Assembly (NCBI GenBank): GCA_965279315.1
Contig: OZ257145.1
Location: forward strand, 1,485,536-1,549,535
DNA length: 64,000 nt
Origin: Alphaproteobacteria bacterium
GTDB taxonomy: Bacteria > Pseudomonadota > Alphaproteobacteria > Micavibrionales > UBA2020
Reading direction: 5' to 3'
In this document: positions 1-64,000 of the stretch, piece after piece
How the letters are laid out: the number at the start of each line of letters is the position of its first letter
How positions within the stretch are numbered: position 1 is the first letter of the stretch
Made by a program: the position numbers and the translations under genes
The notes under the pieces: generated by a model
What the model was told of the DNA's origin: nothing
The model's input: the letters and a program-made list of their open reading frames with translations, nothing else
Database searches by the model: none

Positions 1-227
1 CGCATTACGGCGTGACATCGGGTTTCAACATCGACGATATCAATTTCTTTCAGGCCCAGAAAAAGATCGGTGACGGCCTGCCCGCAAAACAAGCCCACGC
101 CATGCCCGACCACGGCCCGCGCCTCACCCGCATCGACGCCGTCTCCAAGCCCCCCATGTACTGGGTCGCCTCGCCCGAAACGGCGAAGAAGGTGGAGCAG
201 AGGTATAAGCGGAAGGGGTTGCTTTAG
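1..227 (+). CDS. 3' end of an unidentified CDS entering from upstream of the window
   Basis: Frame is open from base 3 (HYGVTSGFNIDDINFFQAQKK...RYKRKGLL*), stop TAG 225-227. The track ORF 12..227 begins at an internal GTG. No family recognised. Confidence 0.35.
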   Translation, partial: HYGVTSGFNIDDINFFQAQKKIGDGLPAKQAHAMPDHGPRLTRIDAVSKPPMYWVASPETAKKVEQRYKRKGLL

Positions 228-1008
228 TCTTCGTCTTTATCCGCAAGAACGCGATCCATGAAGGATTTCGGATCGTAGTAGAATTCCTGAAGAATTTTGA
301 AGTTTTCTGTCTGCTTATACGATCTTTCTATAATGCCTTTTGGCGTCAGATGAAGTACGCAAGCCCCGGATAAGCCATGATAAATGGCGAATGCGTTGCA
401 ATTATAAATTGGTGACGCCCTGATTTTTCTTTTTCATGCAGCATCCGTACGAAGTCTATCTGCTTGCGAGGTGAAAGCGCGGCCTCGGGCTCGTCCATGA
501 TGTAAATACCAAAATCTCGAATCTTGTTGCGGAACACTGCGGAATACCCTTCGCCGTGCGATAGTTCTTCCAGCTGGCGGCCTGAATAATCTTCTGCATC
601 ATTCATGCCGCCGCGTGCTTCGACGTTGTACATATCCATTTGCCTGACGAGGCTATGGATTGTTTCCGCGCGGGTATAGAACCCTTCCGTCACTTTCGGC
701 AACCATGCCACGCGCAGAAACTTGCTAAATTCCTCGTGCCGCTCTTCACCAAGATTGTAGGCCGTCGAGCCGCCTTCTGCGCCAAAACCGCAAATCGCCG
801 CAAGAGCTTCTATGATTGTCGATTTGCCGGTGCCATTCTGTCCAACCAGAATAGTGACAGTATGCGTGAACTCAATTTCAAACGGTTCGGCACGTATGCA
901 AGGTATATCCAGCGGATATCCCTCATGACCTGCAGCCTTGTCAGGATCGAGCCATACCTTCTTCAGGTATGGCGCAGGAAGCTGCGGTGCCTTGATTTTT
1001 CTAGCCAT
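224..1008 (-). pseudogene. Stand-alone P-loop (AAA/ABC-like) predicted ATPase with a broken reading frame near the 3' end
   Basis: Walker A GQNGTGKST, Walker B IYIMDEPEAALSP, IIATHSP. Track ORF 346..1008 ends ...MAYPGLAYFI*. An adjacent frame continues ACVLHLTPKGIIERSYKQTENFKILQEFYYDPKSFMDRVLADKDED* to TAA at 224-226. The frames join cleanly (..AYPGACVLHL..) if the C4 run 364-367 were C5. Confidence 0.6.
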
Positions 1009-1018
1009 GCCAGAAAAA

Positions 1019-3034
1019 TCAAACCTTCTTCTTCACCTGCGCCACAATGTCTTCCGCCGTGATGCCGAAGTGTTTGTAGAGTTCCTGATAGGGGGCGCTT
1101 TCGCCGAAGGATTTCATGCCGACGAAGATGCCGTCGCGGCCGATGATGTGGTCCCATCCTTGACGGACGGCGGCTTCGACAGCAACGTTCACCTTCGAAT
1201 TGCCGATCAGCGAGGTCTGGTATTTGGCGTCCTGCTGCGAGAAAAGCTCCAAAGACGGTGCGGAGACGACGCGGGTGGAAATCTTGTCGGCTTCCAGCAT
1301 GTCGCGCGCCTTCATGGCGATTTCGATTTCCGAACCGGTCGCCCAGATGGTGACGACGGGGTCAGACGATCCTTCGGCCAGAATATACGCGCCGCGCTTG
1401 GTCAGGTTTTCATCCGACGCCTCTTTGCGCACCAGCGGCAGGTTCTGGCGTGTCAGCACCAGTACCGACGGGCCGGTCGTGTGCTCCAGCGCGATCTGCC
1501 ATGCTTCCGCCGTTTCAATGACGTCGGCGGGGCGCAGGACGAGCAGGTTGGGGATGCAGCGCAGCGCCGCCAGATGTTCCACCGGCTGGTGCGTCGGGCC
1601 GTCTTCGCCGAGGCCGATCGAGTCATGCGTCATGATGTAAATCACGCGCTGCTTCATCAGCGCCGAGAGGCGGATGGAGGGGCGGCAGTAATCGGTGAAG
1701 CTCAAGAAAGTGCCGCCATAGGGGATCAGGCCCTTGTGCAGCGCCATGCCGTTCATGGCAGCCGCCATGCCGTGCTCGCGCACGCCCCAATAGATGTAAC
1801 GGCCGGAATAATCTTCCTTCGTCACCTTGCCCATGTCTTTCACAAGCGTGAGGACAGAACCGGTCAGGTCGGCAGAACCGCCAACCATTTCGGGCAGCGC
1901 AGGGATCAGCGCTTCCAGCACTTTGCCCGATGCCGCGCGGGTCGCGATCTTCGGCGCTTCGGCCTTCATCTTGGCCTTGAAGGCGGAAATGACGGGCGCA
2001 ACGGTTTTGGTCACATCGCCGCTGATCATGCGGTCGAACAGCGCGCGTTTCTCGCCATCCAGTTTATCAAGGCGCGATTGCCAGTTCTTGCGTTCCATCT
2101 GGTGGGCGCTGCCGGCTGCGCGCCATGCCTCCACCACGTTTTCGGGCAGGTGGAACGGCACATGCGGCCAGTTCAGGTTTTTGCGCGCGCCCACAATCTC
2201 TTCATCGCCGAGCGGCGAGCCGTGGGAGGAGGATTTTCCCTCTTTCGTCGGCGCGCCATAGCCGATTTTCGTCTTGCAGGAAATCAGGCTGGGCTTGTTC
2301 GGGTTCAGCTGCGCGGCGGCGATGGCCTTTGCGATCTGCTCGGGGTTGTGCCCATCGACCGTGAAGGTTTCCCAGCCGTAAGCCTCGAAGCGCTGCGGCG
2401 TGTTGTCGGTGAAGGAGAGGGACGTGGGGCCGTCGATGGAAATTTCGTTGTCATCATACAGCACGATCAGCTTGCCGAGGCCCAGATGGCCGGCGAGCGA
2501 GCAGGCTTCATGGCTGATGCCCTCCATCAAATCGCCGTCGGAGCAGATGACATAGGTGAAATGGTTGAAGATTTCGTTGCCGAAGCGCGCATTCATCATG
2601 CGTTCAGCAAGGGCGAAGCCAACGCCGTTCGAAATGCCCTGTCCCAGCGGGCCGGTGGTGGTTTCGATGCCGGCTTCGGGCATGACTTCGGGGTGGCCGG
2701 GGGTCAGGCTGTGCAGCTGGCGGAAATTCTTGATCTGGTCGAGCGTCATTTTCTCGTAACCCGACAAATGCAGGATCGAGTAGAGCAGCATCGAGCCATG
2801 GCCGGCGGAGAGGATGAAACGGTCGCGGTCGGGCCAGGTGGGGTTCGATGCGTCATGCTTCATGAATTGCGTGAACAGCACGGTTGCCACATCGGCCATG
2901 CCCATCGGCATGCCGGGGTGTCCGGAATTCGCCTTTTGCACCGCATCCATCGACAGGGCGCGGAGTGCGTTCGCAAGGTCGTTATGGCTGGCGGTTGCGG
3001 TGGTTTGGGACTTGGCTGCTTGTGCGGATGACAT
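1019..3034 (-). CDS. tkt: Transketolase
   Basis: 671 aa from MSSAQAAK. N-terminal SGHPGMPMGMADV ThDP-binding region and full-length transketolase-like sequence. AAGGAG lies 10 nt upstream of ATG 3034; the longer start at 3079 has no SD. Confidence 0.95.
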   Translation of the reverse strand: MSSAQAAKSQTTATASHNDLANALRALSMDAVQKANSGHPGMPMGMADVATVLFTQFMKHDASNPTWPDRDRFILSAGHGSMLLYSILHLSGYEKMTLDQIKNFRQLHSLTPGHPEVMPEAGIETTTGPLGQGISNGVGFALAERMMNARFGNEIFNHFTYVICSDGDLMEGISHEACSLAGHLGLGKLIVLYDDNEISIDGPTSLSFTDNTPQRFEAYGWETFTVDGHNPEQIAKAIAAAQLNPNKPSLISCKTKIGYGAPTKEGKSSSHGSPLGDEEIVGARKNLNWPHVPFHLPENVVEAWRAAGSAHQMERKNWQSRLDKLDGEKRALFDRMISGDVTKTVAPVISAFKAKMKAEAPKIATRAASGKVLEALIPALPEMVGGSADLTGSVLTLVKDMGKVTKEDYSGRYIYWGVREHGMAAAMNGMALHKGLIPYGGTFLSFTDYCRPSIRLSALMKQRVIYIMTHDSIGLGEDGPTHQPVEHLAALRCIPNLLVLRPADVIETAEAWQIALEHTTGPSVLVLTRQNLPLVRKEASDENLTKRGAYILAEGSSDPVVTIWATGSEIEIAMKARDMLEADKISTRVVSAPSLELFSQQDAKYQTSLIGNSKVNVAVEAAVRQGWDHIIGRDGIFVGMKSFGESAPYQELYKHFGITAEDIVAQVKKKV

Positions 3035-3157
3035 CGTGCATATGCTCCTTATAAATGCCCCCGCAGAATGCAACATCACCGGGATTCGCGCAACCGCTCA
3101 AAACCGCTGATTTGATGAGGTGTTGTTTTTGATATTGCAGGGTATTTTGAATATCAT

Positions 3158-3186
3158 TTGACATAAAAATTGACGTATTCTATAAC
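3158..3186 (+). promoter_or_regulatory. Sigma70-like promoter candidate (TTGACA-17 nt-TATAAC)
   Basis: TTGACA 3158-3163, 17-nt spacer, TATAAC 3181-3186. It lies ~38 nt upstream of ATG 3224. This argues against the 3170 start of the track ORF. Confidence 0.3.
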
Positions 3187-3223
3187 AGTCCAGCTGTTTA
3201 CAGGATTTACAAAGGAACTCACC

Positions 3224-3571
3224 ATGGTCATGACCCCCAACGGTTTTCTCTATGAACGCGTTGAAACGCTCTTTGTCTCGGCGGAGCACCAGCTCTTTCT
3301 GAGGACGGGGCAGGCGCAATCCCCCGGCGGGCGCCGCGCCTATGTCCACATCACCCCGTTTGATAAAACGGATGCGCTCTCGCGCAAATCCCTGATGGTG
3401 GAGGCAATCCCCCTGCATGACGGTGCGCGGCTGACAATATCGACCGTCGACGGCAACACGGTCATCCATGACGGCTACACGGGCACCAAATCGGTCTTCG
3501 CGCCGGCGGCGCGCGAAGCCGTTGCGCCGCCCCCGAAAAAAACCGCCAACAACCTTAAATTCCGCCTGTAA
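3224..3571 (+). CDS. Hypothetical protein (115 aa)
   Basis: AAAGGAA 6 nt upstream of ATG 3224 (MVMTPNGFLYERVETLF...). No family recognised. Confidence 0.45.
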   Translation: MVMTPNGFLYERVETLFVSAEHQLFLRTGQAQSPGGRRAYVHITPFDKTDALSRKSLMVEAIPLHDGARLTISTVDGNTVIHDGYTGTKSVFAPAAREAVAPPPKKTANNLKFRL

Positions 3572-3623
3572 TTCCGCCTTGAACCGTCTTGCCCCGATGC
3601 CCTTGCGGGCATTATCATGGGGC

Positions 3624-3884
3624 ATGACCGAAAACACGCCCGATTTCCGCAAGATGACGCCGGAGGATTTGCGCCGGAACATCACCGAGCTGAACCACCA
3701 GATCAAGCGCATGAAGCGTTTTAATCCGGATGCGTTCGCCTATGAAATCGAGCAGGCGGAGCAGCTGCGCAAAAAATACAAGATCGTCTGGCGCGCGCGC
3801 CCCGGCCGCGCCTTCCACGATGTCGCCGCGCGCAAGAAAAAGCAGAAAGAAATGAAACGCTATACGCGCGGGCCGCGCAGTTAA
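3624..3884 (+). CDS. Hypothetical small basic protein (86 aa)
   Basis: MTENTPDFRKMTPEDLRRNITELNHQIKRMKRF... Lys/Arg-rich and helical-looking. The upstream part of track ORF 3468..3884 overlaps the previous CDS and looks GC-driven. Confidence 0.4.
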   Translation: MTENTPDFRKMTPEDLRRNITELNHQIKRMKRFNPDAFAYEIEQAEQLRKKYKIVWRARPGRAFHDVAARKKKQKEMKRYTRGPRS

Positions 3885-4801
3885 GCCTTCGCTGTTTTAC
3901 GTGCCGACCATTTCGCCTTCAATCTGGCGAAAGGTTTTTCCAGCACATGCCAGACAGGCACAACGGCAAGGCCGATCAGCAATCCCGCCACCGTCGAAAT
4001 CACGATGGAAACAAGTGTGCCGAGGTCACGCATCGCAAGTTCCGCAGCGGGAATGCCATGCAGCACGATGCCGCCACCGACCGAGAACATGGCTGCGGTG
4101 CCGACGACAGATAATGTCTTCATCAAATACGGCACGCATTTCAGGATGCCGATGCCAAGTTTCTGTACGGACTTCTTCGGCTTCTTGGCAAGGTACATGC
4201 CAAGGTCATCCAGCTTGATGATGCAGCCGACAAGGCCATAGACGAAAACAGTCATGCCGATGCCGACGCCGGTCAGCACGCCCGCCTGTACCATCAGCGT
4301 CTTTTCCTTCACCGCGCCCAATGCGACCGCGACGATTTCGGCGGAAAGAATAAAATCCGTGTTCACGGCTTCGGCGATTTTCTTTTGCTCGACTTCCATC
4401 AATTCTTCGGCACTGCGCTGTCCCGCCTGGCGCACTTCGCCGGCATGTGCCGCATCCTCGACGGTCGGCTTCAGCGCATGAATGACTTTTTCCGCGCCTT
4501 CATAGCACAGGAACGCGCCGCCCAGCATCAGCAGCGGCACGATCGCCCATTCGGCGATAATGCTGAGGATCAGCGCGGCGGGGATCAGGATGCATTTGTT
4601 CTTGAACGAGCCCTTGGCCACGCGCCAGACGATGGGCAGCTCGCGTTTCGGGTCTATGCCGACCAATGCCTGCGCATTCACGGCAAGGTCGTCGCCCGCG
4701 ATGCCGGCGGTTTTCGTGGCCGCAACCTTCGACATTGCCGCGACATCGTCGAGCAGCAGCGTAATGTCGTCGAGCAGCGCCAGCAAACCGCCAAAAGCCA
4801 T
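3881..4801 (-). CDS. DUF808 (YedI-like) inner-membrane protein, paralogue 1
   Basis: 306 aa from MAFGGLLALLDDITLLLDDVAAMSK..GDDLAVNA..KGSFKNKCILIPA..GGAFLCYEGAEK..DFILSAEI..KLDDLG..GTAAMFSVGGGIVLHGIP. GGGAGA precedes ATG 4801. Family assignment is from memory of YedI/DUF808 motifs. Confidence 0.85.
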   Translation of the reverse strand: MAFGGLLALLDDITLLLDDVAAMSKVAATKTAGIAGDDLAVNAQALVGIDPKRELPIVWRVAKGSFKNKCILIPAALILSIIAEWAIVPLLMLGGAFLCYEGAEKVIHALKPTVEDAAHAGEVRQAGQRSAEELMEVEQKKIAEAVNTDFILSAEIVAVALGAVKEKTLMVQAGVLTGVGIGMTVFVYGLVGCIIKLDDLGMYLAKKPKKSVQKLGIGILKCVPYLMKTLSVVGTAAMFSVGGGIVLHGIPAAELAMRDLGTLVSIVISTVAGLLIGLAVVPVWHVLEKPFARLKAKWSARKTAKA

Positions 4802-4865
4802 GTCAGGAATCTCCCTTAATTTTCGGGCATAGATTATCGCATTACCCGCGTGCAGGGAAGCGTTG

Positions 4866-5966
4866 TTACGGCGCGGTTTTCGGCGGTTTTGGCGCGGGAA
4901 CCGGCGCAGGTGCGGGCGTGTTGGCGGCTTCAACCTTGGGTGCCGCCGCCGCATTCAGGTCGGCCTTCACATCCGGCATGTTCGCAAGGGCAGGGGTTGC
5001 GGGCGCTTGTTCGGGCGCAGCGGGCGCGTTGTCATTCGCGGGCGATTTTTTAGCGAACAGTTTTTCGCGCGTGCTGGTGAAAAACGCGCCGAGACGTTCC
5101 AGCGGGCCTTCCAGTTTTTCCATGATCGGGTAAGTCGCAAAACTCGCCGCCAACCCGACCGCACCCATGATGAGATGTTCGGCGACAGGCTGGATCAACG
5201 GCAGCGCGGGCACATGCGCAACGGCGGCGGCCAGCAACGCCGTGCCGCCCGGGATGCCCATCAGCAGCAATTCCCCGCCGACAAGGAACAGCGCGGCAGT
5301 GCCGATCACCGAAATGCCCTTGACCAGTTTCGGCATCGCCTTGCCCAAACCATTCCCGATGCTGCGCGATATTTTGGCGAGCGGCTTGTCGCCCTCGCGT
5401 TTCGCCAGCCATTTTCCGGCGGCTTCAAGATTGATGATGCCGCCGATCACGCCATACAGCACGCCTGTCAGCGCAGCACCCGTGGCCGCCATCACGGCCA
5501 GCTGCGTCAGGATCGGCGCGCCGGCCACGACGCTGAGCGTCAGCACGGTGATTTCCATCGACAGGATCGCATCGACCTTCAGCGCGCCCGCGATTTTTTC
5601 TTTTTCGCTCTCCACATGTTTTTCGCCATGTGCGTGGCCGTGACCGCCATGGCCATGACCCTTGCCGCGCAACTGCTCCATCGCTTCGGCGGTCAGGAAC
5701 GCGCCGCCGACGGCCAGCATCGGCAGGATCGCCCAGGGCGCGGCGAAGCTGACCAGCGTCGCGGCGGGGATCAGCACGGCCTTGTTCAGCAGCGATCCCT
5801 TCATCACCTTCAGAAGGGCAGGGAAATTGCGGCCGGGCGGCAGGTTCAGCAATTGCTTCGCGTTCACCGCCACGTCATCGCCGATGATGCCGACAGCCTT
5901 TGGTACCGCAACGGATGTCAGCTGCGTGGCTTGTGCGACCAATGATGAAAAACTGCCCAAAGGCAT
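4866..5966 (-). CDS. DUF808 (YedI-like) membrane protein, paralogue 2, with a His-rich loop and a Pro/Lys tail
   Basis: 366 aa from MPLGSFSSLV. Same block order as paralogue 1 (GDDVAVNA, KGSLLNKAVLIPA, GGAFLTAEAMEQ, DAILSMEI, GTAALFLVGGELLLMGIP). Carries the insert GKGHGHGGHGHAHGEKH. Confidence 0.8.
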   Translation of the reverse strand: MPLGSFSSLVAQATQLTSVAVPKAVGIIGDDVAVNAKQLLNLPPGRNFPALLKVMKGSLLNKAVLIPAATLVSFAAPWAILPMLAVGGAFLTAEAMEQLRGKGHGHGGHGHAHGEKHVESEKEKIAGALKVDAILSMEITVLTLSVVAGAPILTQLAVMAATGAALTGVLYGVIGGIINLEAAGKWLAKREGDKPLAKISRSIGNGLGKAMPKLVKGISVIGTAALFLVGGELLLMGIPGGTALLAAAVAHVPALPLIQPVAEHLIMGAVGLAASFATYPIMEKLEGPLERLGAFFTSTREKLFAKKSPANDNAPAAPEQAPATPALANMPDVKADLNAAAAPKVEAANTPAPAPVPAPKPPKTAP

Positions 5967-6062
5967 GCTGTTAATCCAATTTTTTAAATATAGGCGGTAC
6001 GGTAATTGCGGGGGGGGGCGAGAGTCAAACAAATAAGCCTTTTTGGCAAATAAGCCTTCCCG

Positions 6063-6099
6063 AAAAAAGGCCGCCGGAGTGGTCGAATTCTCCGGCGGC
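6063..6099 (-). terminator. Rho-independent terminator candidate after DUF808 paralogue 3
   Basis: GCCGCCGGAG / CTCCGGCGGC 10-bp stem (6070-6099), followed on the minus strand by T6 (A-run 6063-6068 on plus). Confidence 0.6.
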
Positions 6100-6120
6100 G
6101 TCATGGTCGTCGTTAAACCT

Positions 6121-7293
6121 TTACTTGCCAAAGTTGTTGTTCAGCATCTTCTCGAAGCCCTTGAACGCAGGAGCAGCCGGTTTGACATCGACCGGCAGGC
6201 CGACTTCTTCTTTCGGCGCGGCGGTGTTTAGTGCGGCTTTCACATCCGGTACGGTTTTCAGTGCGTTTGCAGACGCTTCGGCGACGGGCGCGGGCGCGTT
6301 GTCATTGGTCGGCACGGGATGGCCATAGACCTTGTGCAGCAGGCTCTTGGCAAAACCGCTGACAGGGCCTTTAATTTTTTCGTCAAAGAAGGTCTTCGCA
6401 AGGCCTGCGATATGCATCACAGGTTCTTTCAACACCTTCACCGCCGGGATCGCCAGCACGCCTGCCACGATACCGGTCGCCATCGTCGCCGCTGTCTCGA
6501 TCATGCCGACCAGCATCGGGCTGGTGGTGACAAGATGCGCCAAGCCCGTGACGGCATGTTCAAGGCCGGGTATGCCATGCATCAAAATCCCGCCGCCGAC
6601 CGCGAACATCGCGGCGGTGCCGAGGAATGACAAGCCTTTCATCAGCGGCGGTACGGCCTTGACCAGGCCCGCGCCAAAGCTGCGCTTGAATTTCGCAAAT
6701 GCACTGTCGCCTTCGGATTTCGCGAGCTTCAGCCCGAGGTCATCAAGTTTCACCAACCCGCCGACAAGGCCGTAAATGCCGACCGTCATGCCGACGCCAA
6801 TCGCGGCCAGTGCGCCCAGCTGCGCAAGGAAGGGGGCTGTTGCCATCGCACCCAGCGCGACGACGACGATTTCGGCGGACAGGATGAAATCGGTCTTGAT
6901 CGCGGCGGCAACCTTTTCAGCCTCCAGCGTTTTCGGGTCTTTCTTCGGCGCGTTTTCGTCTGCGTGTTTTTCCTTGTGCAGCATCTTCTCGACGCCTTCA
7001 TAGGCAAGGAACGCACCGCCCACCATCATCAGGGGCGCGATGGCCCAAGGGGCGACGACCGACAGCGCCATCGCGCCCGGGATCAGGTAATAGAACTTGT
7101 TTTTCAGCGAGCCTTTGGCAACGGCCATCACCATCGGGATCTCGCGCTTGGGATCGATGCCCCCGCCGCCGCCCGCCAGCACATGGGCGTTCACTGCCAG
7201 ATCGTCACCGGATATGCCCACTGTTTTACGCGCGGCGATTTTCGTCAGTGCGGCGATATCGTCGAGGAGTGCCAGAAGACCGGTGGCGGCCAT
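6121..7293 (-). CDS. DUF808 (YedI-like) membrane protein, paralogue 3
   Basis: 390 aa, MAATGLLALLDDIAALTKIAARKTVGISGDDLAVNA..KGSLKNKFYYLIPG..GGAFLAYEGVEK..DFILSAEI..KLDDLG..GTAAMFAVGGGILMHGIP. Confidence 0.85.
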   Translation of the reverse strand: MAATGLLALLDDIAALTKIAARKTVGISGDDLAVNAHVLAGGGGGIDPKREIPMVMAVAKGSLKNKFYYLIPGAMALSVVAPWAIAPLMMVGGAFLAYEGVEKMLHKEKHADENAPKKDPKTLEAEKVAAAIKTDFILSAEIVVVALGAMATAPFLAQLGALAAIGVGMTVGIYGLVGGLVKLDDLGLKLAKSEGDSAFAKFKRSFGAGLVKAVPPLMKGLSFLGTAAMFAVGGGILMHGIPGLEHAVTGLAHLVTTSPMLVGMIETAATMATGIVAGVLAIPAVKVLKEPVMHIAGLAKTFFDEKIKGPVSGFAKSLLHKVYGHPVPTNDNAPAPVAEASANALKTVPDVKAALNTAAPKEEVGLPVDVKPAAPAFKGFEKMLNNNFGK

Positions 7294-7432
7294 GATGTCC
7301 CTTCAATGGTTGTTCCAATAGCGAAAATGGTAGGTGATTCTGGTTATGCTGGCAATGGTATTATAATACCCCAAACGATTTCAGGGAGATAGCAGGTCAA
7401 AAGACAGGAAATTGCGTTGTAGACCCGTTTAG

Positions 7433-7461
7433 TTGACATAATTACAATGTGATGGTAAAAC
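7433..7461 (+). promoter_or_regulatory. Sigma70-like promoter candidate (TTGACA-17 nt-TAAAAC)
   Basis: TTGACA 7433-7438, 17-nt spacer, TAAAAC 7456-7461, ~50 nt upstream of ATG 7510. Shares the TTGACATAA core with the 3158 candidate. Confidence 0.3.
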
Positions 7462-7509
7462 TGATGGCAACAAACAACAAAAATCAAAAATTATTCGAGG
7501 GTGTAAAAC

Positions 7510-8004
7510 ATGTTCAACAAGATCCGCAAAGCGGGCGAAGACTTCACGCTGAATGGCCTGACGTCTTTCGTCTCCAAATATCTGTCGAAACCGGAAGCGT
7601 CGACCGAACAAAACAAGGAATTCGCAGGCGTGACCGGCCTTGCGGGCGGCAACCTGCTGCGCGCCGTCGGCATCATCGGCACCGGCATCGCCGTCGTCTC
7701 GCTGCTCGCAACGCCTGTCGGCCTTGCGACGGTGGGCACGCTGGCGCTCGGCACGGCCTTTGGCGCGGCGGGCTTGTTCGGGCAGGGCATGATCGACGGC
7801 GGCGACAAAGCGACGAACCTTGTATCCGGCGCGCGCGAAGTGCGCGGCGAGATTTTCGGCGATGCGCTGGCGGATCTTAAAAGCTGGAGCAACAAAAAGC
7901 TCGGCACAAAATTCGGCCTTGCCGCATCGCGCGACGCGCAAGTGCAGCCCGCCGTACAGCCGGTTGTGACGCAACAGGCCAAACCGCAGAAAAACCAGCC
8001 GTAA
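7510..8004 (+). CDS. Hypothetical membrane protein (164 aa)
   Basis: Gly/Ala-rich hydrophobic core GVTGLAGGNLLRAVGIIGTGIAVVSLLATPVGLATVGTLALGTAFGAAGLFG (about 2 TM). C-terminal Pro/Gln/Lys tail ..QQAKPQKNQP. No family recognised. Confidence 0.55.
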   Translation: MFNKIRKAGEDFTLNGLTSFVSKYLSKPEASTEQNKEFAGVTGLAGGNLLRAVGIIGTGIAVVSLLATPVGLATVGTLALGTAFGAAGLFGQGMIDGGDKATNLVSGAREVRGEIFGDALADLKSWSNKKLGTKFGLAASRDAQVQPAVQPVVTQQAKPQKNQP

Positions 8005-8014
8005 GGGGTTTCCC

Positions 8015-8527
8015 ATGTTAAAACTGACACTGTCGGCAACCGCCGATGATGCCGGCAATATCGGTGCGTCCCGCGTGGTCGAGGCCGATGCCAGCGCCTA
8101 TGGCAACGAGCTGGCCGCGCTGCAGGCGGCGTCAAGGCTGATGGACAAGCAGGGCCTGGATGACTTGCGCGTCACCTATGGCAACGGCGTGGTCAATCTG
8201 TTCAAGGGCGATGACCTGGCGGAAAAGGCGGACGAGCTGTTTGACCGCGCGAGCGCCTTCAGCCTGCGCCAGCTGCCGAGCCTCACCGTGCCCGAACTTG
8301 CGTTCGGCGAACCCGACCGCGCGCGGAACATTCAGGAAGCGGCGCACAGCGCGCTGCGCATCGCACAGAAATTCAACCGCAAGGTTTCCTTCCAGTTCAA
8401 CAGCATCGCCGTTGCGGGCGTGGAGCCGAAAGCCGAAATCACGAAAAAAGATATCGAGGCGGTCGTGGATACCTACAGCAAAGCCTCCAAGGCCTTTTAC
8501 GCAGGACGCGGCGGCTTCAAGGCCTGA
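8015..8527 (+). CDS. Hypothetical protein (170 aa)
   Basis: Starts 11 nt after the previous stop, so probably co-transcribed. Soluble-looking sequence, no family recognised. Its 3' end overlaps the convergent DUF808 paralogue 4 by 31 nt. Confidence 0.5.
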   Translation: MLKLTLSATADDAGNIGASRVVEADASAYGNELAALQAASRLMDKQGLDDLRVTYGNGVVNLFKGDDLAEKADELFDRASAFSLRQLPSLTVPELAFGEPDRARNIQEAAHSALRIAQKFNRKVSFQFNSIAVAGVEPKAEITKKDIEAVVDTYSKASKAFYAGRGGFKA

Positions 8528-9615
8528 ACCGGCGTTGGCGCGGCGGATGCCTGCGGCGCGTTGAGTGCCGCCGCCGCATCGTTCAGCGCGGCTTTCACAT
8601 CGGGCATGGCTTTGAGGGGCATGGCTTTGAAACCGTCATTGGCGGGCACTAGCACGGGCACAGGGCGCAAGGTTGCAATCGCGGCACCCTTCTTCCCCGG
8701 CTTCACTTTACCGGCAGCTTTCTTCACAAACGCCACAGCCGCACGCAGGTAAGGCTTCACGGCCTTGCCAATCGGCTGGGCCGCCACGCCCGCGATCAGC
8801 CCGACGCCGGCATTCAACGCCAGCGATGCCGCGCCCTGCACGAGCGCGTTTGACGACAGGTAGCCAAGCGCCGTTGCGGCAACATGGTCCGCCCCCGGGA
8901 TGCCATGCACCAGCATCGTGCCGCCGACCACGAACATGGCGGCAGAACCCAGCACGCCGATGGCCTTGATCAGCTTCGGCGCGATGCGCACCAGCCCTTC
9001 ACCCGTCTTGCGCATGGCCCTTGAAAAAACGCTGTCGCCCTTTTTCGCGGCCAGTAGGTCGCCCGCGTCATCAATCTTGATGACGGCCGCCACCGTCGCA
9101 TAAACGCCCACCGTCATGGCAAGCGCGGTCGCCGCCAGCGTGCCGAGCTGGATCAGGAAGGGCGCGCCCGCGACCGTCAACAATGAGACCGTTGTGATTT
9201 CGGCAGAGAGCAGCAGGTCGGTGCGGATGGCATGCTTGATATGCTGCTTTTCCCATCCCGCATGGTCTTGCGCATGGGCTTCGTTGGCATTGGGTTTCGG
9301 CGCCTTCATCTTGCGGTGGACGATTTTTTCCATCGCGTCATAGCAGAGCAGCGCGCCGCCCGCCGCGAGCATAGGGACAATCAGTCCCGGCATGGTGAAG
9401 GTGAGGCCGAGCGCGGTTGGGATCAGGATCGCCTTGTTCTTCAACGCGCCCTTGAACACCTGCCAGACCATCGGCAGCTTGCGGTGGCTCTGCCCGCCGA
9501 TCAGCAGGTTGCAGGCAATCGCGGTGTCGTCGCCGACCACGCCGAGCGTCTGCACCGCCGCGCGTTGCGACAATGCGGCGACTTCCCCCAGCTGTGCGGC
9601 GAAAGTGGCCGACAT
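8497..9615 (-). CDS. DUF808 (YedI-like) membrane protein, paralogue 4
   Basis: 372 aa from MSATFAAQLGEVAALSQRAAVQTLGVVGDDTAIACN..KGALKNKAILIPT..GGALLCYDAMEK..DLLLSAEI..KIDDAG..GSAAMFVVGGTMLVHGIP. Confidence 0.8.
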   Translation of the reverse strand: MSATFAAQLGEVAALSQRAAVQTLGVVGDDTAIACNLLIGGQSHRKLPMVWQVFKGALKNKAILIPTALGLTFTMPGLIVPMLAAGGALLCYDAMEKIVHRKMKAPKPNANEAHAQDHAGWEKQHIKHAIRTDLLLSAEITTVSLLTVAGAPFLIQLGTLAATALAMTVGVYATVAAVIKIDDAGDLLAAKKGDSVFSRAMRKTGEGLVRIAPKLIKAIGVLGSAAMFVVGGTMLVHGIPGADHVAATALGYLSSNALVQGAASLALNAGVGLIAGVAAQPIGKAVKPYLRAAVAFVKKAAGKVKPGKKGAAIATLRPVPVLVPANDGFKAMPLKAMPDVKAALNDAAAALNAPQASAAPTPVQALKPPRPA

Positions 9616-9697
9616 ACGCGATGAGCTTTCTGTTGTTGAACGACAGAAAAGATACCCGATGGGGTACAATAATGGAAGTATTATGTAACTTGTTGAT

Positions 9698-10744
9698 TTA
9701 GAAGCGATAACCCAAGGTCACAGTGCCGAAAATTGACGGGTCGTCCTGCTTGTCGAATTCCTTCGTCCGGTACATCAGTGCATAGCTCAAACGTGTATGC
9801 CCGTAGGTAAACGCGATGCCCGCGCTGGCATCGCCGACGAAGAGTTTTTTATCGACGCTGTAGCTGTCGGCAAAGGTATTGCCGTCGAGGAAGATGTTAC
9901 GGGCGACGGCGCGGCCTTCGATGCCGCCGAACAGGTGCCAGCTGAACTGGCCGTCATCGACGATAAACGCGCCGGTGCCGGGCATGGCGGGGCGCACACG
10001 CGCCGGATCATCCTGAAACCGCCCCGAAGACGGGCTGAGGCGAAGCGACAGGCCTGCATTCGTATAAGTATAGATGTTGCCGAGCGTCACGCCGAAATGC
10101 GGCTCGACCCCTGCCGATAGCCCCAGCGGGCCTTCAAACCCGAAACGCTCCGGCCAGCGGCGCTGCCAGCTGAGCATCAAACCCGGCTCGTTCGACAATT
10201 GGTTGTCCCAACCGCGCGGGGTGGGGCTGTCGGATATATGTTCGTGCACGAAACTCTGCACCTGACGGCCCAGCGCTGCGGGACCGACGACGCCAACTGT
10301 CGCCTCCACCTCGTCGATATGGTTGTCGGTCACGCTGACCAGACCGGCGGAGGTGTAGAGGAACGCGGCCCAAGGCCTGTCATTCGGGTCCTGGGTGACG
10401 CGCGTGATGTCTTTGGGCGTATAAAGGTTATGACCGAGCGAATAGTAGATGCTGGTCGTCGGGTTGATCGAGAAAGTGGGGATCAGCCGGTCGATCACGT
10501 CGAAAATCTGCGGCGGGCGCTTGCCAAGGTCGAAATAGCTGATGCGCGCGCCATTCGTATAATTCTGGTCGGTGCCGCCGCCATACAGGTCGTTTTCGGA
10601 ATTGAGCGTAATGAATTTGCGGTCTTTCACATCGACTAGCCGCTGGGCGATCTGCTGCTGTAACGTTTCCTTCTCCTCCTCCGCGCGGGCGGGGGAGGCG
10701 AGCAGCAATGCGGCGAACAGGAATGTATAGATGACCGGTCTCAT
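9698..10744 (-). CDS. Outer-membrane lipid A deacylase LpxR-family (DUF2219-like) protein
   Basis: 348 aa from MRPVIYTFLFAALLLASPARA (signal peptide). SENDLYGGGTDQNYTNGARISY motif, alternating beta-strand-like C-terminus ending in F. Family is recalled, not searched. Confidence 0.6.
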   Translation of the reverse strand: MRPVIYTFLFAALLLASPARAEEEKETLQQQIAQRLVDVKDRKFITLNSENDLYGGGTDQNYTNGARISYFDLGKRPPQIFDVIDRLIPTFSINPTTSIYYSLGHNLYTPKDITRVTQDPNDRPWAAFLYTSAGLVSVTDNHIDEVEATVGVVGPAALGRQVQSFVHEHISDSPTPRGWDNQLSNEPGLMLSWQRRWPERFGFEGPLGLSAGVEPHFGVTLGNIYTYTNAGLSLRLSPSSGRFQDDPARVRPAMPGTGAFIVDDGQFSWHLFGGIEGRAVARNIFLDGNTFADSYSVDKKLFVGDASAGIAFTYGHTRLSYALMYRTKEFDKQDDPSIFGTVTLGYRF

Positions 10745-10809
10745 AACGCATCCTAACATGCGGGCGGGCTTTGGGTTCAACCGGTTCCCAAGAATTCGGG
10801 CAGTGATGC

Positions 10810-10846
10810 AAAAAAACAAGCCGCCCGGGTAAGGGGCGGCTTGTTT
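10810..10846 (-). terminator. Rho-independent terminator after gcvP
   Basis: AAACAAGCCGCCC / GGGCGGCTTGTTT stem, followed on the minus strand by T7, 17 nt after the gcvP stop. Confidence 0.65.
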
Positions 10847-10862
10847 CCGGATAATCAGTCGC

Positions 10863-13745
10863 TTATGCCGCCTCGGAATATGCCTCGATAGGCGGGCAGG
10901 CGCAGACAAGGTTGCGGTCGCCTGCCGCATGGTCGATGCGGTTGACGGGCGGCCAGTATTTATCACCGATCAGGTGCGCCGCCGGGAATGCGCCGTCGTG
11001 GCGGGAATAGGGGCGTTCCCACTTGTCGGCGGTCAGGTCACCCAGCGTATGCGGGGCGAGCTGCAGGGGGTTGTTGCCCTGCGGCCATATGCCTTTTTCG
11101 ACTTTCTCGATTTCCATGCGGATGACGGTCAGTGCCTCGATGAAGCGGTCCAGCTCCGCCTTGCTCTCGGATTCCGTCGGCTCGATCATCAGCGTGCCGG
11201 GGACGGGGAAAGACATGGTGGGCGCGTGGAAGCCGAAATCCATCAGGCGTTTGGCGATATCGTCGACGCTGATATTCGCGGAGGTTTTCAGCGGGCGCGT
11301 GTCGAGAATGCATTCATGCGCCACATAGCCGTTCTTGCCCTTGTAGAGCGTGACGTAATGCTTTTCCAGTTTCTTGGCGATGTAGTTGGCGTTCAGGATC
11401 GCCACCTGCGTTGCGCGCTTCAGCCCTTCCGTGCCCATCAGCGTGATATAAACCCACGAAATCGGCAGGATCGATGCCGAACCGTAGGGCGCAGCGGATA
11501 CAGGGCCAATCGCGTCTTCGCCGCCCACGCCGCCGACCAGCGGATGGCCGGGAAGGAAGGGAGCAAGGTGTTCGCCAACGCCGATCGGGCCCATGCCGGG
11601 ACCGCCGCCGCCATGCGGAATGCAGAAGGTCTTGTGCAGGTTCATGTGCATGACGTCCGCGCCGAACTTGCCGGGGCAGGCGAGGCCGACCAGCGCGTTG
11701 AAATTCGCGCCGTCCATGTAGACCTGTCCGCCGTTGTCGTGGATGATCTTGCAGATTTCGCGGATCTCTTCCTCGAACACGCCATGCGTCGATGGATAGG
11801 TCACCATCAGCGCGGCAAGCTTGTCCTTGTGCTGCTCCGCTTTCGCGCGCAGGTCGGTCAAATCGACGTTGCCATTTTCGTCGCAGGCGGTGATGACGAC
11901 CTCCATACCCGCCATCACGGCAGTTGCGGGGTTGGTGCCATGCGCGGAAGACGGGATCAGGCAGATATTGCGGTGCGACTGGCCTTTCGATTCATGATAG
12001 GCGCGGATGACCAGCAGGCCGGAATATTCGCCTTGGCTACCCGCGTTCGGCTGCAGCGTCACGGCGGCAAAGCCGGTCAGCGTGCAAAGCTTCGCTTCCA
12101 GATCTTTCAGCATCAGTTTGTAACCCTGCGCCTGATCGAGCGGCGCGAAGGGATGCATGTTGCCGAATTCGGGCCAGGTGACGGGGATCATTTCGGCCGT
12201 CGCGTTCAGCTTCATCGTGCAGGACCCGAGCGGGATCATGGAACGGTTGAGCGCGATGTCTTTCTGTTCCAGATGGCGGAGGTAGCGCAGCATTTCGGTT
12301 TCGGAACGGTATTGGTGGAAGGTCGGGTGCTGCAGGTATTCAGATGTGCGTTTCAGCGATTGCGGAATGGCATCCTGCACGCCCGCATCCAGTGCCTCGA
12401 CCGAAAAACCAAGCGCGCCCTTGCCGGAGAATACCTGCCACAGGCGGAAGACCTCATCGCGGGTGGAGCGTTCATCCAGCGACACGCCGATGCGCCCGTC
12501 GCCGAAATCGCGCAGGTTGATTTCCTTTGCCGCCGCGCGGTTCAGGATATCCTGCGCATGGCTGCCGGTATCGACCGTCACGGTGTCAAAGAAGCTGGCA
12601 TTGGTGGAGCTGAAACCAAGCTTGCGCAACCCTTCCGCGAAAATCGCGGCAAGGCGGTGCGTGCGGGTCGCAATCGTTTTCAGGCCTTCGGGGCCGTGAT
12701 ACACGGCATAGAAGGCCGCGATGTTCGCCAGCAGCACCTGCGCCGTGCAGATGTTCGACGTCGCCTTTTCGCGGCGGATATGCTGTTCGCGCGTTTGCAG
12801 GGCCAGCCGATAGGCTGCTTTCCCCTTTGAATCGACCGACACGCCGACGATGCGGCCGGGGATGGAACGTTTATAGGCATCCTGCGCGGCAAAGAATGCG
12901 GCATGGGGGCCGCCGTAACCCAGCGGCACGCCGAAGCGCTGCGCCGATCCGAACACGATATCCGCGCCCCATTCGCCGGGCGGTTTCAGCAGCGTCAACG
13001 CCAGCAGGTCGGTCGCAACGGCAACCGCGATATTTTTTGATTTCGCCTTCGCCGCAAGATCGCCGTAATCAACGACCGCGCCCGATGTGCCGGGATATTG
13101 CAGCAGGATGGCGAAACCGTCTTTTTCAATCAGGTCGCCGGCCTTGCCCACGACAACTTCGATGCCCAGCGGTTTCGCGCGCGTTTCCACAACCGCAATC
13201 GTTTGCGGGTGGCAGTCATCGGCGACAAGGAACACGTTGCTGGTGGACGAACCAACACGTTTCGCAAGCGTCATGGCTTCGGCGGCGGAGGTTGCTTCAT
13301 CCAGCATCGATGCGTTGGCGAGCGGCATGCCCGTCAAATCCATCGTGACCTGCTGGAAATTGATCATCGCTTCCAGCCGGCCTTGGCTGATTTCGGGCTG
13401 GTAAGGCGTATAGGCGGTGTACCAGCCGGGGTTTTGCAGCACGTTGCGCAAAATCACGTTCGGCGTGATGGTGTCGTAATAGCCCGCGCCGATCAGGGAG
13501 CGGTAGACCTTGTTCTGCTTCGCCATGCTTTCCAAAAGCGCCAGCGCATCGTGTTCCGTCATCGGCTCGCCGGTGGCGGGCGCCGATTTTTCGCGGATGG
13601 ATGCGGGCACGGCCTTGTTCGTCAGGTCGTCGAGGCTCGTCGCGCCGACGGTGCGCAGCATCGCGGCGATATCGGATTCAGAAGGCCCGATATGGCGGCG
13701 GATGAAATCGGTGCGTTGTTCAAGGTCCTGTATCGTCTGCGGCAT
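10863..13745 (-). CDS. gcvP: Glycine dehydrogenase (decarboxylating), single-chain P protein
   Basis: 960 aa, full-length GcvP-like sequence (FIRRHIGPS.., [11 protein letters not shown].., [19 protein letters not shown]-Lys region). ATG 13745 is chosen because ATG 13772 would overlap gcvH by 23 nt. Confidence 0.95.
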
Positions 13746-13749
13746 GCGC

Positions 13750-14124
13750 TTAAAGTCCTTTAATGTAGTCATTATACGCGGCTTCGTCTTTCAGGCCGGC
13801 GAGGTCGTTTTCGTTGGCGATCTTCACCTTGAAGAACCATGCCTTGCCCAGCGGGTCCGTGTTGACCAGCGCAGGGTCGCCCGAGAGCGCGGCGTTGGTT
13901 TCAACGACTTCGCCCGAAACGGGGGAATACAGTTCCGACGCCGATTTCACGGATTCAACCACGCCCGCCTGACCGCCCTTGGTCAGCGTCGCGCCGATTT
14001 TCGGCAGTTCGACATAGACGACATCGCCCAGCGCCTTTTGCGCGAAATCGGTGACGCCGACGGTGCCGACGCCGTTTTCGATGCGGATATATTCATGGTC
14101 TTCGCTGAACAGGATCTTGGTCAT
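13750..14124 (-). CDS. gcvH: Glycine cleavage system H protein
   Basis: 124 aa; lipoyl-lysine context [20 protein letters not shown]. Confidence 0.95.
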
Positions 14125-14135
14125 TTTTATTCCCC

Positions 14136-15266
14136 TTAGTCTTTTTTGTAATTGTTTTTGACGAATGGCAGCGCCACGATTTCACAAGGGCGCGCCACGC
14201 CGCGCAGCATGGCATTCAGTTTCGTGCCGGTTTTCGCGACATCCGAATTGACGTATCCCATCGCGACAGGGCCGTCGACCGTGGGGCCGAAGCCGCCCGA
14301 CGTGATGACGCCGACTTTTTTGTCGCCGATGAACAGTTCGGTTTTCTCGCGGATCGGCGCGCGGCCCTCCGGCTTGATGCCGACGCGCAGGATAAAGGTG
14401 CTGCCGTCCAGCTGTTTCTTGATCTTGTCGTATCCCGGGAAACCGCCCTGTTCTCGGCGGCGTTTCGGGATCACCCATTTCAGGTTGGCGTCGATGGGCG
14501 TCGAATGGTCGTCGATGTCGTGGCCATACAGGCACAGCCCCGCTTCGAGGCGCAGGCTGTCGCGCGCGCCGAGGCCGATCAGCTTCACTTCCGGTTCCTG
14601 CAGCAATTCATTCGTGAATTCCACGGCAAACGCGTTCGGCACCGAAATTTCAAACCCGTCTTCGCCGGTATAGCCGGAGCGCGACAGGAAAATTTCGTGG
14701 CCTTTGTATTGTGTCTTCACGGATTCCATAAATTTCATCCCCAGCACATCGGGGAAGAAGATCGACGCCACCTGTTCCGCCTTCGGCCCCTGCAACGCCA
14801 GCAGCGCGCGGTCGCCGAGATATTGCAGTTTGGTGCGGTTGCCGATTTTTTCCTGGATAAACGCGAAATCCTTTTCCTTGCAGGCGGCGTTCACCACCAC
14901 CAGCAGCGTGCGCGCATCCCAGCGGGTCACCATCAGGTCGTCGATAATACCGCCGTCGTCGTTCAGCAGGACGGTGTAGCGCATCTTGCCGGGTTCAAGG
15001 CCGGTGATGTCACCGGGTACGATCGTTTCAAGCGCGATCGCGGGGTCGGCATCGTTGCCCGTCAAAATCGCCTGGCCCATATGGGAGACGTCGAACAGGC
15101 CGGCTTCGGTGCGGGTATGCACATGTTCTTTGAGCACGCCCATGCCGTCATACTGGACGGGCATGTCATAACCCGCGAAGGGCACCATTTTTCCGCCCAT
15201 GGATGTATGGACTTCCCAGAGCGCGGTTTTCAGAAGGGGGGCGTCGTTTTTTTGAGCGGCTTCCAA
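14136..15266 (-). CDS. gcvT: Aminomethyltransferase (glycine cleavage T protein)
   Basis: 376 aa, GcvT-like throughout (FAGYDMPVQY, DVSHMGQ, SRSGYTGEDGFEIS). TTG start with AAGGAA 7 nt upstream. Confidence 0.95.
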   Translation of the reverse strand: MEAAQKNDAPLLKTALWEVHTSMGGKMVPFAGYDMPVQYDGMGVLKEHVHTRTEAGLFDVSHMGQAILTGNDADPAIALETIVPGDITGLEPGKMRYTVLLNDDGGIIDDLMVTRWDARTLLVVVNAACKEKDFAFIQEKIGNRTKLQYLGDRALLALQGPKAEQVASIFFPDVLGMKFMESVKTQYKGHEIFLSRSGYTGEDGFEISVPNAFAVEFTNELLQEPEVKLIGLGARDSLRLEAGLCLYGHDIDDHSTPIDANLKWVIPKRRREQGGFPGYDKIKKQLDGSTFILRVGIKPEGRAPIREKTELFIGDKKVGVITSGGFGPTVDGPVAMGYVNSDVAKTGTKLNAMLRGVARPCEIVALPFVKNNYKKD

Positions 15267-15299
15267 GGCAAATTCCTTTACATAGTCGGTCGGAGTTTG

Positions 15300-15475
15300 C
15301 CCCGCTCTGTCTTCTTTGCCTTAGAGATTCCGCATCGTTTACAGATGCTTGCTCCTTTGGCGCGGCTGAGCCGCTTTCCAGATTGCGAAGTCGCCGCGCG
15401 GTCCTTTTGCCTGAGAGTTTTCCGGGGTGATTGCTCCTTCGGCGCCGGTCTTTCAACCGGTCTCTCCCGCGTGGC
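15300..15475 (-). promoter_or_regulatory. Tandem glycine riboswitch (two aptamers) in the gcvT leader
   Basis: Minus-strand read: GGGAGAGACC..GGCGCCGAAGGAGCAA..CTCTCAGGCAAAAGGAC, then TCTGGAAAGCGG..CCGCGCCAAAGGAGCAA..CTCTAAGGCAAAGAAGAC. This matches the conserved cores of both glycine aptamers. Confidence 0.85.
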
Positions 15476-15552
15476 GGTCGCTTTGTTCGATTGACACTAA
15501 TGTCTCTTGCCCTAAAGTCAACTAAAGGAACGAAGAGGGTAGATAAAACGAC

Positions 15553-16650
15553 ATGGCCACGAATTCGCAACGCGCGCCGACACCGGTGCTGGTTTCAAGC
15601 TATGCGCTTGGTTTCATTGTTTTTTGCCTGATCGTTTATATCCTCAGCGTGGCCGCCACCATCCTGATCCCTTTCGTGATCGCGGTTTTCGTCTGGTACC
15701 TTATTAATGCGATGGCGCGGGGGCTCGGCCGCGTGAAACTGGGCGATACCTACCTGCCCCGATTCTTGTGCTTCCTGTTCGCGATGATGCTGCTCGTCGG
15801 CGGATTGTGGTTTGTCTACAAGCTGATTTCGGTGAACGCGGTGGAGGTCTTGCGCGCCGCGCCGATCTACCAGAAAAAACTGATGGCCTTCCTGCCGCGC
15901 ATCCTGTCCGGCCTGCCGCCGGAATATCAGGTGAGCCCCTCCGACCTCGGCACTTACCTTGATGTGGGCGGTTTCATCAAGACGATGGTGACGGCCTTCA
16001 CCGGCATCGCCGGCAAGGCGCTGGTGGTGCTGTTCTATACGGGCTTCCTGCTGTACGAACAGCAATTCTTCGGCCGCAAGATACAGGAAATGCTGCGCGA
16101 AAAAGCGGCGGAGGCCCGCATCCACAAAACCATCAAGACGATCGAAGACAAGATCCAGCGTTACATCTGGGTGAAGACTTTCGTCAGCGCGATGGCCGGC
16201 ATTTCCACCTGGCTGATCCTGATGACGTTCAAGATCAGCTTCGCCGAATTCTGGGGCGTGATCGCGTTTGTCCTGCACTTCATCCCCTATGCGGGCGCGA
16301 TTGCCGCCGTGGTGCTGCCATCCGTGGCCGCGCTGGTGCAGCTGGGCGATATGGGCGACACGACGCAGCTGGCATCCCTGATGCTCTGCCTGTCCGCCAT
16401 CCAGGTGTTCTGCACCAGTTTCCTCGACCCCCGCCTGATGGGGGACAGCCTGAACCTGTCGCCGATCGTCATCATTTCCGCGATTGCCGCCTGGGGCGTG
16501 CTGTGGGGCGTGCCGGGCATGTTCCTGGCCGTGCCGATCCTGGCCGCCGCCGTCATCATCATGTCGCAATTCGCCAACACCAAATCGATTGCGATTTTGA
16601 TGTCGAAAACCGGCGATATCGAAAGCCATGTGTCGGGTAAAGACGCATGA
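15553..16650 (+). CDS. AI-2E family (PerM/UPF0118) transporter, copy 1
   Basis: 365 aa, ~8 TM. Characteristic FIPYAGA...LMGDSLNLSPIVIISAIAAWGVLWGVPGMFLAVPI. Confidence 0.85.
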   Translation: MATNSQRAPTPVLVSSYALGFIVFCLIVYILSVAATILIPFVIAVFVWYLINAMARGLGRVKLGDTYLPRFLCFLFAMMLLVGGLWFVYKLISVNAVEVLRAAPIYQKKLMAFLPRILSGLPPEYQVSPSDLGTYLDVGGFIKTMVTAFTGIAGKALVVLFYTGFLLYEQQFFGRKIQEMLREKAAEARIHKTIKTIEDKIQRYIWVKTFVSAMAGISTWLILMTFKISFAEFWGVIAFVLHFIPYAGAIAAVVLPSVAALVQLGDMGDTTQLASLMLCLSAIQVFCTSFLDPRLMGDSLNLSPIVIISAIAAWGVLWGVPGMFLAVPILAAAVIIMSQFANTKSIAILMSKTGDIESHVSGKDA

Positions 16651-17759
16651 CAGTCAAACCCGTCCCCGCGCCGGTCAGCAAGACGCACAGCCTTGCGCTG
16701 GGCTTTATCGCGGCATGCCTGTTCATTTATATATGCCGCATTGGCGCAACCGTCATCATGCCGCTCGTGATTTCGCTGTTCATCTGGTACCTGATCAACG
16801 CGATTGCCCGCTTCCTTGGCCTCATGTCGACCAAATCCGGCTACAAACTGCCGCGCCTGTGGCGGTTCGTGTTCGCGCACATGATTATCCTGCTGGTCGG
16901 CTTTTTGCTGTCCAAGATGGTGAGCGCGAACATCGACGACGTGTTGCGCGAAGCGCCGAAATACGGCGAGAGTTTCGACCGCATCCTGGCGCAGGTCGCC
17001 GGCATCCTGAAACTCGACCATACGCCGACGCTGCACGAGGCGTTCAAGGAAATCTTCGGCAATTACATCGACCTCAGCCAGTTCATCACTGTCTTCGCAG
17101 GCATGCTGACCGGCATCGCGGGCAAGACGATCATCATCCTGTTCTATGTCGGCTTCATGCTGTACGAACAGCGCTGGTTCAACCGCAAGATGAAACTGAT
17201 GATGCCCGACAAGGAGCGCGAGGCGCATGTGCGCCACGTGCTGAAAGTGATCGACACCAAAATCCAGAAATACATCGGCGTGAAGGCCTTCGTGTCGCTG
17301 CTCGATTCCTTCCTGACGTTCCTGATCCTCACCTATTTCAAGGTCGATTTCGCGGGATTCTGGGGCGTGATGGCGTTCTTCCTGCACTTCATCCCCTATG
17401 CGGGGTCGTTCGTGGCGGTCACCACGCCCTGCCTGATCGCGATGATCCAGCATGGCGACCTGACGACGGTTGCGATGCTGGCGGCGACGCTGCTGACCAG
17501 CCACGCCTTCCTCGGCCATATCCTTGACCCGTATTTGATGGGCAATAACCTGAACCTGTCGCCCATCTTCATCATCTCCAACCTGGCCATGTGGGGGATG
17601 CTGTGGGGCGTGCCGGGCATGTTCCTGGCCATCCCCATCCTCGCGATCACCACGATTGCCCTGTCGCAGTTCGAGGCGACACGGCCGGTGGCGGTCCTGT
17701 TCTCAAAGACAGGGCTGGATATGCATCCGAAGCGGAGACGGACGAAGCCGGAAGTTTAA
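16647..17759 (+). CDS. AI-2E family (PerM/UPF0118) transporter, copy 2
   Basis: 370 aa, overlaps copy 1 by ATGA. Same motifs (FIPYAGS...LMGNNLNLSPIFIISNLAMWGMLWGVPGMFLAIPI). Confidence 0.85.
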   Translation: MTVKPVPAPVSKTHSLALGFIAACLFIYICRIGATVIMPLVISLFIWYLINAIARFLGLMSTKSGYKLPRLWRFVFAHMIILLVGFLLSKMVSANIDDVLREAPKYGESFDRILAQVAGILKLDHTPTLHEAFKEIFGNYIDLSQFITVFAGMLTGIAGKTIIILFYVGFMLYEQRWFNRKMKLMMPDKEREAHVRHVLKVIDTKIQKYIGVKAFVSLLDSFLTFLILTYFKVDFAGFWGVMAFFLHFIPYAGSFVAVTTPCLIAMIQHGDLTTVAMLAATLLTSHAFLGHILDPYLMGNNLNLSPIFIISNLAMWGMLWGVPGMFLAIPILAITTIALSQFEATRPVAVLFSKTGLDMHPKRRRTKPEV

Positions 17760-17770
17760 AGGGCGGTGGT

Positions 17771-18328
17771 TTAAAGCCCCAGCCGCTTCTTGCGCTCGAT
17801 ATACCCGCGCGTGCTTTGGTCGATTTCGTAATCGCCGATCTTGATGACCATGCCGCCGATCAGCGACGGGTCGACCGCGACCTTGGTTTCGCCCGCCACG
17901 ATATTGAACTTGTCCTTGATGCGGCCGATCAGGTGGTCGGATGTGGCCACATCCATGGGGAAGGCGGAGGTGAGGGTGATGTCGACATTGCCCTCCAGCT
18001 CCTTGCGCTGCCGCACATAGGATTCAAACACCCATGGGGCATAAGACAGTTTCTTGCCGTCAATCAGCGCGTCGACGAATTCGCGGAAGATTTCATCGAC
18101 CTCCATCTTGTCATACACCGGTTTCATGACGTCTTTCATGTCGTCCGGCTTCAGGCGCGGGTCGCGCAGGATTTTTTCGAAATCCGGCATTTTGACGATT
18201 TCCGCCAGCAGCTCCAGCTTTTCTTCCCAAACCGCGACAGCCGACATTTCCTGCGCGATTTCCAGCGCGGCCTTGGCGAACAGGCGGCCCAGCTTCGGGG
18301 CGATATCGCGCTTGGGTTTGGGTTCCAT
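17771..18328 (-). CDS. atpH: F-type ATP synthase delta subunit (OSCP) family protein, not adjacent to other atp genes
   Basis: 185 aa. Delta/OSCP layout: N-terminal helical part (LGRLFAKAALEIA..), C-terminal ..NVDITLTSAFPMD..KVAVDPSLIGGMVIKIGDYEIDQSTRGYIERKK. Its ATG overlaps the upstream stop as TAATG. Confidence 0.65.
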   Translation of the reverse strand: MEPKPKRDIAPKLGRLFAKAALEIAQEMSAVAVWEEKLELLAEIVKMPDFEKILRDPRLKPDDMKDVMKPVYDKMEVDEIFREFVDALIDGKKLSYAPWVFESYVRQRKELEGNVDITLTSAFPMDVATSDHLIGRIKDKFNIVAGETKVAVDPSLIGGMVIKIGDYEIDQSTRGYIERKKRLGL

Positions 18329-21081
18329 TATTGATCCTTCTTGAAAACGAAGCGTGAATAGAACCAGCTGAGCGCCAGCAAGCTGAGGCCGAGGCCCATG
18401 AACGAAAACACGCGGTAAAGCCCCGTCAGCTCGTCGACGTCATAGAGGAACACCTTGCCGACCGTCACGATCATGACGCCCAGCGACGCGATGCGCAGCG
18501 CCTTGTTCTGCTTGAGCGTGCCAAGGAACAGCAGGCCCGCGCCCAGCAGAAGCCAGACGGCGGAATAGGTATACACTTCCGCGTTTTCCGTCGCCCCCTC
18601 CATCAGGAAGCGGCCGTGATAGAACTGGCGCACCTGCAGCGTGACGAAGATGAACAAAAGCGTCAGCGACAGCCCGCCCGTCAGGCTGCGCGGCAGCGTC
18701 GCCATGCGCAGGCTGGGCTTTTCCTCCAGCCACAGCCACGCGACCGGCAGCGCATAGGGCAGCCACAGCCAGTTCAGCAGCGGCGTCGCGCCCACATCCT
18801 GCGAGCGGCTCCAGAGCGGGTTGGAAATGAACAGGTCGAAATAGAAGACGCGGAACATCGCCATCGCGAACAGGAACGAGCCCGCCCACAGCAGCGCGCG
18901 GCGGCTGTAAAGCCGTCCGGTGTAAACCACCAGCAGCGCCGCCGCGAAGAAGATGTTCGTGATGATGCCGCGTTCCATGAAGCCGGCCTTGCGGAACAGC
19001 ACATCGCCCGGCACCTTGAACACATGGCGGGCGAGGTAGTAGAGCATCAGCGCGCCCAGCGCCACCATCGTCATTTCAAACAGCTCGACCAGTTTGTCAT
19101 CCCCGCGCAGGCGCAGGAAAAACGCAGCCGCGCCGATCAGCACCATCGGGATGCCCAGCTGGAACACCGGCTGGTCGGCAAGCGGCGGCAGGCCGTGCCA
19201 CGGCGACCATTCGACGCCCGTCAGGCTGTTGGCGGTCACGCTGCCCAGCAGCAGAAGCTGCGGCAGGATCAGCAGCAGGAATACGCCGAACAGGATCGCC
19301 GCGATCCGGCGCAGCGCCTTGATGTCGATCTTCCACGCCACCCAGCACACGGCCAATGTTTCAGCGGCGAAGGCGACCGCCATCCAGTCCTGATGCACCT
19401 CGATCACCAGGGCAATCGATGCAAAAGCGGTGGTCATCAGGCTGAACAGCGCCAGCAGGCGGTCGCGCAGTTTTTCGTCGCCCGCAAAATTGCGGAACAC
19501 GTCGCCCGTCAGCCATGCAAAGCCGAGTGCCAGCAGCACCGCAATCGCCGACCACACATGCAGCACATCGCCGGAAATGATGTTCAGCAGCGGATAGATT
19601 TCCTTGCCGATCGTGGCATAGCCGACCCCGTAGAAACCGAGCGAGGCTGCGGACAGCACGCCCGCCATCGTCAGCGACGGCCAGCGACGCAAGAGCCAGA
19701 ATGTCGGCAGGGTATAAACGATGGCAAGCCCCAGCTCGACCATCGCCATTTCCGCGTCCGCCGTGTGCCGCCACATCAGCAGCATCAGCAGGCTGGTGCC
19801 CAGCGACAGGTATGGCACGTATTTGAACTGCGCGGGACGGAAGAACGCCATGGCGATGCCGCCCAGCGCCAGCAAGCCGAACATGCCCCATTCCAGCAGC
19901 CCGTAATCGCAGCGCATGGTGACAAAAGCCATCAACGCGACGCCGGCTGCGGCTGTGAACACGTTCAGCGTGCCGATGCTCGCGCGGTCCTTGCCGCCGA
20001 GTTTGGTGTCTTCCTGCGCCGACGGCACCATGATGACGCCGCTGACCGCGAGGATGAACAAGCCCATGACCAATCCGTCATCGGCGCTGAAATTCCCGCT
20101 GAAATTCCAGACGAGTATCCAGCCGAATGCCAGCACCGCCATCGGCACCGACAATGCCCACCAGCCCAGTTTGCGGAACGCCGTGAAGAGGCCGGCGACA
20201 AGGCAGAACAAATAGAAGAACAGCATGGGCGCGGACGGATGGTCTGTCGTGATCAGCGCAGGCGTGATGAAGCCGCCCAGCATCCCCAGCACCGCAACCG
20301 GCATGCCATGGCGCACCGACAGCACGACGGCAAGCGCGGTCGTCGCCGCCATGCCGATGAAACCCACCATCGGCGGGAAGAAATGATACATCTGCGTCGC
20401 GGCATAGATGGTCGCATACAGCGCTGCGATGCCCGCACCCGCCAGTGACATCGCAATGCGCGCGCCATCGGCCATGGTCGGGTTTTTCTCGCGGATATAG
20501 CGTGCGCCGCCGATCAGCAATGCTGCGAAGACAAAGCCCAGCACGATGCGGACTTCTTCGGTCAGCAAACCCTGCTCGATCGAATATTTCACAAGGTAGA
20601 AACCGGCCAGCGCGAGCGAGATGCCGCCAATCCAGACGGGCAGGCGTTTGCCGAACTGGAATTCGAAGCCGCTGCCCTGCGTCGATTTATCGGCAGCATC
20701 GGTTTTCTGCTGCCGCACCATGCTGGCGGCGGCGCGCGACTCTTGCTGTTCGGCGCGGATCTTTTCCTGTTCGCGTTCGAACGCGACGCGGATTTCGTCA
20801 GGCGGGGTGTAGGCGGGAATGCCTGCCGTCAGCAGCGACGACGGCGGAATGGCGCTGGCGGGCGGCAGCGGCGATGCGGGCGGAATACCGCCCGGCGTCA
20901 GCGGCATGACCTCGACTGGCGCGGCATCAGCGGTGCTGGAGGCGGTGCTGGAAAGGGGACGGGGCGGCAGGGGCGCGCGGTCGATACGGGTGCGCAGCTC
21001 GGTCACGTTATCTTCAAGGGCGCGGAAACGGCCCCACAGGAAGAACAGGAAGACGACGACGCCAAGTACAACTATTTCCAT
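18328..21081 (-). CDS. Large polytopic membrane protein, DUF2339-like
   Basis: 917 aa. N-terminal TM, then helix (FRALEDNVTELRTRIDR), then a Pro-rich linker, then >20 hydrophobic segments. Architecture is typical of DUF2339 (recalled). Confidence 0.6.
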   Translation of the reverse strand: MEIVVLGVVVFLFFLWGRFRALEDNVTELRTRIDRAPLPPRPLSSTASSTADAAPVEVMPLTPGGIPPASPLPPASAIPPSSLLTAGIPAYTPPDEIRVAFEREQEKIRAEQQESRAAASMVRQQKTDAADKSTQGSGFEFQFGKRLPVWIGGISLALAGFYLVKYSIEQGLLTEEVRIVLGFVFAALLIGGARYIREKNPTMADGARIAMSLAGAGIAALYATIYAATQMYHFFPPMVGFIGMAATTALAVVLSVRHGMPVAVLGMLGGFITPALITTDHPSAPMLFFYLFCLVAGLFTAFRKLGWWALSVPMAVLAFGWILVWNFSGNFSADDGLVMGLFILAVSGVIMVPSAQEDTKLGGKDRASIGTLNVFTAAAGVALMAFVTMRCDYGLLEWGMFGLLALGGIAMAFFRPAQFKYVPYLSLGTSLLMLLMWRHTADAEMAMVELGLAIVYTLPTFWLLRRWPSLTMAGVLSAASLGFYGVGYATIGKEIYPLLNIISGDVLHVWSAIAVLLALGFAWLTGDVFRNFAGDEKLRDRLLALFSLMTTAFASIALVIEVHQDWMAVAFAAETLAVCWVAWKIDIKALRRIAAILFGVFLLLILPQLLLLGSVTANSLTGVEWSPWHGLPPLADQPVFQLGIPMVLIGAAAFFLRLRGDDKLVELFEMTMVALGALMLYYLARHVFKVPGDVLFRKAGFMERGIITNIFFAAALLVVYTGRLYSRRALLWAGSFLFAMAMFRVFYFDLFISNPLWSRSQDVGATPLLNWLWLPYALPVAWLWLEEKPSLRMATLPRSLTGGLSLTLLFIFVTLQVRQFYHGRFLMEGATENAEVYTYSAVWLLLGAGLLFLGTLKQNKALRIASLGVMIVTVGKVFLYDVDELTGLYRVFSFMGLGLSLLALSWFYSRFVFKKDQ

Positions 21082-21109
21082 CGTCTTCCTGTGCTTTCTT
21101 TATCTCTGG

Positions 21110-22894
21110 TTAGGGTTTGGGCGGTTTAGCGGCGGGCGGGGCTTTCGCCTTTGCCGCTTCCTTTGCGGCTTCCTCCTGCTTCAGCGCTTTTTTGTCGGGC
21201 TTGCCGATCATTGTTTTCGGCAGGCTGTCGCGGGTTTCGAACTGCTTGGGCATTTCATACGGCGCGAGTTTATCACGCAAGAACGCGGTCATTGTCTTGT
21301 CGTCGACCTTTTCCGCATCCGCCTTGTACACGATGAACGCCTTCACGGTTTCGCCGCGGTATTCATCCTTCACGCCCAGCACGATCACTTCCGACACGTT
21401 CGGGTGCTGCATGATCGCCTCTTCCACCTTGCGGGGGAACACTTTCAGGCCGGATGCGTTGATCATGTCCTTGATGCGGTCGACGATGAAGATATAGCCT
21501 TCTTCATCCATGTAACCGACGTCGCCGGTGTGGAAATAGCCGTCTTTGTCCATCACGTTGGCGGTTTCATCGGCGCGGTTCCAGTAACCCTGCATCACCT
21601 GCGGGCCGCGCAGGCAGATTTCGCCTTCCATGCGGATGGGGCAGGCCTGGTCGGGGAATTCCAGGTTGGCGATTTTCACTTCCGTTTTCGGAAGCGGCAT
21701 GCCGATGGAATTCAGTTTCTTTTCGCCATGCACGGGGTTGGCAACCGCGATGGGCGAGGTCTCGGAAAGGCCATAGCCTTCTGTCAGCGCCGTGCCGGTC
21801 AGTTTCGTCCAGCGTTGCTGCGTCGTTTCCGGCAGGCCCGCGCCGCCCGACAAAACGATTTTCAGCGACGACAGGTCGTATTTGCTGACATCGGGATGGT
21901 CCATCAGCGCCTTGAACAGCGTCGGCACGCCCGCAAACATCGTGGGCTTTTCCGCGTTGATCGTCTTCAGCGTCGTTTTCGCGTCGAACTGCGGCAGCAT
22001 GACGATTTCCGCGCCCAGCTTGATCGACAGGTTCATCTGCACGGTCATCGAGAACACGTGGAAGAACGGCAGCACGACCAGCATCTTCTCCTGCTTGTTC
22101 GTGCCCTTGCCGGGGCTGCCGCTGGTGAACCAGAAATCGGCCTGGTTCAGGTTGGCGGACAGGTTGGCATGGGTCAGCATTGCCGCTTTCGGAATGCCCG
22201 TCGTGCCGCCCGTATATTGCAGCACGGCAAGGTCGGTCGGTTTCACATCGACCGGCGCGGGATTGCCCTTGTTTTTCATCAGTTTCGCGAAGGGGATATG
22301 CTTGTCGTCGCTCTTCACTTTGACCGTATCAGCCTTGCCGAACCAGCCCTTCACCGTGTTCAGGACTTTATAGGCAAAGCCCTTCACGCCCGGCAGCGCA
22401 TCGGCAAGATCCGCCACGATGACTTTTTTCAGGCAGGTGGTGCCGTCCAGCATTTTATCGATCTTCGGCTGGATTTTGGTGACGGCGAGCGACACCATCA
22501 CATCGGTCTTGCTGTCGTTGATCTGGCCGCGCATTTCCTGCTCGGCATAGAGCGGGTTGAAATTGACGACCGTCGCACCCGCCTTCAGCGCGCCATAATA
22601 GGCGATCACATAAAAGGGCGTGTTCGGCAGGCACAGGCCCACATGGGATCCCTTGCCGAAACCGGCATCCTGCAATCCTTTGGCGAATTTATCGACTTCC
22701 TGACCCAGTTCTTTGTACGTCAGCGTCTTGCCCATGAAATTCAGCGCGGGCTTGTCGGCGTTTTTCTTGACCGAGTCCTCGAACATCTGCGTCATCGTGG
22801 AAACGGGAACTTCCATGTCCCAGTCGATGTCCACCGGATACTTGTTGCTCCAGGGATACTTGCCTTGCGGCTGGGGGGAGGCGGCTTCGGTCAT
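21110..22894 (-). CDS. fadD: Long-chain-fatty-acid--CoA ligase (AMP-binding family) with a Lys/Ala/Pro C-terminal tail
   Basis: 594 aa. AMP-binding motif LQYTGGTTGIPKAAMLTHANL, later GYGLSETSP and YFHTGDVGYMDEEGY. Tail ..KQEEAAKEAAKAKAPPAAKPPKP. Confidence 0.9.
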   Translation of the reverse strand: MTEAASPQPQGKYPWSNKYPVDIDWDMEVPVSTMTQMFEDSVKKNADKPALNFMGKTLTYKELGQEVDKFAKGLQDAGFGKGSHVGLCLPNTPFYVIAYYGALKAGATVVNFNPLYAEQEMRGQINDSKTDVMVSLAVTKIQPKIDKMLDGTTCLKKVIVADLADALPGVKGFAYKVLNTVKGWFGKADTVKVKSDDKHIPFAKLMKNKGNPAPVDVKPTDLAVLQYTGGTTGIPKAAMLTHANLSANLNQADFWFTSGSPGKGTNKQEKMLVVLPFFHVFSMTVQMNLSIKLGAEIVMLPQFDAKTTLKTINAEKPTMFAGVPTLFKALMDHPDVSKYDLSSLKIVLSGGAGLPETTQQRWTKLTGTALTEGYGLSETSPIAVANPVHGEKKLNSIGMPLPKTEVKIANLEFPDQACPIRMEGEICLRGPQVMQGYWNRADETANVMDKDGYFHTGDVGYMDEEGYIFIVDRIKDMINASGLKVFPRKVEEAIMQHPNVSEVIVLGVKDEYRGETVKAFIVYKADAEKVDDKTMTAFLRDKLAPYEMPKQFETRDSLPKTMIGKPDKKALKQEEAAKEAAKAKAPPAAKPPKP

Positions 22895-23378
22895 TTTTCA
22901 CTCTTCGAAAAGAAGTTGATAAAGGCCGCAATTCCTGTCGCAGGAACTGCAAGCATTCACACCCACACCGCCGTCTTTTTTTGTTAAATCAAATCTGATT
23001 TTGGGAAACCGTAACAGCCAGAAAACGCCTTGTAAAGCGCGCTTGTTTTGTCATATGCGGCAGTTTTCATAGCATGAAAAACACGCGCAAAAATTGATGC
23101 GTTGCAGCACCTTTTTTCGTTTTCTGAATGTTGCGGGAAGCCCTGTCGCTCACACTTCTTGAGCCTGCCTAAATTGTCTCAACTTTGACCTCAAGATTCA
23201 ACATAATATTTGGTGACAACGCGTTTGTGACAGGTCTTTCGCAAGCAACCGGAGCGGCTTGCGCGGAAAAAGATTTTTTCAAAACGATGCGGCGCATAAC
23301 GCGAATGTGACGGTTGTGACAGGGTGAAAATCGGTACCCGTGAATTTGAATTTTTGGATTCGCGATTCCCACCCCTCT

Positions 23379-23458
23379 CGTCATCCCCGCGAAGGCGGGG
23401 ATCAACGCGGCTTACAGCGCACTCAAGCTCATGGATCCCCGCCTTCGCGGGGATGACG
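23379..23458. repeat. Nested-hairpin palindromic element, copy 1 (25-bp perfect terminal inverted repeats, 30-bp spacer)
   Basis: CGTCATCCCCGCGAAGGCGGGGATC (23379-23403) and its exact reverse complement GATCCCCGCCTTCGCGGGGATGACG (23434-23458). Each arm is itself a CCCCGC-GAAG-GCGGGG hairpin. Confidence 0.85.
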
Positions 23459-23469
23459 AAAGATGGCAT

Positions 23470-23501
23470 AAAAAAGGCGGCCCTTGCGGACCGCCTTTTT
23501 T
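23470..23501. terminator. Bidirectional-looking rho-independent terminator
   Basis: A6-GGCGGCCC-TTGC-GGACCGCC-T6. Lies 15 nt downstream of the stop of the minus-strand gene 23516..24022. Confidence 0.55.
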
Positions 23502-23515
23502 GAAATCTCGAAAGA

Positions 23516-24022
23516 TCAGGCTTTCGGGGGCTTCGGCACTTCAGGCGCTTTGGGCGTTTTCGGCTTGGTTGCGTCGGTATCCGGCACAACGGGGGCGAGG
23601 AAATCGAGGAGGCTGGAGCCGGTCGAGGGATTTTTGTCCGCGTCTTTTTTCAGCTCTTCCAGTTTCGCGCCGGCGGCGAGGCCGCCTTCGATCGCCTTGT
23701 CTTTTGCAACGTTGAACGCGCCGGTGATGGCGTCGCCCGCGATGCCCGCCACGCCGTCGATTTTTTCGGCCAGCGGTTTTGCTTTTTCGGCGAGGTCGCC
23801 GATTTTCACGGCGGCGGCGTCGGTCACGGCTTCGATCTTGTCATTCACTTCGTTCGCGGTCGCGAGGCCTTTTTGCGCCAGCTTGATGGCGGCGGCGGTG
23901 CGCTTCATCTTTTTCTCGTTCGACTCTTTTTTCGCCGCGCGGATTTTTGCGGGGTCGGTTTCTTCTTTCAGGTGGTCTTCCGCTTTTTGCTTCAGTTTGT
24001 CGAGAAAGCTCTTGATACCCAT
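23516..24022 (-). CDS. Hypothetical Lys/Ala-rich helical protein with a Pro/Lys tail (168 aa)
   Basis: MGIKSFLDKLKQKAEDHLKEE..., low-complexity amphipathic sequence. C-terminus ..ATKPKTPKAPEVPKPPKA. No family recognised. Confidence 0.5.
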   Translation of the reverse strand: MGIKSFLDKLKQKAEDHLKEETDPAKIRAAKKESNEKKMKRTAAAIKLAQKGLATANEVNDKIEAVTDAAAVKIGDLAEKAKPLAEKIDGVAGIAGDAITGAFNVAKDKAIEGGLAAGAKLEELKKDADKNPSTGSSLLDFLAPVVPDTDATKPKTPKAPEVPKPPKA

Positions 24023-24111
24023 GTGCTGTGCGTCCTTCTATTTTTTTTGAATTTCTGTGTGCCAATAGACTAGCATCCGAGGCTCCGGAGTCAACCAGTT
24101 ATGGCAATATT

Positions 24112-24726
24112 TCAGAATAAAGACAGTTGATTATTGTCTTCTGGTAAATCGCTGTTCGCGGGGCGCTGGAATTGCCCCGTCGGGGTCAGCATGAATTCCA
24201 TCGAATCGTCGCCGCGGAACAGGGCAGGGTCGGGCGCGGCCAGCCAGCGGCGGCAGTCTTCCACCGTCTGCAAAATAACCGGCATCCGGTCATGCACGGC
24301 GGCGACGGCGGGGACTGCAGATGTTGTCAGCACCGCAAAACCGTCGCGCCCGCTGAACGTGTCCCAGATGCCTGCGAAACCCACCACGCGCGCTGGCACG
24401 ATGTCGAAGGGCTGCGGCGGTTTTTGCGTGCGGTCCCATTCAAAGAAACCATCGGCGGGAATGATGCAGCGGCGCGATTGCACGCTGTCGCGGAAAGACG
24501 GTTTTTCAAACACGGTTTCGGAGCGGCCATTGACCAGCGGCTTGCCTTCCTTCGCCCAGCGGGGGATGTAGCCCCAATACAGATGCTCGATGGAATCGCC
24601 ACGGATGACGGGCAGGGAGGTGCCGGGGGTGGCCACACCTGCTGCATCCACGAAACGCGGCATTTTAACGCCGAAAAGCTCGGCCAATGCCTGCAAAGCT
24701 GCGATTTGTTTATAGCGGCCGCACAT
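24112..24726 (-). CDS. SOS-response-associated peptidase (SRAP/YedK family), abasic-site DNA-protein crosslink enzyme
   Basis: 204 aa starting MCGRY (catalytic Cys2). YWGYIPRWAK, CIIPADGFFEW, HDRMPVIL motifs. The track ORF start at 24888 adds 54 non-homologous residues. Confidence 0.85.
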   Translation of the reverse strand: MCGRYKQIAALQALAELFGVKMPRFVDAAGVATPGTSLPVIRGDSIEHLYWGYIPRWAKEGKPLVNGRSETVFEKPSFRDSVQSRRCIIPADGFFEWDRTQKPPQPFDIVPARVVGFAGIWDTFSGRDGFAVLTTSAVPAVAAVHDRMPVILQTVEDCRRWLAAPDPALFRGDDSMEFMLTPTGQFQRPANSDLPEDNNQLSLF

Positions 24727-24764
24727 GATATAGTCGCCTTCCAAAATTCGAGAGGAATAAAGCA

Positions 24765-25790
24765 ATGGCGGACCAAAAGGGCAAGACAATTCTGACAGGC
24801 GTGAAGCCCACGGGCGCGCCGCATATCGGCAATTATATCGGCGCCATCCGCCCCGCGCTGCGCCTTGCCGCATCCCACGAAAAATCATACCTGTTCATCG
24901 CCGATTACCACGCGCTGAACGCCGTGCATGACCCGAAGGCGTTGAAGGAAGACAGCTATCAGGTGGCGGCCTGCTGGCTCGCCCTCGGGCTTGATCCCGC
25001 GAAAACGGTTTTGTACCGCCAGTCGGATATCCCCGAGATCCCCGAACTCGTCACCATCCTCTCCGCCGTCACGCCCAAGGGGCTGATGGACCGCAGCCAT
25101 GCGTATAAGGCGGCGAAGGACCGAAATGCGGAAGAAAACCGCGACCTTGATGCCGACGTGAATATGGGCCTCTACACATATCCGTTGCTGATGGCGGCCG
25201 ACATCCTGATTGCGAACACCGATATCGTGCCGGTCGGCAAGGATCAGGTGCAGCACATCGAATTCGCGCGCGACATGGCTGGCTATTTCAACGGCGCGTT
25301 TAAAAAAACCGTGCTGAAACTGCCCGAATACCAGCTGGAGGCCGGCGGCGCGCTGCTGCCCGGCATCGACGGCCGCAAGATGAGCAAGTCGTATGGCAAC
25401 CACATCCCCGTCTTCATCGACAGCGCCGCGCGCCGCAAGCTGGTGATGAAAACAGTGACGGATTCCAAACTGCCCGCCGAAGCCAAGAACCCCGACGAAA
25501 ACGTGATCTATCAAATCTACGCACATGTCGGCACGCCCGAAGAAGTGCAGGCGATGCGTGACGCGTTCGAAAAAGGCGGCATGGGCTATGGCGACGCGAA
25601 ACAAAAACTGTTCGACGCACTGGAACGCAACTTCGAAAAACCCACCGCGATTTATAACGAGCTGATGGGCGGCGACCGTAAAAAGCTGGATGATATTCTG
25701 GAGGAAGGCGCGGCAAGGGCGCGCAAAGTAACGCGCGAGACGCTGTCGAATGTGCGGGAAGCGATTGGGTTGACGCGGCTCCGCGCTTAA
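24765..25790 (+). CDS. trpS: Tryptophan--tRNA ligase
   Basis: 341 aa. HIGN (GAPHIGNYIG) and KMSKS (GRKMSKSYGN) class-I signatures, TrpRS-like length. Confidence 0.95.
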   Translation: MADQKGKTILTGVKPTGAPHIGNYIGAIRPALRLAASHEKSYLFIADYHALNAVHDPKALKEDSYQVAACWLALGLDPAKTVLYRQSDIPEIPELVTILSAVTPKGLMDRSHAYKAAKDRNAEENRDLDADVNMGLYTYPLLMAADILIANTDIVPVGKDQVQHIEFARDMAGYFNGAFKKTVLKLPEYQLEAGGALLPGIDGRKMSKSYGNHIPVFIDSAARRKLVMKTVTDSKLPAEAKNPDENVIYQIYAHVGTPEEVQAMRDAFEKGGMGYGDAKQKLFDALERNFEKPTAIYNELMGGDRKKLDDILEEGAARARKVTRETLSNVREAIGLTRLRA

Positions 25791-25885
25791 ATATTTATAT
25801 ATTTCAGTGTCTTGTGCGCGTTATTGACATAACTCGCGTAATCCCGTATCCTCCGCGCAACCTCAAAATTAGCGAGCCAAGAGCC

Positions 25886-27037
25886 ATGAAATTCGAAGAC
25901 ACCAGCCTGTTGCGCCACCCGACCGTCGAGAAGGCGTATAACGTCATGCGCACGTTTTTCTCGGATGGCGACGACTGGGCGCGCGAAGCGGTGCGGGCGG
26001 GCGAGATTATTACCGCGAATGCCAAGAACCCCGACCCCGATGCGATTGCGGCGAGCGTGCTGATGAACGGCATGGTTATCCCTTATGAAGCCGAACAGTT
26101 CGAACAATCGGTTTCCCCCCGCGCGGCGGATTATCTGAAAAAATTCTACGCCCTCGACCTCGAAAACCCGACCTTCTCGACCGCGGGCGAACAGCAGGTG
26201 TTGCTGGCGACCTCCGTGATCGGGCTTGAAGCTATTCAGGCGAAAATCGCCGCCGGTGACGTCGCGCATATCATCGAATACCGCAATGTCAGCCGCGTGA
26301 TCGACATGAACGAACGCAGCCTCGCCGAAATCGCGCGCGACGGCACGACGGAACCGGAAATGCTGCAGGCCGCGCAAACCGCGCTTGTCGGCGCGCAAAC
26401 CGCGCTCGCCAATGTGGTGGCGCAGCGGGTCGATGAATTGAAATTCGAAAACACCGGCCTGCCGGATCATCCCGTTATCCGCACCGTGTACGAAGAAATG
26501 AAGACATGGGCATTCGATGGCGACGCGCTGGGCGGTTATGCCCAGACCAATGCCGCGATTGCGAAAGTGGTGGCAGACAGCGTCTCCAGCGACCCCGAAG
26601 TGATTGCGGCGGCGCTGCTGAACCAGTACAGCACCCTGCGCCCCGGCCACAAAAAGCCCGAAGATTTCGGCGCGCGCATCGGCGAGCTGTGGACGCAGAC
26701 CTCCGCCTGGGCGCGCATGGGCGGCGATGAAACGGCCAACCAGCCGAAAACGCCCGAAGCGCTGGCGATCCGTCAGGCGGTGCGTCTCTACTTCCTCGAA
26801 GAACAGGTCGCATGGCTGAATTCCGCGAAGGGCATGGAGCGCGACGCGCGGATCGAAACGCTGGAGCGCCTCGAAGACAGCCGCGACATCGTGGCGGAAG
26901 CCGCAGCGACGCAGGACAACCCCGTTTTCAAGGCGCGCCTTGATAAGGCGGTTGCGGGCGCAGACGCGCTGATCCACAAGCCCGAAAACGTGAAAATCCG
27001 CAAGCCCGGCAGCCCCAAGGTCGATCCGGGTTGGTAA
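25886..27037 (+). CDS. Hypothetical protein with an internal two-fold repeat (383 aa)
   Basis: From MKFEDTSLLRHPTVEKAY. Residues ~12-62 and ~198-250 align (HP.V...Y..M.T...DGD....DP..IAA..L.N). No family recognised. Confidence 0.5.
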   Translation: MKFEDTSLLRHPTVEKAYNVMRTFFSDGDDWAREAVRAGEIITANAKNPDPDAIAASVLMNGMVIPYEAEQFEQSVSPRAADYLKKFYALDLENPTFSTAGEQQVLLATSVIGLEAIQAKIAAGDVAHIIEYRNVSRVIDMNERSLAEIARDGTTEPEMLQAAQTALVGAQTALANVVAQRVDELKFENTGLPDHPVIRTVYEEMKTWAFDGDALGGYAQTNAAIAKVVADSVSSDPEVIAAALLNQYSTLRPGHKKPEDFGARIGELWTQTSAWARMGGDETANQPKTPEALAIRQAVRLYFLEEQVAWLNSAKGMERDARIETLERLEDSRDIVAEAAATQDNPVFKARLDKAVAGADALIHKPENVKIRKPGSPKVDPGW

Positions 27038-27079
27038 AAATAACGAAATAATGTAGTATCCGTCTCACGAGGTTTTGAC

Positions 27080-27301
27080 ATGAAATTCGCACTCGCACTT
27101 CTTGCCGCCGTCCTCCTGTTCGCAACGCCTGCTTTGGCAGACCGTGGCGATGCCGACAACGCGCCGAAAATCCTGATCGCGAAAACCACCTCCGAACAGC
27201 GCGCCGTCGCCGAAATCATCTCCGGCCGCCTGCGCTCGGCGCTGGAAAGCGAGCCCTATACGCTTGATGCCGACGGCCGCGACGCTTCCACCCGCCGTTA
27301 A
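27080..27301 (+). CDS. Small secreted hypothetical protein (73 aa)
   Basis: Signal-peptide-like MKFALALLAAVLLFATPALA|DRG. No family recognised. Confidence 0.45.
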   Translation: MKFALALLAAVLLFATPALADRGDADNAPKILIAKTTSEQRAVAEIISGRLRSALESEPYTLDADGRDASTRR

Positions 27302-27312
27302 TCCCTAGAACT

Positions 27313-27432
27313 GTCATCCCAGCATCATGCTTTGCATGTAAAACATGCGTGCTGGGATCTCCCGCGCGGAAAGCGCGGATTTATAAAAGCAGGCCTTGCG
27401 GCCTGCGAGATGCCAGCCTTCGCTGGCATGAC
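27313..27432. repeat. Nested-hairpin palindromic element, copy 2 (composite variant)
   Basis: Termini GTCATCCCAGC (27313-27323) / GCTGGCATGAC (27422-27432), 10 of 11 complementary. Four internal hairpins: CCCAGCA..TGCTGGG, CCGCGC-GGAAA-GCGCGG, GCAGGCC-TTGC-GGCCTGC, ATGCCAGC-CTTC-GCTGGCAT. Confidence 0.7.
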
Positions 27433-27525
27433 GGCATTTTATGCAAAATAACCTTGATTATAATAGACCAAATTCGCCTATTCAGGCATTTTACAGCCTG
27501 CAGTTTTGAATCCTTTGAGGACACC

Positions 27526-30393
27526 ATGACCATCGACTACGGCAACACCATTCACCTTCCGAAAACCGACTTCCCGCGCCGCGCAGGATTGGCGCAGCTG
27601 GAGCCGAAAATCCAGAAGCGCTGGGCGGATATGGACCTCTATAAAATGCAGCGCGACGCGTCGAAAGACCGCGAGAAATTCATCCTGCATTTCGGCCCTC
27701 CCTTCGCCAACGGGCATATCCATCTTGGCCACCTGCTGTCGAAAACGCTGAAGGATTTCGTCACGCGCAGCCAGCAGGCGACCGGCAAGAACGCGCTGCT
27801 CGTCCCCGGCTGGGATTGCCACGGCCTGCCCATCGAATGGAAGATCGAGGAAAAATACCGCGCCGAGGGCAAGAAGAAAAACGACACCGACGCCGTCGCC
27901 TTCCGCGCCGAATGCCGCGCCTTCGCGCAAGGCTGGGTCGATGTACAGAACAGCGAATTCCAGCGCGTCGGCGTGATGGGCGACTGGAAAAATTATTACA
28001 GCACCATGCACCCGACCTCGGAAGCGACGATTGCGCAGGAGATTCATAAATTCCTGCTGAACGGCGGCCTCTATCGCGGCTCGAAACCCGTCATGTGGTC
28101 GATCCCCGAACAAACCGCGCTGGCCGAAGCGGAAGTGGAATATAAAGACGTTACTTCGGACACCGCATGGGTGAAATTCCCCGTCGCCAAGAAAGGCGCG
28201 AAATTTCCGGTGTCGTTTGACGGCGCATCCGTCGTCATCTGGACGACGACCCCATGGACGCTGCCCGGTAACCGCGCCGTCGCCTATGGCAAGGATATCG
28301 ATTACGTCGTCGTGACCGTTTCATCGGTCGGCGAAGAAGCACTGGTAAAAGCGGGCGACAAGCTGATCGTGGCATCGGCGCTGCTGGAGGCCTTCGTGAA
28401 AAGCGCGAAGATCACGGGCAGCACGCAATCGGAAGCCGTGAAGGGCGAAGCGTTCGATGGCACAATCTGCCATCACCCGCTGCACGGCAAGGGCTATGAA
28501 TTCGACGTGCCGATGCTGGAGGGTGATTTCGTCACGACCGATGCGGGTACGGGTTTCGTGCATATCGCGCCGGGCCATGGCGAGGACGATTACCGTCTCG
28601 GCCTGAAAAACCATATCGAAGTGCCGCATACCGTGAAGGGCGACGGTACCTATTTCGAAGACGTGCCGCTGTTCGCGGGCATCCCCGTTTACATGCCCGA
28701 CGGCAAAAAAGGCTGGGCAAATAAAACCGTGCTGAAAGAAATCACCGAGGCCGGCAACCTTGTCGCGAAAGCGCAGATCCAGCACAGCTATCCGCATTCT
28801 TGGCGCTCGAAAGCGCCCGTCATCTTCCGCAACACGCCGCAATGGTTTATCTCGATGGAGAAAAACGACCTGCGTGCAAAGGCGTTGTCGGAAATCAAGA
28901 AAACCCGCTGGGTGCCAGCGAGAGGCGAAAACCGCATCGCGGCAATGGTGGAGCAGCGCGGCGACTGGTGCGTGTCACGCCAGCGCGCCTGGGGCGTTCC
29001 CATCGCCATTTTCGTGAACAAGGCGACCGGCGAAGCGTTGAAGGACGAAAAAGTCCTGAAAAACATTATCGATATCTTCAATAAAGAAGGCTCGGATGCG
29101 TGGTTTGCGCGCCCCGCTTCCGATTTCCTCGGCAGCGGTTACAACGCCGATGACTACGAGCAGGTGAAAGACATCATCGACGTCTGGTTTGAATCGGGCT
29201 CCACGCAGGGCTTCGTGCTGGAAAACCGCCCCGACCTGCACCGCCCCGCCGATCTGTATCTCGAGGGATCGGACCAGCATCGCGGCTGGTTCCAGTCATC
29301 GCTGCTGGTCGGTTGCGGCACGCGCGGCGATGCGCCGTTCAAGGCCGTGCTGACGCACGGGTTTATCCTGGACGAAAAAGGCTACAAGATGTCCAAGAGC
29401 ACGGGCAACGTGACCTCCCCCAACGCGCTGATGGAAAAATACGGCGCGGATGTGATGCGCCTGTGGGTTGCGGGATCGGATTACACGGAAGACATCAAGT
29501 TCGGCGAAAACATCCTCTCCGGCCATGTCGATATCTATCGCCGCGTGCGCAACACGTTCTGCTACCTGCTGGGTTCGGTCACAGGGTTCAAACCCGCCGA
29601 CCGCCTGTCGTATGACAAACTTGGCGATTTCGACAAGTGGGTGCTGCACCGCCTGTACGAGATCGACCAGACCGTGCGCCAATGCGTGAATGATTTCGAT
29701 TTCCTGAAACTGACGACTGTCGTGCACAATTTCTGCGCGCGCGACCTGTCGGCGTTCTATTTCGACGTCTGCAAAGATACGCTTTATTGCGAAGCGGTCG
29801 GCAGCGACAAGCGCAAGGCCGTGCTGACGGTGCTCGACCATGTGTTCAACCACCTTGTGCATTGGCTGTCGCCGGTGCTGGTCTATACAACCGAAGAAGC
29901 ATGGCTGTCGTATAAAGGCCTCGGGTTTGACGATGCCAAGGAAAGCATCCACCTGTCCGTGATGCCTGTTGCGCCAAAAGAATGGCTGAACGCCGACCTT
30001 GCCGCCAAATGGGACAAGATCGCCGCCGTGCGCGGTGTCGTCACGGGTGCGCTGGAAATCAAGCGTGCGGAAAAACAGATCGGCGCATCGCTCGAGGCTT
30101 CGCCGCAGGTTTATGTGGCGGATACGGCGCTTGCGGGCGTGCTCAAAAGCATCGCTTTCTCCGATGTCTGCATCACTTCCGGCATCGATGTGCAGCAGGG
30201 CAATGCGCCCGATGGCGCGTTCCTGCTGGCGGGGGTCGACGGAGTCGGCGTTGTGTTCAAGAAGGCCGAGGGCGCGAAATGCGAACGTTGCTGGAAATAC
30301 ACCGGCGATGTGGGCAGCAACGCGCACCACGCGGGCATCTGCGCACGCTGCGCGGAAGTCGTTGAACGCGAACATAAATCCGCCGCTGCATAA
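27526..30393 (+). CDS. ileS: Isoleucine--tRNA ligase
   Basis: 955 aa from MTIDYGNTIHLPKTDFP. HIGH-type PFANGHIHLGH, KMSKS (YKMSKSTGN), C-terminal Zn knuckles CERCWKY..CARC. The upstream 59 codons of the track ORF cover the palindromic element. Confidence 0.95.
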   Translation: MTIDYGNTIHLPKTDFPRRAGLAQLEPKIQKRWADMDLYKMQRDASKDREKFILHFGPPFANGHIHLGHLLSKTLKDFVTRSQQATGKNALLVPGWDCHGLPIEWKIEEKYRAEGKKKNDTDAVAFRAECRAFAQGWVDVQNSEFQRVGVMGDWKNYYSTMHPTSEATIAQEIHKFLLNGGLYRGSKPVMWSIPEQTALAEAEVEYKDVTSDTAWVKFPVAKKGAKFPVSFDGASVVIWTTTPWTLPGNRAVAYGKDIDYVVVTVSSVGEEALVKAGDKLIVASALLEAFVKSAKITGSTQSEAVKGEAFDGTICHHPLHGKGYEFDVPMLEGDFVTTDAGTGFVHIAPGHGEDDYRLGLKNHIEVPHTVKGDGTYFEDVPLFAGIPVYMPDGKKGWANKTVLKEITEAGNLVAKAQIQHSYPHSWRSKAPVIFRNTPQWFISMEKNDLRAKALSEIKKTRWVPARGENRIAAMVEQRGDWCVSRQRAWGVPIAIFVNKATGEALKDEKVLKNIIDIFNKEGSDAWFARPASDFLGSGYNADDYEQVKDIIDVWFESGSTQGFVLENRPDLHRPADLYLEGSDQHRGWFQSSLLVGCGTRGDAPFKAVLTHGFILDEKGYKMSKSTGNVTSPNALMEKYGADVMRLWVAGSDYTEDIKFGENILSGHVDIYRRVRNTFCYLLGSVTGFKPADRLSYDKLGDFDKWVLHRLYEIDQTVRQCVNDFDFLKLTTVVHNFCARDLSAFYFDVCKDTLYCEAVGSDKRKAVLTVLDHVFNHLVHWLSPVLVYTTEEAWLSYKGLGFDDAKESIHLSVMPVAPKEWLNADLAAKWDKIAAVRGVVTGALEIKRAEKQIGASLEASPQVYVADTALAGVLKSIAFSDVCITSGIDVQQGNAPDGAFLLAGVDGVGVVFKKAEGAKCERCWKYTGDVGSNAHHAGICARCAEVVEREHKSAAA

Positions 30394-30481
30394 GGATTTT
30401 GTTTGGCAGGGGTGGCGAAATAACCGGCACGGCTTATATAGCCTGCCAGCATAACCGTTTTGATATGAAAGAAGATAAAAA

Positions 30482-31048
30482 ATGACCGGAACCGCAACCG
30501 CACAGGTCCTGCCGCAAGTGAACAACATTGAATCGCTGAAAGAAGCGCTGCCCGATTTCGCGAAAGACATCCGCCTGAACCTGTCGGGCGTGATCAAGGC
30601 GGATGATGTGTCCGGCGGGTTAAACCTCAACCATGTCATGGGCGTGGCGCTGGCATCGGCCTATGCGACCCGCAACCGCACGGTGATTGCGGCGCTGGAG
30701 GGGGAAACCGCCTCCATCCTGTCGCCTGAAGAAATCAATGCGGCGAAGGCCGCCGCTACCGTGATGGCAATGAGCAATATTTATTACCGCTCCACCTACA
30801 TGGTCGGCGATGACGAGATCGGCAAATTGCCAGCGGGTTTGCGCATGAACGTGATCGGCAACCCGGGCGTCGATAAAGTGACGTTCGAGCTTTATTCGCT
30901 CGGCGTGTCCGCCATCAACGGCTGCTCCGCCTGCCTTGCCGCCCATGCCAAAGGCGCGCAGGCGCATGACGTGACGAAGGTCGGCGTGCAGCATACGCTG
31001 CGTATCGCCGCCGTGTTGTTCGCGGCAGCCCAAGCGGTTTCGATTTAA
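30482..31048 (+). CDS. AhpD-family alkylhydroperoxidase / carboxymuconolactone decarboxylase-family protein
   Basis: 188 aa. AhpD-like CxxC-H motif INGCSACLAAH. Confidence 0.8.
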   Translation: MTGTATAQVLPQVNNIESLKEALPDFAKDIRLNLSGVIKADDVSGGLNLNHVMGVALASAYATRNRTVIAALEGETASILSPEEINAAKAAATVMAMSNIYYRSTYMVGDDEIGKLPAGLRMNVIGNPGVDKVTFELYSLGVSAINGCSACLAAHAKGAQAHDVTKVGVQHTLRIAAVLFAAAQAVSI

Positions 31049-31069
31049 TTTTCAACAGGAGTTATTTTC

Positions 31070-31516
31070 ATGAGCAAGAAAAGCGCGAAAGTGATCGAGG
31101 CCCTCGAAAAACTGCTGGCAGACAGCTACACGCTGCAGCTGAAAACGCAGAACTATCACTGGAACGTGACGGGCCCCAGCTTCAATTCGCTGCACCTGCT
31201 GTTTGAAGCGCAATATACCGACCTCGCCGCCGCCGTTGATACGATTGCGGAGCGCATCCGCGCGCTGGGCGGCAAGGCACCCGGCAGCTTCAAGGCGTTT
31301 GCGAAACTCGCCAGCATCAAGGAAGAAACGGAATCGCCCAAGGCGACCGAGATGGTGAAAAACCTTGCGAAGGATCAGGAAACCATCGTGGCATCGGCAG
31401 AAAAAGTGCTGAAGGCCGCCGAAGAAATCGGCGACGAGCCGACGGTCGACCTCGCCATCGGTCGCCAGCAATTGCACCAGAAAAACGCCTGGATGCTCCA
31501 CGCGCATCTGGAATAA
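31070..31516 (+). CDS. dps: Dps-family DNA-protection/ferritin-like protein
   Basis: 148 aa. LLADSYTLQLKTQNYHWNVTGPSFNSLHLLFEAQY, typical of Dps. Confidence 0.9.
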   Translation: MSKKSAKVIEALEKLLADSYTLQLKTQNYHWNVTGPSFNSLHLLFEAQYTDLAAAVDTIAERIRALGGKAPGSFKAFAKLASIKEETESPKATEMVKNLAKDQETIVASAEKVLKAAEEIGDEPTVDLAIGRQQLHQKNAWMLHAHLE

Positions 31517-31519
31517 GCG

Positions 31520-31957
31520 ATGCCGGGTTTCATGCTGACATGGAATCCCGCGATCGGCGACCAGGGCGATAACTGGTCTGACAAGGATTTGGTCACGAAA
31601 TTAATCTCTCCCTTCCGCCGGAAGGGGGAGATTTTTTTGAACTGGCGCACCGCCGCCCCGCGCAAGATGCAGGTGGGCGACCAGGTGTTTTTGCTGAAAC
31701 AGGGCCCGCGCCCAAAGGGCATTTTCGGCATCGGCGTTGTCGTCAAACAGGCCGAACGCGAACCGGACGATCCCGCGCGTTTCCGTGTGCGCGTGCAAAT
31801 CACAAAACTGGTCAATCCCGTGAAGGGTGAATTCCTCGCGGGTGAAATGGCGCTGACGGATTTGATCGGCAAGCTGCTGGTGGGGGCGCGTTTCAGCGGC
31901 CGGTCTATTCCCGAAGACCGGCTGAAACGCCTCAATAAATATCTCGCTAAAGGCTGA
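31520..31957 (+). CDS. Hypothetical protein, possibly a PUA-like (EVE/ASCH-type) fold
   Basis: 145 aa. FMLTWNP...W...W......GDQVFLLKQGPRPKGIFGIGVV pattern. Contains a terminator-like palindrome at codons ~28-40 (see findings), so the 5' boundary is uncertain (alternative ATG 31667). Confidence 0.4.
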   Translation: MPGFMLTWNPAIGDQGDNWSDKDLVTKLISPFRRKGEIFLNWRTAAPRKMQVGDQVFLLKQGPRPKGIFGIGVVVKQAEREPDDPARFRVRVQITKLVNPVKGEFLAGEMALTDLIGKLLVGARFSGRSIPEDRLKRLNKYLAKG

Positions 31958-32642
31958 AGCTGTCGCCGTGCTTGTGGCGCGTCACTACGCCGTCTTTCAA
32001 TACCGTCACGCGGCCGCTGCCGATCACTTCGAAAGTATTCTTTTTAACGATAACGCCGGTGTCTTCGTCCAATCCGATGCCTGTCTTGCGGCTGTCGGCG
32101 GCGGCCGCGCCGAACAAACGCTTCAGCCTGTGGCGCTGGTTGAAATGCGTGTCGAACACGACGTCGGGCGTGAAGCTTAACCCTTCGCCAAGGCCGAGGC
32201 CGCCGGGTTTCAACGCGTTGCGCGGCTCGCCGCCCGTGATCATCAATTGCGACATGGCGGCGGCACCCGCGCTGGTGCCGGCAACAACTGCGCCTTCCGC
32301 TTCGCGCGCGGCAAGGGTGGCGAGGAATGTCGTGCCGCCGAAGGCTGCCGACAGTTTTTCCTGATCGCCGCCGGAAAAGAAAACGACATCGTAATGTTGA
32401 AGCGACGCGACGCTGGCGGGCGCATCGGCATCTGCCTTTGTTGTGATGTGGCGCGTGTCGGGCGTAACGTTGAGGCGCGCGAAAGCGTTGCGATATTTTT
32501 CGGCCACTTCCTCGGGATATCCGGTTGCGGTCGTGATGACCAGCACGCGTGGCTGCTCCGCGCCTGCCTCTGCCAGCACGCGCTTCAGTACGGTCATGTC
32601 GCCCGTCTTGTCCTCTGCGCCGCCGATGGCAATGATCGTCAT
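31947..32642 (-). CDS. Cyanophycinase-like peptidase (S51 family)
   Basis: 231 aa. MTIIAIGGAED.., FFSGGDQ, GTSAGAA nucleophile context, and a His in FDTHF that may be catalytic. Confidence 0.7.
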   Translation of the reverse strand: MTIIAIGGAEDKTGDMTVLKRVLAEAGAEQPRVLVITTATGYPEEVAEKYRNAFARLNVTPDTRHITTKADADAPASVASLQHYDVVFFSGGDQEKLSAAFGGTTFLATLAAREAEGAVVAGTSAGAAAMSQLMITGGEPRNALKPGGLGLGEGLSFTPDVVFDTHFNQRHRLKRLFGAAAADSRKTGIGLDEDTGVIVKKNTFEVIGSGRVTVLKDGVVTRHKHGDSFSL

Positions 32643-32693
32643 TCAATTTCTCCGGAAGGGTAAATTTTATGGCAATAGCTCGGAATTGTCAAA

Positions 32694-33587
32694 CTAGCCT
32701 GAAAAGGCTGCGAAATATTGCACCAGATGGTCGATGAATTTGCGGGTGCGGGCGCTCAAATGACGCTGCGGCACATAGACGGCCTGGATCAGCATGGGTT
32801 CTTCCTCGTATTCCTCCAGCAATATTTCCAGCTCGCCGCTGTTCACATGGTTGCCGACGATGAAACTGGGCAGCACCGTGATGCCGCAATCGCGCAAGGC
32901 GGCATCGAGCAGCAGCGTACCGTTGTCGCTCGAAAAACGCCCCGCCACCGGCTGCAGGTGTTTGCGCCCGTTGATGCGGTAACCCCAGGCCTTGCCGTCA
33001 TTCACGCCGCTATAGACCATGCAATTGTGACGCGCGAGGTCTTGCGGTTTTTCCGGCCGCCCGTGTTTATCCAGATATGAGGGGCTGGCAACCGTCACGC
33101 GCCTGCTTTCCGCCAGTTTGCGCGCCACCAACGAAGTATTGGCGATATCGCCGATACGGATCGCAAGGTCGAAATCTTCCTGCGTCAGCTCCGCCGCGCG
33201 GTCGCCAAGGTAAAGCCGCACGCCGACATCAGGATATTTATCCAAGAATGACGCGATAGCGGGGCCGAGGAATTTGGTGCCAAAAGTCACAGGCGCGCTT
33301 AACCGGATATCGCCCACGGGGTTTTCATTTTGATAGCGCAGGTTCTCTTCGACTTCGGCAAGTTCATGGATGATGCGCCGCGCATGGTCGAAATACTGGT
33401 ATCCCGCATCCGTCAGCGCCACATGCCGTGTGGTGCGTTGCAGCAGGCGCGTGCCCAGATAACCTTCGAGGTCTTTCACGCGCTTGCTGACCACCGAATT
33501 GGCGATGTTCAGCCGCCGCGCCGTTTCGGCGAAGCTGTTGGTCTCGGCGACCGTCACGAAAGCGAGGATATTGGCCAGTCTGTCCAT
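32694..33587 (-). CDS. LysR-family transcriptional regulator
   Basis: 297 aa. N-terminal wHTH FVTVAETNSFAETARRLNIANSVVSKRVKDLE. Divergent from the pirin gene. Confidence 0.9.
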   Translation of the reverse strand: MDRLANILAFVTVAETNSFAETARRLNIANSVVSKRVKDLEGYLGTRLLQRTTRHVALTDAGYQYFDHARRIIHELAEVEENLRYQNENPVGDIRLSAPVTFGTKFLGPAIASFLDKYPDVGVRLYLGDRAAELTQEDFDLAIRIGDIANTSLVARKLAESRRVTVASPSYLDKHGRPEKPQDLARHNCMVYSGVNDGKAWGYRINGRKHLQPVAGRFSSDNGTLLLDAALRDCGITVLPSFIVGNHVNSGELEILLEEYEEEPMLIQAVYVPQRHLSARTRKFIDHLVQYFAAFSG

Positions 33588-33588
33588 A

Positions 33589-33605
33589 ATTCATATTAAT
33601 CGAAT
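33589..33605. promoter_or_regulatory. LysR-type T-N11-A dyad candidate (ATTC-N9-GAAT)
   Basis: ATTCATATTAATCGAAT directly abuts the LysR start codon in the LysR/pirin divergent intergenic region. Confidence 0.35.
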
Positions 33606-33688
33606 AAATGGAAATATAAATGATAAATTACGCGTATTCCGCTTTTTTAACGAAAAGATATATTGGTAGATAGAAAGGTTGGTGTAAC

Positions 33689-34393
33689 ATGATGAACATC
33701 ACAAAATCAAATGACCGTGGAGAAACAGGCACTTACTGGCTGCAAAGCTTTCACAGCTTCTCCTTCGGTGAATATTATGACCCCCGCAACATGGGTTTCG
33801 GGCCTTTGCGCGTCATCAACGAAGACGTAGTCCGCGCGGGCACGGGTTTCGATACCCATCCGCACGCGAATATGGAGATCATGACCTATGTGCTGGAAGG
33901 ATCCTTGGAGCATAAGGACAGCCTCGGCAATGGCGATATCATCCGCCCCGGCGATGTGCAGCTGATGAGCGCAGGGAAAGGGATCCTCCACAGCGAGAAA
34001 AACCCGTCCGAGTCCGAAGACGTGCATCTGCTGCAAATCTGGATCATGCCCAATGTTGCGGGCACGGCACCGGGCTACCAGCAAACCACGTTCAATCCGG
34101 CCGAGATGCAGAATGCACTGCGGCTTGTCGTGTCGCCCGATGGCGAAAACGGCTCGCTGGTGATCAAGCAGGATGCCAAGCTCTGGGTTGCGCGCATGGA
34201 TGCGGGCGCAAGCGTTTCTCTGGAAATGAAACCGGATCGTAAATACTGGTTCCAGATGGCGCGCGGCACGGCGGAAGTCCTGGGCAAGACGCTGGAACAA
34301 GGCGATGCGCTCGGGCTTGATAATGAACCCGGCAAGGCGGATATTAAAGCGACCGAAAAATCCGAACTGCTCGTGTTCGAACTGCCCCGTTAA
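33689..34393 (+). CDS. Pirin-family protein
   Basis: 234 aa. Cupin metal site FDTHPHANMEIMTYVLEG..HKDS and LHSEKN. Confidence 0.9.
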   Translation: MMNITKSNDRGETGTYWLQSFHSFSFGEYYDPRNMGFGPLRVINEDVVRAGTGFDTHPHANMEIMTYVLEGSLEHKDSLGNGDIIRPGDVQLMSAGKGILHSEKNPSESEDVHLLQIWIMPNVAGTAPGYQQTTFNPAEMQNALRLVVSPDGENGSLVIKQDAKLWVARMDAGASVSLEMKPDRKYWFQMARGTAEVLGKTLEQGDALGLDNEPGKADIKATEKSELLVFELPR

Positions 34394-34410
34394 CAAAGGA
34401 AACAAAAACA

Positions 34411-34995
34411 ATGGCCACAAAAACAAAACTCCTCGTTTTCGCCGGTGCGACGCGCGAAGGTTCCTTCAACAAGAAACTCGCGCGCCTCGCCGCGAAAGCG
34501 GCCGGGGAAGCGGGCGCGGAAGTGACGCTGGTTGATCTCAAAGATTACCCGATGCCGCTTTATGACGGCGACGATGAATCCGCATCCGGCCTGCCGGAGA
34601 AGGCACTGGCGTTCAAGAAGCTGGTGAAGGAATCGGACGGTTTCATCATCGCGTCGCCCGAATACAACAGCGGTTATTCCGGCGTGCTGAAAAACACGAT
34701 TGACTGGGCCAGCCGCCCGTCGGAGGCAGGCGAAGGTTCCGCCGCCGCATTCGCAGGCAAATATGCGGGCATCATGGCGGCATCGCCGGGCGCACTGGGC
34801 GGCTTGCGCGGGCTGTATGCGTTGCGCGAACTGCTGATGAATATCAGCGTCACCGTGCTGCCGCGTATGCAGGCGGTGGGCGGCGCGGGTGCGGCGTTCA
34901 ATGACGACGGCACGCTGAAAGATGAAAAATTCAGCAAAGGCGTCGCGGGCGTCGCGCAAGACCTCGTGAAACTGCTGCAAAAAACGAAAGCGTAA
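34411..34995 (+). CDS. NAD(P)H-dependent FMN reductase-family oxidoreductase
   Basis: 194 aa. LLVFAGATREGSFNKKLA and ASPEYNSGYSGVLKNTIDW motifs. Confidence 0.85.
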   Translation: MATKTKLLVFAGATREGSFNKKLARLAAKAAGEAGAEVTLVDLKDYPMPLYDGDDESASGLPEKALAFKKLVKESDGFIIASPEYNSGYSGVLKNTIDWASRPSEAGEGSAAAFAGKYAGIMAASPGALGGLRGLYALRELLMNISVTVLPRMQAVGGAGAAFNDDGTLKDEKFSKGVAGVAQDLVKLLQKTKA

Positions 34996-35006
34996 GCGGG
35001 GATAAC

Positions 35007-36332
35007 TTGAACACCAGACCCACGCTGCTGGAGGGCGATCCGGGCGCGCATATCAGGCGCCTGACGCTTCCGCTTGCCTGGGGCATGCTGGCGATGACCA
35101 GTTTTTCGGTGTTCGATGCGTGGTTTATCTCGCGCCTTGGCACGCAATACCTGGCTGCGCTTGGGTTCACCATACCTGTCCTCATGTTTTTCATGGGCAT
35201 CGTGTTCGGCACATCGGTCGGCACGACATCGGTGATCGCGCGCGTCTATGGCGAGGGTGATTTTGAAAAAGTACGCCGTATGGCGACCGATGCGCTCAGC
35301 CTCACTTTCGTCAGCGTCATTGTGGCTGCGATTGCGGGCATGCTGTTCATCGATCCCATCTTCCGCATCATGGGCGCGACCGATGATTTGATGCCGCTGA
35401 TCCACCGTTACATGATGATCTGGTATTGCGGGTTGCCGTTCCTTGGCCTGCTGATGGTCGGGAATGCCTGCATCCGCGCGACGGGGGACACGCATTTCGT
35501 GTCGAAAATGATGACGCTGCTGGCTGTCAGCAACATCATCCTCGACCCGTTCTTTATTTTCGGCTGGGGGCCGTTCCCGGAATGGAAACTGGCGGGCGCG
35601 GCGGCGACGCTGGTCTGTTCCTATTACCTGACCTGCTGCGTGTCGATGTATTTCCTGATCTTTAAAAAGAAAATCCTCACGCATCCGATTATCCATCCCG
35701 GCCTGCTGAAATCATGGGGCAAGATTTTGCATGTGGCGGTGCCGTCGATCGTCAGCAACCAGATCGCGCCCATTTCCGCCGCCATCATCACATGGATGGC
35801 GGCGCAGTTCGGCAAGGAAGCGGTCGCGGCTTTGGGCGTCGCAACGCGTATCGAGAGCATGGCGACGCTGCTGTTCTATTCCATGGGTGCGGCGATTGCC
35901 ATTTTCACGGGCCAGAATTACGGCGCGGGCAATTACGGCCGCATCCAGCAGGCGACCGCCACGGGCGCGAAATATTCGATGGTCTGGGGCCTGGGCATTG
36001 CGGCGGGTTTGTGGATTTTCGCCTACCAGATCCCGACATTCTTTGATTCAAATGCGCAAGTCATCGCCTATACCGCGCAATACCTGCACTGGGTGCCGAT
36101 CAGCTACGGCGCGCTGGGCGTGCTGGTGGTGTCGAACGCCGCGCTGAACGCGATGGGCAAGCCGCTGCCCGCGACGACGCTCATCCTGCTCAAGACCTTC
36201 GTCATCTATGTGCCGCTCGCCTACCTGCTGCAGGCGAAGATGGGTTTCAGCGGCATCCTGGCCGCGCTGCTCGTCACCAACTTTATCCTCGGCATCGTGT
36301 CGTATTTCTGGAACAAAAAAATCGCATCCTGA
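35007..36332 (+). CDS. MATE-family efflux transporter
   Basis: 441 aa, 12 hydrophobic segments, MATE-like N-terminus (LTLPLAWGMLAMTSFSVFDAWFISRLG). TTG start. Confidence 0.85.
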   Translation: MNTRPTLLEGDPGAHIRRLTLPLAWGMLAMTSFSVFDAWFISRLGTQYLAALGFTIPVLMFFMGIVFGTSVGTTSVIARVYGEGDFEKVRRMATDALSLTFVSVIVAAIAGMLFIDPIFRIMGATDDLMPLIHRYMMIWYCGLPFLGLLMVGNACIRATGDTHFVSKMMTLLAVSNIILDPFFIFGWGPFPEWKLAGAAATLVCSYYLTCCVSMYFLIFKKKILTHPIIHPGLLKSWGKILHVAVPSIVSNQIAPISAAIITWMAAQFGKEAVAALGVATRIESMATLLFYSMGAAIAIFTGQNYGAGNYGRIQQATATGAKYSMVWGLGIAAGLWIFAYQIPTFFDSNAQVIAYTAQYLHWVPISYGALGVLVVSNAALNAMGKPLPATTLILLKTFVIYVPLAYLLQAKMGFSGILAALLVTNFILGIVSYFWNKKIAS

Positions 36333-36342
36333 CGGAGTTTCC

Positions 36343-36684
36343 ATGGACGTCGCCATCAAGACCATCGCACTTCTTTTTGCCTCCAACATCTTTATGACGT
36401 TTGCGTGGTACGGCCATTTGAAGCACAAGGAAACCGCGCTGTGGATCGTGATCCTGATCAGCTGGGGCATCGCGTTTTTTGAATATTGCCTGCAGGTGCC
36501 GGCGAACCGCATGGGTTCATCCATCTTCAACGCGGCGCAGCTGAAAACCATTCAGGAAATCATCACGCTGGTCGTGTTTTCAGGATTTTCGGTCTGGTAT
36601 TTGAACGAGCCGATCAAGTGGAATCACCTTGTCGGCTTTGCGCTGATCGTGGCGGCGGCGTTCTTTATCTTCAAGAAATGGTGA
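36343..36684 (+). CDS. Small DMT-superfamily membrane protein (DUF486-like)
   Basis: 113 aa from MDVAIKTIALLF. MTFAWYGHLK motif, 4 TM. Confidence 0.7.
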   Translation: MDVAIKTIALLFASNIFMTFAWYGHLKHKETALWIVILISWGIAFFEYCLQVPANRMGSSIFNAAQLKTIQEIITLVVFSGFSVWYLNEPIKWNHLVGFALIVAAAFFIFKKW

Positions 36685-36685
36685 T

Positions 36686-37312
36686 CTAGCGTTTCAGCGC
36701 AGGGCTTGCGGTGCTATCCGCAAATACCTTGGGCGCGTTCATCAATCCCCGTGCGGGTGGATTTTCGGCGGGCGTGAATTCCAGCGTCTTGCCCACCAGC
36801 CCGCCCAAGGTGATAACTTTTTTCCAGCCGCTGATGGCGTAGCCGCGGATTTTCAAATTTTTCTGGTCGCCCTGCGGCAGCTGGATGTCGAAACCGAATG
36901 CTTCCTTGCGTTGCTCGATCCAGATTTTTCCCTGCCAGCGGCCATTGCCCATGTTTTTCATGTCGCGCAGTTGTGCTTTGTACTCAAGCGCCTTTTCAAA
37001 ATCGGCGGGCGTCAGTTTCGCCTTGTCCTTGCTCACATAGCCCGCGACCAAATTACGCACCTTGTCATTATCGGGGTTGAGCGCGTGGATGCGGAACTGG
37101 ATGCCGGTTGAATCCGTCCACAGGTCGATCACGCCGTCGTAATCGGGATGTTTCCAGTAACTATGCGCGGTCTGCGGGATTGTCTGGACGATGCCTTGCG
37201 GTACGACAGCATTCTGCGCGCGCATCGGGCGCACCGATGCGGCAAGGAAACCCAAAGCCAACGCCGAGGTGGTGGCGAGGGTGGTGAATATCTTTGCACG
37301 CTTGCTTGTCAT
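36686..37312 (-). CDS. Secreted hypothetical protein, possibly DUF2147-like
   Basis: 208 aa. Signal peptide ..LAASVRPMRAQN. GRWQGKIW...LKIRGYAISGWKK resembles DUF2147 (weak, from memory). Confidence 0.45.
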   Translation of the reverse strand: MTSKRAKIFTTLATTSALALGFLAASVRPMRAQNAVVPQGIVQTIPQTAHSYWKHPDYDGVIDLWTDSTGIQFRIHALNPDNDKVRNLVAGYVSKDKAKLTPADFEKALEYKAQLRDMKNMGNGRWQGKIWIEQRKEAFGFDIQLPQGDQKNLKIRGYAISGWKKVITLGGLVGKTLEFTPAENPPARGLMNAPKVFADSTASPALKR

Positions 37313-37369
37313 AACCGTGAATATAAGGCGAGGAAGATGATGCCGTCAAACGGAATATATCACACTGAT

Positions 37370-38623
37370 TTAACTGCCGAATTTCCGCTGGCTGTCATAG
37401 CCGAGGCCAAGCGCGACGGAGGACAGCTTGTTCTCCTCCGACAACACCGCATTCGGGAAGCGCGAACAGACGGCCTGTTTCAGCAGCGGCGTTTCGGTCG
37501 GCCCGCCGGTGAGGATGATGATTTCGATGTCGTCATCGCTCAACCCCGCGGTCGCCAGACATTCCGTGATCGATTCAGAAATCCGGTCCACATGGCTGGT
37601 GATTGCGGTGTTAAAAATCTCGCGCTGCACATCCAGCTTGAATGCGTTCTCGATAAAGCCCAGTTCAGCCGTGGTGCTGTCGCTGCCCGTCAGGTCGATC
37701 TTGGCGGCTTCGACCGATGACAGGATGCGATGGCCGAGTTCATGCTCGAGCGCATTGACGAAACGGCCAAAGCGTTTCGGCGCGTGCGATTCCGACAGGA
37801 TATCGCGCATGTCCTTTTTCACCTTCGGCGTATAGAGGAAATTTACCTTCGACCATTCCGACATATCATGGAACGGCGACAGCGGCACGTCGAAACGCTT
37901 CTCGCCATAGGTGCTGCGATAGCCGAAGGCGGGCATGAAACTGGAGAGGCTTAAAGATTTATCAAAATCATTGCCGCCGATGCGCACGCCCGAATGGCCG
38001 AGGATGTCCTGGCTGCGGTCGGCGCGGTTGATGTATTTTTGCGATACCTTGATGACCGTAAAATCCGACGTGCCGCCGCCGATATCCGCGACAAGGGCGC
38101 GTTTCTCGCCCGTCACTTTCACTTCATGCGCAAAGGCCGCCGCGACGGGTTCATATTGGAACGCGATATGTTTGAAGCCCGCCGCCGCTGCGATGCGCTG
38201 CAATTCGCCTTCCGCGCGCGCGTCGCCTGCGGGGTCGCCATCGATGAAATGGACGGGGCGGCCCATCACGGCATGGGTCAGTTCGTGGTTCAGCTGTTTT
38301 TCGGCGGTCGATTTGATATGGCCGATGAAATGACCGATGATGCCGTCGAAAGCGCGCATGCGGCCGTTCACCAGCGTGCCCTGATTCATCAGGCTGGTCC
38401 CGAGGATGCGCTTGAGGCTCCGCATAAAACGGCCTTCTTCCCCTTCAAAAAACAGTTTCTGCGCAGCACGGCCAAACGCGGGCAGGGGCGATGTGGCGGG
38501 ATAGAAAATCGCGCTCGGCAGCGTGTCGGCATCGCCCTCGACCTTCAGCAGGCGCGCGCCATCCTTATCGCCCAGTGCAATCGCAGAATTCGACGTGCCG
38601 AAATCGATGCCGCAGGGATGCAT
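37370..38623 (-). CDS. Hsp70-family protein (YegD-like putative chaperone)
   Basis: 417 aa. CGIDFGTSNSAIA phosphate-1 motif, ALVADIGGGTSDFTV phosphate-2 motif. No substrate-binding domain. Confidence 0.85.
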   Translation of the reverse strand: MHPCGIDFGTSNSAIALGDKDGARLLKVEGDADTLPSAIFYPATSPLPAFGRAAQKLFFEGEEGRFMRSLKRILGTSLMNQGTLVNGRMRAFDGIIGHFIGHIKSTAEKQLNHELTHAVMGRPVHFIDGDPAGDARAEGELQRIAAAAGFKHIAFQYEPVAAAFAHEVKVTGEKRALVADIGGGTSDFTVIKVSQKYINRADRSQDILGHSGVRIGGNDFDKSLSLSSFMPAFGYRSTYGEKRFDVPLSPFHDMSEWSKVNFLYTPKVKKDMRDILSESHAPKRFGRFVNALEHELGHRILSSVEAAKIDLTGSDSTTAELGFIENAFKLDVQREIFNTAITSHVDRISESITECLATAGLSDDDIEIIILTGGPTETPLLKQAVCSRFPNAVLSEENKLSSVALGLGYDSQRKFGS

Positions 38624-38676
38624 ATGCCACCTTTTGGGAAAGCGATGTTTTTATATCGTTCAGTCGTTGATTGCAA

Positions 38677-38710
38677 GAAAAACCCCGCTACTTTGCGGCA
38701 GCGGGGTTTT
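38677..38710 (-). terminator. Rho-independent terminator after the agmatinase-like gene
   Basis: CCCCGCT / AGCGGGG stem (38683-38706), followed by T5 on the minus strand. Confidence 0.6.
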
Positions 38711-38733
38711 AAGGCGTTATAATTGCGGCAGAA

Positions 38734-39651
38734 TTACGCGATCTTTTTCGTGCGCGTCTTGATCTTCTTCGCAAGGAAGGCATAGCTCATGATTTTATAG
38801 GCAAGCTTGGCGGCGAGGAAGTCGCAGCCATGCATGTTGGGCTTGGGCGCCAGTTCGTTCACATCCGCGCCGATGAAGGTCGAGACCTTTGCGACTTCGC
38901 GGATAATGTTGACCGCGTCATCCCAGAACAGCCCGCCCGGTTCAGGTGTGCCGGTTGCGGGGATCATGCTGGCATCGAAGGCGTCGATGTCGAAGGTGAC
39001 ATAGACGTTCTTGCCCTTGAAGTTGCGCACGATCTCCTTCATGTCCCACAGGTGCTTTTCGCGCGCCCAGTAGATTTTCAGGCGCTTTTTGTTCTTTTCC
39101 AGGAACGGGATTTCGCCGGAGGAAATGTTGCGGATGCCGAAGGAATAGACGCTGACATTCGCGGGGTCCATCGTGCGGCAGATGGCGGAGGCGTGGGAAT
39201 AATGTTCGCCATGGTATCCGTCGCGCAAATCGGCATGCGCGTCGAAATGCAATACCGCCACATCCTTGAAATTGCGCGCATAGGGGCGGATCGCGCCTGC
39301 CGTGATCGAATGTTCGCCGCCGAAGACGAAGGGGAATTTGCCCATCGCCAGCACTTCTTCCACCTGCGCGTCCAGCTGTTCCAGCGCGGTCTCGACCGAT
39401 TTGGAAATTTTCACAGGCTTGGCGGTGACCACGCCGTATTCGCGGAACGGCTCGCTCCAGAATTCGTCGTCGAACAGCTCGACCTGATGTGATGCGTTGA
39501 TCATCGCGGCGGGGCCTTTCGACGTGCCACCGCCATAGGACACCGAAGCCTCGAGGCCGAAGGGGATGACGACGACCTGCGCGTTATCGACGCTGAAAGC
39601 ATCCGCTTTCTCAAGGCCGAGGAAGCCGTCGGCGGGTTTCATGAACTGCAT
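38734..39651 (-). CDS. Agmatinase / ureohydrolase (SpeB family)
   Basis: 305 aa from MQFMKPADGF (AGGA 9 nt upstream). Mn-site motifs GGEHSIT, HFDAHADL, TFDIDAFDASMIPATGTPEPGG. Confidence 0.85.
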   Translation of the reverse strand: MQFMKPADGFLGLEKADAFSVDNAQVVVIPFGLEASVSYGGGTSKGPAAMINASHQVELFDDEFWSEPFREYGVVTAKPVKISKSVETALEQLDAQVEEVLAMGKFPFVFGGEHSITAGAIRPYARNFKDVAVLHFDAHADLRDGYHGEHYSHASAICRTMDPANVSVYSFGIRNISSGEIPFLEKNKKRLKIYWAREKHLWDMKEIVRNFKGKNVYVTFDIDAFDASMIPATGTPEPGGLFWDDAVNIIREVAKVSTFIGADVNELAPKPNMHGCDFLAAKLAYKIMSYAFLAKKIKTRTKKIA

Positions 39652-39652
39652 C

Positions 39653-40276
39653 TTAAAATTCCTTTCGGTTGCCTTTGTCATTTTTTTGCGCGAGCCAGAC
39701 GGTGCGGCCGCCGCAATCGGTATCTGTCAGGTTTAGGACAATAACGCTAAATCCGTTGTTTTCAAGCAGCGTTTTATATTCGTCCACGGAAAGGCTGGCA
39801 TGGTGGATGTCATGCCCCTCCATGCTGCCATAGATTTCGCCATCTTCCGTTCCGGTATTGAACAGCAGCACTGCGCCATCGGCGGCATGCGCGGCGAAAG
39901 TGGCGAACATGGCGCGCTGGTCGTCGCGGGTCAGGTGGAAAAAACTGTCCCAAGCGAGGATGGCATCGTATTTTGCGCCCAAAGCGGTTTTGCGGATATC
40001 GCCCACCTGCCAGTCATGGCCGGGGAAGCGTGATTGCGCGAGTTCAATCATGCGCGGCGCGATATCGATGCCGGCCACCTTGAAACCGTTCGCGATAAAA
40101 AACGCCGCCATCGGCTCCGCACTGCCGCAGCCGAGGTCCAGCAGGCGGCCTTCGGGCTTTGCGAGCTTCAGCACATGGTCGAGGTATTTCCTCTCGATCA
40201 GCGTCTTGTTGCGCGCATTGTCGAACCAGTCGGCGATCTGCTGGTATTGCGCGGCGACTTCGGTATTGCGGGTCAT
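39653..40276 (-). CDS. Class I SAM-dependent methyltransferase
   Basis: 207 aa. Motif I LLDLGCGSAE, post-I GIDIAPRM. Confidence 0.8.
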   Translation of the reverse strand: MTRNTEVAAQYQQIADWFDNARNKTLIERKYLDHVLKLAKPEGRLLDLGCGSAEPMAAFFIANGFKVAGIDIAPRMIELAQSRFPGHDWQVGDIRKTALGAKYDAILAWDSFFHLTRDDQRAMFATFAAHAADGAVLLFNTGTEDGEIYGSMEGHDIHHASLSVDEYKTLLENNGFSVIVLNLTDTDCGGRTVWLAQKNDKGNRKEF

Positions 40277-40698
40277 TCTTCGATCATGCCGCTGCCCGCC
40301 GAAATGGCAAGGAAGGCGTCGCGGTCGATGTTCACATGGGGGCCGAGGTCATAGGTGTCGAGATCCTCGATCGGCACCCAGACGAATTCCGAATGTTCCG
40401 GCGTCAGCTTGACGTTTTCGCCGAGCGGGCGGCAGAGATAGGCGAGGTTGAGCAGCGGCTGCCCCTCGCGCTTGCCGGTGCGGGCGTTAAAAATCTGCAT
40501 CACGTCGATTTTCAGGCCGGTTTCTTCCTTGTATTCGCGGGCGAGCGCCACTTCGGGCGCTTCGCCATGCTCGACGCCGCCGCCGCAGAATTCCCAGCCG
40601 ATAAATTCCGATCCGGGTGCGGGCGCGCGTTTCAGCAGCAATACCTGACCTTCGTCGTTCATCAATACGCCAAGGGCGCGGACATTGAATTGAGCCAT
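40273..40698 (-). CDS. NUDIX hydrolase
   Basis: 141 aa. Complete Nudix box GGGVEHGEAPEVALAREYKEETGL. Overlaps the methyltransferase start by 4 nt. Confidence 0.85.
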   Translation of the reverse strand: MAQFNVRALGVLMNDEGQVLLLKRAPAPGSEFIGWEFCGGGVEHGEAPEVALAREYKEETGLKIDVMQIFNARTGKREGQPLLNLAYLCRPLGENVKLTPEHSEFVWVPIEDLDTYDLGPHVNIDRDAFLAISAGSGMIEE

Positions 40699-40712
40699 CT
40701 TAATATTCCTTC

Positions 40713-40755
40713 AAAAAGATTTCCGGCCGGGGCTTTTAAGGGCTCCGGCCGGAAA
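40713..40755 (-). terminator. Terminator/attenuator-like hairpin between the DHS-like and NUDIX genes
   Basis: TTTCCGGCCGG / CCGGCCGGAAA stem, followed by T5 on the minus strand, 16 nt after the DHS-like stop. Confidence 0.45.
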
Positions 40756-40770
40756 ATTTCATTCACGCGC

Positions 40771-41838
40771 TTACTTGAACAGCTTGTTCCAGTTGCGGCG
40801 CGGGCGTTTTTTCCAGTAGCCGCGATGGTAAGCGTCGGATGCCAGCAGCGGCATGACCGAGCCTGCTTCCGCGAACACCATCTGTTCCAGTGCAACGTCC
40901 ACTTTGCCCCAGCTGCACGCTTCCTTCAGCGTGGAGGAGGAGCAGGCGCCGTCGCGCACGTCGGCGATGGTGATCTGGACCGCGTATTTGTGCATATCGA
41001 CATCCTTGTGGCCGAGGATCTCAGCGCAGACAACGGTGTCCTGCGTGAAGTTCTTGGGCACGCCGCCGCCGATCATCAGCAGGCCGGTGGTGCCGGCCGC
41101 GATTTTCACGTCGGTCAGTTCGCGGAAATCCGCAACCGCGTCGATGCACATATAGTTCTTCGGGTTTTTCTTCTGGTGCAGCACAAGGCCGAAACCGGCG
41201 GAAGAATCCACGAATGCCGGGCAGAAGATCGGCACGCCGTGCTCATAGCACGCCGCGATCAGCGAGTTTTTCTTCTTCGCTTTTTTCACCAGGTACTTGC
41301 CCATTTCCCAGATGAATTCGCGCGACGAATAGGGGCGGCGCTCGAGGCCTTGCGCGATTTCGAAGATCGTGTGGTCAACGGCCTGCAGGTCTTCTTCATC
41401 GATGTATGTGTCGTAAATGCGGTCGATATAGAGGTCGCGCAGCTCGCGGTCATCAACCTGGCTATCTGCACGGTAATGCTTGAAGCCGAGCGCTTCAAAG
41501 AAGTCCATGTCCACGATGGATGCGCCGGTTGCGACGATCACGTCGACCATGTTGCTCTTGACCATTTCCGTGTACAGGTCCATGCAGCCGCCGGCCGAGG
41601 TGGAGCCCGCGAGCGTCAGGATGGATGTCGCGCCCTTGTCCTGCAGCATGGTGTTGAAAATGTCGGTCGCGCGCGATAGGTCGCGCGAGGTGAAGGACAT
41701 TTTGCCCATGCCGTCGATGATCGGGCGTGCATCGAATTTCTTGATGTCGATATGCTCGATCGGGGTATTCAGCAACGCCGCTTTGCGGTTGCTTTTCGGG
41801 TGGGGCTTGGCTTTCACGGCTTTCAGGTTGCTTTTCAT
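40771..41838 (-). CDS. Deoxyhypusine synthase-family protein (bacterial DHS-like, candidate homospermidine-type synthase)
   Basis: 355 aa, DHS-like throughout (ILTLAGSTSAGG, DVIVATGASIVDMD, MIGGGVPKNF, VQITIADVRDGACSSSTLKEACSWGK). Confidence 0.85.
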   Translation of the reverse strand: MKSNLKAVKAKPHPKSNRKAALLNTPIEHIDIKKFDARPIIDGMGKMSFTSRDLSRATDIFNTMLQDKGATSILTLAGSTSAGGCMDLYTEMVKSNMVDVIVATGASIVDMDFFEALGFKHYRADSQVDDRELRDLYIDRIYDTYIDEEDLQAVDHTIFEIAQGLERRPYSSREFIWEMGKYLVKKAKKKNSLIAACYEHGVPIFCPAFVDSSAGFGLVLHQKKNPKNYMCIDAVADFRELTDVKIAAGTTGLLMIGGGVPKNFTQDTVVCAEILGHKDVDMHKYAVQITIADVRDGACSSSTLKEACSWGKVDVALEQMVFAEAGSVMPLLASDAYHRGYWKKRPRRNWNKLFK

Positions 41839-41940
41839 GTTCGTAGTCCTTTTTTATCAATCTGCCCTGCGCGTTTCAGGCCGCTCCTGTTGCAAGGAGT
41901 GGCCCGAAATGGGTTTTACGCGGTCAATTTGTGGCGAAAA

Positions 41941-43140
41941 TTATCCCGTCACGCAGAGTTCGTTTGAATCCGTCGTTTCCAGCGCGTCATCGTAGAGCGT
42001 GACCAGCGGCGGGGCCTTGACGGACACGACTTCATGGGCGGAAAAGCCGTTGAAGTCGGTACGCATGGTGTTCCCATAGGCGCCGAGCTGGCCGATCTCG
42101 ATGTAATCCCCTTCCCGGACGTCTTCCGGCAGGTAAAAGGGGCCAGGCATATAATCAATGCTGTCGCAGGTGGGCCCGTAGAAACGGAAACCCTTGTGCG
42201 GCGCACTGGTGCCTCCCGGCGTCGGACGGATGAGACGAACCGGGTAACGGAAACCCAGGTGGCCTGCGTCGAACAGGCTGCCATAGGTTCCATCATTAAT
42301 GTAAAGGACATCGTCCTTGCGAAGTTCAACCTGCACGACGACCGAGGCGCTTTCCGCGACAAGCGCGCGGCCGGGCTCGCACCAGAACTCGTAGCGGTCC
42401 GGGTGGGGCAGGGTGTTGAAGCCCTGGTCGATGGCGGTTTTGTAGTCGGCAAGCGCAGGGGGCGCCATGTCGGGATAGATCGACGGGAAGCCGCCGCCGA
42501 TATCGATGACATCGACGCGGGTGCGCGGGATTGCGCGCAGGATGCCACCCACGATGTTCAGTGCCGCCACATATGCGGCAGGGTCCATGGTTTGCGAACC
42601 CACATGGAAGCAGATGCCCAGCTTGCGCGACAGCTTGCGCGCCATTTTCAGGATCTCCGGCGCCTTTTCAGGCAGGCAGCCGAACTTGCCCGCGAGCGGC
42701 AGCTCCGACGAGGTATTAGGGACGGCGAGGCGCAGGTACAGGCCGAGGTCTTTCGACTTGCCGGTGCAGGCGACGATCTTTTCCAGCTCCTCGACCGAGT
42801 CAAAGGAGAAGTCGCGGACGCCGAAATCGAAATACGCCTGTTCGATGGCATGGCGGCTTTTCACCGGATGCATGAACGCGATGTGGGAGCCGGGCGCAAT
42901 CTCGTTCACCAGCTGGATTTCGGGGATGGAGGCCGCGTCAAAGTGCTTGATGCCCGCATCGCGCAAACCGGCCAGCACGTATTTGGCAGGGTTCGCCTTG
43001 ACGGCGTACAGCACATGGCCGGGGAAATTCTCGAGGAACCACTTGGCAGAGGTTTCAAGCGAAGCCGGACGGAAACAGGTAACGGGAATATTGGGACGTC
43101 GCTGGCGGACTACGTCTTCGGGGCCTTCGTATTTTTCCAT
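41941..43140 (-). CDS. Type III PLP-dependent ornithine/lysine decarboxylase (Orn/DAP/Arg decarboxylase family 2)
   Basis: 399 aa. PLP-Lys motif VLYAVKANP, DIGGGFP, CEPGRALV, GPTCDSID. Confidence 0.85.
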   Translation of the reverse strand: MEKYEGPEDVVRQRRPNIPVTCFRPASLETSAKWFLENFPGHVLYAVKANPAKYVLAGLRDAGIKHFDAASIPEIQLVNEIAPGSHIAFMHPVKSRHAIEQAYFDFGVRDFSFDSVEELEKIVACTGKSKDLGLYLRLAVPNTSSELPLAGKFGCLPEKAPEILKMARKLSRKLGICFHVGSQTMDPAAYVAALNIVGGILRAIPRTRVDVIDIGGGFPSIYPDMAPPALADYKTAIDQGFNTLPHPDRYEFWCEPGRALVAESASVVVQVELRKDDVLYINDGTYGSLFDAGHLGFRYPVRLIRPTPGGTSAPHKGFRFYGPTCDSIDYMPGPFYLPEDVREGDYIEIGQLGAYGNTMRTDFNGFSAHEVVSVKAPPLVTLYDDALETTDSNELCVTG

Positions 43141-43296
43141 TCCATGAAACCCTCCTGGGGGCTTTCATGAGATAACCGCACGCGAATCGTTCGCTGCCGT
43201 GCCCTCATAATTAACGTTATAGGTTGATTCGATTCAATGTAAAGAATTTTTGAAATATCAGCGGCTTTGGGGCTTTCACATCGTGTTACAAAATCT

Positions 43297-44874
43297 TCAC
43301 GATGCCGGTTTTGGCTGCATCGGGCGCGGTAGTGGAACCATGATCGTGCGCGGGATGTTCTTGAGCGCGGGCTCGACCGCCGCGATGTCGACGCCGTGGC
43401 GCGCATTGGCCGCAACATAGTCGATTTTCCGCACATCGGTGATAAAAGTCTGCTGCAGCTTGGTCATCAGCACGGGCAGGGCGGCGTTGTCGGGCTGCAG
43501 CTTGATGCCGTCCATCAGCGCGGTCTGCAGCGCGCCATAGGCGCCGATCATGGTCTGGGGCGTGATCTTGCCATAGAGGGCGAAAGCGCGCTCCTGCAGC
43601 ATGGCGCTGGCGTTCCAGGCGCGCACCCTGGCCAGCCCCGCCTTTTCCTTGTCGGTCAGCGGGGCGTCGCCCTGCGGGCCGCGCTTGGCGGCCTGTTCGG
43701 CGGCAGTGACGGTGCGGCGGAATTCCTGCGCGCGGATGAAATCGGGGTCGGCACCGGCCAAAATCTTCAGGGTGCGGAGCTGCGCAGGCGTCTTCGCATC
43801 CTCCAGCATGACGGTATAGCCCACGATGCTGCCGGTCAGTTCCTTGGCGTCCATGATTTTAAAGTAAAACGCCTGCGCCTGGCTGTCGTTCATGGCGCGG
43901 AAGGCGGGCAGGCCCATTTTCACAATCTGGCTTTTCATCTCCGCCAGCACGGGCGGGGAGAAGTGGAGCGGGTCGCCCACCAGCTTTTTCCGCCAGTCCG
44001 ACACCGCGTCGATGGCGGTCAGGTCGGCCTTGCCCGCGCGGATCAGGTCGCCGATCCCGCCCACATCCGCCAGCGCCTCCTTGTTGTACCGCAGGGCGAT
44101 AAATTCCCGCACGGTCGCGCTGTTGCGGGCGGCGTTGGGCTTTTTCAGTTCCTTGTCCATCGCGTCCTCGTCAAACCCCTGCATCGGGTAGCGGGAGTCG
44201 AGGCAATGCCAGGATTCATGCGTGTTCACAAAGGCGATTTTCTGCTGGAGCGTCATGCCCGGCATGGTGAAGGGCAGGGCATGGCCGGAGGACGGGACGA
44301 TCACGCAAGCCTCGCCCGCCGCACCCGTCTGGTTGAGGAAGGCGGCAGGGTTCTGGGTTTTCACGAGGCCGAAGGCGAATTTGTGGAAGTTCGCCATGTT
44401 CCCCGCCACGATGCGTGCACGGCTGGGCTCGAACTCCACATTTTGCTCCCCCAGCATCATCTGGACGATGGCAACGGCGGGCAGCCCCAGCGCGGTGCCG
44501 GCATCGAAACGGGCGGGGTCGAGCACCACGGCGCGGTCATGCAGCCCGTGCATGTGCTGGAGGCTCAAGGTCAGGCGTTCGCTGAAGACGTTCAGGTCGC
44601 GGGAATAGGTGTCGCCGGTCTGGATTTTGGATGCCATGAATTCGGTGCGGGCGGCGTCGATCAGGGCGATCCGCACCTCCATGCTGTATTCCAGCGCGCG
44701 CAGGTCGGGCGGGGCGGTTTCGGTCACGGCAGCCGTATTGCCGTTCGGGGCGGCAGGCGCGCCGGTTTGCGCGACGGCAGGCGTCATCCCGCCCAGCAAG
44801 ATGGTCGTCAGCGCGGTCGATGCCGCGAATTTTCGCCAGACGCCCGACAGCGTGCCTTTGCGGGTGAGGCTCAT
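43297..44874 (-). CDS. Exported hypothetical protein with an HExxH motif, paralogue A
   Basis: 525 aa. Signal-like ..ASTALTTILLGGMTPAVAQT. ACVIVPSSGHAL, FVNTHESWHCLD, YNKEALADVGGIGDLIR. Aligns end-to-end with the upstream gene. Confidence 0.6.
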   Translation of the reverse strand: MSLTRKGTLSGVWRKFAASTALTTILLGGMTPAVAQTGAPAAPNGNTAAVTETAPPDLRALEYSMEVRIALIDAARTEFMASKIQTGDTYSRDLNVFSERLTLSLQHMHGLHDRAVVLDPARFDAGTALGLPAVAIVQMMLGEQNVEFEPSRARIVAGNMANFHKFAFGLVKTQNPAAFLNQTGAAGEACVIVPSSGHALPFTMPGMTLQQKIAFVNTHESWHCLDSRYPMQGFDEDAMDKELKKPNAARNSATVREFIALRYNKEALADVGGIGDLIRAGKADLTAIDAVSDWRKKLVGDPLHFSPPVLAEMKSQIVKMGLPAFRAMNDSQAQAFYFKIMDAKELTGSIVGYTVMLEDAKTPAQLRTLKILAGADPDFIRAQEFRRTVTAAEQAAKRGPQGDAPLTDKEKAGLARVRAWNASAMLQERAFALYGKITPQTMIGAYGALQTALMDGIKLQPDNAALPVLMTKLQQTFITDVRKIDYVAANARHGVDIAAVEPALKNIPRTIMVPLPRPMQPKPAS

Positions 44875-46466
44875 AATCCCCTTCCTTTCGCGCGGAAGGG
44901 TTTCAGGGCGGGGTCGGCCGCCACGATATCGACGCCGCGTTTCAGGTTGGCCTCGACGTAATCGGTGTCCTGCACCCGCCAGACGAAACTTTCCTGCAGC
45001 TTGGTCATCTGCGCGGCATAAAGCGGGTTGCGGGGGTCTGATCTGGTATGGGCATGCAATTCATCCTGCAGTGCGCCATAGGCCGCAGCGAGCGTCACAG
45101 GCGTGATGCGGCCGCTATCCTTGAACGCGCGGTCCTCCAGCAGTTGCGCGGCGTTCCAGCTGCGCAACGCGCCTGCCAGTTTGATCTCGGCGGATGATAG
45201 CGGCCCTGCGCCGGGGTCGGCCGGCTTTTGCCAGTAATACTGGAAGAAATCGATGGCCTTGGCGGCTTCGGGATCGGTCTTGGCGGCCTCCAGCCATTGC
45301 AGGCGTTCGGGCACGGTGCCTTTTTCCAGCTTCAGGTTGATCTGGAGGCTGCGGGCGCTCATGCCGTACTGGTCGGTCACGTCGAAATACAGCTGCTTTG
45401 CCGCCGCATCGTCGAGACGGTGGAAGGCGTCGATGCCCATCTCGTCAATCTTCGCCTTGAAGCCGTGCAGCACGGGCGCGCTCAGGTGCTGGATGTCGTT
45501 GGGATAGCGCATCCGCCACGCCACGATTTTGTCGATCAGGCCGGTGTCATAGCCATCCTGCCGGATCATGTCGCCGATTGCGCCCACATCGGCCACCGCC
45601 TCTTTCCGGTACTCCATCGCGAAAACGCCGAGCGCGGTCAGGTTGGCGATCTTGGACATCAGTGTGCCTTGCGGCACCGCCGCCAGTTTTTTGGGATCGA
45701 AGCTGCGCAGCGTGTATTTATCGTCAAGGCAGTGCCAGCCTTCATGGCGGTTGGTGAAATTCACCTGTTCGCGCGCGTTCAGGCCGCGAATATCGATCGT
45801 CAGCGCGTGGTCGGATGACGGCACGATGACGCAGGCGGCGGGGTGCGTGCGGCTGGTGTTCATCATGGCGAAGGGGTCTTGGGAAAAGGTCTGCACGCCA
45901 TACCGGAAGGCATAGGGCGCGGCGGCCTTGCCCGCAACCGTCTCTGCCATCTCGCCCGTCGGCGTCAGTTTTTGTTCGGTCAGCAGTAAGCGCACGGCCT
46001 GCGGCGCACTAAAGCCGAGCGCCATCGCCACATCGAACTTGCCGGGGTCGATCACCAGCACGCGGTTGTGGATATTGGCGCGGTCGGATTTCAGGAACCG
46101 CGTCAGCCGGTCCTGCAGCCCGTCCAGTTCCTGCGAATAGCTGCCGCGATTGTTCAGTTTCAGCACCTCGCGCCGCGCCTGCTGCATCAGGGCGGCATTG
46201 ATGCGGGCGCGCCGTGCCTCTTCCTTGGCCGGCAATATAACAATGTCGTCCATATCTATTGTCCGGGTGGCGTCATCGCGCGGCGGGGGATCGGCGCTGC
46301 CGGGTGCGCCGGCGTCCTCGATCTTCTGCGTATGATCTGGCTTCGGCACGCTGGTGCAGCCTGCGGCCGCAAGGCTTGCGCCCAAGGCGGCACGGCGCAC
46401 GAAAACCCACCATGACGATGTCAGGCTGGTGGTCTTTTTCAGCGATGTGACGTCTGTTTTCGCCAT
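44871..46466 (-). CDS. Lipoprotein-like hypothetical protein with an HExxH motif, paralogue B
   Basis: 531 aa from MAKTDVTSLKK. ..GASLAAAGC lipobox-like. ACVIVPSSDHAL, FTNRHEGWHCLD, YRKEAVADVGAIGDMIR. Its stop overlaps the paralogue A start (ATGA). Confidence 0.6.
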   Translation of the reverse strand: MAKTDVTSLKKTTSLTSSWWVFVRRAALGASLAAAGCTSVPKPDHTQKIEDAGAPGSADPPPRDDATRTIDMDDIVILPAKEEARRARINAALMQQARREVLKLNNRGSYSQELDGLQDRLTRFLKSDRANIHNRVLVIDPGKFDVAMALGFSAPQAVRLLLTEQKLTPTGEMAETVAGKAAAPYAFRYGVQTFSQDPFAMMNTSRTHPAACVIVPSSDHALTIDIRGLNAREQVNFTNRHEGWHCLDDKYTLRSFDPKKLAAVPQGTLMSKIANLTALGVFAMEYRKEAVADVGAIGDMIRQDGYDTGLIDKIVAWRMRYPNDIQHLSAPVLHGFKAKIDEMGIDAFHRLDDAAAKQLYFDVTDQYGMSARSLQINLKLEKGTVPERLQWLEAAKTDPEAAKAIDFFQYYWQKPADPGAGPLSSAEIKLAGALRSWNAAQLLEDRAFKDSGRITPVTLAAAYGALQDELHAHTRSDPRNPLYAAQMTKLQESFVWRVQDTDYVEANLKRGVDIVAADPALKPFRAKGRGL

Positions 46467-46675
46467 TACATCCGGTCGTTCAATAAAAAAGCGATTTATA
46501 ACCGCCTGAATCTCCAAGGGGAATCATCCGAGCCTATATTATACTATACATAATTAAGGATTCGTGTATTATGTCGAACGCTTGACCAAAAACATATTGA
46601 AAAATAACGATTTTTCAATAGGATGCAGCGCAACAAAACAACAATAACGACTCAAAACGATTCAGGGCGGAAAAT

Positions 46676-48499
46676 ATGACCAACAAGCTTCGCAACATTG
46701 CCATCATCGCACACGTCGACCATGGGAAAACCACCCTCGTTGACGTCCTGCTCCGCCAGTCGGGCCAGTTCCGCGCCAACGAAAAAGTTGCCGAGCGCGT
46801 CATGGACTCCAACGACCTCGAAAAAGAGCGCGGCATCACGATCTTGGCGAAGGTCACCTCGCTGATGTGGAAAGACACCCGCATCAATATCGTCGACACC
46901 CCCGGCCACGCGGATTTCGGCGGCGAAGTCGAACGCATCCTGTCGATGGTCGACGGCGTTGTCATCCTGGTGGACGCTGCCGAAGGCGCGCTGCCCCAGA
47001 CGAAATTCGTTTCCGGCAAGGCGCTGAAACTCGGCCTGAAGCCGATCGTCGTCATCAACAAGGTCGACCGCCCCGATGCGCGCCCCGACGAAGTGCATGA
47101 AGAAGTGTTCGACCTTTTCGTGGCCCTCGAAGCAACCGATGAACAGCTCGACTTCCCCATCCTCTACGCTTCCGGCCGTCAGGGCTGGGCGTCGAAGACG
47201 CTGGGCGGCGAGCAAAAAGACCTCGCGCCGCTGTTCGACCTGATCTGCGAATACGTGCCCGCGCCGAAAGTGGAAGAAAACAAGCCCTTCTCGATGCTGG
47301 TCACCATGATCGAAAGCAACCCTTACCTTGGCCGCGTCGTCACGGGCCGCATTACCGCAGGCTCCGTGAAAACCAACCAAGCGCTGAAATCGCTGGCGAT
47401 TGACAGCAGCGCGGTTGAAAACTTCCGCGCCTCGAAAATCCTCGCCTTCCGCGGCATCGAGCGCGAGCCGCTCGACGAAGCACATGCGGGCGACATTATC
47501 TCGATCGCGGGCATGACGCAGGCGACCTCCGTCACCAACACGGTCTGCGACCCTGTGGTGACCGAAGCCCTGCCGGCTATTCCAATCGATCCGCCCACCA
47601 TTTCCATGTCCTTCGCCGTCAACAACGGCCCGTTCGCGGGTACCGAAGGCACGAAAGTAACCTCGCGCATGATCCGCGAGCGCCTGTTCAAGGAAGCCGA
47701 AAGCAACGTCGCGATGAAGGTCCTCGACGGCCAGACGTCGGATACGTTCGAAGTGTTCGGCCGCGGCGAATTGCAGATGTCGGTCCTGATCGAAACCATG
47801 CGCCGCGAAGGCTTCGAGCTGATGATCGGCCGCCCGCGCGTGCTGTACAAAACCGACGAAGAAACCGGCGAAAAGATGGAGCCGTATGAAGAGGTCGTGA
47901 TCGACGTCGATCAGGAACATTCCGGCACGGTCGTCCAGAAAATGGCGATCCGCAAGGGCGAGATGATGTCGATGGCACCGTCCGGCGCCGGTAAAGTCAA
48001 AATGACCTTTATCGCCCCCACCCGCGGGTTGATCGGCTACCACGGCGAATTCCTGACCGACACGCGCGGCACGGGCATCATCAACCGCCTGTTCCACGGC
48101 TATGGCACGTTCAAGGGCAACGTCGAAGGCCGCCGCGTCGGCGTGCTGCTGGCGATGGATACCGGCGAAGCGACCGAATACGACCTGTGGAAACTGGAAG
48201 AGCGCGGCACTATCATGGTGCTGCCCGGCACCAAGGTTTATGAAGGCATGATCGTCGGCGAACACAACCGCGACAACGACCTTGCAGTCAACATCCTGCG
48301 CGGCAAAAAGCTGACCAACGTCCGCGCATCGGGCACCGACGATTCAACCAAGCTGATCCCGCCCCGCATCCTGACGCTGGAGCAGGCCATCACCTTCATC
48401 AACGACGATGAACTGGTCGAAGTCACCCCGAAAACCCTGCGCCTGCGCAAAGCGATCCTCGACCCCAACGCGCGCAAGCGTCTGGAAAAGACGGGCTAA
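46676..48499 (+). CDS. typA: Translational GTPase TypA/BipA
   Basis: 607 aa. NIAIIAHVDHGKTTLVD, DTPGHADFGGEVER, NKVDR G-motifs and a BipA-like C-terminal domain. Confidence 0.95.
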   Translation: MTNKLRNIAIIAHVDHGKTTLVDVLLRQSGQFRANEKVAERVMDSNDLEKERGITILAKVTSLMWKDTRINIVDTPGHADFGGEVERILSMVDGVVILVDAAEGALPQTKFVSGKALKLGLKPIVVINKVDRPDARPDEVHEEVFDLFVALEATDEQLDFPILYASGRQGWASKTLGGEQKDLAPLFDLICEYVPAPKVEENKPFSMLVTMIESNPYLGRVVTGRITAGSVKTNQALKSLAIDSSAVENFRASKILAFRGIEREPLDEAHAGDIISIAGMTQATSVTNTVCDPVVTEALPAIPIDPPTISMSFAVNNGPFAGTEGTKVTSRMIRERLFKEAESNVAMKVLDGQTSDTFEVFGRGELQMSVLIETMRREGFELMIGRPRVLYKTDEETGEKMEPYEEVVIDVDQEHSGTVVQKMAIRKGEMMSMAPSGAGKVKMTFIAPTRGLIGYHGEFLTDTRGTGIINRLFHGYGTFKGNVEGRRVGVLLAMDTGEATEYDLWKLEERGTIMVLPGTKVYEGMIVGEHNRDNDLAVNILRGKKLTNVRASGTDDSTKLIPPRILTLEQAITFINDDELVEVTPKTLRLRKAILDPNARKRLEKTG

Positions 48500-48522
48500 G
48501 CGTTTCGTTACGGGAGTTGTCA

Positions 48523-48936
48523 ATGGGTACGGCCAAGGCGCATCTGCGCAGCCTGTCGATGGGGGCATTTTACGGCGCGCTCGTCTTCGTGGCCGATCGC
48601 TGCATCCATCTGAAGGGCACGGTGAATATCGCACTGCTGGTGGTCATGTCGATCATGGCGATTTTGGTCGTGATCGGCACAATCAAGGTAGATCCGCAAA
48701 GCCGCTTCCAAATTCCGCTGAAGCCTTTTTCGATTCTTGTCGGATTTTTTCTTTCACTGACGGTTGTTTATGCGTTCCTTGGCAATATGCCAGGGCAGCG
48801 CAATTTGATCCAGTCTCTGGCGGATGCGAAAACCATGCCGCCCGCCATTCAGCAGCCGTTCGATAAATATGTGGAATGGAGCGCCGGCCATTCTTTGATC
48901 GGGAATGGCAAGCCGGAAATCGTAAAACAGCCTTGA
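48523..48936 (+). CDS. Hypothetical small membrane protein (137 aa)
   Basis: GGGAG 6 nt upstream of ATG 48523. About 3 hydrophobic segments. No family recognised. Confidence 0.4.
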   Translation: MGTAKAHLRSLSMGAFYGALVFVADRCIHLKGTVNIALLVVMSIMAILVVIGTIKVDPQSRFQIPLKPFSILVGFFLSLTVVYAFLGNMPGQRNLIQSLADAKTMPPAIQQPFDKYVEWSAGHSLIGNGKPEIVKQP

Positions 48937-48946
48937 TGCGCGCGGC

Positions 48947-49498
48947 TTAGGGCTTCATTCCGAACTTCTGCGCACCCCGCGCATAGACCTTGTCGAATTC
49001 CCCCTCCAGCCCCGCATTCGCACCGCGCAGGCCATCGACCACGGCTTTGGCCCAGGTGAAGTACTCCTGTTTACGCGCAAGGCTCCAGTCGGGCGGAGGG
49101 GAGTCGAGTATGGCGCGGAGGTTGGATATTTTGTCGGCTGTCTTGACCAGTTTCGCCGCGTCAGATTTATGCGGCGCGTGTTCGACCTGCAGGCGTTTAC
49201 GCTCCGCCTTGGGCAGTGATTTGTCGTCGGTGCATTCCTGCACGATATCGGCGACGTTCTGGCCGAATTCTTTCACCAGTTCTTCGTATTTCGTATCCGT
49301 GTCCTCGATCGTGTCATGCAGCACGGCGGCGCAGAGGATATCGGCATTCTTGCCATCGGTGAATTGCGCGACAAGGTCGGCGACCTCGATCAGGTGGTTG
49401 ACATAGGGTTCGGCGCGTTCGCCCTTGCGGCGCTGGTCGGTGTGCTTTTTTGCGGCGAACAATAACGCGCGCGTGAGTTTCTGTGAAACTTCGGTCAT
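48947..49498 (-). CDS. HD-domain (p)ppGpp-hydrolase-like protein (small alarmone hydrolase type)
   Basis: 183 aa. HTDQRRKG..PYVNHLIEVA..AAVLHDTIEDTD, matching the RelA/SpoT hydrolase-domain signature. Confidence 0.8.
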   Translation of the reverse strand: MTEVSQKLTRALLFAAKKHTDQRRKGERAEPYVNHLIEVADLVAQFTDGKNADILCAAVLHDTIEDTDTKYEELVKEFGQNVADIVQECTDDKSLPKAERKRLQVEHAPHKSDAAKLVKTADKISNLRAILDSPPPDWSLARKQEYFTWAKAVVDGLRGANAGLEGEFDKVYARGAQKFGMKP

Positions 49499-49560
49499 GG
49501 GGATTCCTTTTGGTATGTCCCCATGCTAGGCGTTCTGCGCCTGTCTGGCAAGCCAGCGCG

Positions 49561-50805
49561 TCAGCCGGGGTTGTTCTCGCCCTGTTCGGCGGCGGCGGGC
49601 TTGTTCTGGCCGGCCTCGCCGCACATGATGAAGGCGCGCGTGGCGGCGAAGGGGCCGATCGTTTCGAAAATCGCGACCATGCCGAAGACCAGCGCCGATA
49701 CCTGCGCGCCCATGCCGGGTAGCAGCTTGCTGAGCGTCGAGGCAAGCCCGATCGCCATGCCCGCCATCGGGATAATGAGCAGCGATGCCGCCGCCGCCTG
49801 ATTGGTCTCGACCGTCGTGAAGCGGGAGGCGATGAAAACGCCCGCGGTTTTCGTGACACAGCGGATCACCACCAGCAGCACGGGCGCGATGCCCGCCATC
49901 ATCAGCGCATGCAGGTCGATTTTCGCGCCCGCCAGCACGAACAGCGCGATGAAAAACAGATCGCCGCCCTCGCCGAAACCGACCTTCGACAGGTTGGATT
50001 TGTTTGATTCAAACCAGCGGGTGGCGATGCCCATCACCAGCGGCGCGAACAATCCCGACATGCCAAGCATGCTGCAAACGCCCAGCGTGACCATGACCGC
50101 GCCGATCACGACGACGAAGCGGTAATGTTCGTCCTCCTCGCGGAAAATGCGGGCGATGCGCACGGCGCACCAGGCGGCAAAAATGCCGACAACCGCCGCG
50201 CCGAACAGGCGGTAGGCGGGCACAAGAACCGCGGCCGAAGCCGCGCTGGTTTCCGGCGCCATCGCAAAGGGCAGCACCGCGGAAAACACGATGAAGGAAA
50301 AGAGGTTGTTCATCGCTACCAGAGATTTTGCCAGCGACGTGACCGTGCCTTTCGCGCGCATTTCCTCTGCCACATGGACCAGCACGGCGGGGGATGACGA
50401 AATGGCAATCGCGCCGATCAAAGCCGCAACCGTCCAGCTGTTCCCGAGGAATTTTACCGCAAGCGTCACGCCCGCGAAGGTCAGCAGGCTTTCGAGGATC
50501 GCGGTCAGCATGATGCGCTTCGAGCGCAGCATCGCCTCCGGATGCAGCATGTTGCCCAGCTTATAAAGGATCAGGCCCAGCGCGATGTCGATAATGACAT
50601 ACGCGTCCTTCATCATATCGGCGGTAATCAGGCCAAGCCCGTGCGGACCCGTCAGGAGCCCCAGCAGCATAAAGGCGGTGATTGTGGGCATCAGGTGGAT
50701 GCGGTTCGCAATCAGCCCCCCTGTGACGCCCAGCAAGAGAAGCATGCCAAAAGCCAGCATCGCGTTCGGGTGCAGGTCGGGGATATAGGTCAAGAAGGCT
50801 TCCAT
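49561..50805 (-). CDS. Cation:proton antiporter (CPA1/2, Na+/H+ exchanger family)
   Basis: 414 aa, ~12 TM, N-terminal MLAFGMLLLLGVTGGLIANRIHLMPTITAFMLLGLLTGP typical of Kef/Nha-type exchangers. Confidence 0.8.
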   Translation of the reverse strand: MEAFLTYIPDLHPNAMLAFGMLLLLGVTGGLIANRIHLMPTITAFMLLGLLTGPHGLGLITADMMKDAYVIIDIALGLILYKLGNMLHPEAMLRSKRIMLTAILESLLTFAGVTLAVKFLGNSWTVAALIGAIAISSSPAVLVHVAEEMRAKGTVTSLAKSLVAMNNLFSFIVFSAVLPFAMAPETSAASAAVLVPAYRLFGAAVVGIFAAWCAVRIARIFREEDEHYRFVVVIGAVMVTLGVCSMLGMSGLFAPLVMGIATRWFESNKSNLSKVGFGEGGDLFFIALFVLAGAKIDLHALMMAGIAPVLLVVIRCVTKTAGVFIASRFTTVETNQAAAASLLIIPMAGMAIGLASTLSKLLPGMGAQVSALVFGMVAIFETIGPFAATRAFIMCGEAGQNKPAAAEQGENNPG

Positions 50806-50882
50806 GCGGCGTCATTACTCCGGTTACAGGCGGAATATAATGATGGCGCGAGGCGGAAAGCAATCCCGTAGATGTAAAAGCA

Positions 50883-50911
50883 GAAAGCCGGGCGCTGCAA
50901 GCCCGGCTTTC
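50883..50911 (-). terminator. Terminator-like hairpin after the rhodanese gene
   Basis: GAAAGCCGGGC-GCTGCAA-GCCCGGCTTTC, followed by a weak T tract (TGCTTTT) on the minus strand. Confidence 0.5.
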
Positions 50912-50937
50912 CTATCATCAATGCGATGCGCGGAAAG

Positions 50938-51453
50938 TTAAATTTCGCGTCCGCTTTGGTGATCCTGATTGAAATAGCTTTCTTCGCTGCCCGTGTTGCT
51001 GGAGCGGTAGCTTTTCTGGTAGTCGCGGGCGAGCGTTTCAAGGTCTTCGACGGTGCGCGACGATACGGCGTCGGATACGCCCTGACCATCTTCCATCGCG
51101 TCGTCTTTAATATGCTCGTCATAAACCTCCGAACCGTCGAGGCGCAGGCCGGCCGATTTCCAGTCCTCCTTGCCGCCGACATAGTCGGAGACATCGGTAT
51201 AGCCAAGACCTTCCAGGATTTCGGCAGCCTTCGTCGAAGCCGCACAATCGGCGCTCGCGCAATAGGTGACGATTTTCAAGGATTTGTCGGTCAGTTGTTT
51301 GGGGGCTTCCGCAGCCAGCGTTTCCAGCGGCATCGACAGCGCGCCGGGGATGTGGCCATGGTCATATTCGGATTTCGGCAATGCCTCGATGATGGCGTAA
51401 TCTTCGCCTGAAGACATCAGCTTGTTCAGCTCGTCACGTTTGATCGGTTGCAT
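50938..51453 (-). CDS. Rhodanese-domain protein with an acidic C-terminal extension
   Basis: 171 aa from MQPIKRDELN (GGAGGA 5 nt upstream). EYDHGHIPGAL, IVTYCASADCAAS active-site loop region. ~70-aa extension of unknown function. Confidence 0.8.
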   Translation of the reverse strand: MQPIKRDELNKLMSSGEDYAIIEALPKSEYDHGHIPGALSMPLETLAAEAPKQLTDKSLKIVTYCASADCAASTKAAEILEGLGYTDVSDYVGGKEDWKSAGLRLDGSEVYDEHIKDDAMEDGQGVSDAVSSRTVEDLETLARDYQKSYRSSNTGSEESYFNQDHQSGREI

Positions 51454-51547
51454 GGAATCCTCCATTGCCCTTTTAATATGGGCTGTTCGTTGACGGGTTG
51501 CAGGTGTCCAACGAATGGCGGGTAAAGAGGGTTCCCCTGAAATGAAA

Positions 51548-51574
51548 GAAGCCGGGCTTCATCAGCCCGGCTTC
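51548..51574 (-). terminator. Terminator-like hairpin after the small Cys-repeat gene
   Basis: GAAGCCGGGC-TTCATCA-GCCCGGCTTC, then TTTCATTT on the minus strand. The stem is nearly identical to the 50883 hairpin. Confidence 0.5.
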
Positions 51575-51598
51575 TTGAATCACGCTAAAGCGATAAGC

Positions 51599-51751
51599 TT
51601 AGCCGCCGCAGGAACCGGATTTTTCCTTGTTCGTGCCGCAAGAGCCCATGGTCTCTTCTTTTTTCGCTTCCGTGCCGCAAGAGCCGGTTTTGGGAGCGGT
51701 CGTGGAACAGGAGCCTTTTTCGTCTTTTTTCAGTTGTTCTTGGCTGGTCAT
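51599..51751 (-). CDS. Small cysteine-repeat protein (50 aa, 4x G-S-C)
   Basis: MTSQEQLKKDEKGSCSTTAPKTGSCGTEAKKEETMGSCGTNKEKSGSCGG. AAGGA ~9 nt upstream of ATG 51751, own terminator hairpin. The longer track ORF to 51994 lacks an SD and crosses the divergent promoter region. Confidence 0.45.
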   Translation of the reverse strand: MTSQEQLKKDEKGSCSTTAPKTGSCGTEAKKEETMGSCGTNKEKSGSCGG

Positions 51752-52024
51752 GGCAATTATCCTTATGTTGGGTTGCTCAACGACGCCGCATACGCGGTCG
51801 TCACGGGAGAGGATATAGCCCCCGAAAACCCCTTGTCCACCCGCGATGTCCGGTATTCCGGCGCAGGCCGTCCACCCCCCTGATATCATGAGATATATAT
51901 CTTTGTTATAATTTCCATAAATATTGACCTCATCCTGAAAAAAACAGGCAAATCCGCCATCCGGCTGCTTCAGCCGGATGTGGCATACTGGCATCGTCCG
52001 GGATTCGCAAAATGGAGTTCAAGC

Positions 52025-52864
52025 ATGTATGGCCGCCTGTTTTATTTCCTGATGCCGCTGGTCATCGTGACCGCCATCATCGGCTTTTCCGCACTGGCCG
52101 AAAACGACCATGCGGGCATGACGCATGAAGAGCCAGCCGTTGAAAAACATGCCGCGGGGTTGCAGGCGCAAGTCACGCCCGATACGCTGGTGCGGGGGCG
52201 CGACAGCACGTTTACGCTGATGCTGACCAAAGGCAACACGCCCGTGTCGCTCGCCGCGCTGGAGGAACGCCATACCCAGAAAATCCACCTGCTGGTCGTC
52301 GATGAAAGCATGGTCGATTACCATCATGTACATCCCACGGCGGGCAGCGATGCCGGCAGCTATACTTTCGCCTTCACGCCCAACACGGCGCGCAATTATA
52401 TGCTCTATGCCGATGTGAAGCCGCTGAATGGCGAAGCACAGATGATTGCGGTGAAATTAAACGGCGGCGCGCCTTGCGCAAATGACTGCCTCGACAAATC
52501 CGCAACCGACCGCGCGACGGTGGGCGATGTGACGGGGCAGGTGGTGTTTGACGGCAAGACGGTCAAGGCAGGATCCCCCGTAAATGCCGAAGTCACGCTG
52601 ACCGGCGCAGATGGCAAGCCGCTCGCCGACCTTGAACCCGTCATGGGAGCCTATGGGCATATCGTTGGTTTCTACGAAGGCTTCAAATCCGTCGCCCATA
52701 TGCACCCGATGGGGGCGGAGCCTGAAAAACCCGAAGACCGCGGCGCGTCGCCTGTCAAATTCATGCTGCATCCCGATCATCCGGGTTACCTGAAATACTT
52801 CGTGCAGATCCGCCGTGGCGGGAAGGATGTGTTCCTGCCTTTCGGCCTCACGATTGAAAAATAA
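52025..52864 (+). CDS. Exported hypothetical protein with two His-rich (HxHP) repeats, candidate metal-binding protein
   Basis: 279 aa from MYGRLFYFLMPLVIVTAIIGFSALA (signal/anchor). Repeat 1 ..KIHLLVVDESMVDYHHVHP..GSYTFAF; repeat 2 ..YGHIVGFYEGFKSVAHMHPMG..YLKYFVQI. Confidence 0.6.
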   Translation: MYGRLFYFLMPLVIVTAIIGFSALAENDHAGMTHEEPAVEKHAAGLQAQVTPDTLVRGRDSTFTLMLTKGNTPVSLAALEERHTQKIHLLVVDESMVDYHHVHPTAGSDAGSYTFAFTPNTARNYMLYADVKPLNGEAQMIAVKLNGGAPCANDCLDKSATDRATVGDVTGQVVFDGKTVKAGSPVNAEVTLTGADGKPLADLEPVMGAYGHIVGFYEGFKSVAHMHPMGAEPEKPEDRGASPVKFMLHPDHPGYLKYFVQIRRGGKDVFLPFGLTIEK

Positions 52865-52866
52865 GC

Positions 52867-52986
52867 CGTAACCCCGGCGAAGGCCGGGGTCCACGCACTC
52901 TCCGTGCGTCTGGCGGTTGTGGATCGCGAGGTGTCGCAGCCATGCATGCCGATGGTGCTTAGACCCCGGCCTTCGCCGGGGTTACG
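52867..52986. repeat. Nested-hairpin palindromic element, copy 3 (25-bp perfect terminal inverted repeats, 70-bp spacer)
   Basis: CGTAACCCCGGCGAAGGCCGGGGTC (52867-52891) and its exact reverse complement (52962-52986). Each arm is a CCCCGGC-GAAG-GCCGGGG hairpin. Confidence 0.85.
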
Positions 52987-53030
52987 ATAGCTCTTTACAT
53001 TTGCCATAATTTTACTGTATCATCTTCGGA

Positions 53031-53726
53031 TTGTTGAATATTCGAGGAATATTATTCGTGACCGCCGCCGCGCCATTTTTTAATGCCACCGCAGAATCCG
53101 CCCGTCAGGCGGGCGAACGGTTGCTGGCCGAATTGCAGCGCAGCGATGCCGATATCAGCGCGGCGAAATTGCTGAACATGACGGGCACGCATGTCGATTA
53201 CAGCCTTACGACAGAAAACGGTGAAACAGCCCTGCTGCTCGCCGCGCAAAAAGGGTTTTTCATCGCCGCCAGCCGCATGGTGGATTTTGGCGCAGATGTG
53301 AACAAGGCGGACAAATTCGGCTTCACGCCCTTCATGATGGCGGCATCGGGGAATGACCGCGATCTCGTCGATGCGCTGCTGGCGAAGAACGCCGACATCA
53401 ATGCGCATAGTGCGGCGCGCGACACCGCCTTCACGCTGACAGGCGGGCAGGGGCATGATGCCATGCTGAAATACCTGATCGATAAAGGCGCGGGCTTCAC
53501 CGATGCGGAGGCAATTCGCACCATTACCGAAGCAGCCGCGCGTGGCCATACAGCCGTGGTGAAAACCATCAATAGTATTTTCGATGCACGGGAAGAGGCG
53601 CGTAGCCGCGCCGAAGCTGATGCCTTGCGGATGGAGCGTGAAAAGATGGCGACCATCGCCGATACATTCCGCCACGGCCCGCAGGGCAAAGTCGCTGCCC
53701 CCGGAACCGCGCGTTTCAAGCACTAG
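53031..53726 (+). CDS. Ankyrin-repeat protein
   Basis: ~231 aa. Repeats NGETALLLAAQKGFFIAASRMVDFGADVN, FGFTPFMMAASGNDRDLVDALLAKNADIN, and others. Start uncertain (TTG 53031/53034 or GTG 53058). Confidence 0.75.
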   Translation: MLNIRGILFVTAAAPFFNATAESARQAGERLLAELQRSDADISAAKLLNMTGTHVDYSLTTENGETALLLAAQKGFFIAASRMVDFGADVNKADKFGFTPFMMAASGNDRDLVDALLAKNADINAHSAARDTAFTLTGGQGHDAMLKYLIDKGAGFTDAEAIRTITEAAARGHTAVVKTINSIFDAREEARSRAEADALRMEREKMATIADTFRHGPQGKVAAPGTARFKH

Positions 53727-53729
53727 GGA

Positions 53730-54017
53730 TTAGTGGATATCGTCGAAGTTACGCTCGTGATTGATCTCGGGGTTCAGGCGTTCTTCCTCTGTCAGGTCAT
53801 CGAATTTCTTGGTGACTTTATCGGCCTTCACCATTTTCTTGATGCCGCGTTCTGACCCGTAGAAAGCGTCACCCTCGAATTTTTCTTGCGCGCGGCGGTC
53901 TTCTTCATGGTCGACAGGCTCCGGCTGCGCTTCAAGGTTCTCGAAATCGAGACCGTTCAGGTGCAGCGTCTTGCGTTCGGTTTCCGTTGTATTTTCAGGG
54001 GTTTTGATGATGGGCAT
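53730..54017 (-). CDS. Hypothetical small acidic protein (95 aa)
   Basis: MPIIKTPENTTETERKTLHLNGLDFENLE.., Glu/Asp-rich, no family recognised. Confidence 0.4.
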   Translation of the reverse strand: MPIIKTPENTTETERKTLHLNGLDFENLEAQPEPVDHEEDRRAQEKFEGDAFYGSERGIKKMVKADKVTKKFDDLTEEERLNPEINHERNFDDIH

Positions 54018-54088
54018 GGCGAAATCTCCTGTTGCAGCGGGGAAAAGGCGGACAGGAGACTAATCGGCAGAGGGCGGGATAGTTCCGG

Positions 54089-54763
54089 TTATTCGCAGCG
54101 CAGCACGACAAAATGTCCCGCCCACTGCGTCTGGAAGCCGAGGCGGTTGTATAATGCTACCGCGCGGTCGTTATCGGTGCGGGAATGCAGGAACGGTTTT
54201 TCGCCGCGTGCCACAATGCCCTGCATCACGCGCATCATCACCGCCGCCGCATAACCGCGGCCTGTATAATCGGGATGCGTGCAGACGGCGCTGACTTCGG
54301 TGTATCCCGGCACCTTCATCCGCTCTCCCGCCAGCGCCACAAGCTTGCTGTTCTGATAGATGCCGAAATAATCCCCCATTTCATGCGTGCGGCTGGTGAA
54401 GGGGCCGGGACGGGCGAGGGTGGTCAGCTCGATCATCTCCGCCGATTGCGCCGCGCCCAGCTGCACGATCTCGGCCGCGCTTCCTTTGGCATCGGGGATG
54501 CCGTTATCGCACACCATGCGGATCAGCGGCGCGCCGGCCAGCACTTCCCATCCCTTGCGCGGCTGCCACGGCTCGCGCAGGAACAGCGCGGTCACGCCAT
54601 TGCCCAGCAGGGCTGCCAGCGCGTCATGGTCGACCACGCCGTTTTCGAACCCGCTGAAGGGGGCGACGTCGGGCATGAAACGCTTCACTTTGCCGTCACC
54701 CACGGCAAAGTGGGACTGGCGGGTGGTAAGCGCGGTCCAGATGATGTTGTCGGGCGGTTGCAT
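54089..54763 (-). CDS. GNAT-family N-acetyltransferase
   Basis: 224 aa. Acetyl-CoA loop HPDYTGRGYAAAVMMRV and ..AVALYNRLGF. Confidence 0.8.
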   Translation of the reverse strand: MQPPDNIIWTALTTRQSHFAVGDGKVKRFMPDVAPFSGFENGVVDHDALAALLGNGVTALFLREPWQPRKGWEVLAGAPLIRMVCDNGIPDAKGSAAEIVQLGAAQSAEMIELTTLARPGPFTSRTHEMGDYFGIYQNSKLVALAGERMKVPGYTEVSAVCTHPDYTGRGYAAAVMMRVMQGIVARGEKPFLHSRTDNDRAVALYNRLGFQTQWAGHFVVLRCE

Positions 54764-54764
54764 G

Positions 54765-55463
54765 TCAGCTGATCAATAACAGGCGCGGCGGGCGGCCGTC
54801 AACGGTGTCGGGCGCGCGGTGGATGCAGGGCGCGACGGGGCTGCCCGGATATTCGACCGCGATGCGCCACATATTGCCGATGCCGAAGGAGTATCGCACA
54901 GCATCCGGCAGCGGGGCGTAATGCAGGTCATAGCAATTCTCGCGCAGGTATTCCCCGAAATCGCCGCCGCCTTCCGCCGCGAATAAATCCTGCAATTTTT
55001 CCAGCGTGGCGGGATCGTCGATGCGGCGTTGCGCGGAGGCATTGTCCAGCCCCTCGCTCGCCGCTTCGTTGTAACTGCACAGGTAGGTATCGGCGGCAAC
55101 CGGCGCGCGGTCGGCATGGAAGGAATAAACATCCGTCGGCACCGCATTGCTATCATCGCGGGAATAGCGCGGCACGCATTCAAGGCTGGGCTGTAATCCG
55201 CGTTCCTGCAGCAACCGGCGGTCGGCCAGCAGCATGGCGGCGGCAATGCGCCCCTGTTCGCTCAGGCGCAGGCGCAGGCTTTCAATCGCTTCTTCGTCCA
55301 GCGACACAATATCTTTCCCGCCCTGCAGCAACGCCGCGATTTCATCGAAATTGCCGGGCAGTTGCCGCGCCCAGCAGATCGCATTCACCTCCGGCCCGAA
55401 GGATGCGTTGACCAGCGCATCGAAACTGTCGACGACGCGTATGCGGCTTGTGGCGGGAGTCAT
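54765..55463 (-). CDS. Hypothetical protein (232 aa)
   Basis: Tightly packed between the PBP (TAATG overlap) and GNAT (1-nt gap). Conserved-looking FHADRAPVAADTYLCSYNEAASEG. Family not confidently recognised. Confidence 0.55.
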   Translation of the reverse strand: MTPATSRIRVVDSFDALVNASFGPEVNAICWARQLPGNFDEIAALLQGGKDIVSLDEEAIESLRLRLSEQGRIAAAMLLADRRLLQERGLQPSLECVPRYSRDDSNAVPTDVYSFHADRAPVAADTYLCSYNEAASEGLDNASAQRRIDDPATLEKLQDLFAAEGGGDFGEYLRENCYDLHYAPLPDAVRYSFGIGNMWRIAVEYPGSPVAPCIHRAPDTVDGRPPRLLLIS

Positions 55464-58400
55464 TACAGCGTGGCGGCCTTCGGCGGTTTCGGCTGCTTGA
55501 CGGGCGCGGGCGGCTGAAGCGTTGCGACCTTGGCGGGATCGACGCCATAAGCCTTGTCCAGCACAGGGCGCACGGCGGGGATCGCTGCCTTGAACACCGA
55601 AGCGGCGAGCGCGCTCGTGAACTTATGCTTGCCGGCGTCCGGGCCATCGACATAGGCGACGACGGTGCCATAGAAACGGTCGTCAATCGCGAACACGAAT
55701 GTCGCCGTGCGGTTCTTCGCCTCCGACGATGTCACGCCGCCGCCCTTGGCAAAGGTCTGCTGGCGGTTGTCGCCCGTGCCGGTCTTGCCGCCGACGGGCA
55801 GGATGCGGCCATCGCTGAGGACGACCGATTTATTGGCGCGGCGGGCGGTGCCTTCCTCCACCACGCCGTTCATTTCGCGGCGGGCGAGTTTGGCCACTTC
55901 TGCGGGCAGAACGCGTTTGCCTTCCGGATGCTTGGGCAGGAAATCGAGCGCATAGGGCGTATCGGCGGCGAAGCTGATTTCCTCGAACTTGATGGCAGGC
56001 TTCAGCACGCCGCCATTCTGGATGATGCCGGACAGCGTTGCCAGCGCAGCGGGCGTATCGCCCGACGACCCGAGCGCGGACGCATAGGACGGCACCATCT
56101 TATCGAACGAATAGCCGAGGTTTTTCCACGTCGCATGGATATGCGTGAACGCCTCTTTTTCCAGCATGATGCGGATGCGCGTGTTCTGCGCCTCGATCTT
56201 GTCGGGTTTCATCAGCCATTTATAAGTCACGATGCGCGCATCGGCAGATGCCTTCACCGCGTCGCTCCAGCCCGCATCCGGGGATTTCGCGCGATGTTCG
56301 GCCAGCCACAAGGCCAGCGGATGCACGCCCGTGATGTAACCGCGGTCGTTCAGGTCGAACTTGCCGGGCGCGTAATCGTCATACAGTTTCTGGAAGTTTG
56401 TGTTGTCGCCGATATTCGTGCCTTCCTTGCGGATGAAGGCCTCCATCTTTTCAACCGGCGCATCGGGGAACACGGAACGGTAAACGACGGCAAGGTGCGT
56501 GCCCGTGCGTTTCGTTTTCGCGGCCAGCATCGTGGCGGTTTCGTCGGGCGATTTGTCTTTCTGTTCGCCCCATGCGCGCCACAGGAATGTCGTGCCTTCG
56601 GCATGGATGAACTGCTCCAGGTATTTCTGGCGCAGCGGGTTGCCGGGGTTTTCGTAGATATCGGCGCTGACATCCATTTTCTGCGACTGCGTGTAGTAAA
56701 CGATATCCTTCATCATGCGGATGAACGACAGGTTGACCGAGTGGTGGAACGCGTCCTTGACGTTATAGGATTTATAGTTTTCCGACGATTCAAAGTTGTC
56801 AAATGTATGCACGCCGCCACCGGTGAAGAACCGCTCGCCGGGGTTGCCGGAATAGGTGCGCTCCAGCGACGCCTCCAGCATTGCCTCCAGCGATTTGTCG
56901 GTCGCGGGGTTGGCAAGGTAATCAATCGCCCAGCGCGACAGGTTGTCGTCGCGCAGGACGTGGATATTGTGCAGCGCCTCGGCATCGATGCCGCTGAATT
57001 TCTTGTGCATGTCCGACATCGCTTCGAGGTATGAAACGAGGGTGCGCAATTTCGCGGTGGAGCCCAGTTCCAGCTTCGTGCCTTCGTTGATGTTCAGCGC
57101 GCCGTCGAAATTGTCGGCCTGCACGCGCAGCACGTTCGTGCCGTCGGGCTGTTTTTCATACAGGGTGAAGGAATAACGCAACTGGTCTGCAAGGGCAGGG
57201 TTCAGCAGCTGGAACCCCGTCAAGCCGTTCTTCGCCGCGATTTCGGGGTCGGACAGGCTGTGCAGCAGTTTTGTCACGGCTTCGTCGGCGCGCGCATCGA
57301 TGGTGGTGCGCGCTGTGATGTCAAGGCGGTTGAGGGCATAAATATCCTTCACGCCCAGGTCGCGCATCAGGTTGATCTGCAGCGCCTCGATCGATTTCTG
57401 GCGCGCTTCCTCCGTCACGCGCGATGCGCGCACGGGTTTGACGAATTCGGGGTGCGCGGCCAGCACGGCGTCCCTCATGCGGGGGCTGATGATGCCCTGC
57501 TCGGTCAGCTTCGGCAGGTAGAAATCGACACGCTCATCCAGCTCGGCGCGTTCCTTCAACAGATATGCGGAGGGCTTCGTCACAGACATCACAAGGCGCA
57601 GGGCCTGGCGGTAGGCATCCGCCGCGCGTTTCAGTTCGGCATCGTCCATCTGAGCATCGGGTTTTTTCAGCAGCCGGTTGGTTTCCGCAAAGTCTGCGCC
57701 GAACCATGCCACCATGCCGTCGCCGAAACCGGTGATCTCGCCCGCGCCGGGGAAGGAAGACAGGGGGATCGAGTTGAGGTAATCCAGCACGATGCGCTCG
57801 CCCGCCTCGCGCGTGTCGCGGCCGTTCGTGTAGTTGCGCGTCGATGCCGTCATCATCTGTTCCAGCTTTTCCTTGCCGGTGCGCGTGATGCCGTCGGGCG
57901 AATGGCGGAATTTTTCCGTCTGCGTCGCCAGCGTCGATCCGCCGGGCGCATTGCCGCCGATATGCAGTTTTTTCAGCAGCTGGTCGCGCGCGGCCCTGGC
58001 GAAGCGGCCCCAGTTGATCGCGTTGTTATGCGTGTTGGCCTGTTTTTCGATCAGCTGGCGGTCCTCGACGAACAGCAGGCTTTGCGCCAGCACGGGCGGG
58101 ATGCTGTCAAAATCGGCATAGACCTGACGGGGAAAGCGCGCATCGAACAATGTTTGCGCATTGCCGTCGACCAGCTTCAGCCCGGCCTGCGCCTTTTCGT
58201 TATAGATGGGGAACAGCTGCAGCCCCGCAATCTTGCGGTCCTGCCATTCTGTTTCTTTCTGCACCTCGAAACCGCGCGCGGTCAGGCGTTCGCGGAATTG
58301 CAGCGTCTGCGTGTAACCCATGCGCTCGTCATAAGGGCCGGCGGCGGGGGGCGCGACAGTAGGGCTCGATTGCTGCGTCTCGGTAAATGTTTTCCCCTCC

Positions 58401-58777
58401 GCCACGCTGGTGAAGAAATGCGATTGCAGGTAAGACGTTTTGATTTCCGCATAGACGCCGGTGCCGATCACCGCGCTCGCCGTGCCGATCGCCGCCACGC
58501 GGTGCACCCAGCGGGGCAGTTCGCGGTACCATTTCGCGGTGCTCTTGGCGCGCTTGCCGACTTCCGATGCGCCGGATGACAGCATTGACGCGCCTGTTGA
58601 CAGCGCGGCAGAGCCCGCATGGACGATGGATGATCCTGTCGACAGCAGGGACGATTTGAACGACGGCGGCGCGGGCGGCAGCGGGGGCGCAGGCGTTTCT
58701 GTCGTGCTGGATTCAGGGGATTCTGGTTCCCGTTCGGCGGGCGTTTCGAGGTCGCGTTTATCGTCTTCGTTCGACAT
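55463..58777 (-). CDS. Large bifunctional-type penicillin-binding protein (GT51 transglycosylase + transpeptidase) with a long interdomain region
   Basis: 1104 aa. Disordered N-terminus plus TM. GT51 motifs LLFVEDRQL, GGSTLATQTEKF. Transpeptidase SxxK (GSTAKL), SxN (HSVNLS), KTG (GGKTGTG). Pro/Lys tail ..PVKQPKPPKAATL. Confidence 0.85.
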   Translation of the reverse strand: MSNEDDKRDLETPAEREPESPESSTTETPAPPLPPAPPSFKSSLLSTGSSIVHAGSAALSTGASMLSSGASEVGKRAKSTAKWYRELPRWVHRVAAIGTASAVIGTGVYAEIKTSYLQSHFFTSVAEGKTFTETQQSSPTVAPPAAGPYDERMGYTQTLQFRERLTARGFEVQKETEWQDRKIAGLQLFPIYNEKAQAGLKLVDGNAQTLFDARFPRQVYADFDSIPPVLAQSLLFVEDRQLIEKQANTHNNAINWGRFARAARDQLLKKLHIGGNAPGGSTLATQTEKFRHSPDGITRTGKEKLEQMMTASTRNYTNGRDTREAGERIVLDYLNSIPLSSFPGAGEITGFGDGMVAWFGADFAETNRLLKKPDAQMDDAELKRAADAYRQALRLVMSVTKPSAYLLKERAELDERVDFYLPKLTEQGIISPRMRDAVLAAHPEFVKPVRASRVTEEARQKSIEALQINLMRDLGVKDIYALNRLDITARTTIDARADEAVTKLLHSLSDPEIAAKNGLTGFQLLNPALADQLRYSFTLYEKQPDGTNVLRVQADNFDGALNINEGTKLELGSTAKLRTLVSYLEAMSDMHKKFSGIDAEALHNIHVLRDDNLSRWAIDYLANPATDKSLEAMLEASLERTYSGNPGERFFTGGGVHTFDNFESSENYKSYNVKDAFHHSVNLSFIRMMKDIVYYTQSQKMDVSADIYENPGNPLRQKYLEQFIHAEGTTFLWRAWGEQKDKSPDETATMLAAKTKRTGTHLAVVYRSVFPDAPVEKMEAFIRKEGTNIGDNTNFQKLYDDYAPGKFDLNDRGYITGVHPLALWLAEHRAKSPDAGWSDAVKASADARIVTYKWLMKPDKIEAQNTRIRIMLEKEAFTHIHATWKNLGYSFDKMVPSYASALGSSGDTPAALATLSGIIQNGGVLKPAIKFEEISFAADTPYALDFLPKHPEGKRVLPAEVAKLARREMNGVVEEGTARRANKSVVLSDGRILPVGGKTGTGDNRQQTFAKGGGVTSSEAKNRTATFVFAIDDRFYGTVVAYVDGPDAGKHKFTSALAASVFKAAIPAVRPVLDKAYGVDPAKVATLQPPAPVKQPKPPKAATL

Positions 58778-58884
58778 GGTTGCCGAGACTCCAGAGTGGT
58801 AAATATATATCTTATGTGAAAGAACCTATACCGCCACTAGAGTTTATGCAAACGAAAACCACTAAAGTTAATGTATTGAAATAC

Positions 58885-60039
58885 TTAGGCTATTTTTTGC
58901 GCGCGTTCCCTGCTTGCCAAAACCAGCAATAAACCTGCCAGTGAGAGCCCCGATCCGGCCAGTGCAATCGCCGGATAGCCAAGGTTCAAACTGATCACCC
59001 CCGCACCCAGCGCCGCCCCCAGCGCATTGCCAAGGTTGAACGCCCCGATATTGACGGATGCCGCCACGTTCGGCGCATCGGCGGCGGTCGTCATCACGCG
59101 CATCTGCAGCGGCGGCACCAGCGCAAAGGTCGCAACGCCCCAGGCAAAGATGGAAATCGCGGCGGGTATCGGCCATTGCATGACGCCCGCAAAAATAACC
59201 AGCAGGATGGTAAGCGCAACCAGGGTCGTGATCAGCGTCCCATCGACCGATTTATCGGCAAACCTGCCGCCCAGCCAGTTGCCGACCGTCAGGCCCACGC
59301 CGTACAGCACCAGCATCGCGGTGATGAATTGCGTCGATGCGCCTGTCGCATCGCGCAGGATCGGCGCGATATAGGTGAAGACGGTGAACATCGCGCCCGA
59401 GCTTAAAACCGTGACCGCCAATGCCAGCATCACGGCAGGGCGGCGCAGCGCGCGCAGTTCATCACGCATGTTGATGTCGCCATTCGCGGCGATTTTGGGC
59501 AGGGCAAGCGCGAGCGCCGCCATCGCGGCAGCGCCCAGCGCGGTAATCCCCCAGAACGCCGCGCGCCAGCCGAACTGGTTGCCGACCCATGTCGCCAGCG
59601 GCACGCCGCCCACATTCGCAATCGTCAGCCCCATGAACATCGCGGCAACCGCGCCCGCGCGCTTGTTGGCGGGCACCAGCCCCGCCGCCACGACAGACCC
59701 GACGCCGAAAAATGCGCCGTGGTTCAGCGATGTCACCAGCCGCGAGAACAGCAGCATGTCGTAATTCGTCGAAATGGCGGACAGGAAATTGCCGAGGGTG
59801 AAAATGCCCATCAACCCGATCAGCAGGTTTTTGCGCGGTATCTTGCCCGTCGCCAGCGTCATCACCGGCGCGCCCAGCATCACCCCCACCGCATACGCCG
59901 TCACCAGCAGCCCCGCAACCGGGATGGACACCCGCAAGTCATCGGCGATCAGCGGCAGCAGCCCCATCGGCGAAAATTCCGTGACGCCGATGCCGAACGC
60001 GCCAATCGCCAGCGCAAAAAGGGGTGGGTTGAATTTCAT
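58885..60039 (-). CDS. MFS transporter (sugar/drug efflux type)
   Basis: 384 aa from MKFNPPLFALAIGAFGIGVTEF, 12 TM, MFS-like loop motif GKIPRKN. Confidence 0.85.
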   Translation of the reverse strand: MKFNPPLFALAIGAFGIGVTEFSPMGLLPLIADDLRVSIPVAGLLVTAYAVGVMLGAPVMTLATGKIPRKNLLIGLMGIFTLGNFLSAISTNYDMLLFSRLVTSLNHGAFFGVGSVVAAGLVPANKRAGAVAAMFMGLTIANVGGVPLATWVGNQFGWRAAFWGITALGAAAMAALALALPKIAANGDINMRDELRALRRPAVMLALAVTVLSSGAMFTVFTYIAPILRDATGASTQFITAMLVLYGVGLTVGNWLGGRFADKSVDGTLITTLVALTILLVIFAGVMQWPIPAAISIFAWGVATFALVPPLQMRVMTTAADAPNVAASVNIGAFNLGNALGAALGAGVISLNLGYPAIALAGSGLSLAGLLLVLASRERAQKIA

Positions 60040-60152
60040 CTGGTCTCTCCGGTGTTTCAGCGCCGCTGATATAGGCGCAGCCGCCGCACATGAAAGGGGG
60101 CACGCGCGCAAATTGCGGTTGAGGTTTATCGTGCGGGAATGAAGGGGAAAAA

Positions 60153-60227
60153 TGGTGCCGTTGATGGGATTTGAACCCGCGACCTCCCGCTTACGAAGCG
60201 GATGCTCTACCCCTGAGCTACAACGGC
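60153..60227 (-). tRNA. tRNA-Thr (anticodon CGU)
   Basis: 75 nt with encoded CCA: GCCGTTG-TA-GCTC-AGGGGTA-GAGC-A-TCCGC-TTCGTAA-GCGGG-AGGTC-GCGGG-TTCAAAT-CCCAT-CAACGGC-A-CCA. The T stem has one G-U pair and one C-A mismatch. Confidence 0.85.
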
Positions 60228-60396
60228 ATCAGGGACGCAACATAAGGGAAAGCGTGGCGGTTTTCAAGCATGGAATCTGCGCGGGTGGTCGCGCGCTTGT
60301 CCAAAAAATCCTTTAAAATCAACGAAAGTCCTCGGCGGGGTTGCTTTATTAACCAGCGGCATGTCAATTTGGGCGGAAATAACGGAGTGAATACCC

Positions 60397-61745
60397 ATGA
60401 TCGACCCGAAACAATTCTTTGCCGAGAACCCCGATGTCGAGACGCTCGAGGCGTTTGTCGTCGATGTCAGCGGCATCCTGCGCGGCAAGAAAATGCCCCG
60501 CCAGAACGCGGACAAGCTGTTCAAGGGCGGCGTGCGCATGCCGCGCTCCGCCTTCGCGGTCGATATCTGGGGGCAGGACGTGCCCGCTGCGCAGCTGATC
60601 ATCGAAACGGGCGACAATGACGGCGTCTGCTATCCGGTCAAGAATTCGCTGCGCATGGTGCCGTGGCTGAAAAACACGGCGCAGGTGATGCTGACGATGA
60701 AGGAGCCCGACGGGCGCCCGTTCTTCGGCGACAGTCGCCAGGTCTTAAAAAAAATCGTCGGCCTTTACGCGAAAAAAGGCTGGACGCCCGTTGTGGCGGC
60801 GGAGCTGGAATTCTACCTGCTCGACGCGCAGATGGATGAACGCGGCAATCCTCAACCTCCTTTAAGCCCCGTTCGGGCAAACGCTCCAACGCGGCGCACC
60901 TGTTCAGCATTTCCGAGATCACCGAATTCGACAACGTGCTGGGCGGCATTTCCAAGGCCTGCGACATGCAGGGCATCCCCGCCGATGCCTGCATCTCGGA
61001 AAACGGGCCCGGGCAGTATGAAATCAACCTATATCACGTGCCGGATGCGCTGGCCGCCGCCGACCATGCGACGCTGATGAAGCGCGTTGTGCGCGGCGTC
61101 GCGCGCAAACACGGTTTCGATGCGACCTTCATGGCGAAGCCCTACGGCAACGAGGCCGGCAACGGCATGCACGTCCACTTCAGCGTGCTGGATAAAAAGG
61201 GCAAGAACATTTTCGCCGGGAAAGATTACAAAGGTTCGCCGTCGCTGCGCCATGCGCTGGGCGGTCTGCTGAAACACATGGGCGACACGACCGCGATCTT
61301 TGCGCCCAACTTCAACTCGTACCGCCGCTTTGCGGTGGGCAGCCATGCGCCGACGGCGGTCGCGTGGGGCTACGACAACCGCACCGCGGCCTGCCGCGTG
61401 CCCGCCGCCGATATCGACGCCACGCGCATCGAACACCGCGTCGCGGGCGGCGACACCAACCCCTATCTTTGCATCGCCGCGATCCTGGCGGCGGCCTATG
61501 ATGGGCTCGTGAACCAGCTGGACCCCGGCCCGCCCGCCACCGGCAACATCTATAACTCGAAAGCCAAGCGCCTGCCCAACGCATGGGAAACCGCGCTGGA
61601 ACTGTTCGAAGGCTCGAAATTCATCAAGAAATATTTCGGCGAAAATTACCAGCGCATGTACCTTGCCTGCAAATTGCAGGAACAGGACATCATCGACCGC
61701 CAGGTCAGCTCTCTCGAATACGACACCTATCTCAGGGATATCTAA
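60397..61745 (+). pseudogene. Glutamine synthetase-family protein (gamma-glutamyl-polyamine synthetase, PuuA-like) split by a frameshift
   Basis: The N-terminal ORF (60397..) is GS-like up to ..AAELEFYLLDAQMDERGNPQPPLSP. The C-terminal part continues in the -1 frame as ..RSGKRSNAAHLFSISEITEFDNVLGGISKAC..NGMHVHFS..NSYRR.. to 61745. The frames join if the C4 run 60867-60870 were C5. Confidence 0.8.
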
Positions 61746-61748
61746 ATC

Positions 61749-63038
61749 TTGCAGCCACAGCCCGCGACACATACCGGTTCATATTACGCAGCCTCCGCCA
61801 ACCCGCAGCCCGAACGTCCGCCATTACAGGGCGACGTGAATGCTGATGTCTGCGTGATCGGCGCAGGTTTCGCTGGCATTTCGACCGCGCTGCACCTTGC
61901 CGAAAAGGGGCTGAAGGTTGTGGTGCTGGAGGCGGTGAAGATCGCATTCGGCGCATCGGGCCGCAACGGCGGGCAGATCATCAACGGCTATTCCCGCGAT
62001 TACGACACCATCCTTGGCCGTTACGGTCAGGACACGGCGAAAGCGCTGCTGAATATGAGCTTCGAGGGTGGCGACATCATCCGCGAGCGCATCCAGAAAT
62101 ATAACATCCAGTGCGACCACAAGCCGGGCAGCTTCTTCGCCGCCTTCACCCCCGCGCAGATGAAATTCCTCGAACGCCGCCGCGAAGTCTGGGCAAGCGC
62201 CGGTCACGACCAGACCGAAATGTATGATGACAAAAAGGTGCGAAACGTTTCCAGCACCGACCTCTATATCGGCGGGATGCTCGACAAGCGCGGCGGGCAT
62301 ATCCACCCGATGAACCTTGTGCTGGGGCAGGCGGCTGCGCTGGAATCGCTCGGCGGCAAAATCTATGAACTCAGCCGCGTGACGCATATCGACAAGGGCG
62401 CGAAACCCGTCGCCCATACCGTGCAGGGCAAAGTCACCGCCAATTTCATTGTCGTCTGCGGCAATGCCTATATCGGCGAGGCCGTGCCCGAACTGCCGCA
62501 CCGCTTCATGTCGGTTTCCAGCCAGATCGTGACGACGGAAGTGCTGGGGGCGGAACTGACGGACAAGATGATGCCCGCCGATTTCTGCCTCGAAGACTGC
62601 AATTACCTGCTCGACTATTACCGCATCACCGGCGACAAACGCCTGCTATTCGGGGGCGGGGTGATTTATACGGGCTCCGAGCCCGCCGACATCATCCGCC
62701 GCCTGGAACCCCATGTTCTCAAGACCTTCCCCTTCCTGAAGGGCAAAAAATTCGATTTCGCCTGGAGCGGCAACTTCGCCCTGACCATGACCCGCATGCC
62801 GCATATCGGGCGCTTGTCCGATACTGTCTATTTTATTCAAGGTGATAGCGGCCATGGCGTGACGACCACCCATCTGCTCGGCCGCCTGACCGCCGAAGCG
62901 ATCAACGCGCAAACCAGCCGCTGGGACGTCTTCGCGAATATGCCAAATTACCCCTTCCCCGGCGGTCGCATGTTCCGCGTGCCGCTGACCATGATGGGCG
63001 CTTGGTATTATGGCATGAAAGAAAAATTAGGCCTTTGA
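61749..63038 (+). CDS. FAD-dependent oxidoreductase (gamma-glutamylputrescine oxidase, PuuB-like)
   Basis: 429 aa, TTG start 4 nt after the previous stop. SYYAAS.., dinucleotide fold DVCVIGAGFAGISTALHLAEKG, GASGRNGGQ. Confidence 0.85.
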   Translation: MQPQPATHTGSYYAASANPQPERPPLQGDVNADVCVIGAGFAGISTALHLAEKGLKVVVLEAVKIAFGASGRNGGQIINGYSRDYDTILGRYGQDTAKALLNMSFEGGDIIRERIQKYNIQCDHKPGSFFAAFTPAQMKFLERRREVWASAGHDQTEMYDDKKVRNVSSTDLYIGGMLDKRGGHIHPMNLVLGQAAALESLGGKIYELSRVTHIDKGAKPVAHTVQGKVTANFIVVCGNAYIGEAVPELPHRFMSVSSQIVTTEVLGAELTDKMMPADFCLEDCNYLLDYYRITGDKRLLFGGGVIYTGSEPADIIRRLEPHVLKTFPFLKGKKFDFAWSGNFALTMTRMPHIGRLSDTVYFIQGDSGHGVTTTHLLGRLTAEAINAQTSRWDVFANMPNYPFPGGRMFRVPLTMMGAWYYGMKEKLGL

Positions 63039-63134
63039 GGGGCTTGATTTCATAACTCCCGAATAAATCTTTGTTAATGCAGCCCGATTACCATTAAAAT
63101 CGGATAGCGAAATTTTTTCCGGAGGATATAGGTC

Positions 63135-64000
63135 ATGGCTCTTCTCGTCGGCGATCAAGATACATTGGCGGATGGCTTTCCGGATGACGTCATTATCATC
63201 AGCGGCGGCGGTAACCACACACTCCTTGGCCTGACGGGTAACGATTACCTGCAAGGCGGCGACGGCGACGACCTCTTCGATGCCGATGTCGGCACTTACA
63301 CAAACGCCGCAGTCGGCATCGACATCATGGTCGGCGGGCTGGGCGACGATACTTACACTGTCGATAATGCGTCCGACCAGGTCGTGGAATTCGCAGGCGA
63401 AGGCACTGACACCATCCTTGCATCCGTCAGCTATACGCTGGCACCCAGCGTCGAAAACCTCACGCTCATCAACTCGGCCGCGAACGGCACGGGTAACGCC
63501 TTGGTGAACACCATCACCGGCACCGGTATGACAAACACGCTGAACGGCGGCGCTGGCGCGGATACACTGGACGGCGGCCTTGGCGGCAGCGATACATTTG
63601 TGGTCGATAACATAGGTGATGCCGTCATCGGCGTGTCGGGACTAGCCACCGATATCATCACGGTCATTTCAAGCGTGACCTATGAATTGCAGGGCGCGAC
63701 AGCCGTCCAGCAGAACAACATCAACGTCTCCAACGTGACCCTCACTGGCACCGCCGCCATCAATGCGACCGGTAACGGCAAGGATAACATCATTGTCGGC
63801 AACGCGGCGGTCAACACGCTGGATGGCGGCGGCGGCGGTAACGACACGCTGGATGGCGGCGGCGGCGCAGATACACTGATCGGCGGCAACGGCGACGACA
63901 CCTATGTCATCGATAACGCGGGCGACGTCATCCTCGAACTGGCTGTCGCGGAAAGCGACAGCATCCGCTCCAGCATCACAATCGACATGAACCGCGCGAA
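63135..64000 (+). CDS. RTX-type (hemolysin-type calcium-binding repeat) protein, 5' part, continues beyond the window
   Basis: GGAGGA 8 nt upstream of ATG 63135. I translated 288 codons with no stop: MALLVGDQDT..LQGGDGDDLF..VGGLGDDTYTVD..NGGAGADTLDGGLGGSDTF..LDGGGGGNDTLDGGGGADTLIGGNGDDTYVID.. Absent from the ORF track because it has no stop in the window. Confidence 0.8.
   Translation, partial: MALLVGDQDTLADGFPDDVIIISGGGNHTLLGLTGNDYLQGGDGDDLFDADVGTYTNAAVGIDIMVGGLGDDTYTVDNASDQVVEFAGEGTDTILASVSYTLAPSVENLTLINSAANGTGNALVNTITGTGMTNTLNGGAGADTLDGGLGGSDTFVVDNIGDAVIGVSGLATDIITVISSVTYELQGATAVQQNNINVSNVTLTGTAAINATGNGKDNIIVGNAAVNTLDGGGGGNDTLDGGGGADTLIGGNGDDTYVIDNAGDVILELAVAESDSIRSSITIDMNRA

Follow-up and report, generated by a model that had tools for sequence, protein, structure and literature searches.

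Four diverged DUF808 genes in a conserved chromosomal slot of Micavibrio-like Alphaproteobacteria

Four diverged genes of the DUF808 family, here called c1 to c4, lie at one locus within the 64,000 nucleotides of alphaproteobacterial DNA that were analysed (the window). On balance we favour the reading that they are a vertically inherited expansion of the DUF808/YedI family, specific to a Micavibrio-like lineage, whose members have become a subfunctionalised set; a role in transport is suggested more weakly. Most likely, we infer, the four are related membrane proteins that differ in substrates, regulation or partners, rather than dosage copies or the parts of one obligate complex. The expansion of the gene family is genuine, tidy and specific to the lineage, and it says little about what DUF808 proteins do.

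Layout and family membership

The four genes and their matches to the Pfam DUF808 model are as follows.

3881-4801, minus strand: c1, 306 aa, E 4.9e-98, 328.4 bits
4866-5966, minus strand: c2, 366 aa, E 6.1e-58, 196.7 bits
6121-7293, minus strand: c3, 390 aa, E 1.7e-85, 287.2 bits
8497-9615, minus strand: c4, 372 aa, E 2.9e-68, 230.6 bits

All four proteins matched the model (PF05661) end to end with high scores, far above its gathering score of 28.4 bits, and a chance match is therefore excluded. The assignment to DUF808 made in a first-pass annotation of the window thus holds for 4/4 proteins, as do the four minus-strand reading frames and lengths that it listed; the same proteins, with identical starts, are already present in public gene calls. 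The gaps of 64 nt between c1 and c2 (4802-4865) and of 154 nt between c2 and c3 (5967-6120) had also been placed correctly. The description of four genes side by side was right as to the common strand and the single locus, but c3 and c4 are separated by 1,203 nt containing two conserved plus-strand genes, orfA and orfB.

Escherichia coli YedI is an inner-membrane protein of the DUF808 family. None of the four proteins reached the 475-bit cut-off of the YedI equivalog (NCBIfam NF007476/PRK10062; also COG2354), the scores being 309.7 bits for c1, 147.8 for c2, 240.7 for c3 and 189.5 for c4. They are therefore members of the DUF808 family and not YedI orthologues. The family had been described as one with no assigned function, and a full-text literature search agreed with this, finding no functional study and no experiment or paper that assigns an activity to DUF808. 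Many homologues carry the JGI/IMG name 'predicted DNA repair protein MutK', whereas NCBI uses only 'DUF808 family protein', and the literature matches listed for 'MutK' are not about this family. Since the proteins are predicted to be polytopic, hydrophobic membrane proteins, and a Pfam search found no nucleic-acid-related domain in them, their predicted membrane character and the absence of such a domain outweigh the name, and it is scarcely credible that c1 to c4 are MutK.

Pairwise amino-acid identity among the four proteins, estimated by eye at about 35-55%, was measured as 35-51%. Identity at the DNA level is only 60-76% in the best-conserved blocks, so that neither recent amplification nor gene conversion accounts for the array.

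Related loci, orthologue groups and selection

The slot occupied by the array is flanked by gcvTHP-lpxR on one side and by tkt-gap on the other. Between two and four DUF808 genes were found in the same slot in 8/8 independent related (Micavibrio-like) loci in which it was readable. The same flanks together with two to four genes are present in L001, L002, L003, L005/6, L007, L009 and L010, and L008 has at least one DUF808 gene, where its contig ends. Outside the lineage two loci were sampled, L011 and L012, and each contains one copy, in contrast to four in the array. The count of copies across relatives that had been proposed as a check of array conservation thus gave two to four at the same slot. 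Taken literally, multi-copy arrays are routine in this lineage, which the first-pass annotation, given no covariation between paralogues, would have held against a functional set; since each of the related loci sampled has two to four copies, we take the array to be conserved and do not count this against it.

A neighbour-joining tree without bootstrap, in which the grouping of c2 with c4 may be due to long-branch attraction, contained four orthologue groups. These groups predate the split of genomes whose transketolases are 79-92% identical, in line with the old duplication series proposed earlier. The c3 group is represented in every related locus and the c1 group in L001, L002, L003, L005, L007 and L009, and c4 is absent from L003 and L009. 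The c2 group occurs only in four-copy genomes, being absent from L003, L007, L009 and L010. In L010, c4 and c3 are present with no adjacent c1.

This distribution bears on the possibility that the proteins form a hetero-oligomeric complex, for example a c1/c3 core with derived c2 and c4 as accessory or regulatory subunits and the C-terminal tails used for assembly. The c1 and c3 groups occur together in 7/8 independent related loci with a readable slot, which is consistent with such a complex; like their co-location, it fits a c1-c3 complex as well as it fits subfunctionalisation. A putative complex of all four is harder to reconcile with a copy number of two to four in relatives, with the loss of c2 and c4 from several loci and with the lack of an adjacent c1 in L010. 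Moreover, a single copy is apparently the norm outside the lineage, as in L011 and L012, which implies that the family works without paralogous partners. We regard the hetero-oligomer as possible but doubtful.

All four copies are under purifying selection, with dN/dS values of 0.078 for c1, 0.080 for c2, 0.069 for c3 and 0.140 for c4; the values for tkt and gcvP were 0.045-0.059. c4 is the fastest-evolving of the four, and the portion of it that is present in L002 is only 67% identical. Its rate, and the loss of several family-invariant residues from c2 and c4, would fit redundant dosage copies, or decay of c2 and c4 into relics with no distinct function. Both the selection data and the orthologue groups already contradict this explanation, which is very unlikely: the four reading frames are all intact, dN/dS stays far under 1 (0.07-0.14), each orthologue group has largely kept its own deviant residues among genomes with 55-70% identity, and proteins with 35-51% identity are far too diverged to be dosage copies.

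In its old duplicates, syntenic slot, variable copy number, asymmetric divergence and purifying selection, the array resembles other lineage-specific tandem expansions of membrane proteins. It differs from such expansions generally in that the family has no assigned function, the expansion goes together with the acquisition of a shared disordered tail, and two unrelated orphan genes are embedded.

Motifs, C-terminal tails and topology

The near-invariant motifs of the family are GDD-x-A-x-N, KGS-xx-NK, GG-xx-L-x-YEG-x-EK, D-x3-S-x-EI, KLDD-x-G and GTAAMF-x-VGGG-xxx-HG-x-P. Every one of them is present in c1 and c3, which retain about 80% of the positions that are near-invariant in the family, and the GDD and D-x3-S-x-EI motifs are invariant across all four proteins. 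The ordered motif blocks that had been described as common to the four are thus largely found in c1 and c3, but c2 and c4 deviate. In c2, NLEAAG replaces K(L/I)DDxG, LTAEAMEQ replaces Y(E/D)xxEK, and the H of HGIP is M; c4 has AIAC in place of A(V/I)N, and c3 has one additional residue within KGSxxNKxxLIP. Relative to the family motifs, the changes are N to A, W to G and E to D in c4, and NLEA, H to M and Y to A in c2. Deviations at 128 family-conserved columns number 24 in c1, 25 in c3, 48 in c4 and 57 in c2, c2 being the most derived paralogue and c4 also derived. The changes in c2, among them KLDD to NLEA, H106G and H239M, are fixed among its orthologues, and the group-specific forms of c4 (A-I/V-A/S-C-N, YD[A/S]M, R-K-L/I-P and VGGT) are largely fixed in L001, L005, L007 and L010. 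In having invariant residues replaced, c2 and c4 are unlike the YedI/DUF808 family. Loss of such residues under continued purifying selection is a pattern known from degenerate subunits of heteromers, and would suit the hetero-oligomeric complex. c1 is the short canonical form with no tail, and is like a typical single-copy DUF808 protein in its length of about 305 aa and its N-terminal double LLDD repeat.

c2, c3 and c4 have homologous extensions of about 60-90 aa at their C termini, which were overlooked earlier; c1 has none.

4869-5036, minus strand: c2 tail, NDNAP (5025-5036), ALANMPDVKADLNAAA (4944-4976), Pro/Ala-rich end KPPKTAP
6124-6321, minus strand: c3 tail, NDNAP, then ALKTVPDVKAALNTAA (6217-6249), then terminal FKGFEKMLNNNFGK
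8500-8616, minus strand: c4 tail, LKAMPDVKAALNDAAA (8572-8604), end KPPRPA

The tails have the motifs NDN, PDVKAALN and KPPxxAP in common, and with this extra 60-90 aa c2 to c4 are unlike YedI. At the DNA level the c2 tail is homologous to those of c3 and c4 (families D4 and D5; 65-75% identity). The motifs of the c3 tail are conserved among long-form homologues. An AF2 model of c3 was all-helical with a mean pLDDT of 83; two short helices were predicted in the tail (351-358 and 376-388, block pLDDT about 75), and the rest of the tail was of low confidence. The c3 tail is probably cytoplasmic. Searched against 1.84 billion representative proteins, it returned a single fragment and nothing else. 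Among 120 homologues listed, the tailed form was confined to the closest 47 and a few scattered cases, and the labelled tailed homologues are Micavibrio or Alphaproteobacteria MAGs. Short conserved motifs common to the tails of c2, c3 and c4 are a further feature that a hetero-oligomer would explain.

Under the favoured expansion and subfunctionalisation, serial old duplications would have given rise to four orthologue groups in a fixed chromosomal slot. c1 would be the ancestral-like short form, and c3 would have kept the conservative core and acquired a disordered tail, probably in the cytoplasm, that contains short conserved motifs. From the tailed form c4 and c2 would then descend, group-specific replacements having been fixed at otherwise invariant positions.

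Topology was predicted from hydropathy and the positive-inside rule only; hydropathy gave five to six hydrophobic helices in three hairpins with flanking Lys-rich segments. Together with the all-helical AF2 model, the sub-threshold TerC/LysE similarity described below and the invariant GDD and D-x3-S-x-E motifs, these hairpins suggest, more weakly than the expansion itself, that DUF808 may be a small cation or solute transporter or channel of six helices in three hairpins, with both termini on the inside. A cluster of acidic residues (LLDD, GDD, E99/E102, D135/E141 and KLDD) would lie at the cytoplasmic face of the membrane, in a distantly TerC/LysE-like manner. The TerC/LysE superfamily includes Mn2+/Ca2+ and amino-acid exporters, and internal duplication of a three-helix unit has been proposed for LysE-superfamily proteins. 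As modelled, DUF808 would share with these proteins a small all-helical form, about six hydrophobic helices, and acidic residues within the membrane or at its interface, and its D-x3-S-x-E motif may resemble the E-xx-LS-x-DN motif of TerC. Sub-threshold matches to TerC (PF03741) were given by 25 of 121 family members (best E 7e-6) and to LysE (PF01810) by 17 of 121 (best E 1.3e-5). In c3, residues 79-167 matched TerC model positions 52-141 (E 5e-4) and residues 73-126 matched LysE (E 5e-3), both also sub-threshold. Unlike TerC/LysE, the family had no detectable internal duplication when the 121-sequence alignment was cut into N-terminal, middle and C-terminal thirds and these were compared by hhalign (probabilities 0.6%, 2.3% and 0.7%), the sole match, at 16%, being a trivial slice overlap. 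No solved structure reached E < 0.1 or TM > 0.21 in Foldseek, and a profile search of PDB sequences gave no match; in this, too, DUF808 is unlike TerC/LysE, with no significant structural match to any solved transporter. Neither a riboswitch, of the yybP-ykoY type or any other, nor another Rfam element was detected upstream of c1 to c4. As the matches are sub-threshold, with no repeat, no fold match and no riboswitch, membership of the superfamily is unproven.

Transcription units and the embedded genes

The regulatory features and the two genes embedded between c3 and c4 are as follows.

6063-6099, minus strand: intrinsic terminator after c3, GCCGCCGGAG-N10-CTCCGGCGGC then TTTTTT
7294-7509: divergent intergenic region between c3 and orfA, 216 nt, sigma-70-like sites in both directions (consensus matches only)
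7510-8004, plus strand: orfA, 164 aa, lineage-restricted, divergent from c3
8015-8527, plus strand: orfB, 170 aa, soluble, lineage-restricted, 10 nt downstream of orfA

The terminator previously assigned to the third paralogue is real. Its G+C stem of 10 bp, which folds at -23.6 kcal/mol (z -2.2), leads into T6, and both hairpin and T-run are kept in two related genomes, L001 and L002; a consensus scan missed it because its loop is longer than 8 nt. No terminator separates c2 from c1, 64 nt downstream of it; c4 lies 82 nt downstream of lpxR, and the 3′ ends of c4 and orfB overlap by 31 nt. Consensus matches gave a candidate promoter on the c3 side (minus strand, 7355-7327, TTGCCA-17-TACCAT) and another on the orfA side (plus strand, 7420-7448, TAGACC-17-TACAAT). 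Ribosome-binding sites are found 7 nt upstream of the c1 start (AAGGGAG) and upstream of c3 (GAAGGGA). The best reading of these elements predicts at least three transcription units: (lpxR?)-c4, c3 with its own terminator, and c2-c1. The partly independent expression proposed earlier is supported by the conserved terminator after c3 and by the divergent or convergent neighbours around c4.

Clustering of the genes on one strand in a conserved order would be expected of a hetero-oligomer, but three or more separate transcription units, and the strong, conserved terminator that follows c3, would not. Because copy number ranges from two to four, the transcription units are separate and group-specific substitutions are fixed, a subfunctionalised or accessory set is somewhat better supported than a hetero-oligomer.

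Neither orfA nor orfB matched any family in Pfam, NCBIfam, PHROG or PADLOC. orfA has a Gly/Ala-rich hydrophobic core (residues 47-90) and is 83-88% identical in L001 and L002, with a dN/dS of 0.14 against L001. orfB is 85-95% identical in the same two loci, with a dN/dS of 0.26 against L001, and has nine homologues in addition to L010_169 (50% identity). Its AF2 model (pLDDT 77) has a strand-helix-strand-strand-helix arrangement, twice over, and its Foldseek matches were all non-significant, many of them to CBS pairs. It is conceivable, though improbable, that the tailed c2 to c4 together with orfA, as a small membrane protein, and orfB, as a possible CBS-pair-like nucleotide sensor, make up a lineage-specific, regulated hetero-oligomeric ion or solute channel, with PDVKAALN and KPPxxAP as docking sites, adapted to epibiotic predation of the Micavibrio type. 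If true, the channel reading would for the first time offer a lead on what the widespread DUF808/YedI family does. Only 10 homologues of orfA were found among 5.8 billion clusters; two homologues, L005_178 (51% identity) and L008_192 (29%), each sit immediately upstream of a c3-type gene and are encoded on the other strand.

The DUF808 genes and the genes between them

All four genes of the array matched the Pfam DUF808 model (PF05661) far over threshold, with E values from 4.9e-98 to 6.1e-58, and their strand, coordinates and lengths agree with the first-pass annotation, which had also proposed this family. The array is not the contiguous one it had described: the c3-c4 interval is 1,203 nt long and holds two plus-strand genes, here called orfA and orfB.

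Features of the array, in window coordinates
about 3624-3884 (ORF open from 3468), plus: small conserved gene, about 86-102 aa; its stop codon overlaps that of c1
3881-4801, minus: c1, DUF808, 306 aa, E 4.9e-98
4866-5966, minus: c2, DUF808, 366 aa, E 6.1e-58
5967-6062, minus: conserved segment upstream of c2
6063-6099: terminator of c3
6121-7293, minus: c3, DUF808, 390 aa, E 1.7e-85
7510-8004, plus: orfA, 164 aa, Gly/Ala-rich hydrophobic core; divergent from c3
8015-8527, plus: orfB, 170 aa, soluble; 31-nt overlap with c4, 3′ end to 3′ end
8497-9615, minus: c4, DUF808, 372 aa, E 2.9e-68

Identical gene calls for c1-c4, starts included, were already present on a public contig of 3.3 Mb. For close relatives NCBI uses the name 'DUF808 family protein', and JGI 'predicted DNA repair protein MutK'; the origin of the latter label could not be traced in a literature search, and the 'MutK' matches listed there were unrelated to DUF808. 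Scores against the E. coli YedI model PRK10062 were 148-310 bits, below the equivalog cut-off of 475, and the four proteins are therefore family members, not YedI equivalents. The family is widespread (7,781 scored matches out of 8,000 candidates in the family search). A literature search found no functional role for it, E. coli yedI turning up in lists only, such as that of the RpoS-controlled genes of strain EDL933 (PMC2907692), and profile searching against PDB sequences turned up no solved structure. The array is an ordinary gene-family expansion, already annotated as DUF808 in public MAGs: a known but uncharacterised family has here expanded in tandem, within one lineage, into four groups with tailed members. 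One public assembly of this organism has low coverage (ENA contig ctg12975, 1.96x coverage; L013, 1-711), and there c3 is called as separate genes of 287 and 74 aa, most likely through an assembly frameshift and not as a real pseudogene.

By their sequence conservation, orfA and orfB are real genes: they are 83-95% identical in two related genomes, with dN/dS ratios of 0.14 and 0.26, respectively, against the related locus L001. Neither matched any Pfam, NCBIfam, PHROG or PADLOC model. Only 10 homologues of orfA were found among 5.8 billion clusters, every one from close relatives. Remoter homologues in L005 (51%) and L008 (29%) lie on the opposite strand immediately upstream of the c3-type DUF808 gene, and this recurring position hints at a function linked to that gene. 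For orfB, L010 has a homologue (50%) upstream of its c4-type gene. The AF2 model of orfB (pLDDT 77) contains strand-helix-strand-strand-helix twice, the arrangement found in CBS pairs. Most entries in the Foldseek PDB list were CBS-pair proteins, but none of the hits was significant (E at least 0.024, TM about 0.2), and orfB had no Pfam CBS match. The CBS assignment was set aside as a structural hint to which the sequence lends no support.

The locus in related genomes

A comparison with 185,579 species representatives gave just two close genomic relatives, the MAGs 'bacterium D1-2020 MAG006' and 'Bdellovibrionales bacterium'; MAGs labelled 'Micavibrio sp.' and 'Alphaproteobacteria bacterium' supplied remoter tailed homologues. 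Micavibrio is still placed under Bdellovibrionales in NCBI and belongs to the alphaproteobacterial order Micavibrionales in GTDB. As to whether the array is conserved, a question raised in the first reading, DUF808 genes occupied the identical slot in each related contig examined, flanked by gcvT-gcvH-gcvP-lpxR and, at the opposite end, by the small conserved gene, tkt and gap. Copy number varied from 2 to 4 where the slot was readable.

DUF808 copies at each locus
Window, L001, L002, L005/L006: 4 in the slot
L007: 3 in the slot
L003 (Micavibrio sp.), L009, L010: 2 in the slot
L008: at least 1 in the slot; the contig ends there
L011, L012 (outside the lineage): 1

The small gene next to c1 carries the motifs PDFRKMTPEDL and YKIVWRARPGRAFHDVAAR. 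Homologues come after the DUF808 genes in each of the six related loci that include this flank (L001, L002, L003, L005, L007 and L010), and in L010 the gene is present three times in tandem, some of these copies having a hydrophobic insertion; no family match was obtained in Pfam, NCBIfam, PHROGs or PADLOC. On the other side, L003 (8597-9838, plus; GCA_028283745) encodes a 413-aa protein where the window has c4, orfB and orfA. This protein is not a diverged DUF808 and gave only weak GNAT acetyltransferase matches (E 2e-3). Other small secreted or coiled-coil ORFs lie between lpxR and the c3-type gene in L007 and L010, and these differing contents indicate that the stretch is a variable insertion site. 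Beyond tkt-gap, two relatives encode large proteins with Cadherin_3/Cadherin_4 repeats (L005, 16566-18912; L007, 17507-20596). Elsewhere in the window, at 18328-21081 (minus), lies an ORF of 917 aa that has some 20 hydrophobic segments.

Divergence of the paralogues

Pairwise amino-acid identity among c1-c4 was 35-51%, with c1 and c3 the closest pair (about 50%), and even the best-conserved blocks were only 60-76% identical in DNA. These values bear out the proposal of an old duplication series as opposed to a recent amplification, and they show no recent gene conversion. A neighbour-joining tree, built without bootstrap, resolved four orthologue groups; the sister relation of c2 and c4 in it could be due to long-branch attraction. 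Deviations were counted over 128 alignment columns conserved to at least 90% across 72 short-form homologues.

Orthologue groups: occurrence; deviating columns of 128; dN/dS, window against L001
c1-type: short form, 7 of 8 independent related loci with a readable slot; 24; 0.078
c2-type: four-copy genomes only; 57; 0.080
c3-type: every related locus; 25; 0.069
c4-type: L010, L007, L005, L001 and window; 48; 0.140
For reference: tkt 0.045, gcvP 0.059

The ordered motif blocks attributed to all four proteins hold in part, several failing in c2 (NLEAAG, LTAEAMEQ, LMGIP) and one in c4 (AIAC). The deviant residues are mostly fixed inside each orthologue group, across genomes merely 55-70% identical; examples are A-(I/V)-(A/S)-C-N, YD(A/S)M, R-K-(L/I)-P and VGGT in the c4-type group and GRNFP, LTAEAMEQLRG and VGGELLL in the c2-type group. 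Such group-fixed deviations are what functions diverging under constraint leave behind, and they exclude both dosage copies and relics in decay. All four proteins retain GDD, the D-x3-S-x-E-I motif and the Gly-rich helices.

This expansion of DUF808 is unsurprising, and on its own it discloses no mechanism. Four stably kept, differently constrained groups in one lineage nevertheless form a natural experiment on DUF808/YedI. The 'invariant' residues KLDD, H106, H239, N35 and W83 are replaceable in the paralogues, while GDD, D135/S139/E141, GG and the G-rich helix are not; this natural mutagenesis map can guide mutagenesis of YedI.

Absent from the first reading was a C-terminal extension, or tail, in c2, c3 and c4, which c1 lacks. 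It contains, in order, N-D-N-A-P, AL-x-x-(M/V)-PDVKA-x-LN-x-AA and a Pro/Ala-rich end (KPPKTAP in c2, KPPRPA in c4); c3-type tails end in F-xx-FE-xx-L-xx-NFGK instead. The tails are recognisably homologous even in DNA (repeat families D4 and D5), indicating inheritance from a common tailed ancestor. A phmmer search with the c3 tail (residues 300-390) against 1.84 billion representatives returned a single fragment. The tail is thus fast-evolving, lineage-restricted and of low complexity, with short linear motifs and no known or portable domain. These motifs are candidate interaction sites, and we would guess at a lineage-specific binding partner.

For c3, AF2 gave a confident model (mean pLDDT 83, pTM 0.69) made up entirely of helices, which are unusually long; two short helices form at the tail motifs (block pLDDT about 75). 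The hydropathy profile has three hydrophobic hairpins (approximate residues 67-98, 134-183 and 220-289), each flanked by Lys-rich segments and preceded overall by an amphipathic N-terminal helix. The positive-inside rule would put both termini, and the tail with them, in the cytoplasm; the conserved acidic residues would then gather on the cytoplasmic side of the membrane. The sole lead to an activity is a recurrent sub-threshold similarity to TerC and LysE: c3 matched these Pfam models at E 5e-4 and 5e-3, and across the family 25 of 121 members matched TerC (best 7e-6) and 17 of 121 LysE (best 1.3e-5). A test with hhalign detected no internal repeat in DUF808. A TerC/LysE-like role in transport of small cations or solutes is our preferred guess, a tentative one.

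Transcription units and the possibility of a heteromer

The gene c3 has a good ribosome-binding site, shares a 216-nt divergent promoter region with orfA, and ends in the terminator that had been predicted (10-bp G+C stem and T6; -23.6 kcal/mol, z -2.2), which is kept in L001 and L002. The start of c2 lies 97 nt past this terminator, behind a segment (TTTGAC … TACCGTACCGCCTATATTTAAAAAATTGGATTAAC) conserved in the window, L001, L002 and L005 and carrying in the window a local duplication of AGGCTTATTTG. This segment may serve c2-c1 as promoter or operator; its spacing is at odds with a standard sigma-70 promoter. The 64-nt gap between c2 and c1 has no terminator and c1 has a strong ribosome-binding site, making co-transcription plausible. 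Finally, c4 begins 82 nt downstream of lpxR and converges with orfB. The terminator, the divergent and convergent neighbours and the gaps predict at least three transcription units, in line with the partly independent expression suggested earlier. A search for a motif common to the four promoter regions gave nothing convincing. An Rfam scan of 3000-11000 found no elements, which argues against a riboswitch there, and none of the array genes matched a PADLOC or PHROG model, hence no link to defence systems or phage.

The first-pass annotation had suggested either a hetero-oligomeric assembly or a subfunctionalised set. Evidence against an obligate four-part complex comes from the variable copy number among relatives, from the absence of c2 in half of them and of c4 in some, from the separate predicted transcription units and from the single copy that appears to be the norm elsewhere (both outside loci sampled, L011 and L012). 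We consider it unlikely that the four products form a heteromer and lean towards subfunctionalised or accessory paralogues. A partial heteromer may exist, as a c1-c3 pair or with optional accessory subunits; c1 and c3 do occur together in seven of the eight independent related loci with a readable slot.

Follow-up and report, generated by a model that had tools for sequence, protein, structure and literature searches.

An ATP-synthase delta/OSCP-type gene located behind a DUF2339 membrane-protein gene and away from atpA in Micavibrionales

In ATP synthases of the gamma- and betaproteobacterial type, the delta-subunit gene atpH lies between atpF and atpA in the cluster atpIBEFHAGDC; its canonical place in Alphaproteobacteria is at the head of atpHAGDC. 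A normal atpH-atpA-atpG-atpD-atpC cluster (GMV_673-679) is found in the excerpted gene table of M. aeruginosavorus ARL-13, by its name a cultured relative, and one ATP-synthase delta is listed in that excerpt (PMC3189940, supplementary file 4). Term counts seemed to point to a second set of ATPase genes, but this is most likely a duplication within the table, because only one epsilon subunit occurs in it. As far as the excerpt goes, ARL-13 is an outgroup that does not share the synteny of the locus described below. We found nothing in the literature on atpAGDC with atpH, and, among the papers listed for Micavibrionales, none that looked relevant to gene order. That a delta domain can be joined to a polypeptide anchored in the membrane is known from the mycobacterial b-delta fusion (PDB 7nkd, 7jg5; NF009961). 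The DUF2339 family has been equated with Arc3A, which prevents lysophospholipid accumulation (PMC8926400); protection against phospholipase-driven accumulation is experimental for P. aeruginosa and P. protegens only (PMC8926400), and aas genes have been reported beside arc3 in many bacteria (Ting et al. 2022, PMC8926400).

The window, by which we mean the whole 64-kb stretch of DNA analysed here, carries a delta/OSCP gene behind a DUF2339 gene (Table 1). As the preliminary description had it, the delta ATG overlaps the stop of the upstream 917-aa reading frame (TAATG, 18326-18330): in the minus-strand junction AAGGATCAATAATGGAA the DUF2339 stop TAA occupies 18330-18328 and the delta ATG 18328-18326, an overlap of 1 nt, and a Shine-Dalgarno-like AAGGA stands 6 nt upstream of the ATG. 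The gene that follows is, again as described, a convergent transporter; it belongs to the AI-2E family and comes second in a tandem pair (partner at 15553-16650). Between its stop codon and that of delta there are 11 nt, the spacer being ~175 nt longer in relatives. On the other side, a fadD-like gene, probably the first gene of the operon, ends 28 nt upstream of the DUF2339 gene. Promoter and terminator scans gave sites no commoner than in shuffled sequence, and the sole minus-strand promoter-like site, from a scan whose total was not above the shuffled one, lies at 23231-23203, upstream of the fadD-like gene. PADLOC returned no match for the delta, DUF2339 and FadD-like proteins or a 168-aa neighbour, leaving an anti-phage defence role without support.

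Table 1. Features of the delta locus in the window (nucleotide positions unless residues are stated)
Feature	Position	Strand	Basis or remark
AI-2E family transporter	16647..17759	(+)	PF01594, 4.7e-44; convergent, bounds the delta unit
Delta/OSCP gene (atpH-like), 185 aa	17771..18328	(-)	PF00213, TIGR01145, NF004402, AF2, Foldseek, dN/dS
Delta N-terminal helical bundle	~residues 10-111
Delta C-terminal alpha/beta domain	~residues 114-182
Putative coupling junction	18326..18339	(-)	AAGGA 18339-18335 and TAA/ATG overlap
DUF2339 (Arc3A-family) polytopic membrane protein, 917 aa	18328..21081	(-)	PF10101, 7.4e-102
DUF2339 TM1	21025-21081	(-)
DUF2339 helix and Pro-rich/charged linker	20644-21024	(-)
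DUF2339 domain	18349-20652	(-)
AMP-binding acyl-CoA/acyl-ACP synthetase (FadD-like), 594 aa	21110..22894	(-)	PF00501, 2.5e-98, and PF13193

The large partner proved to be the DUF2339-type polytopic protein proposed earlier: PF10101 covers its residues 144-911 (342.7 bits, all 659 profile positions), and ~24 hydrophobic segments are seen. Like the Arc3A/aas loci of Pseudomonas aeruginosa and other bacteria (PMC8926400), the window thus places a large polytopic DUF2339 gene beside a gene for an AMP-binding acyl-activating enzyme, a pairing that, by analogy with those loci, is consistent with lysophospholipid handling. In contrast to them, no Arc3B-like lipoprotein gene was recognised at the window locus, and the AMP-binding enzyme is FadD-like rather than a demonstrated Aas/LplT fusion; the NCBIfam long-chain-fatty-acid--CoA ligase models match it, all below their cut-offs. 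The role of Arc3A and its reported aas neighbourhood may account for the fadD-like/DUF2339 pair, but not for the appended delta gene, which is not described in PMC8926400.

The delta/OSCP layout first noticed in the 185-aa product is borne out over its full length by family profiles and by fold. The OSCP family PF00213 matches residues 17-181 (E 1.1e-32, 113.9 bits against a cut-off of 22.3), and the protein exceeds the cut-offs of both TIGR01145 (100.2 versus 57.5 bits) and NF004402 (116.6 versus 115). The AF2 model (mean pLDDT 90.3) has helices over residues 10-111, followed by strands and helices over 114-182, that is, the predicted two-domain delta fold of an N-terminal six-helix bundle and a C-terminal alpha/beta domain. 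In Foldseek, the 40 matches to this model at E <= 0.001 are delta/OSCP chains, and the best of them, each with probability 1.00 (P. aeruginosa 9o19_W, A. baumannii 7p2y_d, E. coli 6oqr_W and bovine OSCP), come from intact ATP synthases; with 1abv, the N-terminal domain of the E. coli delta, the TM-score normalised by the target is 0.87. Compared with close relatives, the gene has a dN/dS of 0.04-0.10, similar to trpS and gcvH of the same genomes. Its GC3 of 0.79 is similar to that of neighbouring genes, so it is no recent import.

The window protein belongs to a tight and well separated clade, whose members score at least 230 bits while the next matches reach at most 154, and which carries its own N-terminal extension, MEPKPxKxTA, of ~8 residues. 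Judged by sequence, the clade is of the gamma/beta-proteobacterial type and not of the alphaproteobacterial type. With the gamma/beta model NF004402 (cut-off 115) its members score 117-162 bits, those other than the window 137-162. None reaches the cut-off of 172 set for the alpha-type model NF004406, on which the window delta has 73.6 bits and clade members have 87-91; the Paracoccus delta 5dn6_H, used as positive control, passes with 197 bits. Correspondingly, the window delta matches the A. baumannii delta with 66 bits and the Paracoccus delta with 22. It thus shares PF00213/TIGR01145, its length class, the two-domain fold and presumably the role of peripheral-stalk cap with canonical alphaproteobacterial AtpH (e.g. 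that of Paracoccus denitrificans, PDB 5dn6 chain H), but lies away from atpA and fails NF004406. Its best match in both sequence and structure is the gamma/beta delta (NF004402; 7p2y_d, 9o19_W, 6oqr_W), with which the clade has the ARPYAKAAF, W, LIGG and GD.VID.S.RG motifs in common; it differs from these proteins in the MEPKPxKxTA segment, in its host genomes, which are labelled Alphaproteobacteria, and in its position outside the atp cluster at every locus seen. The preliminary description had not raised the gamma/beta type of the delta, which contrasts with the alphaproteobacterial labels of the neighbours at these loci and of the closest named DUF2339 relatives.

To compare conservation, the 38-member clade was set against 220 canonical gamma/beta-type deltas. 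The majority residue of the clade agrees with the canonical one in all but a few of the 25 columns best conserved among the canonical deltas, and the positions kept include the ARPYA motif of helix 1, W34, P57, L94, A122, LIGG and GD.V.D.S; in the window's own sub-branch, GRLFA replaces ARPYA. The two conservation profiles are correlated (Spearman 0.60, p 2e-18).

The adjacency to DUF2339, which the preliminary description proposed to look for elsewhere, is conserved: the delta gene stands behind DUF2339 in 11 loci, namely the window and ten relatives (L001, L003, L004, L007-L010, L013, L014 and L019), among which delta identity falls to 36%. A purine-rich Shine-Dalgarno sequence inside the DUF2339 3' end is kept in the ten relatives, where the junction between the two genes measures -20 to +16 nt. 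These relatives include the basal branch L019, and L004, where the downstream gene is different and the junction still tight; the fadD-like gene keeps its position in six (L001, L003, L007, L013, L014 and L019). A region of ~25 kb is syntenic across these genomes, so that the conserved adjacency alone says little about a functional link. Deltas of the sister branch stand alone, in four or five unrelated settings (L016, L017/L018, L020/L021, L022 and L023), with no DUF2339 in the flanks examined (up to 10 kb on long contigs). Being a delta is therefore the only trait common to the clade, which has no fixed partner. A scan of genome contigs with the clade recovered five species and a metagenome scan two further loci only, both solitary, while none was found on viral contigs.

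As noted at the outset, no ATP-synthase genes follow the delta gene. Neither the P-loop motifs of atpA and atpD nor an a- or c-subunit motif (atpB, atpE) in a plausible gene was found anywhere in the 64-kb window, tblastn with AtpA gave no match there, and atpA was present in the flanks examined of 0 of 23 related loci. Among the best 120 clade-profile matches listed, no second delta cluster from the same relatives appeared.

The preliminary description offered two explanations: either atpH has been displaced from the F1 operon, or a delta paralogue has been co-opted as an adaptor on a scaffold formed by DUF2339. The former is the better supported by the delta fold, the conserved residues, strong purifying selection and the relatives that lack DUF2339; the latter gained nothing, and its argument from subunit b fails, as shown below. 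We consider it reasonably probable that the gene encodes a working stator delta, dislodged from the operon or replacing the operon copy, that rides on the DUF2339 transcript; most likely it is a normal stator subunit that happens to be encoded at an unusual site, and not a new machine. The protein would then be a functional delta capping the peripheral stalk of the cellular F1Fo ATP synthase, in an uncultured Micavibrio-like lineage where delta would no longer be encoded beside atpA, either because a break of the operon left it behind or because a gamma/beta-type copy landed elsewhere and displaced the native one; the cell would in that case have no other atpH. In the window's branch, delta closes a unit of three genes, the fadD-like gene, DUF2339 and delta itself, of which the first two may form a lysophospholipid or membrane-repair module. 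It would be co-transcribed with them and translated by ribosomes re-initiating at the TAATG, with AAGGA supplied by the last DUF2339 codons, and this may keep the product, of which each complex requires a single copy, at a low and constant level. Against this reading stand the gamma/beta type of a delta whose neighbours carry alphaproteobacterial labels, the normal atpHAGDC cluster of ARL-13, and the departure of the window's sub-branch from the ARPYA motif.

Alternatively, the gene may be an additional delta of the gamma/beta type, acquired horizontally, with a native alpha-type atpH still present beside atpA. It would then cap the stator as an alternative subunit or under certain conditions, or use the same surfaces to bind a different partner, and its place behind DUF2339 would be incidental. 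The gamma/beta type, the separateness of the clade with its own extension, and the lack of atpA beside the delta at the loci seen all fit this account, and so does the canonical atpHAGDC cluster retained in the excerpted ARL-13 table: with a normal cluster in the outgroup, the native atpH may adjoin atpA here too, which would make the window delta a second copy. Against it, that excerpt lists a single delta, and no second set of ATPase genes lies nearby. Moreover, a redundant foreign subunit would not be expected to show the dN/dS found here across a clade reaching down to 36% identity. To our knowledge, two deltas for one F-ATPase are also very rare. We regard an extra delta as possible but rather doubtful.

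An arrangement that joins this idea to DUF2339 seems to us unlikely. Here a normal alpha-type atpH would stand by atpA, and the orphan gamma/beta delta would be maintained in addition, as another protein of the OSCP fold with a function of its own. For the window's branch this would mean a cytoplasmic partner that is co-translated with DUF2339 and either connects membrane-lipid repair with the ATP synthase or puts the delta fold to use as an adaptor for a membrane protein.

We hold it a shade less probable still that the gene is a delta/OSCP paralogue acting simply as a cytoplasmic adaptor on DUF2339, co-translated with it and binding its N-terminal helix and linker or its C-tail. The persistence of the close junction over deep divergence, including L019 and L004, speaks for such an adaptor, and the N-terminal linker and the C-tail of DUF2339 are K/R-rich and probably cytoplasmic. 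The solitary members of the sister branch and the synteny of the surrounding region speak against it, as do the conserved residues, which are those of a canonical delta, and the finding of 0 DUF2339-OSCP fusions among the best 120 DUF2339 homologues. The adaptor had been suggested by the DUF2339 N-terminus, whose TM segment, helix and Pro-rich linker are all present as described and were thought to resemble the membrane-anchored stalk of subunit b. That resemblance did not hold: residues 1-150 match no Pfam family even at E<=10, BLASTP against E. coli AtpF finds no similarity (E 5.8), and the helix after the TM segment runs for ~20 residues before the linker, as against ~100 residues in the b stalk. 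In addition, the same N-terminal TM segment, short coiled helix and Pro/Ala-rich linker are found in the DUF2339 proteins of Rhodomicrobium, Devosia and P0042, no delta gene adjoins the P0042 gene at the locus inspected, and the layout appears to be present throughout alphaproteobacterial DUF2339 proteins. The mycobacterial b-delta fusion differs in the same respect, as it contains a true b subunit in one chain and is encoded inside the atp operon, whereas the window has two reading frames and a partner without a b-like domain; its model NF009961 is absent from the 13 NCBIfam families that the delta matches at E <= 0.01.

Finally, a decaying remnant or mis-called reading frame without function, for which only the odd location speaks, is practically untenable, since conservation in many genomes (with intact copies in 38 or more clusters at 90% identity) together with purifying selection shows that the gene is not a chance reading frame, and both the gene-like codon composition and the confident fold prediction agree.

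If the gene encodes a working delta, the locus would be a clean case of a lineage-wide break in the conserved atpH-atpA link, in which a stator subunit needed once per complex is expressed via an unrelated membrane-protein operon and an alpha-type predecessor was possibly replaced by a foreign gamma/beta-type copy. This bears on the interchangeability of stator subunits and also on annotation, since an F1 cluster of this kind would be called incomplete by any pipeline that looks for atpH within the operon. The presence of two deltas, if true, would matter more, since we know of no described free-standing OSCP-fold protein with a partner other than the ATP synthase.

The delta/OSCP gene lies directly downstream of a gene for a DUF2339 membrane protein, which is itself preceded by a gene for a FadD-like AMP-binding enzyme. 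The DUF2339 stop codon TAA (18330-18328) and the delta ATG (18328-18326) have one base in common, AAGGA is found 6 nt upstream of the delta start, and the minus-strand junction reads AAGGATCAATAATGG. In the 64-kb window, a motif scan found no ATP-synthase alpha/beta P-loop motif, no a/c signature was found in any plausible gene, tblastn with E. coli AtpA gave no match, and Pfam scans of 25 larger ORFs detected no ATP-synthase family. Since the ORFs, the junction and the protein families were confirmed and no other ATP-synthase gene was found in the 64 kb, the preliminary description of an orphan delta gene, overlapping the upstream DUF2339 gene at TAATG and facing a convergent transporter, is correct in every particular. 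No obvious terminator is present between the convergent delta and AI-2E genes, and the interval (17760-17770) lacks the spacer of ~175 nt that separates the two stops in the related loci L001 (10559-10744) and L007 (10559-10743), where it contains a called 51-aa minus-strand ORF.

Features of the window and gene contexts of solitary delta genes in related loci
Feature	Position	Strand	Remarks
delta/OSCP gene, 185 aa	17771-18328	-	PF00213 (OSCP), residues 17-181, E 1.1e-32
DUF2339 gene, 917 aa	18328-21081	-	PF10101, full profile covered, E 7e-102
FadD-like AMP-binding enzyme gene	21110-22894	-	end 28 nt upstream of DUF2339 gene
Two tandem AI-2E transporter genes		+	convergent on delta gene; nearer stop 11 nt from delta
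Four tandem DUF808 paralogues	3881-9669	-	3881-4954, 4866-6131, 6121-7293, 8497-9669
Two small ORFs	7510-8004, 8015-8527	+	interrupt DUF808 array
gcvT-gcvH-gcvP	15266 down to 10863	-	
Glycine riboswitch aptamer RF00504	15389-15479	-	75 bits; upstream of gcvT-gcvH-gcvP
Deoxyhypusine-synthase-family gene (PF01916) near ornithine/DAP/arginine decarboxylase gene	40771-43140	-	
Three conserved-looking ORFs, 525, 548 and 407 aa	43297-46517 (-), 25814-27037 (+)		no Pfam match; GC3 0.75-0.86
Solitary delta, L016			beside flagellin gene and integrase island
Solitary delta, L017/L018			before secreted protein and ABC transporter
Solitary delta, L020/L021			after ferredoxin gene
Solitary delta, L022			after ACR3-like transporter gene (assigned by reading translation)
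Solitary delta, L023			on TARA ocean scaffold

Elsewhere in the window, the glycine riboswitch is the expected regulator of a glycine cleavage operon, and the PF01916 and decarboxylase genes possibly form a polyamine (homospermidine-type) biosynthesis module. In L001 and L007, a single DUF808 gene follows LpxR within the stretch fetched. The 407-aa ORF is located between trpS and ileS, where relatives carry genes of ~383 aa.

The window delta exceeds the cut-offs of TIGR01145 (100.2 against 57.5) and NF004402 (116.6 against 115). Its end-to-end alignments with delta/OSCP chains from solved ATP synthases comprise A. baumannii (7p2y_d, 66 bits), P. aeruginosa (9o19_W, 63), pig and bovine OSCP (~48) and E. 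coli (47). Of the E. coli query sequences, AtpA and b served as probes only; the delta query is considered faithful because it matches the whole of the enterobacterial equivalog NF004404 with 329 bits. The AlphaFold2 model, built on 43 sequences (mean pLDDT 90.3), predicts that residues 10-111 form a helical bundle and residues 114-182 a mixed alpha/beta domain. Searched with Foldseek, this model gave 40 matches at E <= 0.001, which are delta/OSCP chains, and its predicted N-domain matches 1abv with a target-normalised TM-score of 0.87. In the E. coli protein, the first helix of the N-domain contributes to the groove for the alpha N-terminus, and the C-domain touches subunit b. When 38 members of the clade formed by the window delta and its relatives were aligned with 220 canonical gamma/beta-type deltas, the clade majority residue was identical at nearly all of the 25 most conserved canonical columns. 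The shared residues include helix-1 ARPYA, W34, P57, L94, A122, LIGG and GD.V.D.S, and per-column conservation is correlated between the two sets (Spearman 0.60, p 2e-18). The dN/dS of delta against close relatives is 0.04-0.10, a range into which trpS, gcvH and the fadD-like gene also fall when these genome pairs are compared, and the GC3 of delta (0.79) is similar to that of the neighbouring genes. Judged from its sequence, the gene is functional and long resident. The canonical nature of all visible constraints on the protein and the strong selection on it favour a working stator subunit.

A local departure was observed at residues 14-22, within the helix that contacts the alpha N-terminus in E. 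coli: the window sub-branch has GRLFAKAAL in place of ARPYAKAAF, the sequence seen in the other clade members and in canonical gamma/beta deltas, with 99-100% conservation of its positions in the 220 canonical sequences.

With 117-162 bits, every member of the clade exceeds the NF004402 cut-off of 115, as do Neisseria, SAR86-like and other gamma/beta deltas. On NF004406 they score 74-91 bits against a cut-off of 172. The latter profile represents the alphaproteobacterial type, because the delta of Paracoccus denitrificans (taken from PDB 5dn6_H by means of a made-up alpha-like bait that served only for printing the alignment) scores 197 on it and 110 on NF004402; the window delta has only 22 bits to this protein. 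Among the matches listed, the nearest named ones beyond the clade come from Gamma- or Betaproteobacteria (SAR86, Pseudomonadales, Agarilytica, Neisseria, Bergeriella, Stenoxybacter and Bibersteinia). Meanwhile, the host genomes are labelled Alphaproteobacteria or Micavibrio, the taxonomic placement being that of the submitters, and the closest named DUF2339 relatives among the matches listed are alphaproteobacterial. These data fit an ancient gain of a gamma/beta-type delta that settled away from the atp cluster and took the place of the native atpH, and also fit such a gain now standing alongside the native atpH. That the order's native delta never gained alpha-type features and later moved seems less likely, since mitochondrial OSCP (~130 bits) scores far above gamma deltas (70-85) against the made-up alpha-like bait. 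For the cultured Micavibrio aeruginosavorus strain ARL-13, the excerpted gene table (PMC3189940, supplementary file 4) gives a cluster priA ... atpH(558 bp)-atpA-atpG-x-atpD-x-atpC, the b, b', c and a genes at a separate site, which is the usual split organisation, and one ATP-synthase delta. The excerpted entries do not share the synteny of the window, and ARL-13 therefore serves only as an outgroup. The main rival to a working stator subunit, a second delta coexisting with another one, seems to us unlikely, though worth weighing, because one would not expect a superfluous stator subunit of foreign origin to survive for so long.

The preliminary description proposed looking for the DUF2339-delta adjacency in other genomes, and it is indeed conserved. 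The close delta relatives (96-53% identity) all lie directly downstream of a DUF2339 gene. Including a reverse search started from DUF2339 homologues, a block IleRS / TrpRS / SRAP / 168-aa protein / FadD-like / DUF2339 / delta / AI-2E x2 (convergent) / gcvTHP / LpxR was found in GCA_041287865.1 (DUF2339 53% identical) and in GCA_028283745.1, a MAG labelled Micavibrio sp. (47%), where only a small gene between IleRS and TrpRS is lacking; a DUF2339 homologue at 40% identity has no adjoining delta gene. A tight junction (-20 to +16 nt) is seen wherever the pair occurs, with a purine-rich ribosome-binding site supplied by the closing codons of the DUF2339 gene (..FVFKKD, ..FREED, ..VKEKE), which supports co-transcription of the two genes and makes translational coupling probable. 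A crude scan, whose total of promoter-like sites does not exceed that of shuffled sequence, placed the sole minus-strand site upstream of the fadD-like gene.

A clade profile retrieved 38 clusters at >= 230 bits, with the next matches at <= 154 bits, and all 38 share an N-terminal MEPKPxKxTA extension. In a simple neighbour-joining tree, drawn without support values, the clade falls into a DUF2339-linked branch including the window, the basal L019, likewise DUF2339-linked, and a solitary sister branch. Since no atpA-like sequence was found in any of the 23 loci (326 kb including the window), separation from atpA is a trait of the whole clade; DUF2339 linkage is a trait of only part of it. Several loci show further peculiarities. 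Directly after the solitary delta of L016, an island (10561-20564) carries a phage-type integrase, two S24/LexA-like peptidases and a Y-family polymerase (IMS) cassette, and a mobile element may have inserted there. The JGI relative L007 (2.41-Mb contig) has an inserted reverse-transcriptase gene (3471-4784, minus strand; PF00078, 437 aa; group II intron or retron type), flanked by the fadD-like gene and a conserved hypothetical gene of 185 aa; this insertion is absent in the window. For the clade delta P0142, the called protein has 294 aa, including 63 additional residues at the N-terminus and a long C-terminal tail rich in Lys and Pro. Its JGI contig of 5076 bp is equal in length to the contig of the DUF2339 protein P0030, and the N-terminal addition appears to be a wrongly called start that overlaps the 3' end of the DUF2339 gene, and not a fusion.

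Arc3A belongs to the DUF2339 family, and in Pseudomonas it confers intrinsic protection against the phospholipase toxin Tle3 by blocking build-up of lysophosphatidylethanolamine and monolysocardiolipin; aas (acyl-activating / lysophospholipid re-acylation) genes are reported to adjoin arc3 genes in many bacteria (PMC8926400). Because the FadD-like gene directly upstream of DUF2339 matches this neighbourhood, the pair would make functional sense without delta. The likening of the DUF2339 TM-plus-stalk to subunit b did not hold: the N-terminal layout of a TM, a short amphipathic helix and a linker rich in Pro and Ala is also that of the DUF2339 proteins from Rhodomicrobium and Devosia and of the homologue P0042, whose gene has no delta neighbour, residues 1-150 gave no Pfam match even at E<=10, and BLASTP against E. 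coli subunit b gave E 5.8. In addition, no DUF2339-OSCP fusion occurs among the best 120 DUF2339 homologues, and PADLOC gave no match for any of four proteins tested; the DUF2339 TM count is a hydropathy estimate. A delta adaptor on DUF2339, a special case of the coexisting delta, is quite improbable, being weakened by the relatives with a solitary delta and by an N-terminus generic to the family.

The delta itself is the sole feature common to all contexts, which again favours a stator role. On balance, we think that the clade probably has a working stator delta encoded away from atpAGDC, which in the branch of the window would be read as the last part of the fadD-like/DUF2339 transcript.

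Follow-up and report, generated by a model that had tools for sequence, protein, structure and literature searches.

A predicted agmatine-dependent homospermidine gene cluster with interposed Nudix hydrolase and methyltransferase genes in a Micavibrio-like lineage

A five-gene array from an uncultured Micavibrio-like bacterium places a Nudix hydrolase gene and a SAM-dependent methyltransferase gene amid three genes with apparent roles in polyamine metabolism, raising the questions of which polyamine it produces and whether the two interposed genes take part in its synthesis. We consider it probable that the array encodes the agmatine-dependent ("diagmatine") homospermidine pathway and that the Nudix and methyltransferase genes are lineage-specific accessories that lie outside the synthesis itself.

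Gene families and layout of the cluster

An ORF check of the window, namely the entire 64,000-nt stretch of DNA that was analyzed, recovers all five genes on the minus strand, as the first-pass annotation had proposed. The 4-nt overlap, the 1-nt gap, the hairpin with a T-run past the second gene and the terminator at 38677-38710 that it had described are likewise all present. The family of each of the five proteins is confirmed by Pfam and NCBIfam profile matches:

43140..41941, minus strand: ornithine decarboxylase (ODC)-like gene, 399 aa (PF02784 and PF00278)
41839..41940, minus strand: spacer between the ODC-like gene and speY, 102 nt, with a stable stem-loop but no T-run
41838..40771, minus strand: speY (DHS-like), 355 aa (NF002699, PF01916)
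40712..40755, minus strand: terminator-like hairpin and T-run, directly past the speY stop codon
40698..40273, minus strand: Nudix gene, 141 aa (PF00293 and a complete Nudix box)
40276..39653, minus strand: class I SAM-dependent methyltransferase (MT) gene, 207 aa (PF13489 and related families)
39651..38734, minus strand: speB-family ureohydrolase gene (arginase/agmatinase family), 305 aa (TIGR01230, PF00491)
38677..38710, minus strand: intrinsic terminator closing the cluster, a 13-bp G+C-rich stem followed by TTTTT

The Nudix and MT genes share the 4-nt overlap (ATGA, 40276-40273), and the ATG of speB lies 1 nt past the MT stop codon. An alternative in-frame speB ATG is present at 39681; the start that yields 305 aa is the one used by orthologs such as that of locus L167. 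The gene order is no chance arrangement, since an ortholog of the ODC-like gene adjoins speY, directly upstream of it, in 145 of 160 related loci, with a 102-nt gap between the two in the window. A speB gene directly downstream of speY is found in 16 of the 160 surveyed loci.

The core enzymes and the predicted route to homospermidine

SpeY scores 565.4 bits against the NCBIfam equivalog NF002699 (cutoff 500), with 334 of the 338 profile positions covered, and also matches PF01916. Its K312, which lies in the motif KEACSWGKV, corresponds to the lysine that forms the enzyme-imine, namely the catalytic K329 of human deoxyhypusine synthase (HsDHS) and K299 of CdmS. F216 and C299 occupy the positions of HsDHS D243 and D316, where CdmS has F204 and L286, and E306 is equivalent to the guanidyl-binding E293 of CdmS. 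The numbering of the human sequence used for these equivalences proved self-consistent. Eukaryotic and archaeal DHS share with SpeY the Pfam DS fold, the NAD-dependent mechanism and the catalytic Lys, Trp and Glu of the E-A-x-S-W-G-K motif. However, a canonical deoxyhypusine synthase was rejected as a candidate, given that Phe and Cys stand where HsDHS has D243 and D316 and that the scores fall far under the DHS equivalog cutoffs (279 bits for the best of these, NF002006, versus a cutoff of 434). To our knowledge, the eIF5A/aIF5A target of such an enzyme is absent from bacteria. The constellation of F216, C299, E306 and K312 fits the CdmS-specific pattern set out in PMC10981699, and SpeY is predicted to be an NAD-dependent DHS homolog that joins two molecules of agmatine.

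A route of this kind, through SpeY/CdmS, has been published (Kobayashi et al. 2024, Sci Rep, PMC10981699; Li et al. 2026, JBC, PMC13625781), and comprises, in order, an arginine decarboxylase (ADC), a diagmatine (caldomycin, G44G) synthase and a diagmatine ureohydrolase. All tested SpeY homologs convert agmatine to G44G (PMC13625781). In the window, the ODC-fold decarboxylase would turn L-arginine into agmatine, SpeY would join two agmatines via an enzyme-imine on Lys312 to give N1,N9-bis(guanidino)homospermidine (G44G, diagmatine), and the SpeB-family ureohydrolase would then strip both guanidino carbons as urea, leaving sym-homospermidine. The window has all three enzyme families in common with the published system, together with the CdmS-type substitutions in SpeY; Rhodothalassium salexigens has the same cluster of an ODC-fold decarboxylase gene, speY and speB in the same order (PMC13625781), and the alphaproteobacterium-like host of the window fits the co-occurrence statement of that study. 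The window differs from this system in the Nudix and class I MT genes between speY and speB, neither of which is mentioned in PMC13625781, in the terminator-like hairpin that splits the cluster, and in its origin from an uncultured Micavibrio-like clade. The bacterial homospermidine synthase (HSS) likewise uses NAD and yields homospermidine, but it is non-homologous to SpeY and putrescine-dependent, and the HSS and SpeY routes are mutually exclusive (PMC13625781). Thus, the proposal of the first-pass annotation that a bacterial DHS homolog and a SpeB-family ureohydrolase form homospermidine via agmatine gains support from both the SpeY signature and the published route. Its remark on such an enzyme pair in Thermus was correct (PMC10981699), the route having later been generalized (PMC13625781), and its description of the pathway as an unusual one has to be dropped, given that the route is known from these two studies.

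The first protein of the array is a PLP-dependent decarboxylase of the alanine-racemase (AR) fold and the ODC family, with K48 as its PLP-binding lysine, and keeps the equivalents of K69 (LYAVKAN), D332 (NDGTYGS) and C360-D361 (GPTCDS) of TbODC. At the D332 position it has Asp, whereas the chlorella virus enzyme, the one ODC-fold ADC known to have been studied structurally, has Glu, and hence no sequence signature separates ADC from ODC for the window protein. With the viral enzyme, and with the alphaproteobacterial ADCs of this fold from Ca. Fonsibacter ubiquis, R. salexigens and Rhodopila globiformis, it has in common the AR fold, an ODC-like sequence and a genomic context calling for agmatine. 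The label of ornithine decarboxylase initially given to this protein should most likely be replaced by that of an arginine decarboxylase giving agmatine, since SpeY enzymes take agmatine rather than putrescine, and since the assayed alphaproteobacterial ODC-fold enzymes that adjoin speY are arginine-specific. Those of the SpeY-encoding Ca. Fonsibacter ubiquis and R. salexigens act on arginine only (PMC13625781).

The SpeB homolog scores 195.1 bits against TIGR01230 (cutoff 174.3) and matches PF00491, and the Mn-ligand motifs GGEHS, DAHAD and DIDAFD...GTPEPGG are kept in all SpeY-linked SpeB orthologs. Two SpeY-linked SpeB enzymes have been assayed and found to be G44G-specific (PMC13625781), and by analogy with these we infer that the window protein, earlier labeled agmatinase-like, is most likely a diagmatine (G44G) ureohydrolase yielding homospermidine and two molecules of urea.

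A conventional reading of the same three genes would have the first encode a true ornithine decarboxylase, with its putrescine passing to a homospermidine synthase that is DHS-like, and would make the SpeB homolog an ordinary agmatinase. Such a reading can draw on the best solved-structure matches of the decarboxylase, which are lysine/ornithine and ornithine decarboxylases, and on its retention of the TbODC D332 and D361 equivalents. We nevertheless regard it as very improbable: every assayed SpeY homolog turns agmatine into G44G and none gives homospermidine without an agmatinase-type enzyme (PMC13625781), the window SpeY lacks both of the aspartates, D243 and D316 in HsDHS, to which the amino groups of spermidine or putrescine bind, a canonical agmatinase would destroy the substrate of SpeY, and the assayed ODC-fold enzymes from SpeY-encoding alphaproteobacteria are arginine-only. 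Read as an agmatine-dependent pathway, the core cluster would extend this route to an uncultured Micavibrio-like lineage and fits the published prediction that an ODC-fold gene adjoining speY is really an ADC, an outcome that confirms earlier work more than it surprises.

The Nudix and methyltransferase genes between speY and speB

The Nudix protein scores 82.9 bits against PF00293 and possesses a complete Nudix box, G40-x5-E46-x7-R54-E55-Y-K-E58-E59-T-G61-L62 (consensus GX5EX7REUXEEXGU), as well as a GWEFxGG motif. It is predicted to be a minimal MutT-like Nudix hydrolase encoded by a lineage-specific accessory gene. MutT, NudI and NudG are its nearest solved sequence relatives (E-values of 1e-9 to 1e-11, below the equivalog cutoffs). 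Assignment to a named Nudix equivalog (MutT, NudI, NudG, RppH or NudB) was rejected, with scores of 20-49 bits versus cutoffs of 95-259. The family is tiny, all its members found so far sit between speY and speB, and two of them have lost the catalytic EE.

The MT protein is a class I SAM-dependent methyltransferase that probably acts on a small molecule, and it is encoded by a clade-restricted accessory gene. In its SAM motif I (LDLGCGxG), L46-D47-x-G49-C50-G51 are invariant, and all the top fold matches of its AF2 model (pLDDT 94.9) are class I methyltransferases. Its nearest solved relatives by fold are the amino-sugar N-methyltransferases CalS10, TylM1 and DesVI (TM ~0.7, rmsd 4.5-5.5 Å, identity only 17-21%), and amine N-methyltransferases are also its top sequence neighbors. 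More than 4000 proteins, spread over many phyla, belong to the family. Agrobacterium, Spirosoma and Azospirillaceae have homologs that are ~50% identical and reside in unrelated gene contexts, and one fusion of an MT to a GNAT domain lies within an island of amine-modifying enzymes.

Among the 160 surveyed SpeY loci, the Nudix gene is found in none and the MT gene occupies the slot in five, each of which belongs to the same clade as the window. In other lineages, neither gene is linked to SpeY at any of more than 150 loci. Within the window's Micavibrio-like clade the slot takes four states:

Neither gene: L001, L003, L004
MT only: L002, L005, L082-84, L173
Nudix only: L161
Nudix and MT: the window, L162-L168

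The sister genomes thus carry neither, one or both of the genes, and close relatives that lack one or both retain the three core genes, implying that the pair is clearly dispensable for the pathway and forms no obligatory step of it. In L002 and L173, speB is gone and the MT gene still stands beside speY. In-slot MTs occupy one sector of the tree, and their identity has fallen to 48%, against 84% or above for SpeY, suggesting that the MT has long resided next to speY, in L002 and L173 as well. Both the Nudix and MT genes are under purifying selection, with dN/dS values versus L167 of 0.032 and 0.14 respectively; the corresponding values are 0.035 (SpeY) and 0.015 (SpeB). The suggestion of the first-pass annotation that these genes hint at an extra step thus gains little and uneven support: they are linked to the pathway and under purifying selection within this narrow clade, but unlinked beyond it, which goes halfway toward the refutation that the annotation itself had named. 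We infer instead that they are passengers, which would share the expression of speB as lineage-specific accessories rather than as steps in homospermidine synthesis.

It is conceivable, although in our estimate unlikely, that both are true parts of an extended pathway in which the MT transfers a methyl group to a nitrogen of agmatine, diagmatine or homospermidine and the Nudix protein supports this step, the product being a methylated polyamine specific to this clade of predatory bacteria. Several observations weigh against an accessory role and point in this direction. Tight translational coupling with speB, co-transcription with it, and strong purifying selection on both genes are equally expected of functional partners; the MT is kept beside speY across the clade, even where speB is missing; the Nudix family is so far known from this slot only; the top fold matches of the MT (CalS10, TylM1, DesVI, CypM, MtfA and NmbA) are amine N-methyltransferases; and the MT-GNAT fusion occurs among amine-modifying enzymes. 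These have to be set against the more than 150 SpeY loci of other lineages with neither gene, the close relatives without both (L001, L003, L004) or without the MT (L161), the wide spread of the MT family with no polyamine neighbors elsewhere, the generic nature of its fold similarity (TM ~0.7 at less than 22% identity) and the loss of the catalytic EE in two Nudix proteins. An Hsp70-like gene is equally syntenic, so that synteny in a narrow clade is weak evidence, and a bacterial polyamine N-methyltransferase of the MT type was not found in the literature searched. Polyamine N-methylation by the MT may occur but is unsupported. That this clade has extended the diagmatine pathway, with the MT N-methylating agmatine, diagmatine or homospermidine and the slot-restricted Nudix protein acting in the same process, seems quite unlikely to us; were it the case, the MT would be the first enzyme of this fold to N-methylate polyamines in bacteria.

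Even less probable, and in our view exceedingly so, is a self-contained Nudix-MT module for an unrelated nucleotide-linked substrate, such as an NDP-amino compound or a damaged or modified nucleotide, that landed in a permissive intergenic slot. The 4-nt overlap of the two genes, the dTDP-amino sugars that are substrates of the nearest MT structures, the MutT/NudI/NudG-like character of the Nudix protein with its GWEFxGG motif and the variable occupancy of the slot would all accord with such a module. However, the MT was in the slot ahead of the arrival of the Nudix gene, the MT-only states being the more divergent, the two genes also occur apart (L161, L005), and sugar-nucleotide genes are absent nearby in the clade loci examined. 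Should the pair modify the polyamine, it would define a tailoring step that is new, along with a Nudix subfamily that is likewise new, whereas the accessory status that we favor would make the two genes an example of passengers lodged between a leaky terminator and one of the genes of a pathway.

Hairpins and transcription of the divided cluster

The probable start of transcription lies upstream of the decarboxylase gene. The 102-nt spacer that follows this gene contains the stem-loop without a T-run (MFE -30.5 kcal/mol, z -2.8). The hairpin past speY has a stem of 16 pairs, 10 of them G-C (40755-40720), followed by TCTTTTTG on the coding strand (MFE -25.5 kcal/mol, z -2.7), and a hairpin with a T-run recurs at the same position in 12 of 14 clade loci examined, in two sequence types. 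We take it for a partial terminator, an attenuator or a 3' structure that stabilizes the mRNA, and it would probably let only part of the transcription pass. It ends 14 nt ahead of the Nudix start codon, an interval too short for a promoter, and the Nudix and MT genes, placed between this hairpin and speB, would be translationally coupled to the latter. The terminator past speB (~38710-38677) has an MFE of -23.9 kcal/mol (z -3.7).

A probable diagmatine pathway at the core of the cluster

The cluster comprises five minus-strand genes, each of which was assigned to its family by a profile match:

43140..41941, minus strand, AR-fold Orn/DAP/Arg decarboxylase (ODC-like)
41838..40771, minus strand, deoxyhypusine-synthase (DHS) family protein (speY)
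40698..40273, minus strand, Nudix family protein
40276..39653, minus strand, class I SAM-dependent methyltransferase (MT)
39651..38734, minus strand, arginase/agmatinase family protein (speB)

On inspection of the sequence, the Nudix and MT genes overlap by ATGA and a single base separates the MT stop from the speB ATG. A 16-bp hairpin lies 3' of the speY stop and is followed by TCTTTTTG (z -2.7 versus shuffled controls), and a 13-bp G+C-rich hairpin with T5 lies 3' of speB (z -3.7 versus shuffled controls). The open reading frames, families, overlap, gap and both hairpins are thus as placed in the first-pass annotation.

The three-gene core formed by the decarboxylase, SpeY and SpeB is a new instance of a known, recently published pathway. 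In Thermus, the DHS homologue CdmS converts two agmatines to caldomycin (N1,N9-bis(guanidino)homospermidine, also called diagmatine or G44G), from which a SpeB-type ureohydrolase produces homospermidine (Kobayashi et al. 2024, PMC10981699). SpeY homologues of many phyla all produce G44G, the SpeY-linked SpeB enzymes hydrolyse G44G and not agmatine, the assayed ODC-fold enzymes from SpeY-encoding alphaproteobacteria have arginine as their sole substrate, and in Rhodothalassium the three pathway genes form a single cluster (Li et al. 2026, PMC13625781). The homospermidine route via a DHS homologue and SpeB that had been proposed for the window matches this published pathway, and also agrees with the residue pattern of its SpeY. 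This protein scored below all deoxyhypusine synthase models in the profile search. Its alignment to human DHS (with a numbering that reproduces K329, D243, D316, H288, E323 and W327), with which an archaeal DHS alignment is consistent, indicates retention of the catalytic Lys (K312) and the guanidyl-binding Glu (E306), with F216 and C299 in place of the two spermidine-binding Asp residues. At the latter positions CdmS has F204 and L286, and by this comparison the window SpeY shows the CdmS pattern.

The SpeB homologue exceeds the agmatinase equivalog cutoff (195 bits versus 174) and has complete metal-ligand motifs, in a form common to every SpeY-linked orthologue examined. Its earlier labeling as an agmatinase therefore holds at the level of the family, but as the assayed SpeY-linked SpeB enzymes spare agmatine (PMC13625781), it is probably a diagmatine ureohydrolase. 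Similarly, the decarboxylase, earlier called an ornithine decarboxylase, is confirmed as an AR-fold member of the ODC family, but pathway logic and the published assays suggest that it is probably an arginine decarboxylase (ADC). It retains the PLP lysine, the active-site Cys-Asp pair (TbODC C360 and D361 equivalents) and the Asp equivalent to TbODC D332; as these last three are all kept, the alignment was uninformative as a residue signature and sequence alone cannot tell ADC from ODC.

Phyletic patterns of the Nudix and methyltransferase genes

Homologues of all window proteins were located by tblastn in 160 SpeY loci, 80 from GTDB species genomes and 80 metagenomic. The ODC-like gene adjoins speY in 145 of these, and speB directly follows speY in 16. 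None of the 160 loci contains a homologue of the window Nudix protein, and only five (L002, L005, L082-84) have an MT homologue in the slot between speY and speB, all belonging to the clade of the window (SpeY identity at least 84%; labels Micavibrio or Alphaproteobacteria MAGs). Linkage of the two genes to the cluster is confined to this one narrow clade, in which synteny extends over the entire neighbourhood.

The Nudix family itself is very small: a word-indexed search recovered 13 clusters at 53-94% identity before a drop to ~40%, and an exhaustive HMMER search found a single representative at E ≤ 1e-30 among 1.84 billion representatives. In every readable genomic context (L161-L168) it lies between the DHS-family gene and an arginase-family gene. 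The MT family is large, with >4000 matches, and its members at ~50% identity, from Spirosoma, Agrobacterium, Azospirillaceae and Elusimicrobia, have neighbours with no relation to polyamines. One family member (P0199; L171 5001-6029) is fused to a GNAT acetyltransferase. The island around it includes an APH/choline-kinase-like gene, an NTP_transf_2 gene and several GNATs, and resembles a locus modifying small-molecule amines.

Within the clade, the slot, taken as the space from the speY hairpin to the next conserved gene, is found in four states.

Slot states among the window and related loci (L numbers)
Empty: L001, L003, L004
MT only: L005, L082-84; also L002 and L173, without speB
Nudix only: L161
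Nudix and MT: window, L162, L163/164, L165, L166, L167/168

In a neighbor-joining tree all in-slot MTs fall in one sector of the MT family, which is consistent with a single insertion long ago, after which the gene diverged and was lost from some loci; the Nudix gene would then be a later arrival in the sub-lineage closest to the window. The sub-lineage of L002 and L173 keeps the ODC-like gene, speY and MT, the last of which adjoins or overlaps the Hsp70-like gene that follows the cluster. Neither speB nor an agmatine deiminase was found in the available sequence of these two loci (17 kb for L002), and none of the extra genes of L001 and L002 proved to be a displaced copy of either.

Against the closest relative, L167 (dS ~0.3-0.5), dN/dS is 0.015 for SpeB, 0.032 for the Nudix protein, 0.035 for SpeY, 0.11 for the ODC-like protein and 0.14 for MT. 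Selection thus maintains both the Nudix gene and MT as functional genes in the window lineage.

Possible roles of the accessory genes

In the Nudix protein the Nudix box is complete and is led into by the GWEFxGG motif of the MutT type. Among proteins of solved structure it is closest to NudI, MutT and the CTP pyrophosphohydrolase NudG, and it reached no cutoff among the equivalog profiles. A function as an NADH pyrophosphatase or in NAD salvage, raised in the first-pass annotation, is unlikely given these best matches and its minimal MutT-type domain: at 141 aa it is too short for the extension that the NudC architecture includes beyond this domain, and SpeY, following DHS chemistry, recycles its own NAD within the catalytic cycle. 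Two members of this slot-restricted family, P0129 and P0130 (L166 778-1209), have REYK(T/K)KTG in place of REYKEETG and have lost the catalytic Glu-Glu, with the reading frame intact.

The two genes had earlier been read as a hint of an extra pathway step. Such a step would be a true tailoring role, for instance in N-methylation. The AF2 model of MT is confident (pLDDT 94.9), and its best PDB fold matches are the amine N-methyltransferases CalS10, TylM1, DesVI, CypM, CcbJ, MtfA and NmbA. At TM ~0.7 and 17-21% identity the modeled fold is compatible with an amine substrate without establishing one, and several uncharacterised structural-genomics methyltransferases match it equally well. Literature searches for a bacterial polyamine N-methyltransferase or methyl-homospermidine returned only plant alkaloid work, and those for Micavibrio polyamines returned no paper; the 2026 pathway paper (PMC13625781) makes no mention of Nudix or methyltransferase genes. 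Sister genomes do without both genes, and the putative secreted-protein paralogues and Hsp70-like gene flanking the cluster are just as syntenic in the clade, making a tailoring role rather unlikely. The cluster is best viewed, with reasonable though not complete confidence, as the known pathway accompanied by dispensable, lineage-specific accessory genes.

Transcription signals and flanking genes

Loci across the clade have a T-run hairpin immediately 3' of the speY stop, and its sequence is of two unrelated types. This speaks for a conserved function, either in partial termination or in stabilising the end of the transcript. As just 14 nt lie between the hairpin and the Nudix start in the window, expression of the downstream genes would depend on read-through or on a promoter within speY. 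A scan for an internal promoter serving Nudix, MT and speB gave 4 promoter-like matches versus 2.5 ± 1.4 in shuffles, which is no excess, and none in the hairpin-to-Nudix interval. When the 36-46 kb interval was scanned against Rfam for riboswitches or leaders, the only match was a sub-threshold one to a nematode sRNA, dismissed as chance. Upstream of the cluster, a near-consensus sigma-70-like promoter (43216-43243, minus strand; TTTACA, 16 nt, TATAAC), missed by the consensus scan because its -10 hexamer has a final C, lies ~75 nt from the decarboxylase start codon. Further downstream, the decarboxylase gene and speY are separated by a 102-nt spacer (41839-41940, minus strand) that folds as a stable stem-loop without a T-run (-30.5 kcal/mol, z -2.8).

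Upstream of the ODC-like gene lie two tandem paralogues (43297-44874 and 44871-46517, minus strand; 525 and 548 aa, 36% identical over 456 aa), with homologues in this position in the whole clade. They have no Pfam or NCBIfam match, and share an N-terminal signal-like segment and a HExxH-like HE(S/G)WH motif; to judge from these features they may represent a novel secreted metalloprotease. On the other side, the next gene on the same strand is always the Hsp70/YegD-like gene (37370-38623, minus strand), which at 278 bits stays under the NF008673 cutoff of 331. In L001, which lacks both accessory genes, M50-peptidase-like and ankyrin-repeat genes (10125-12676) are inserted between this gene and speB on the opposite strand.
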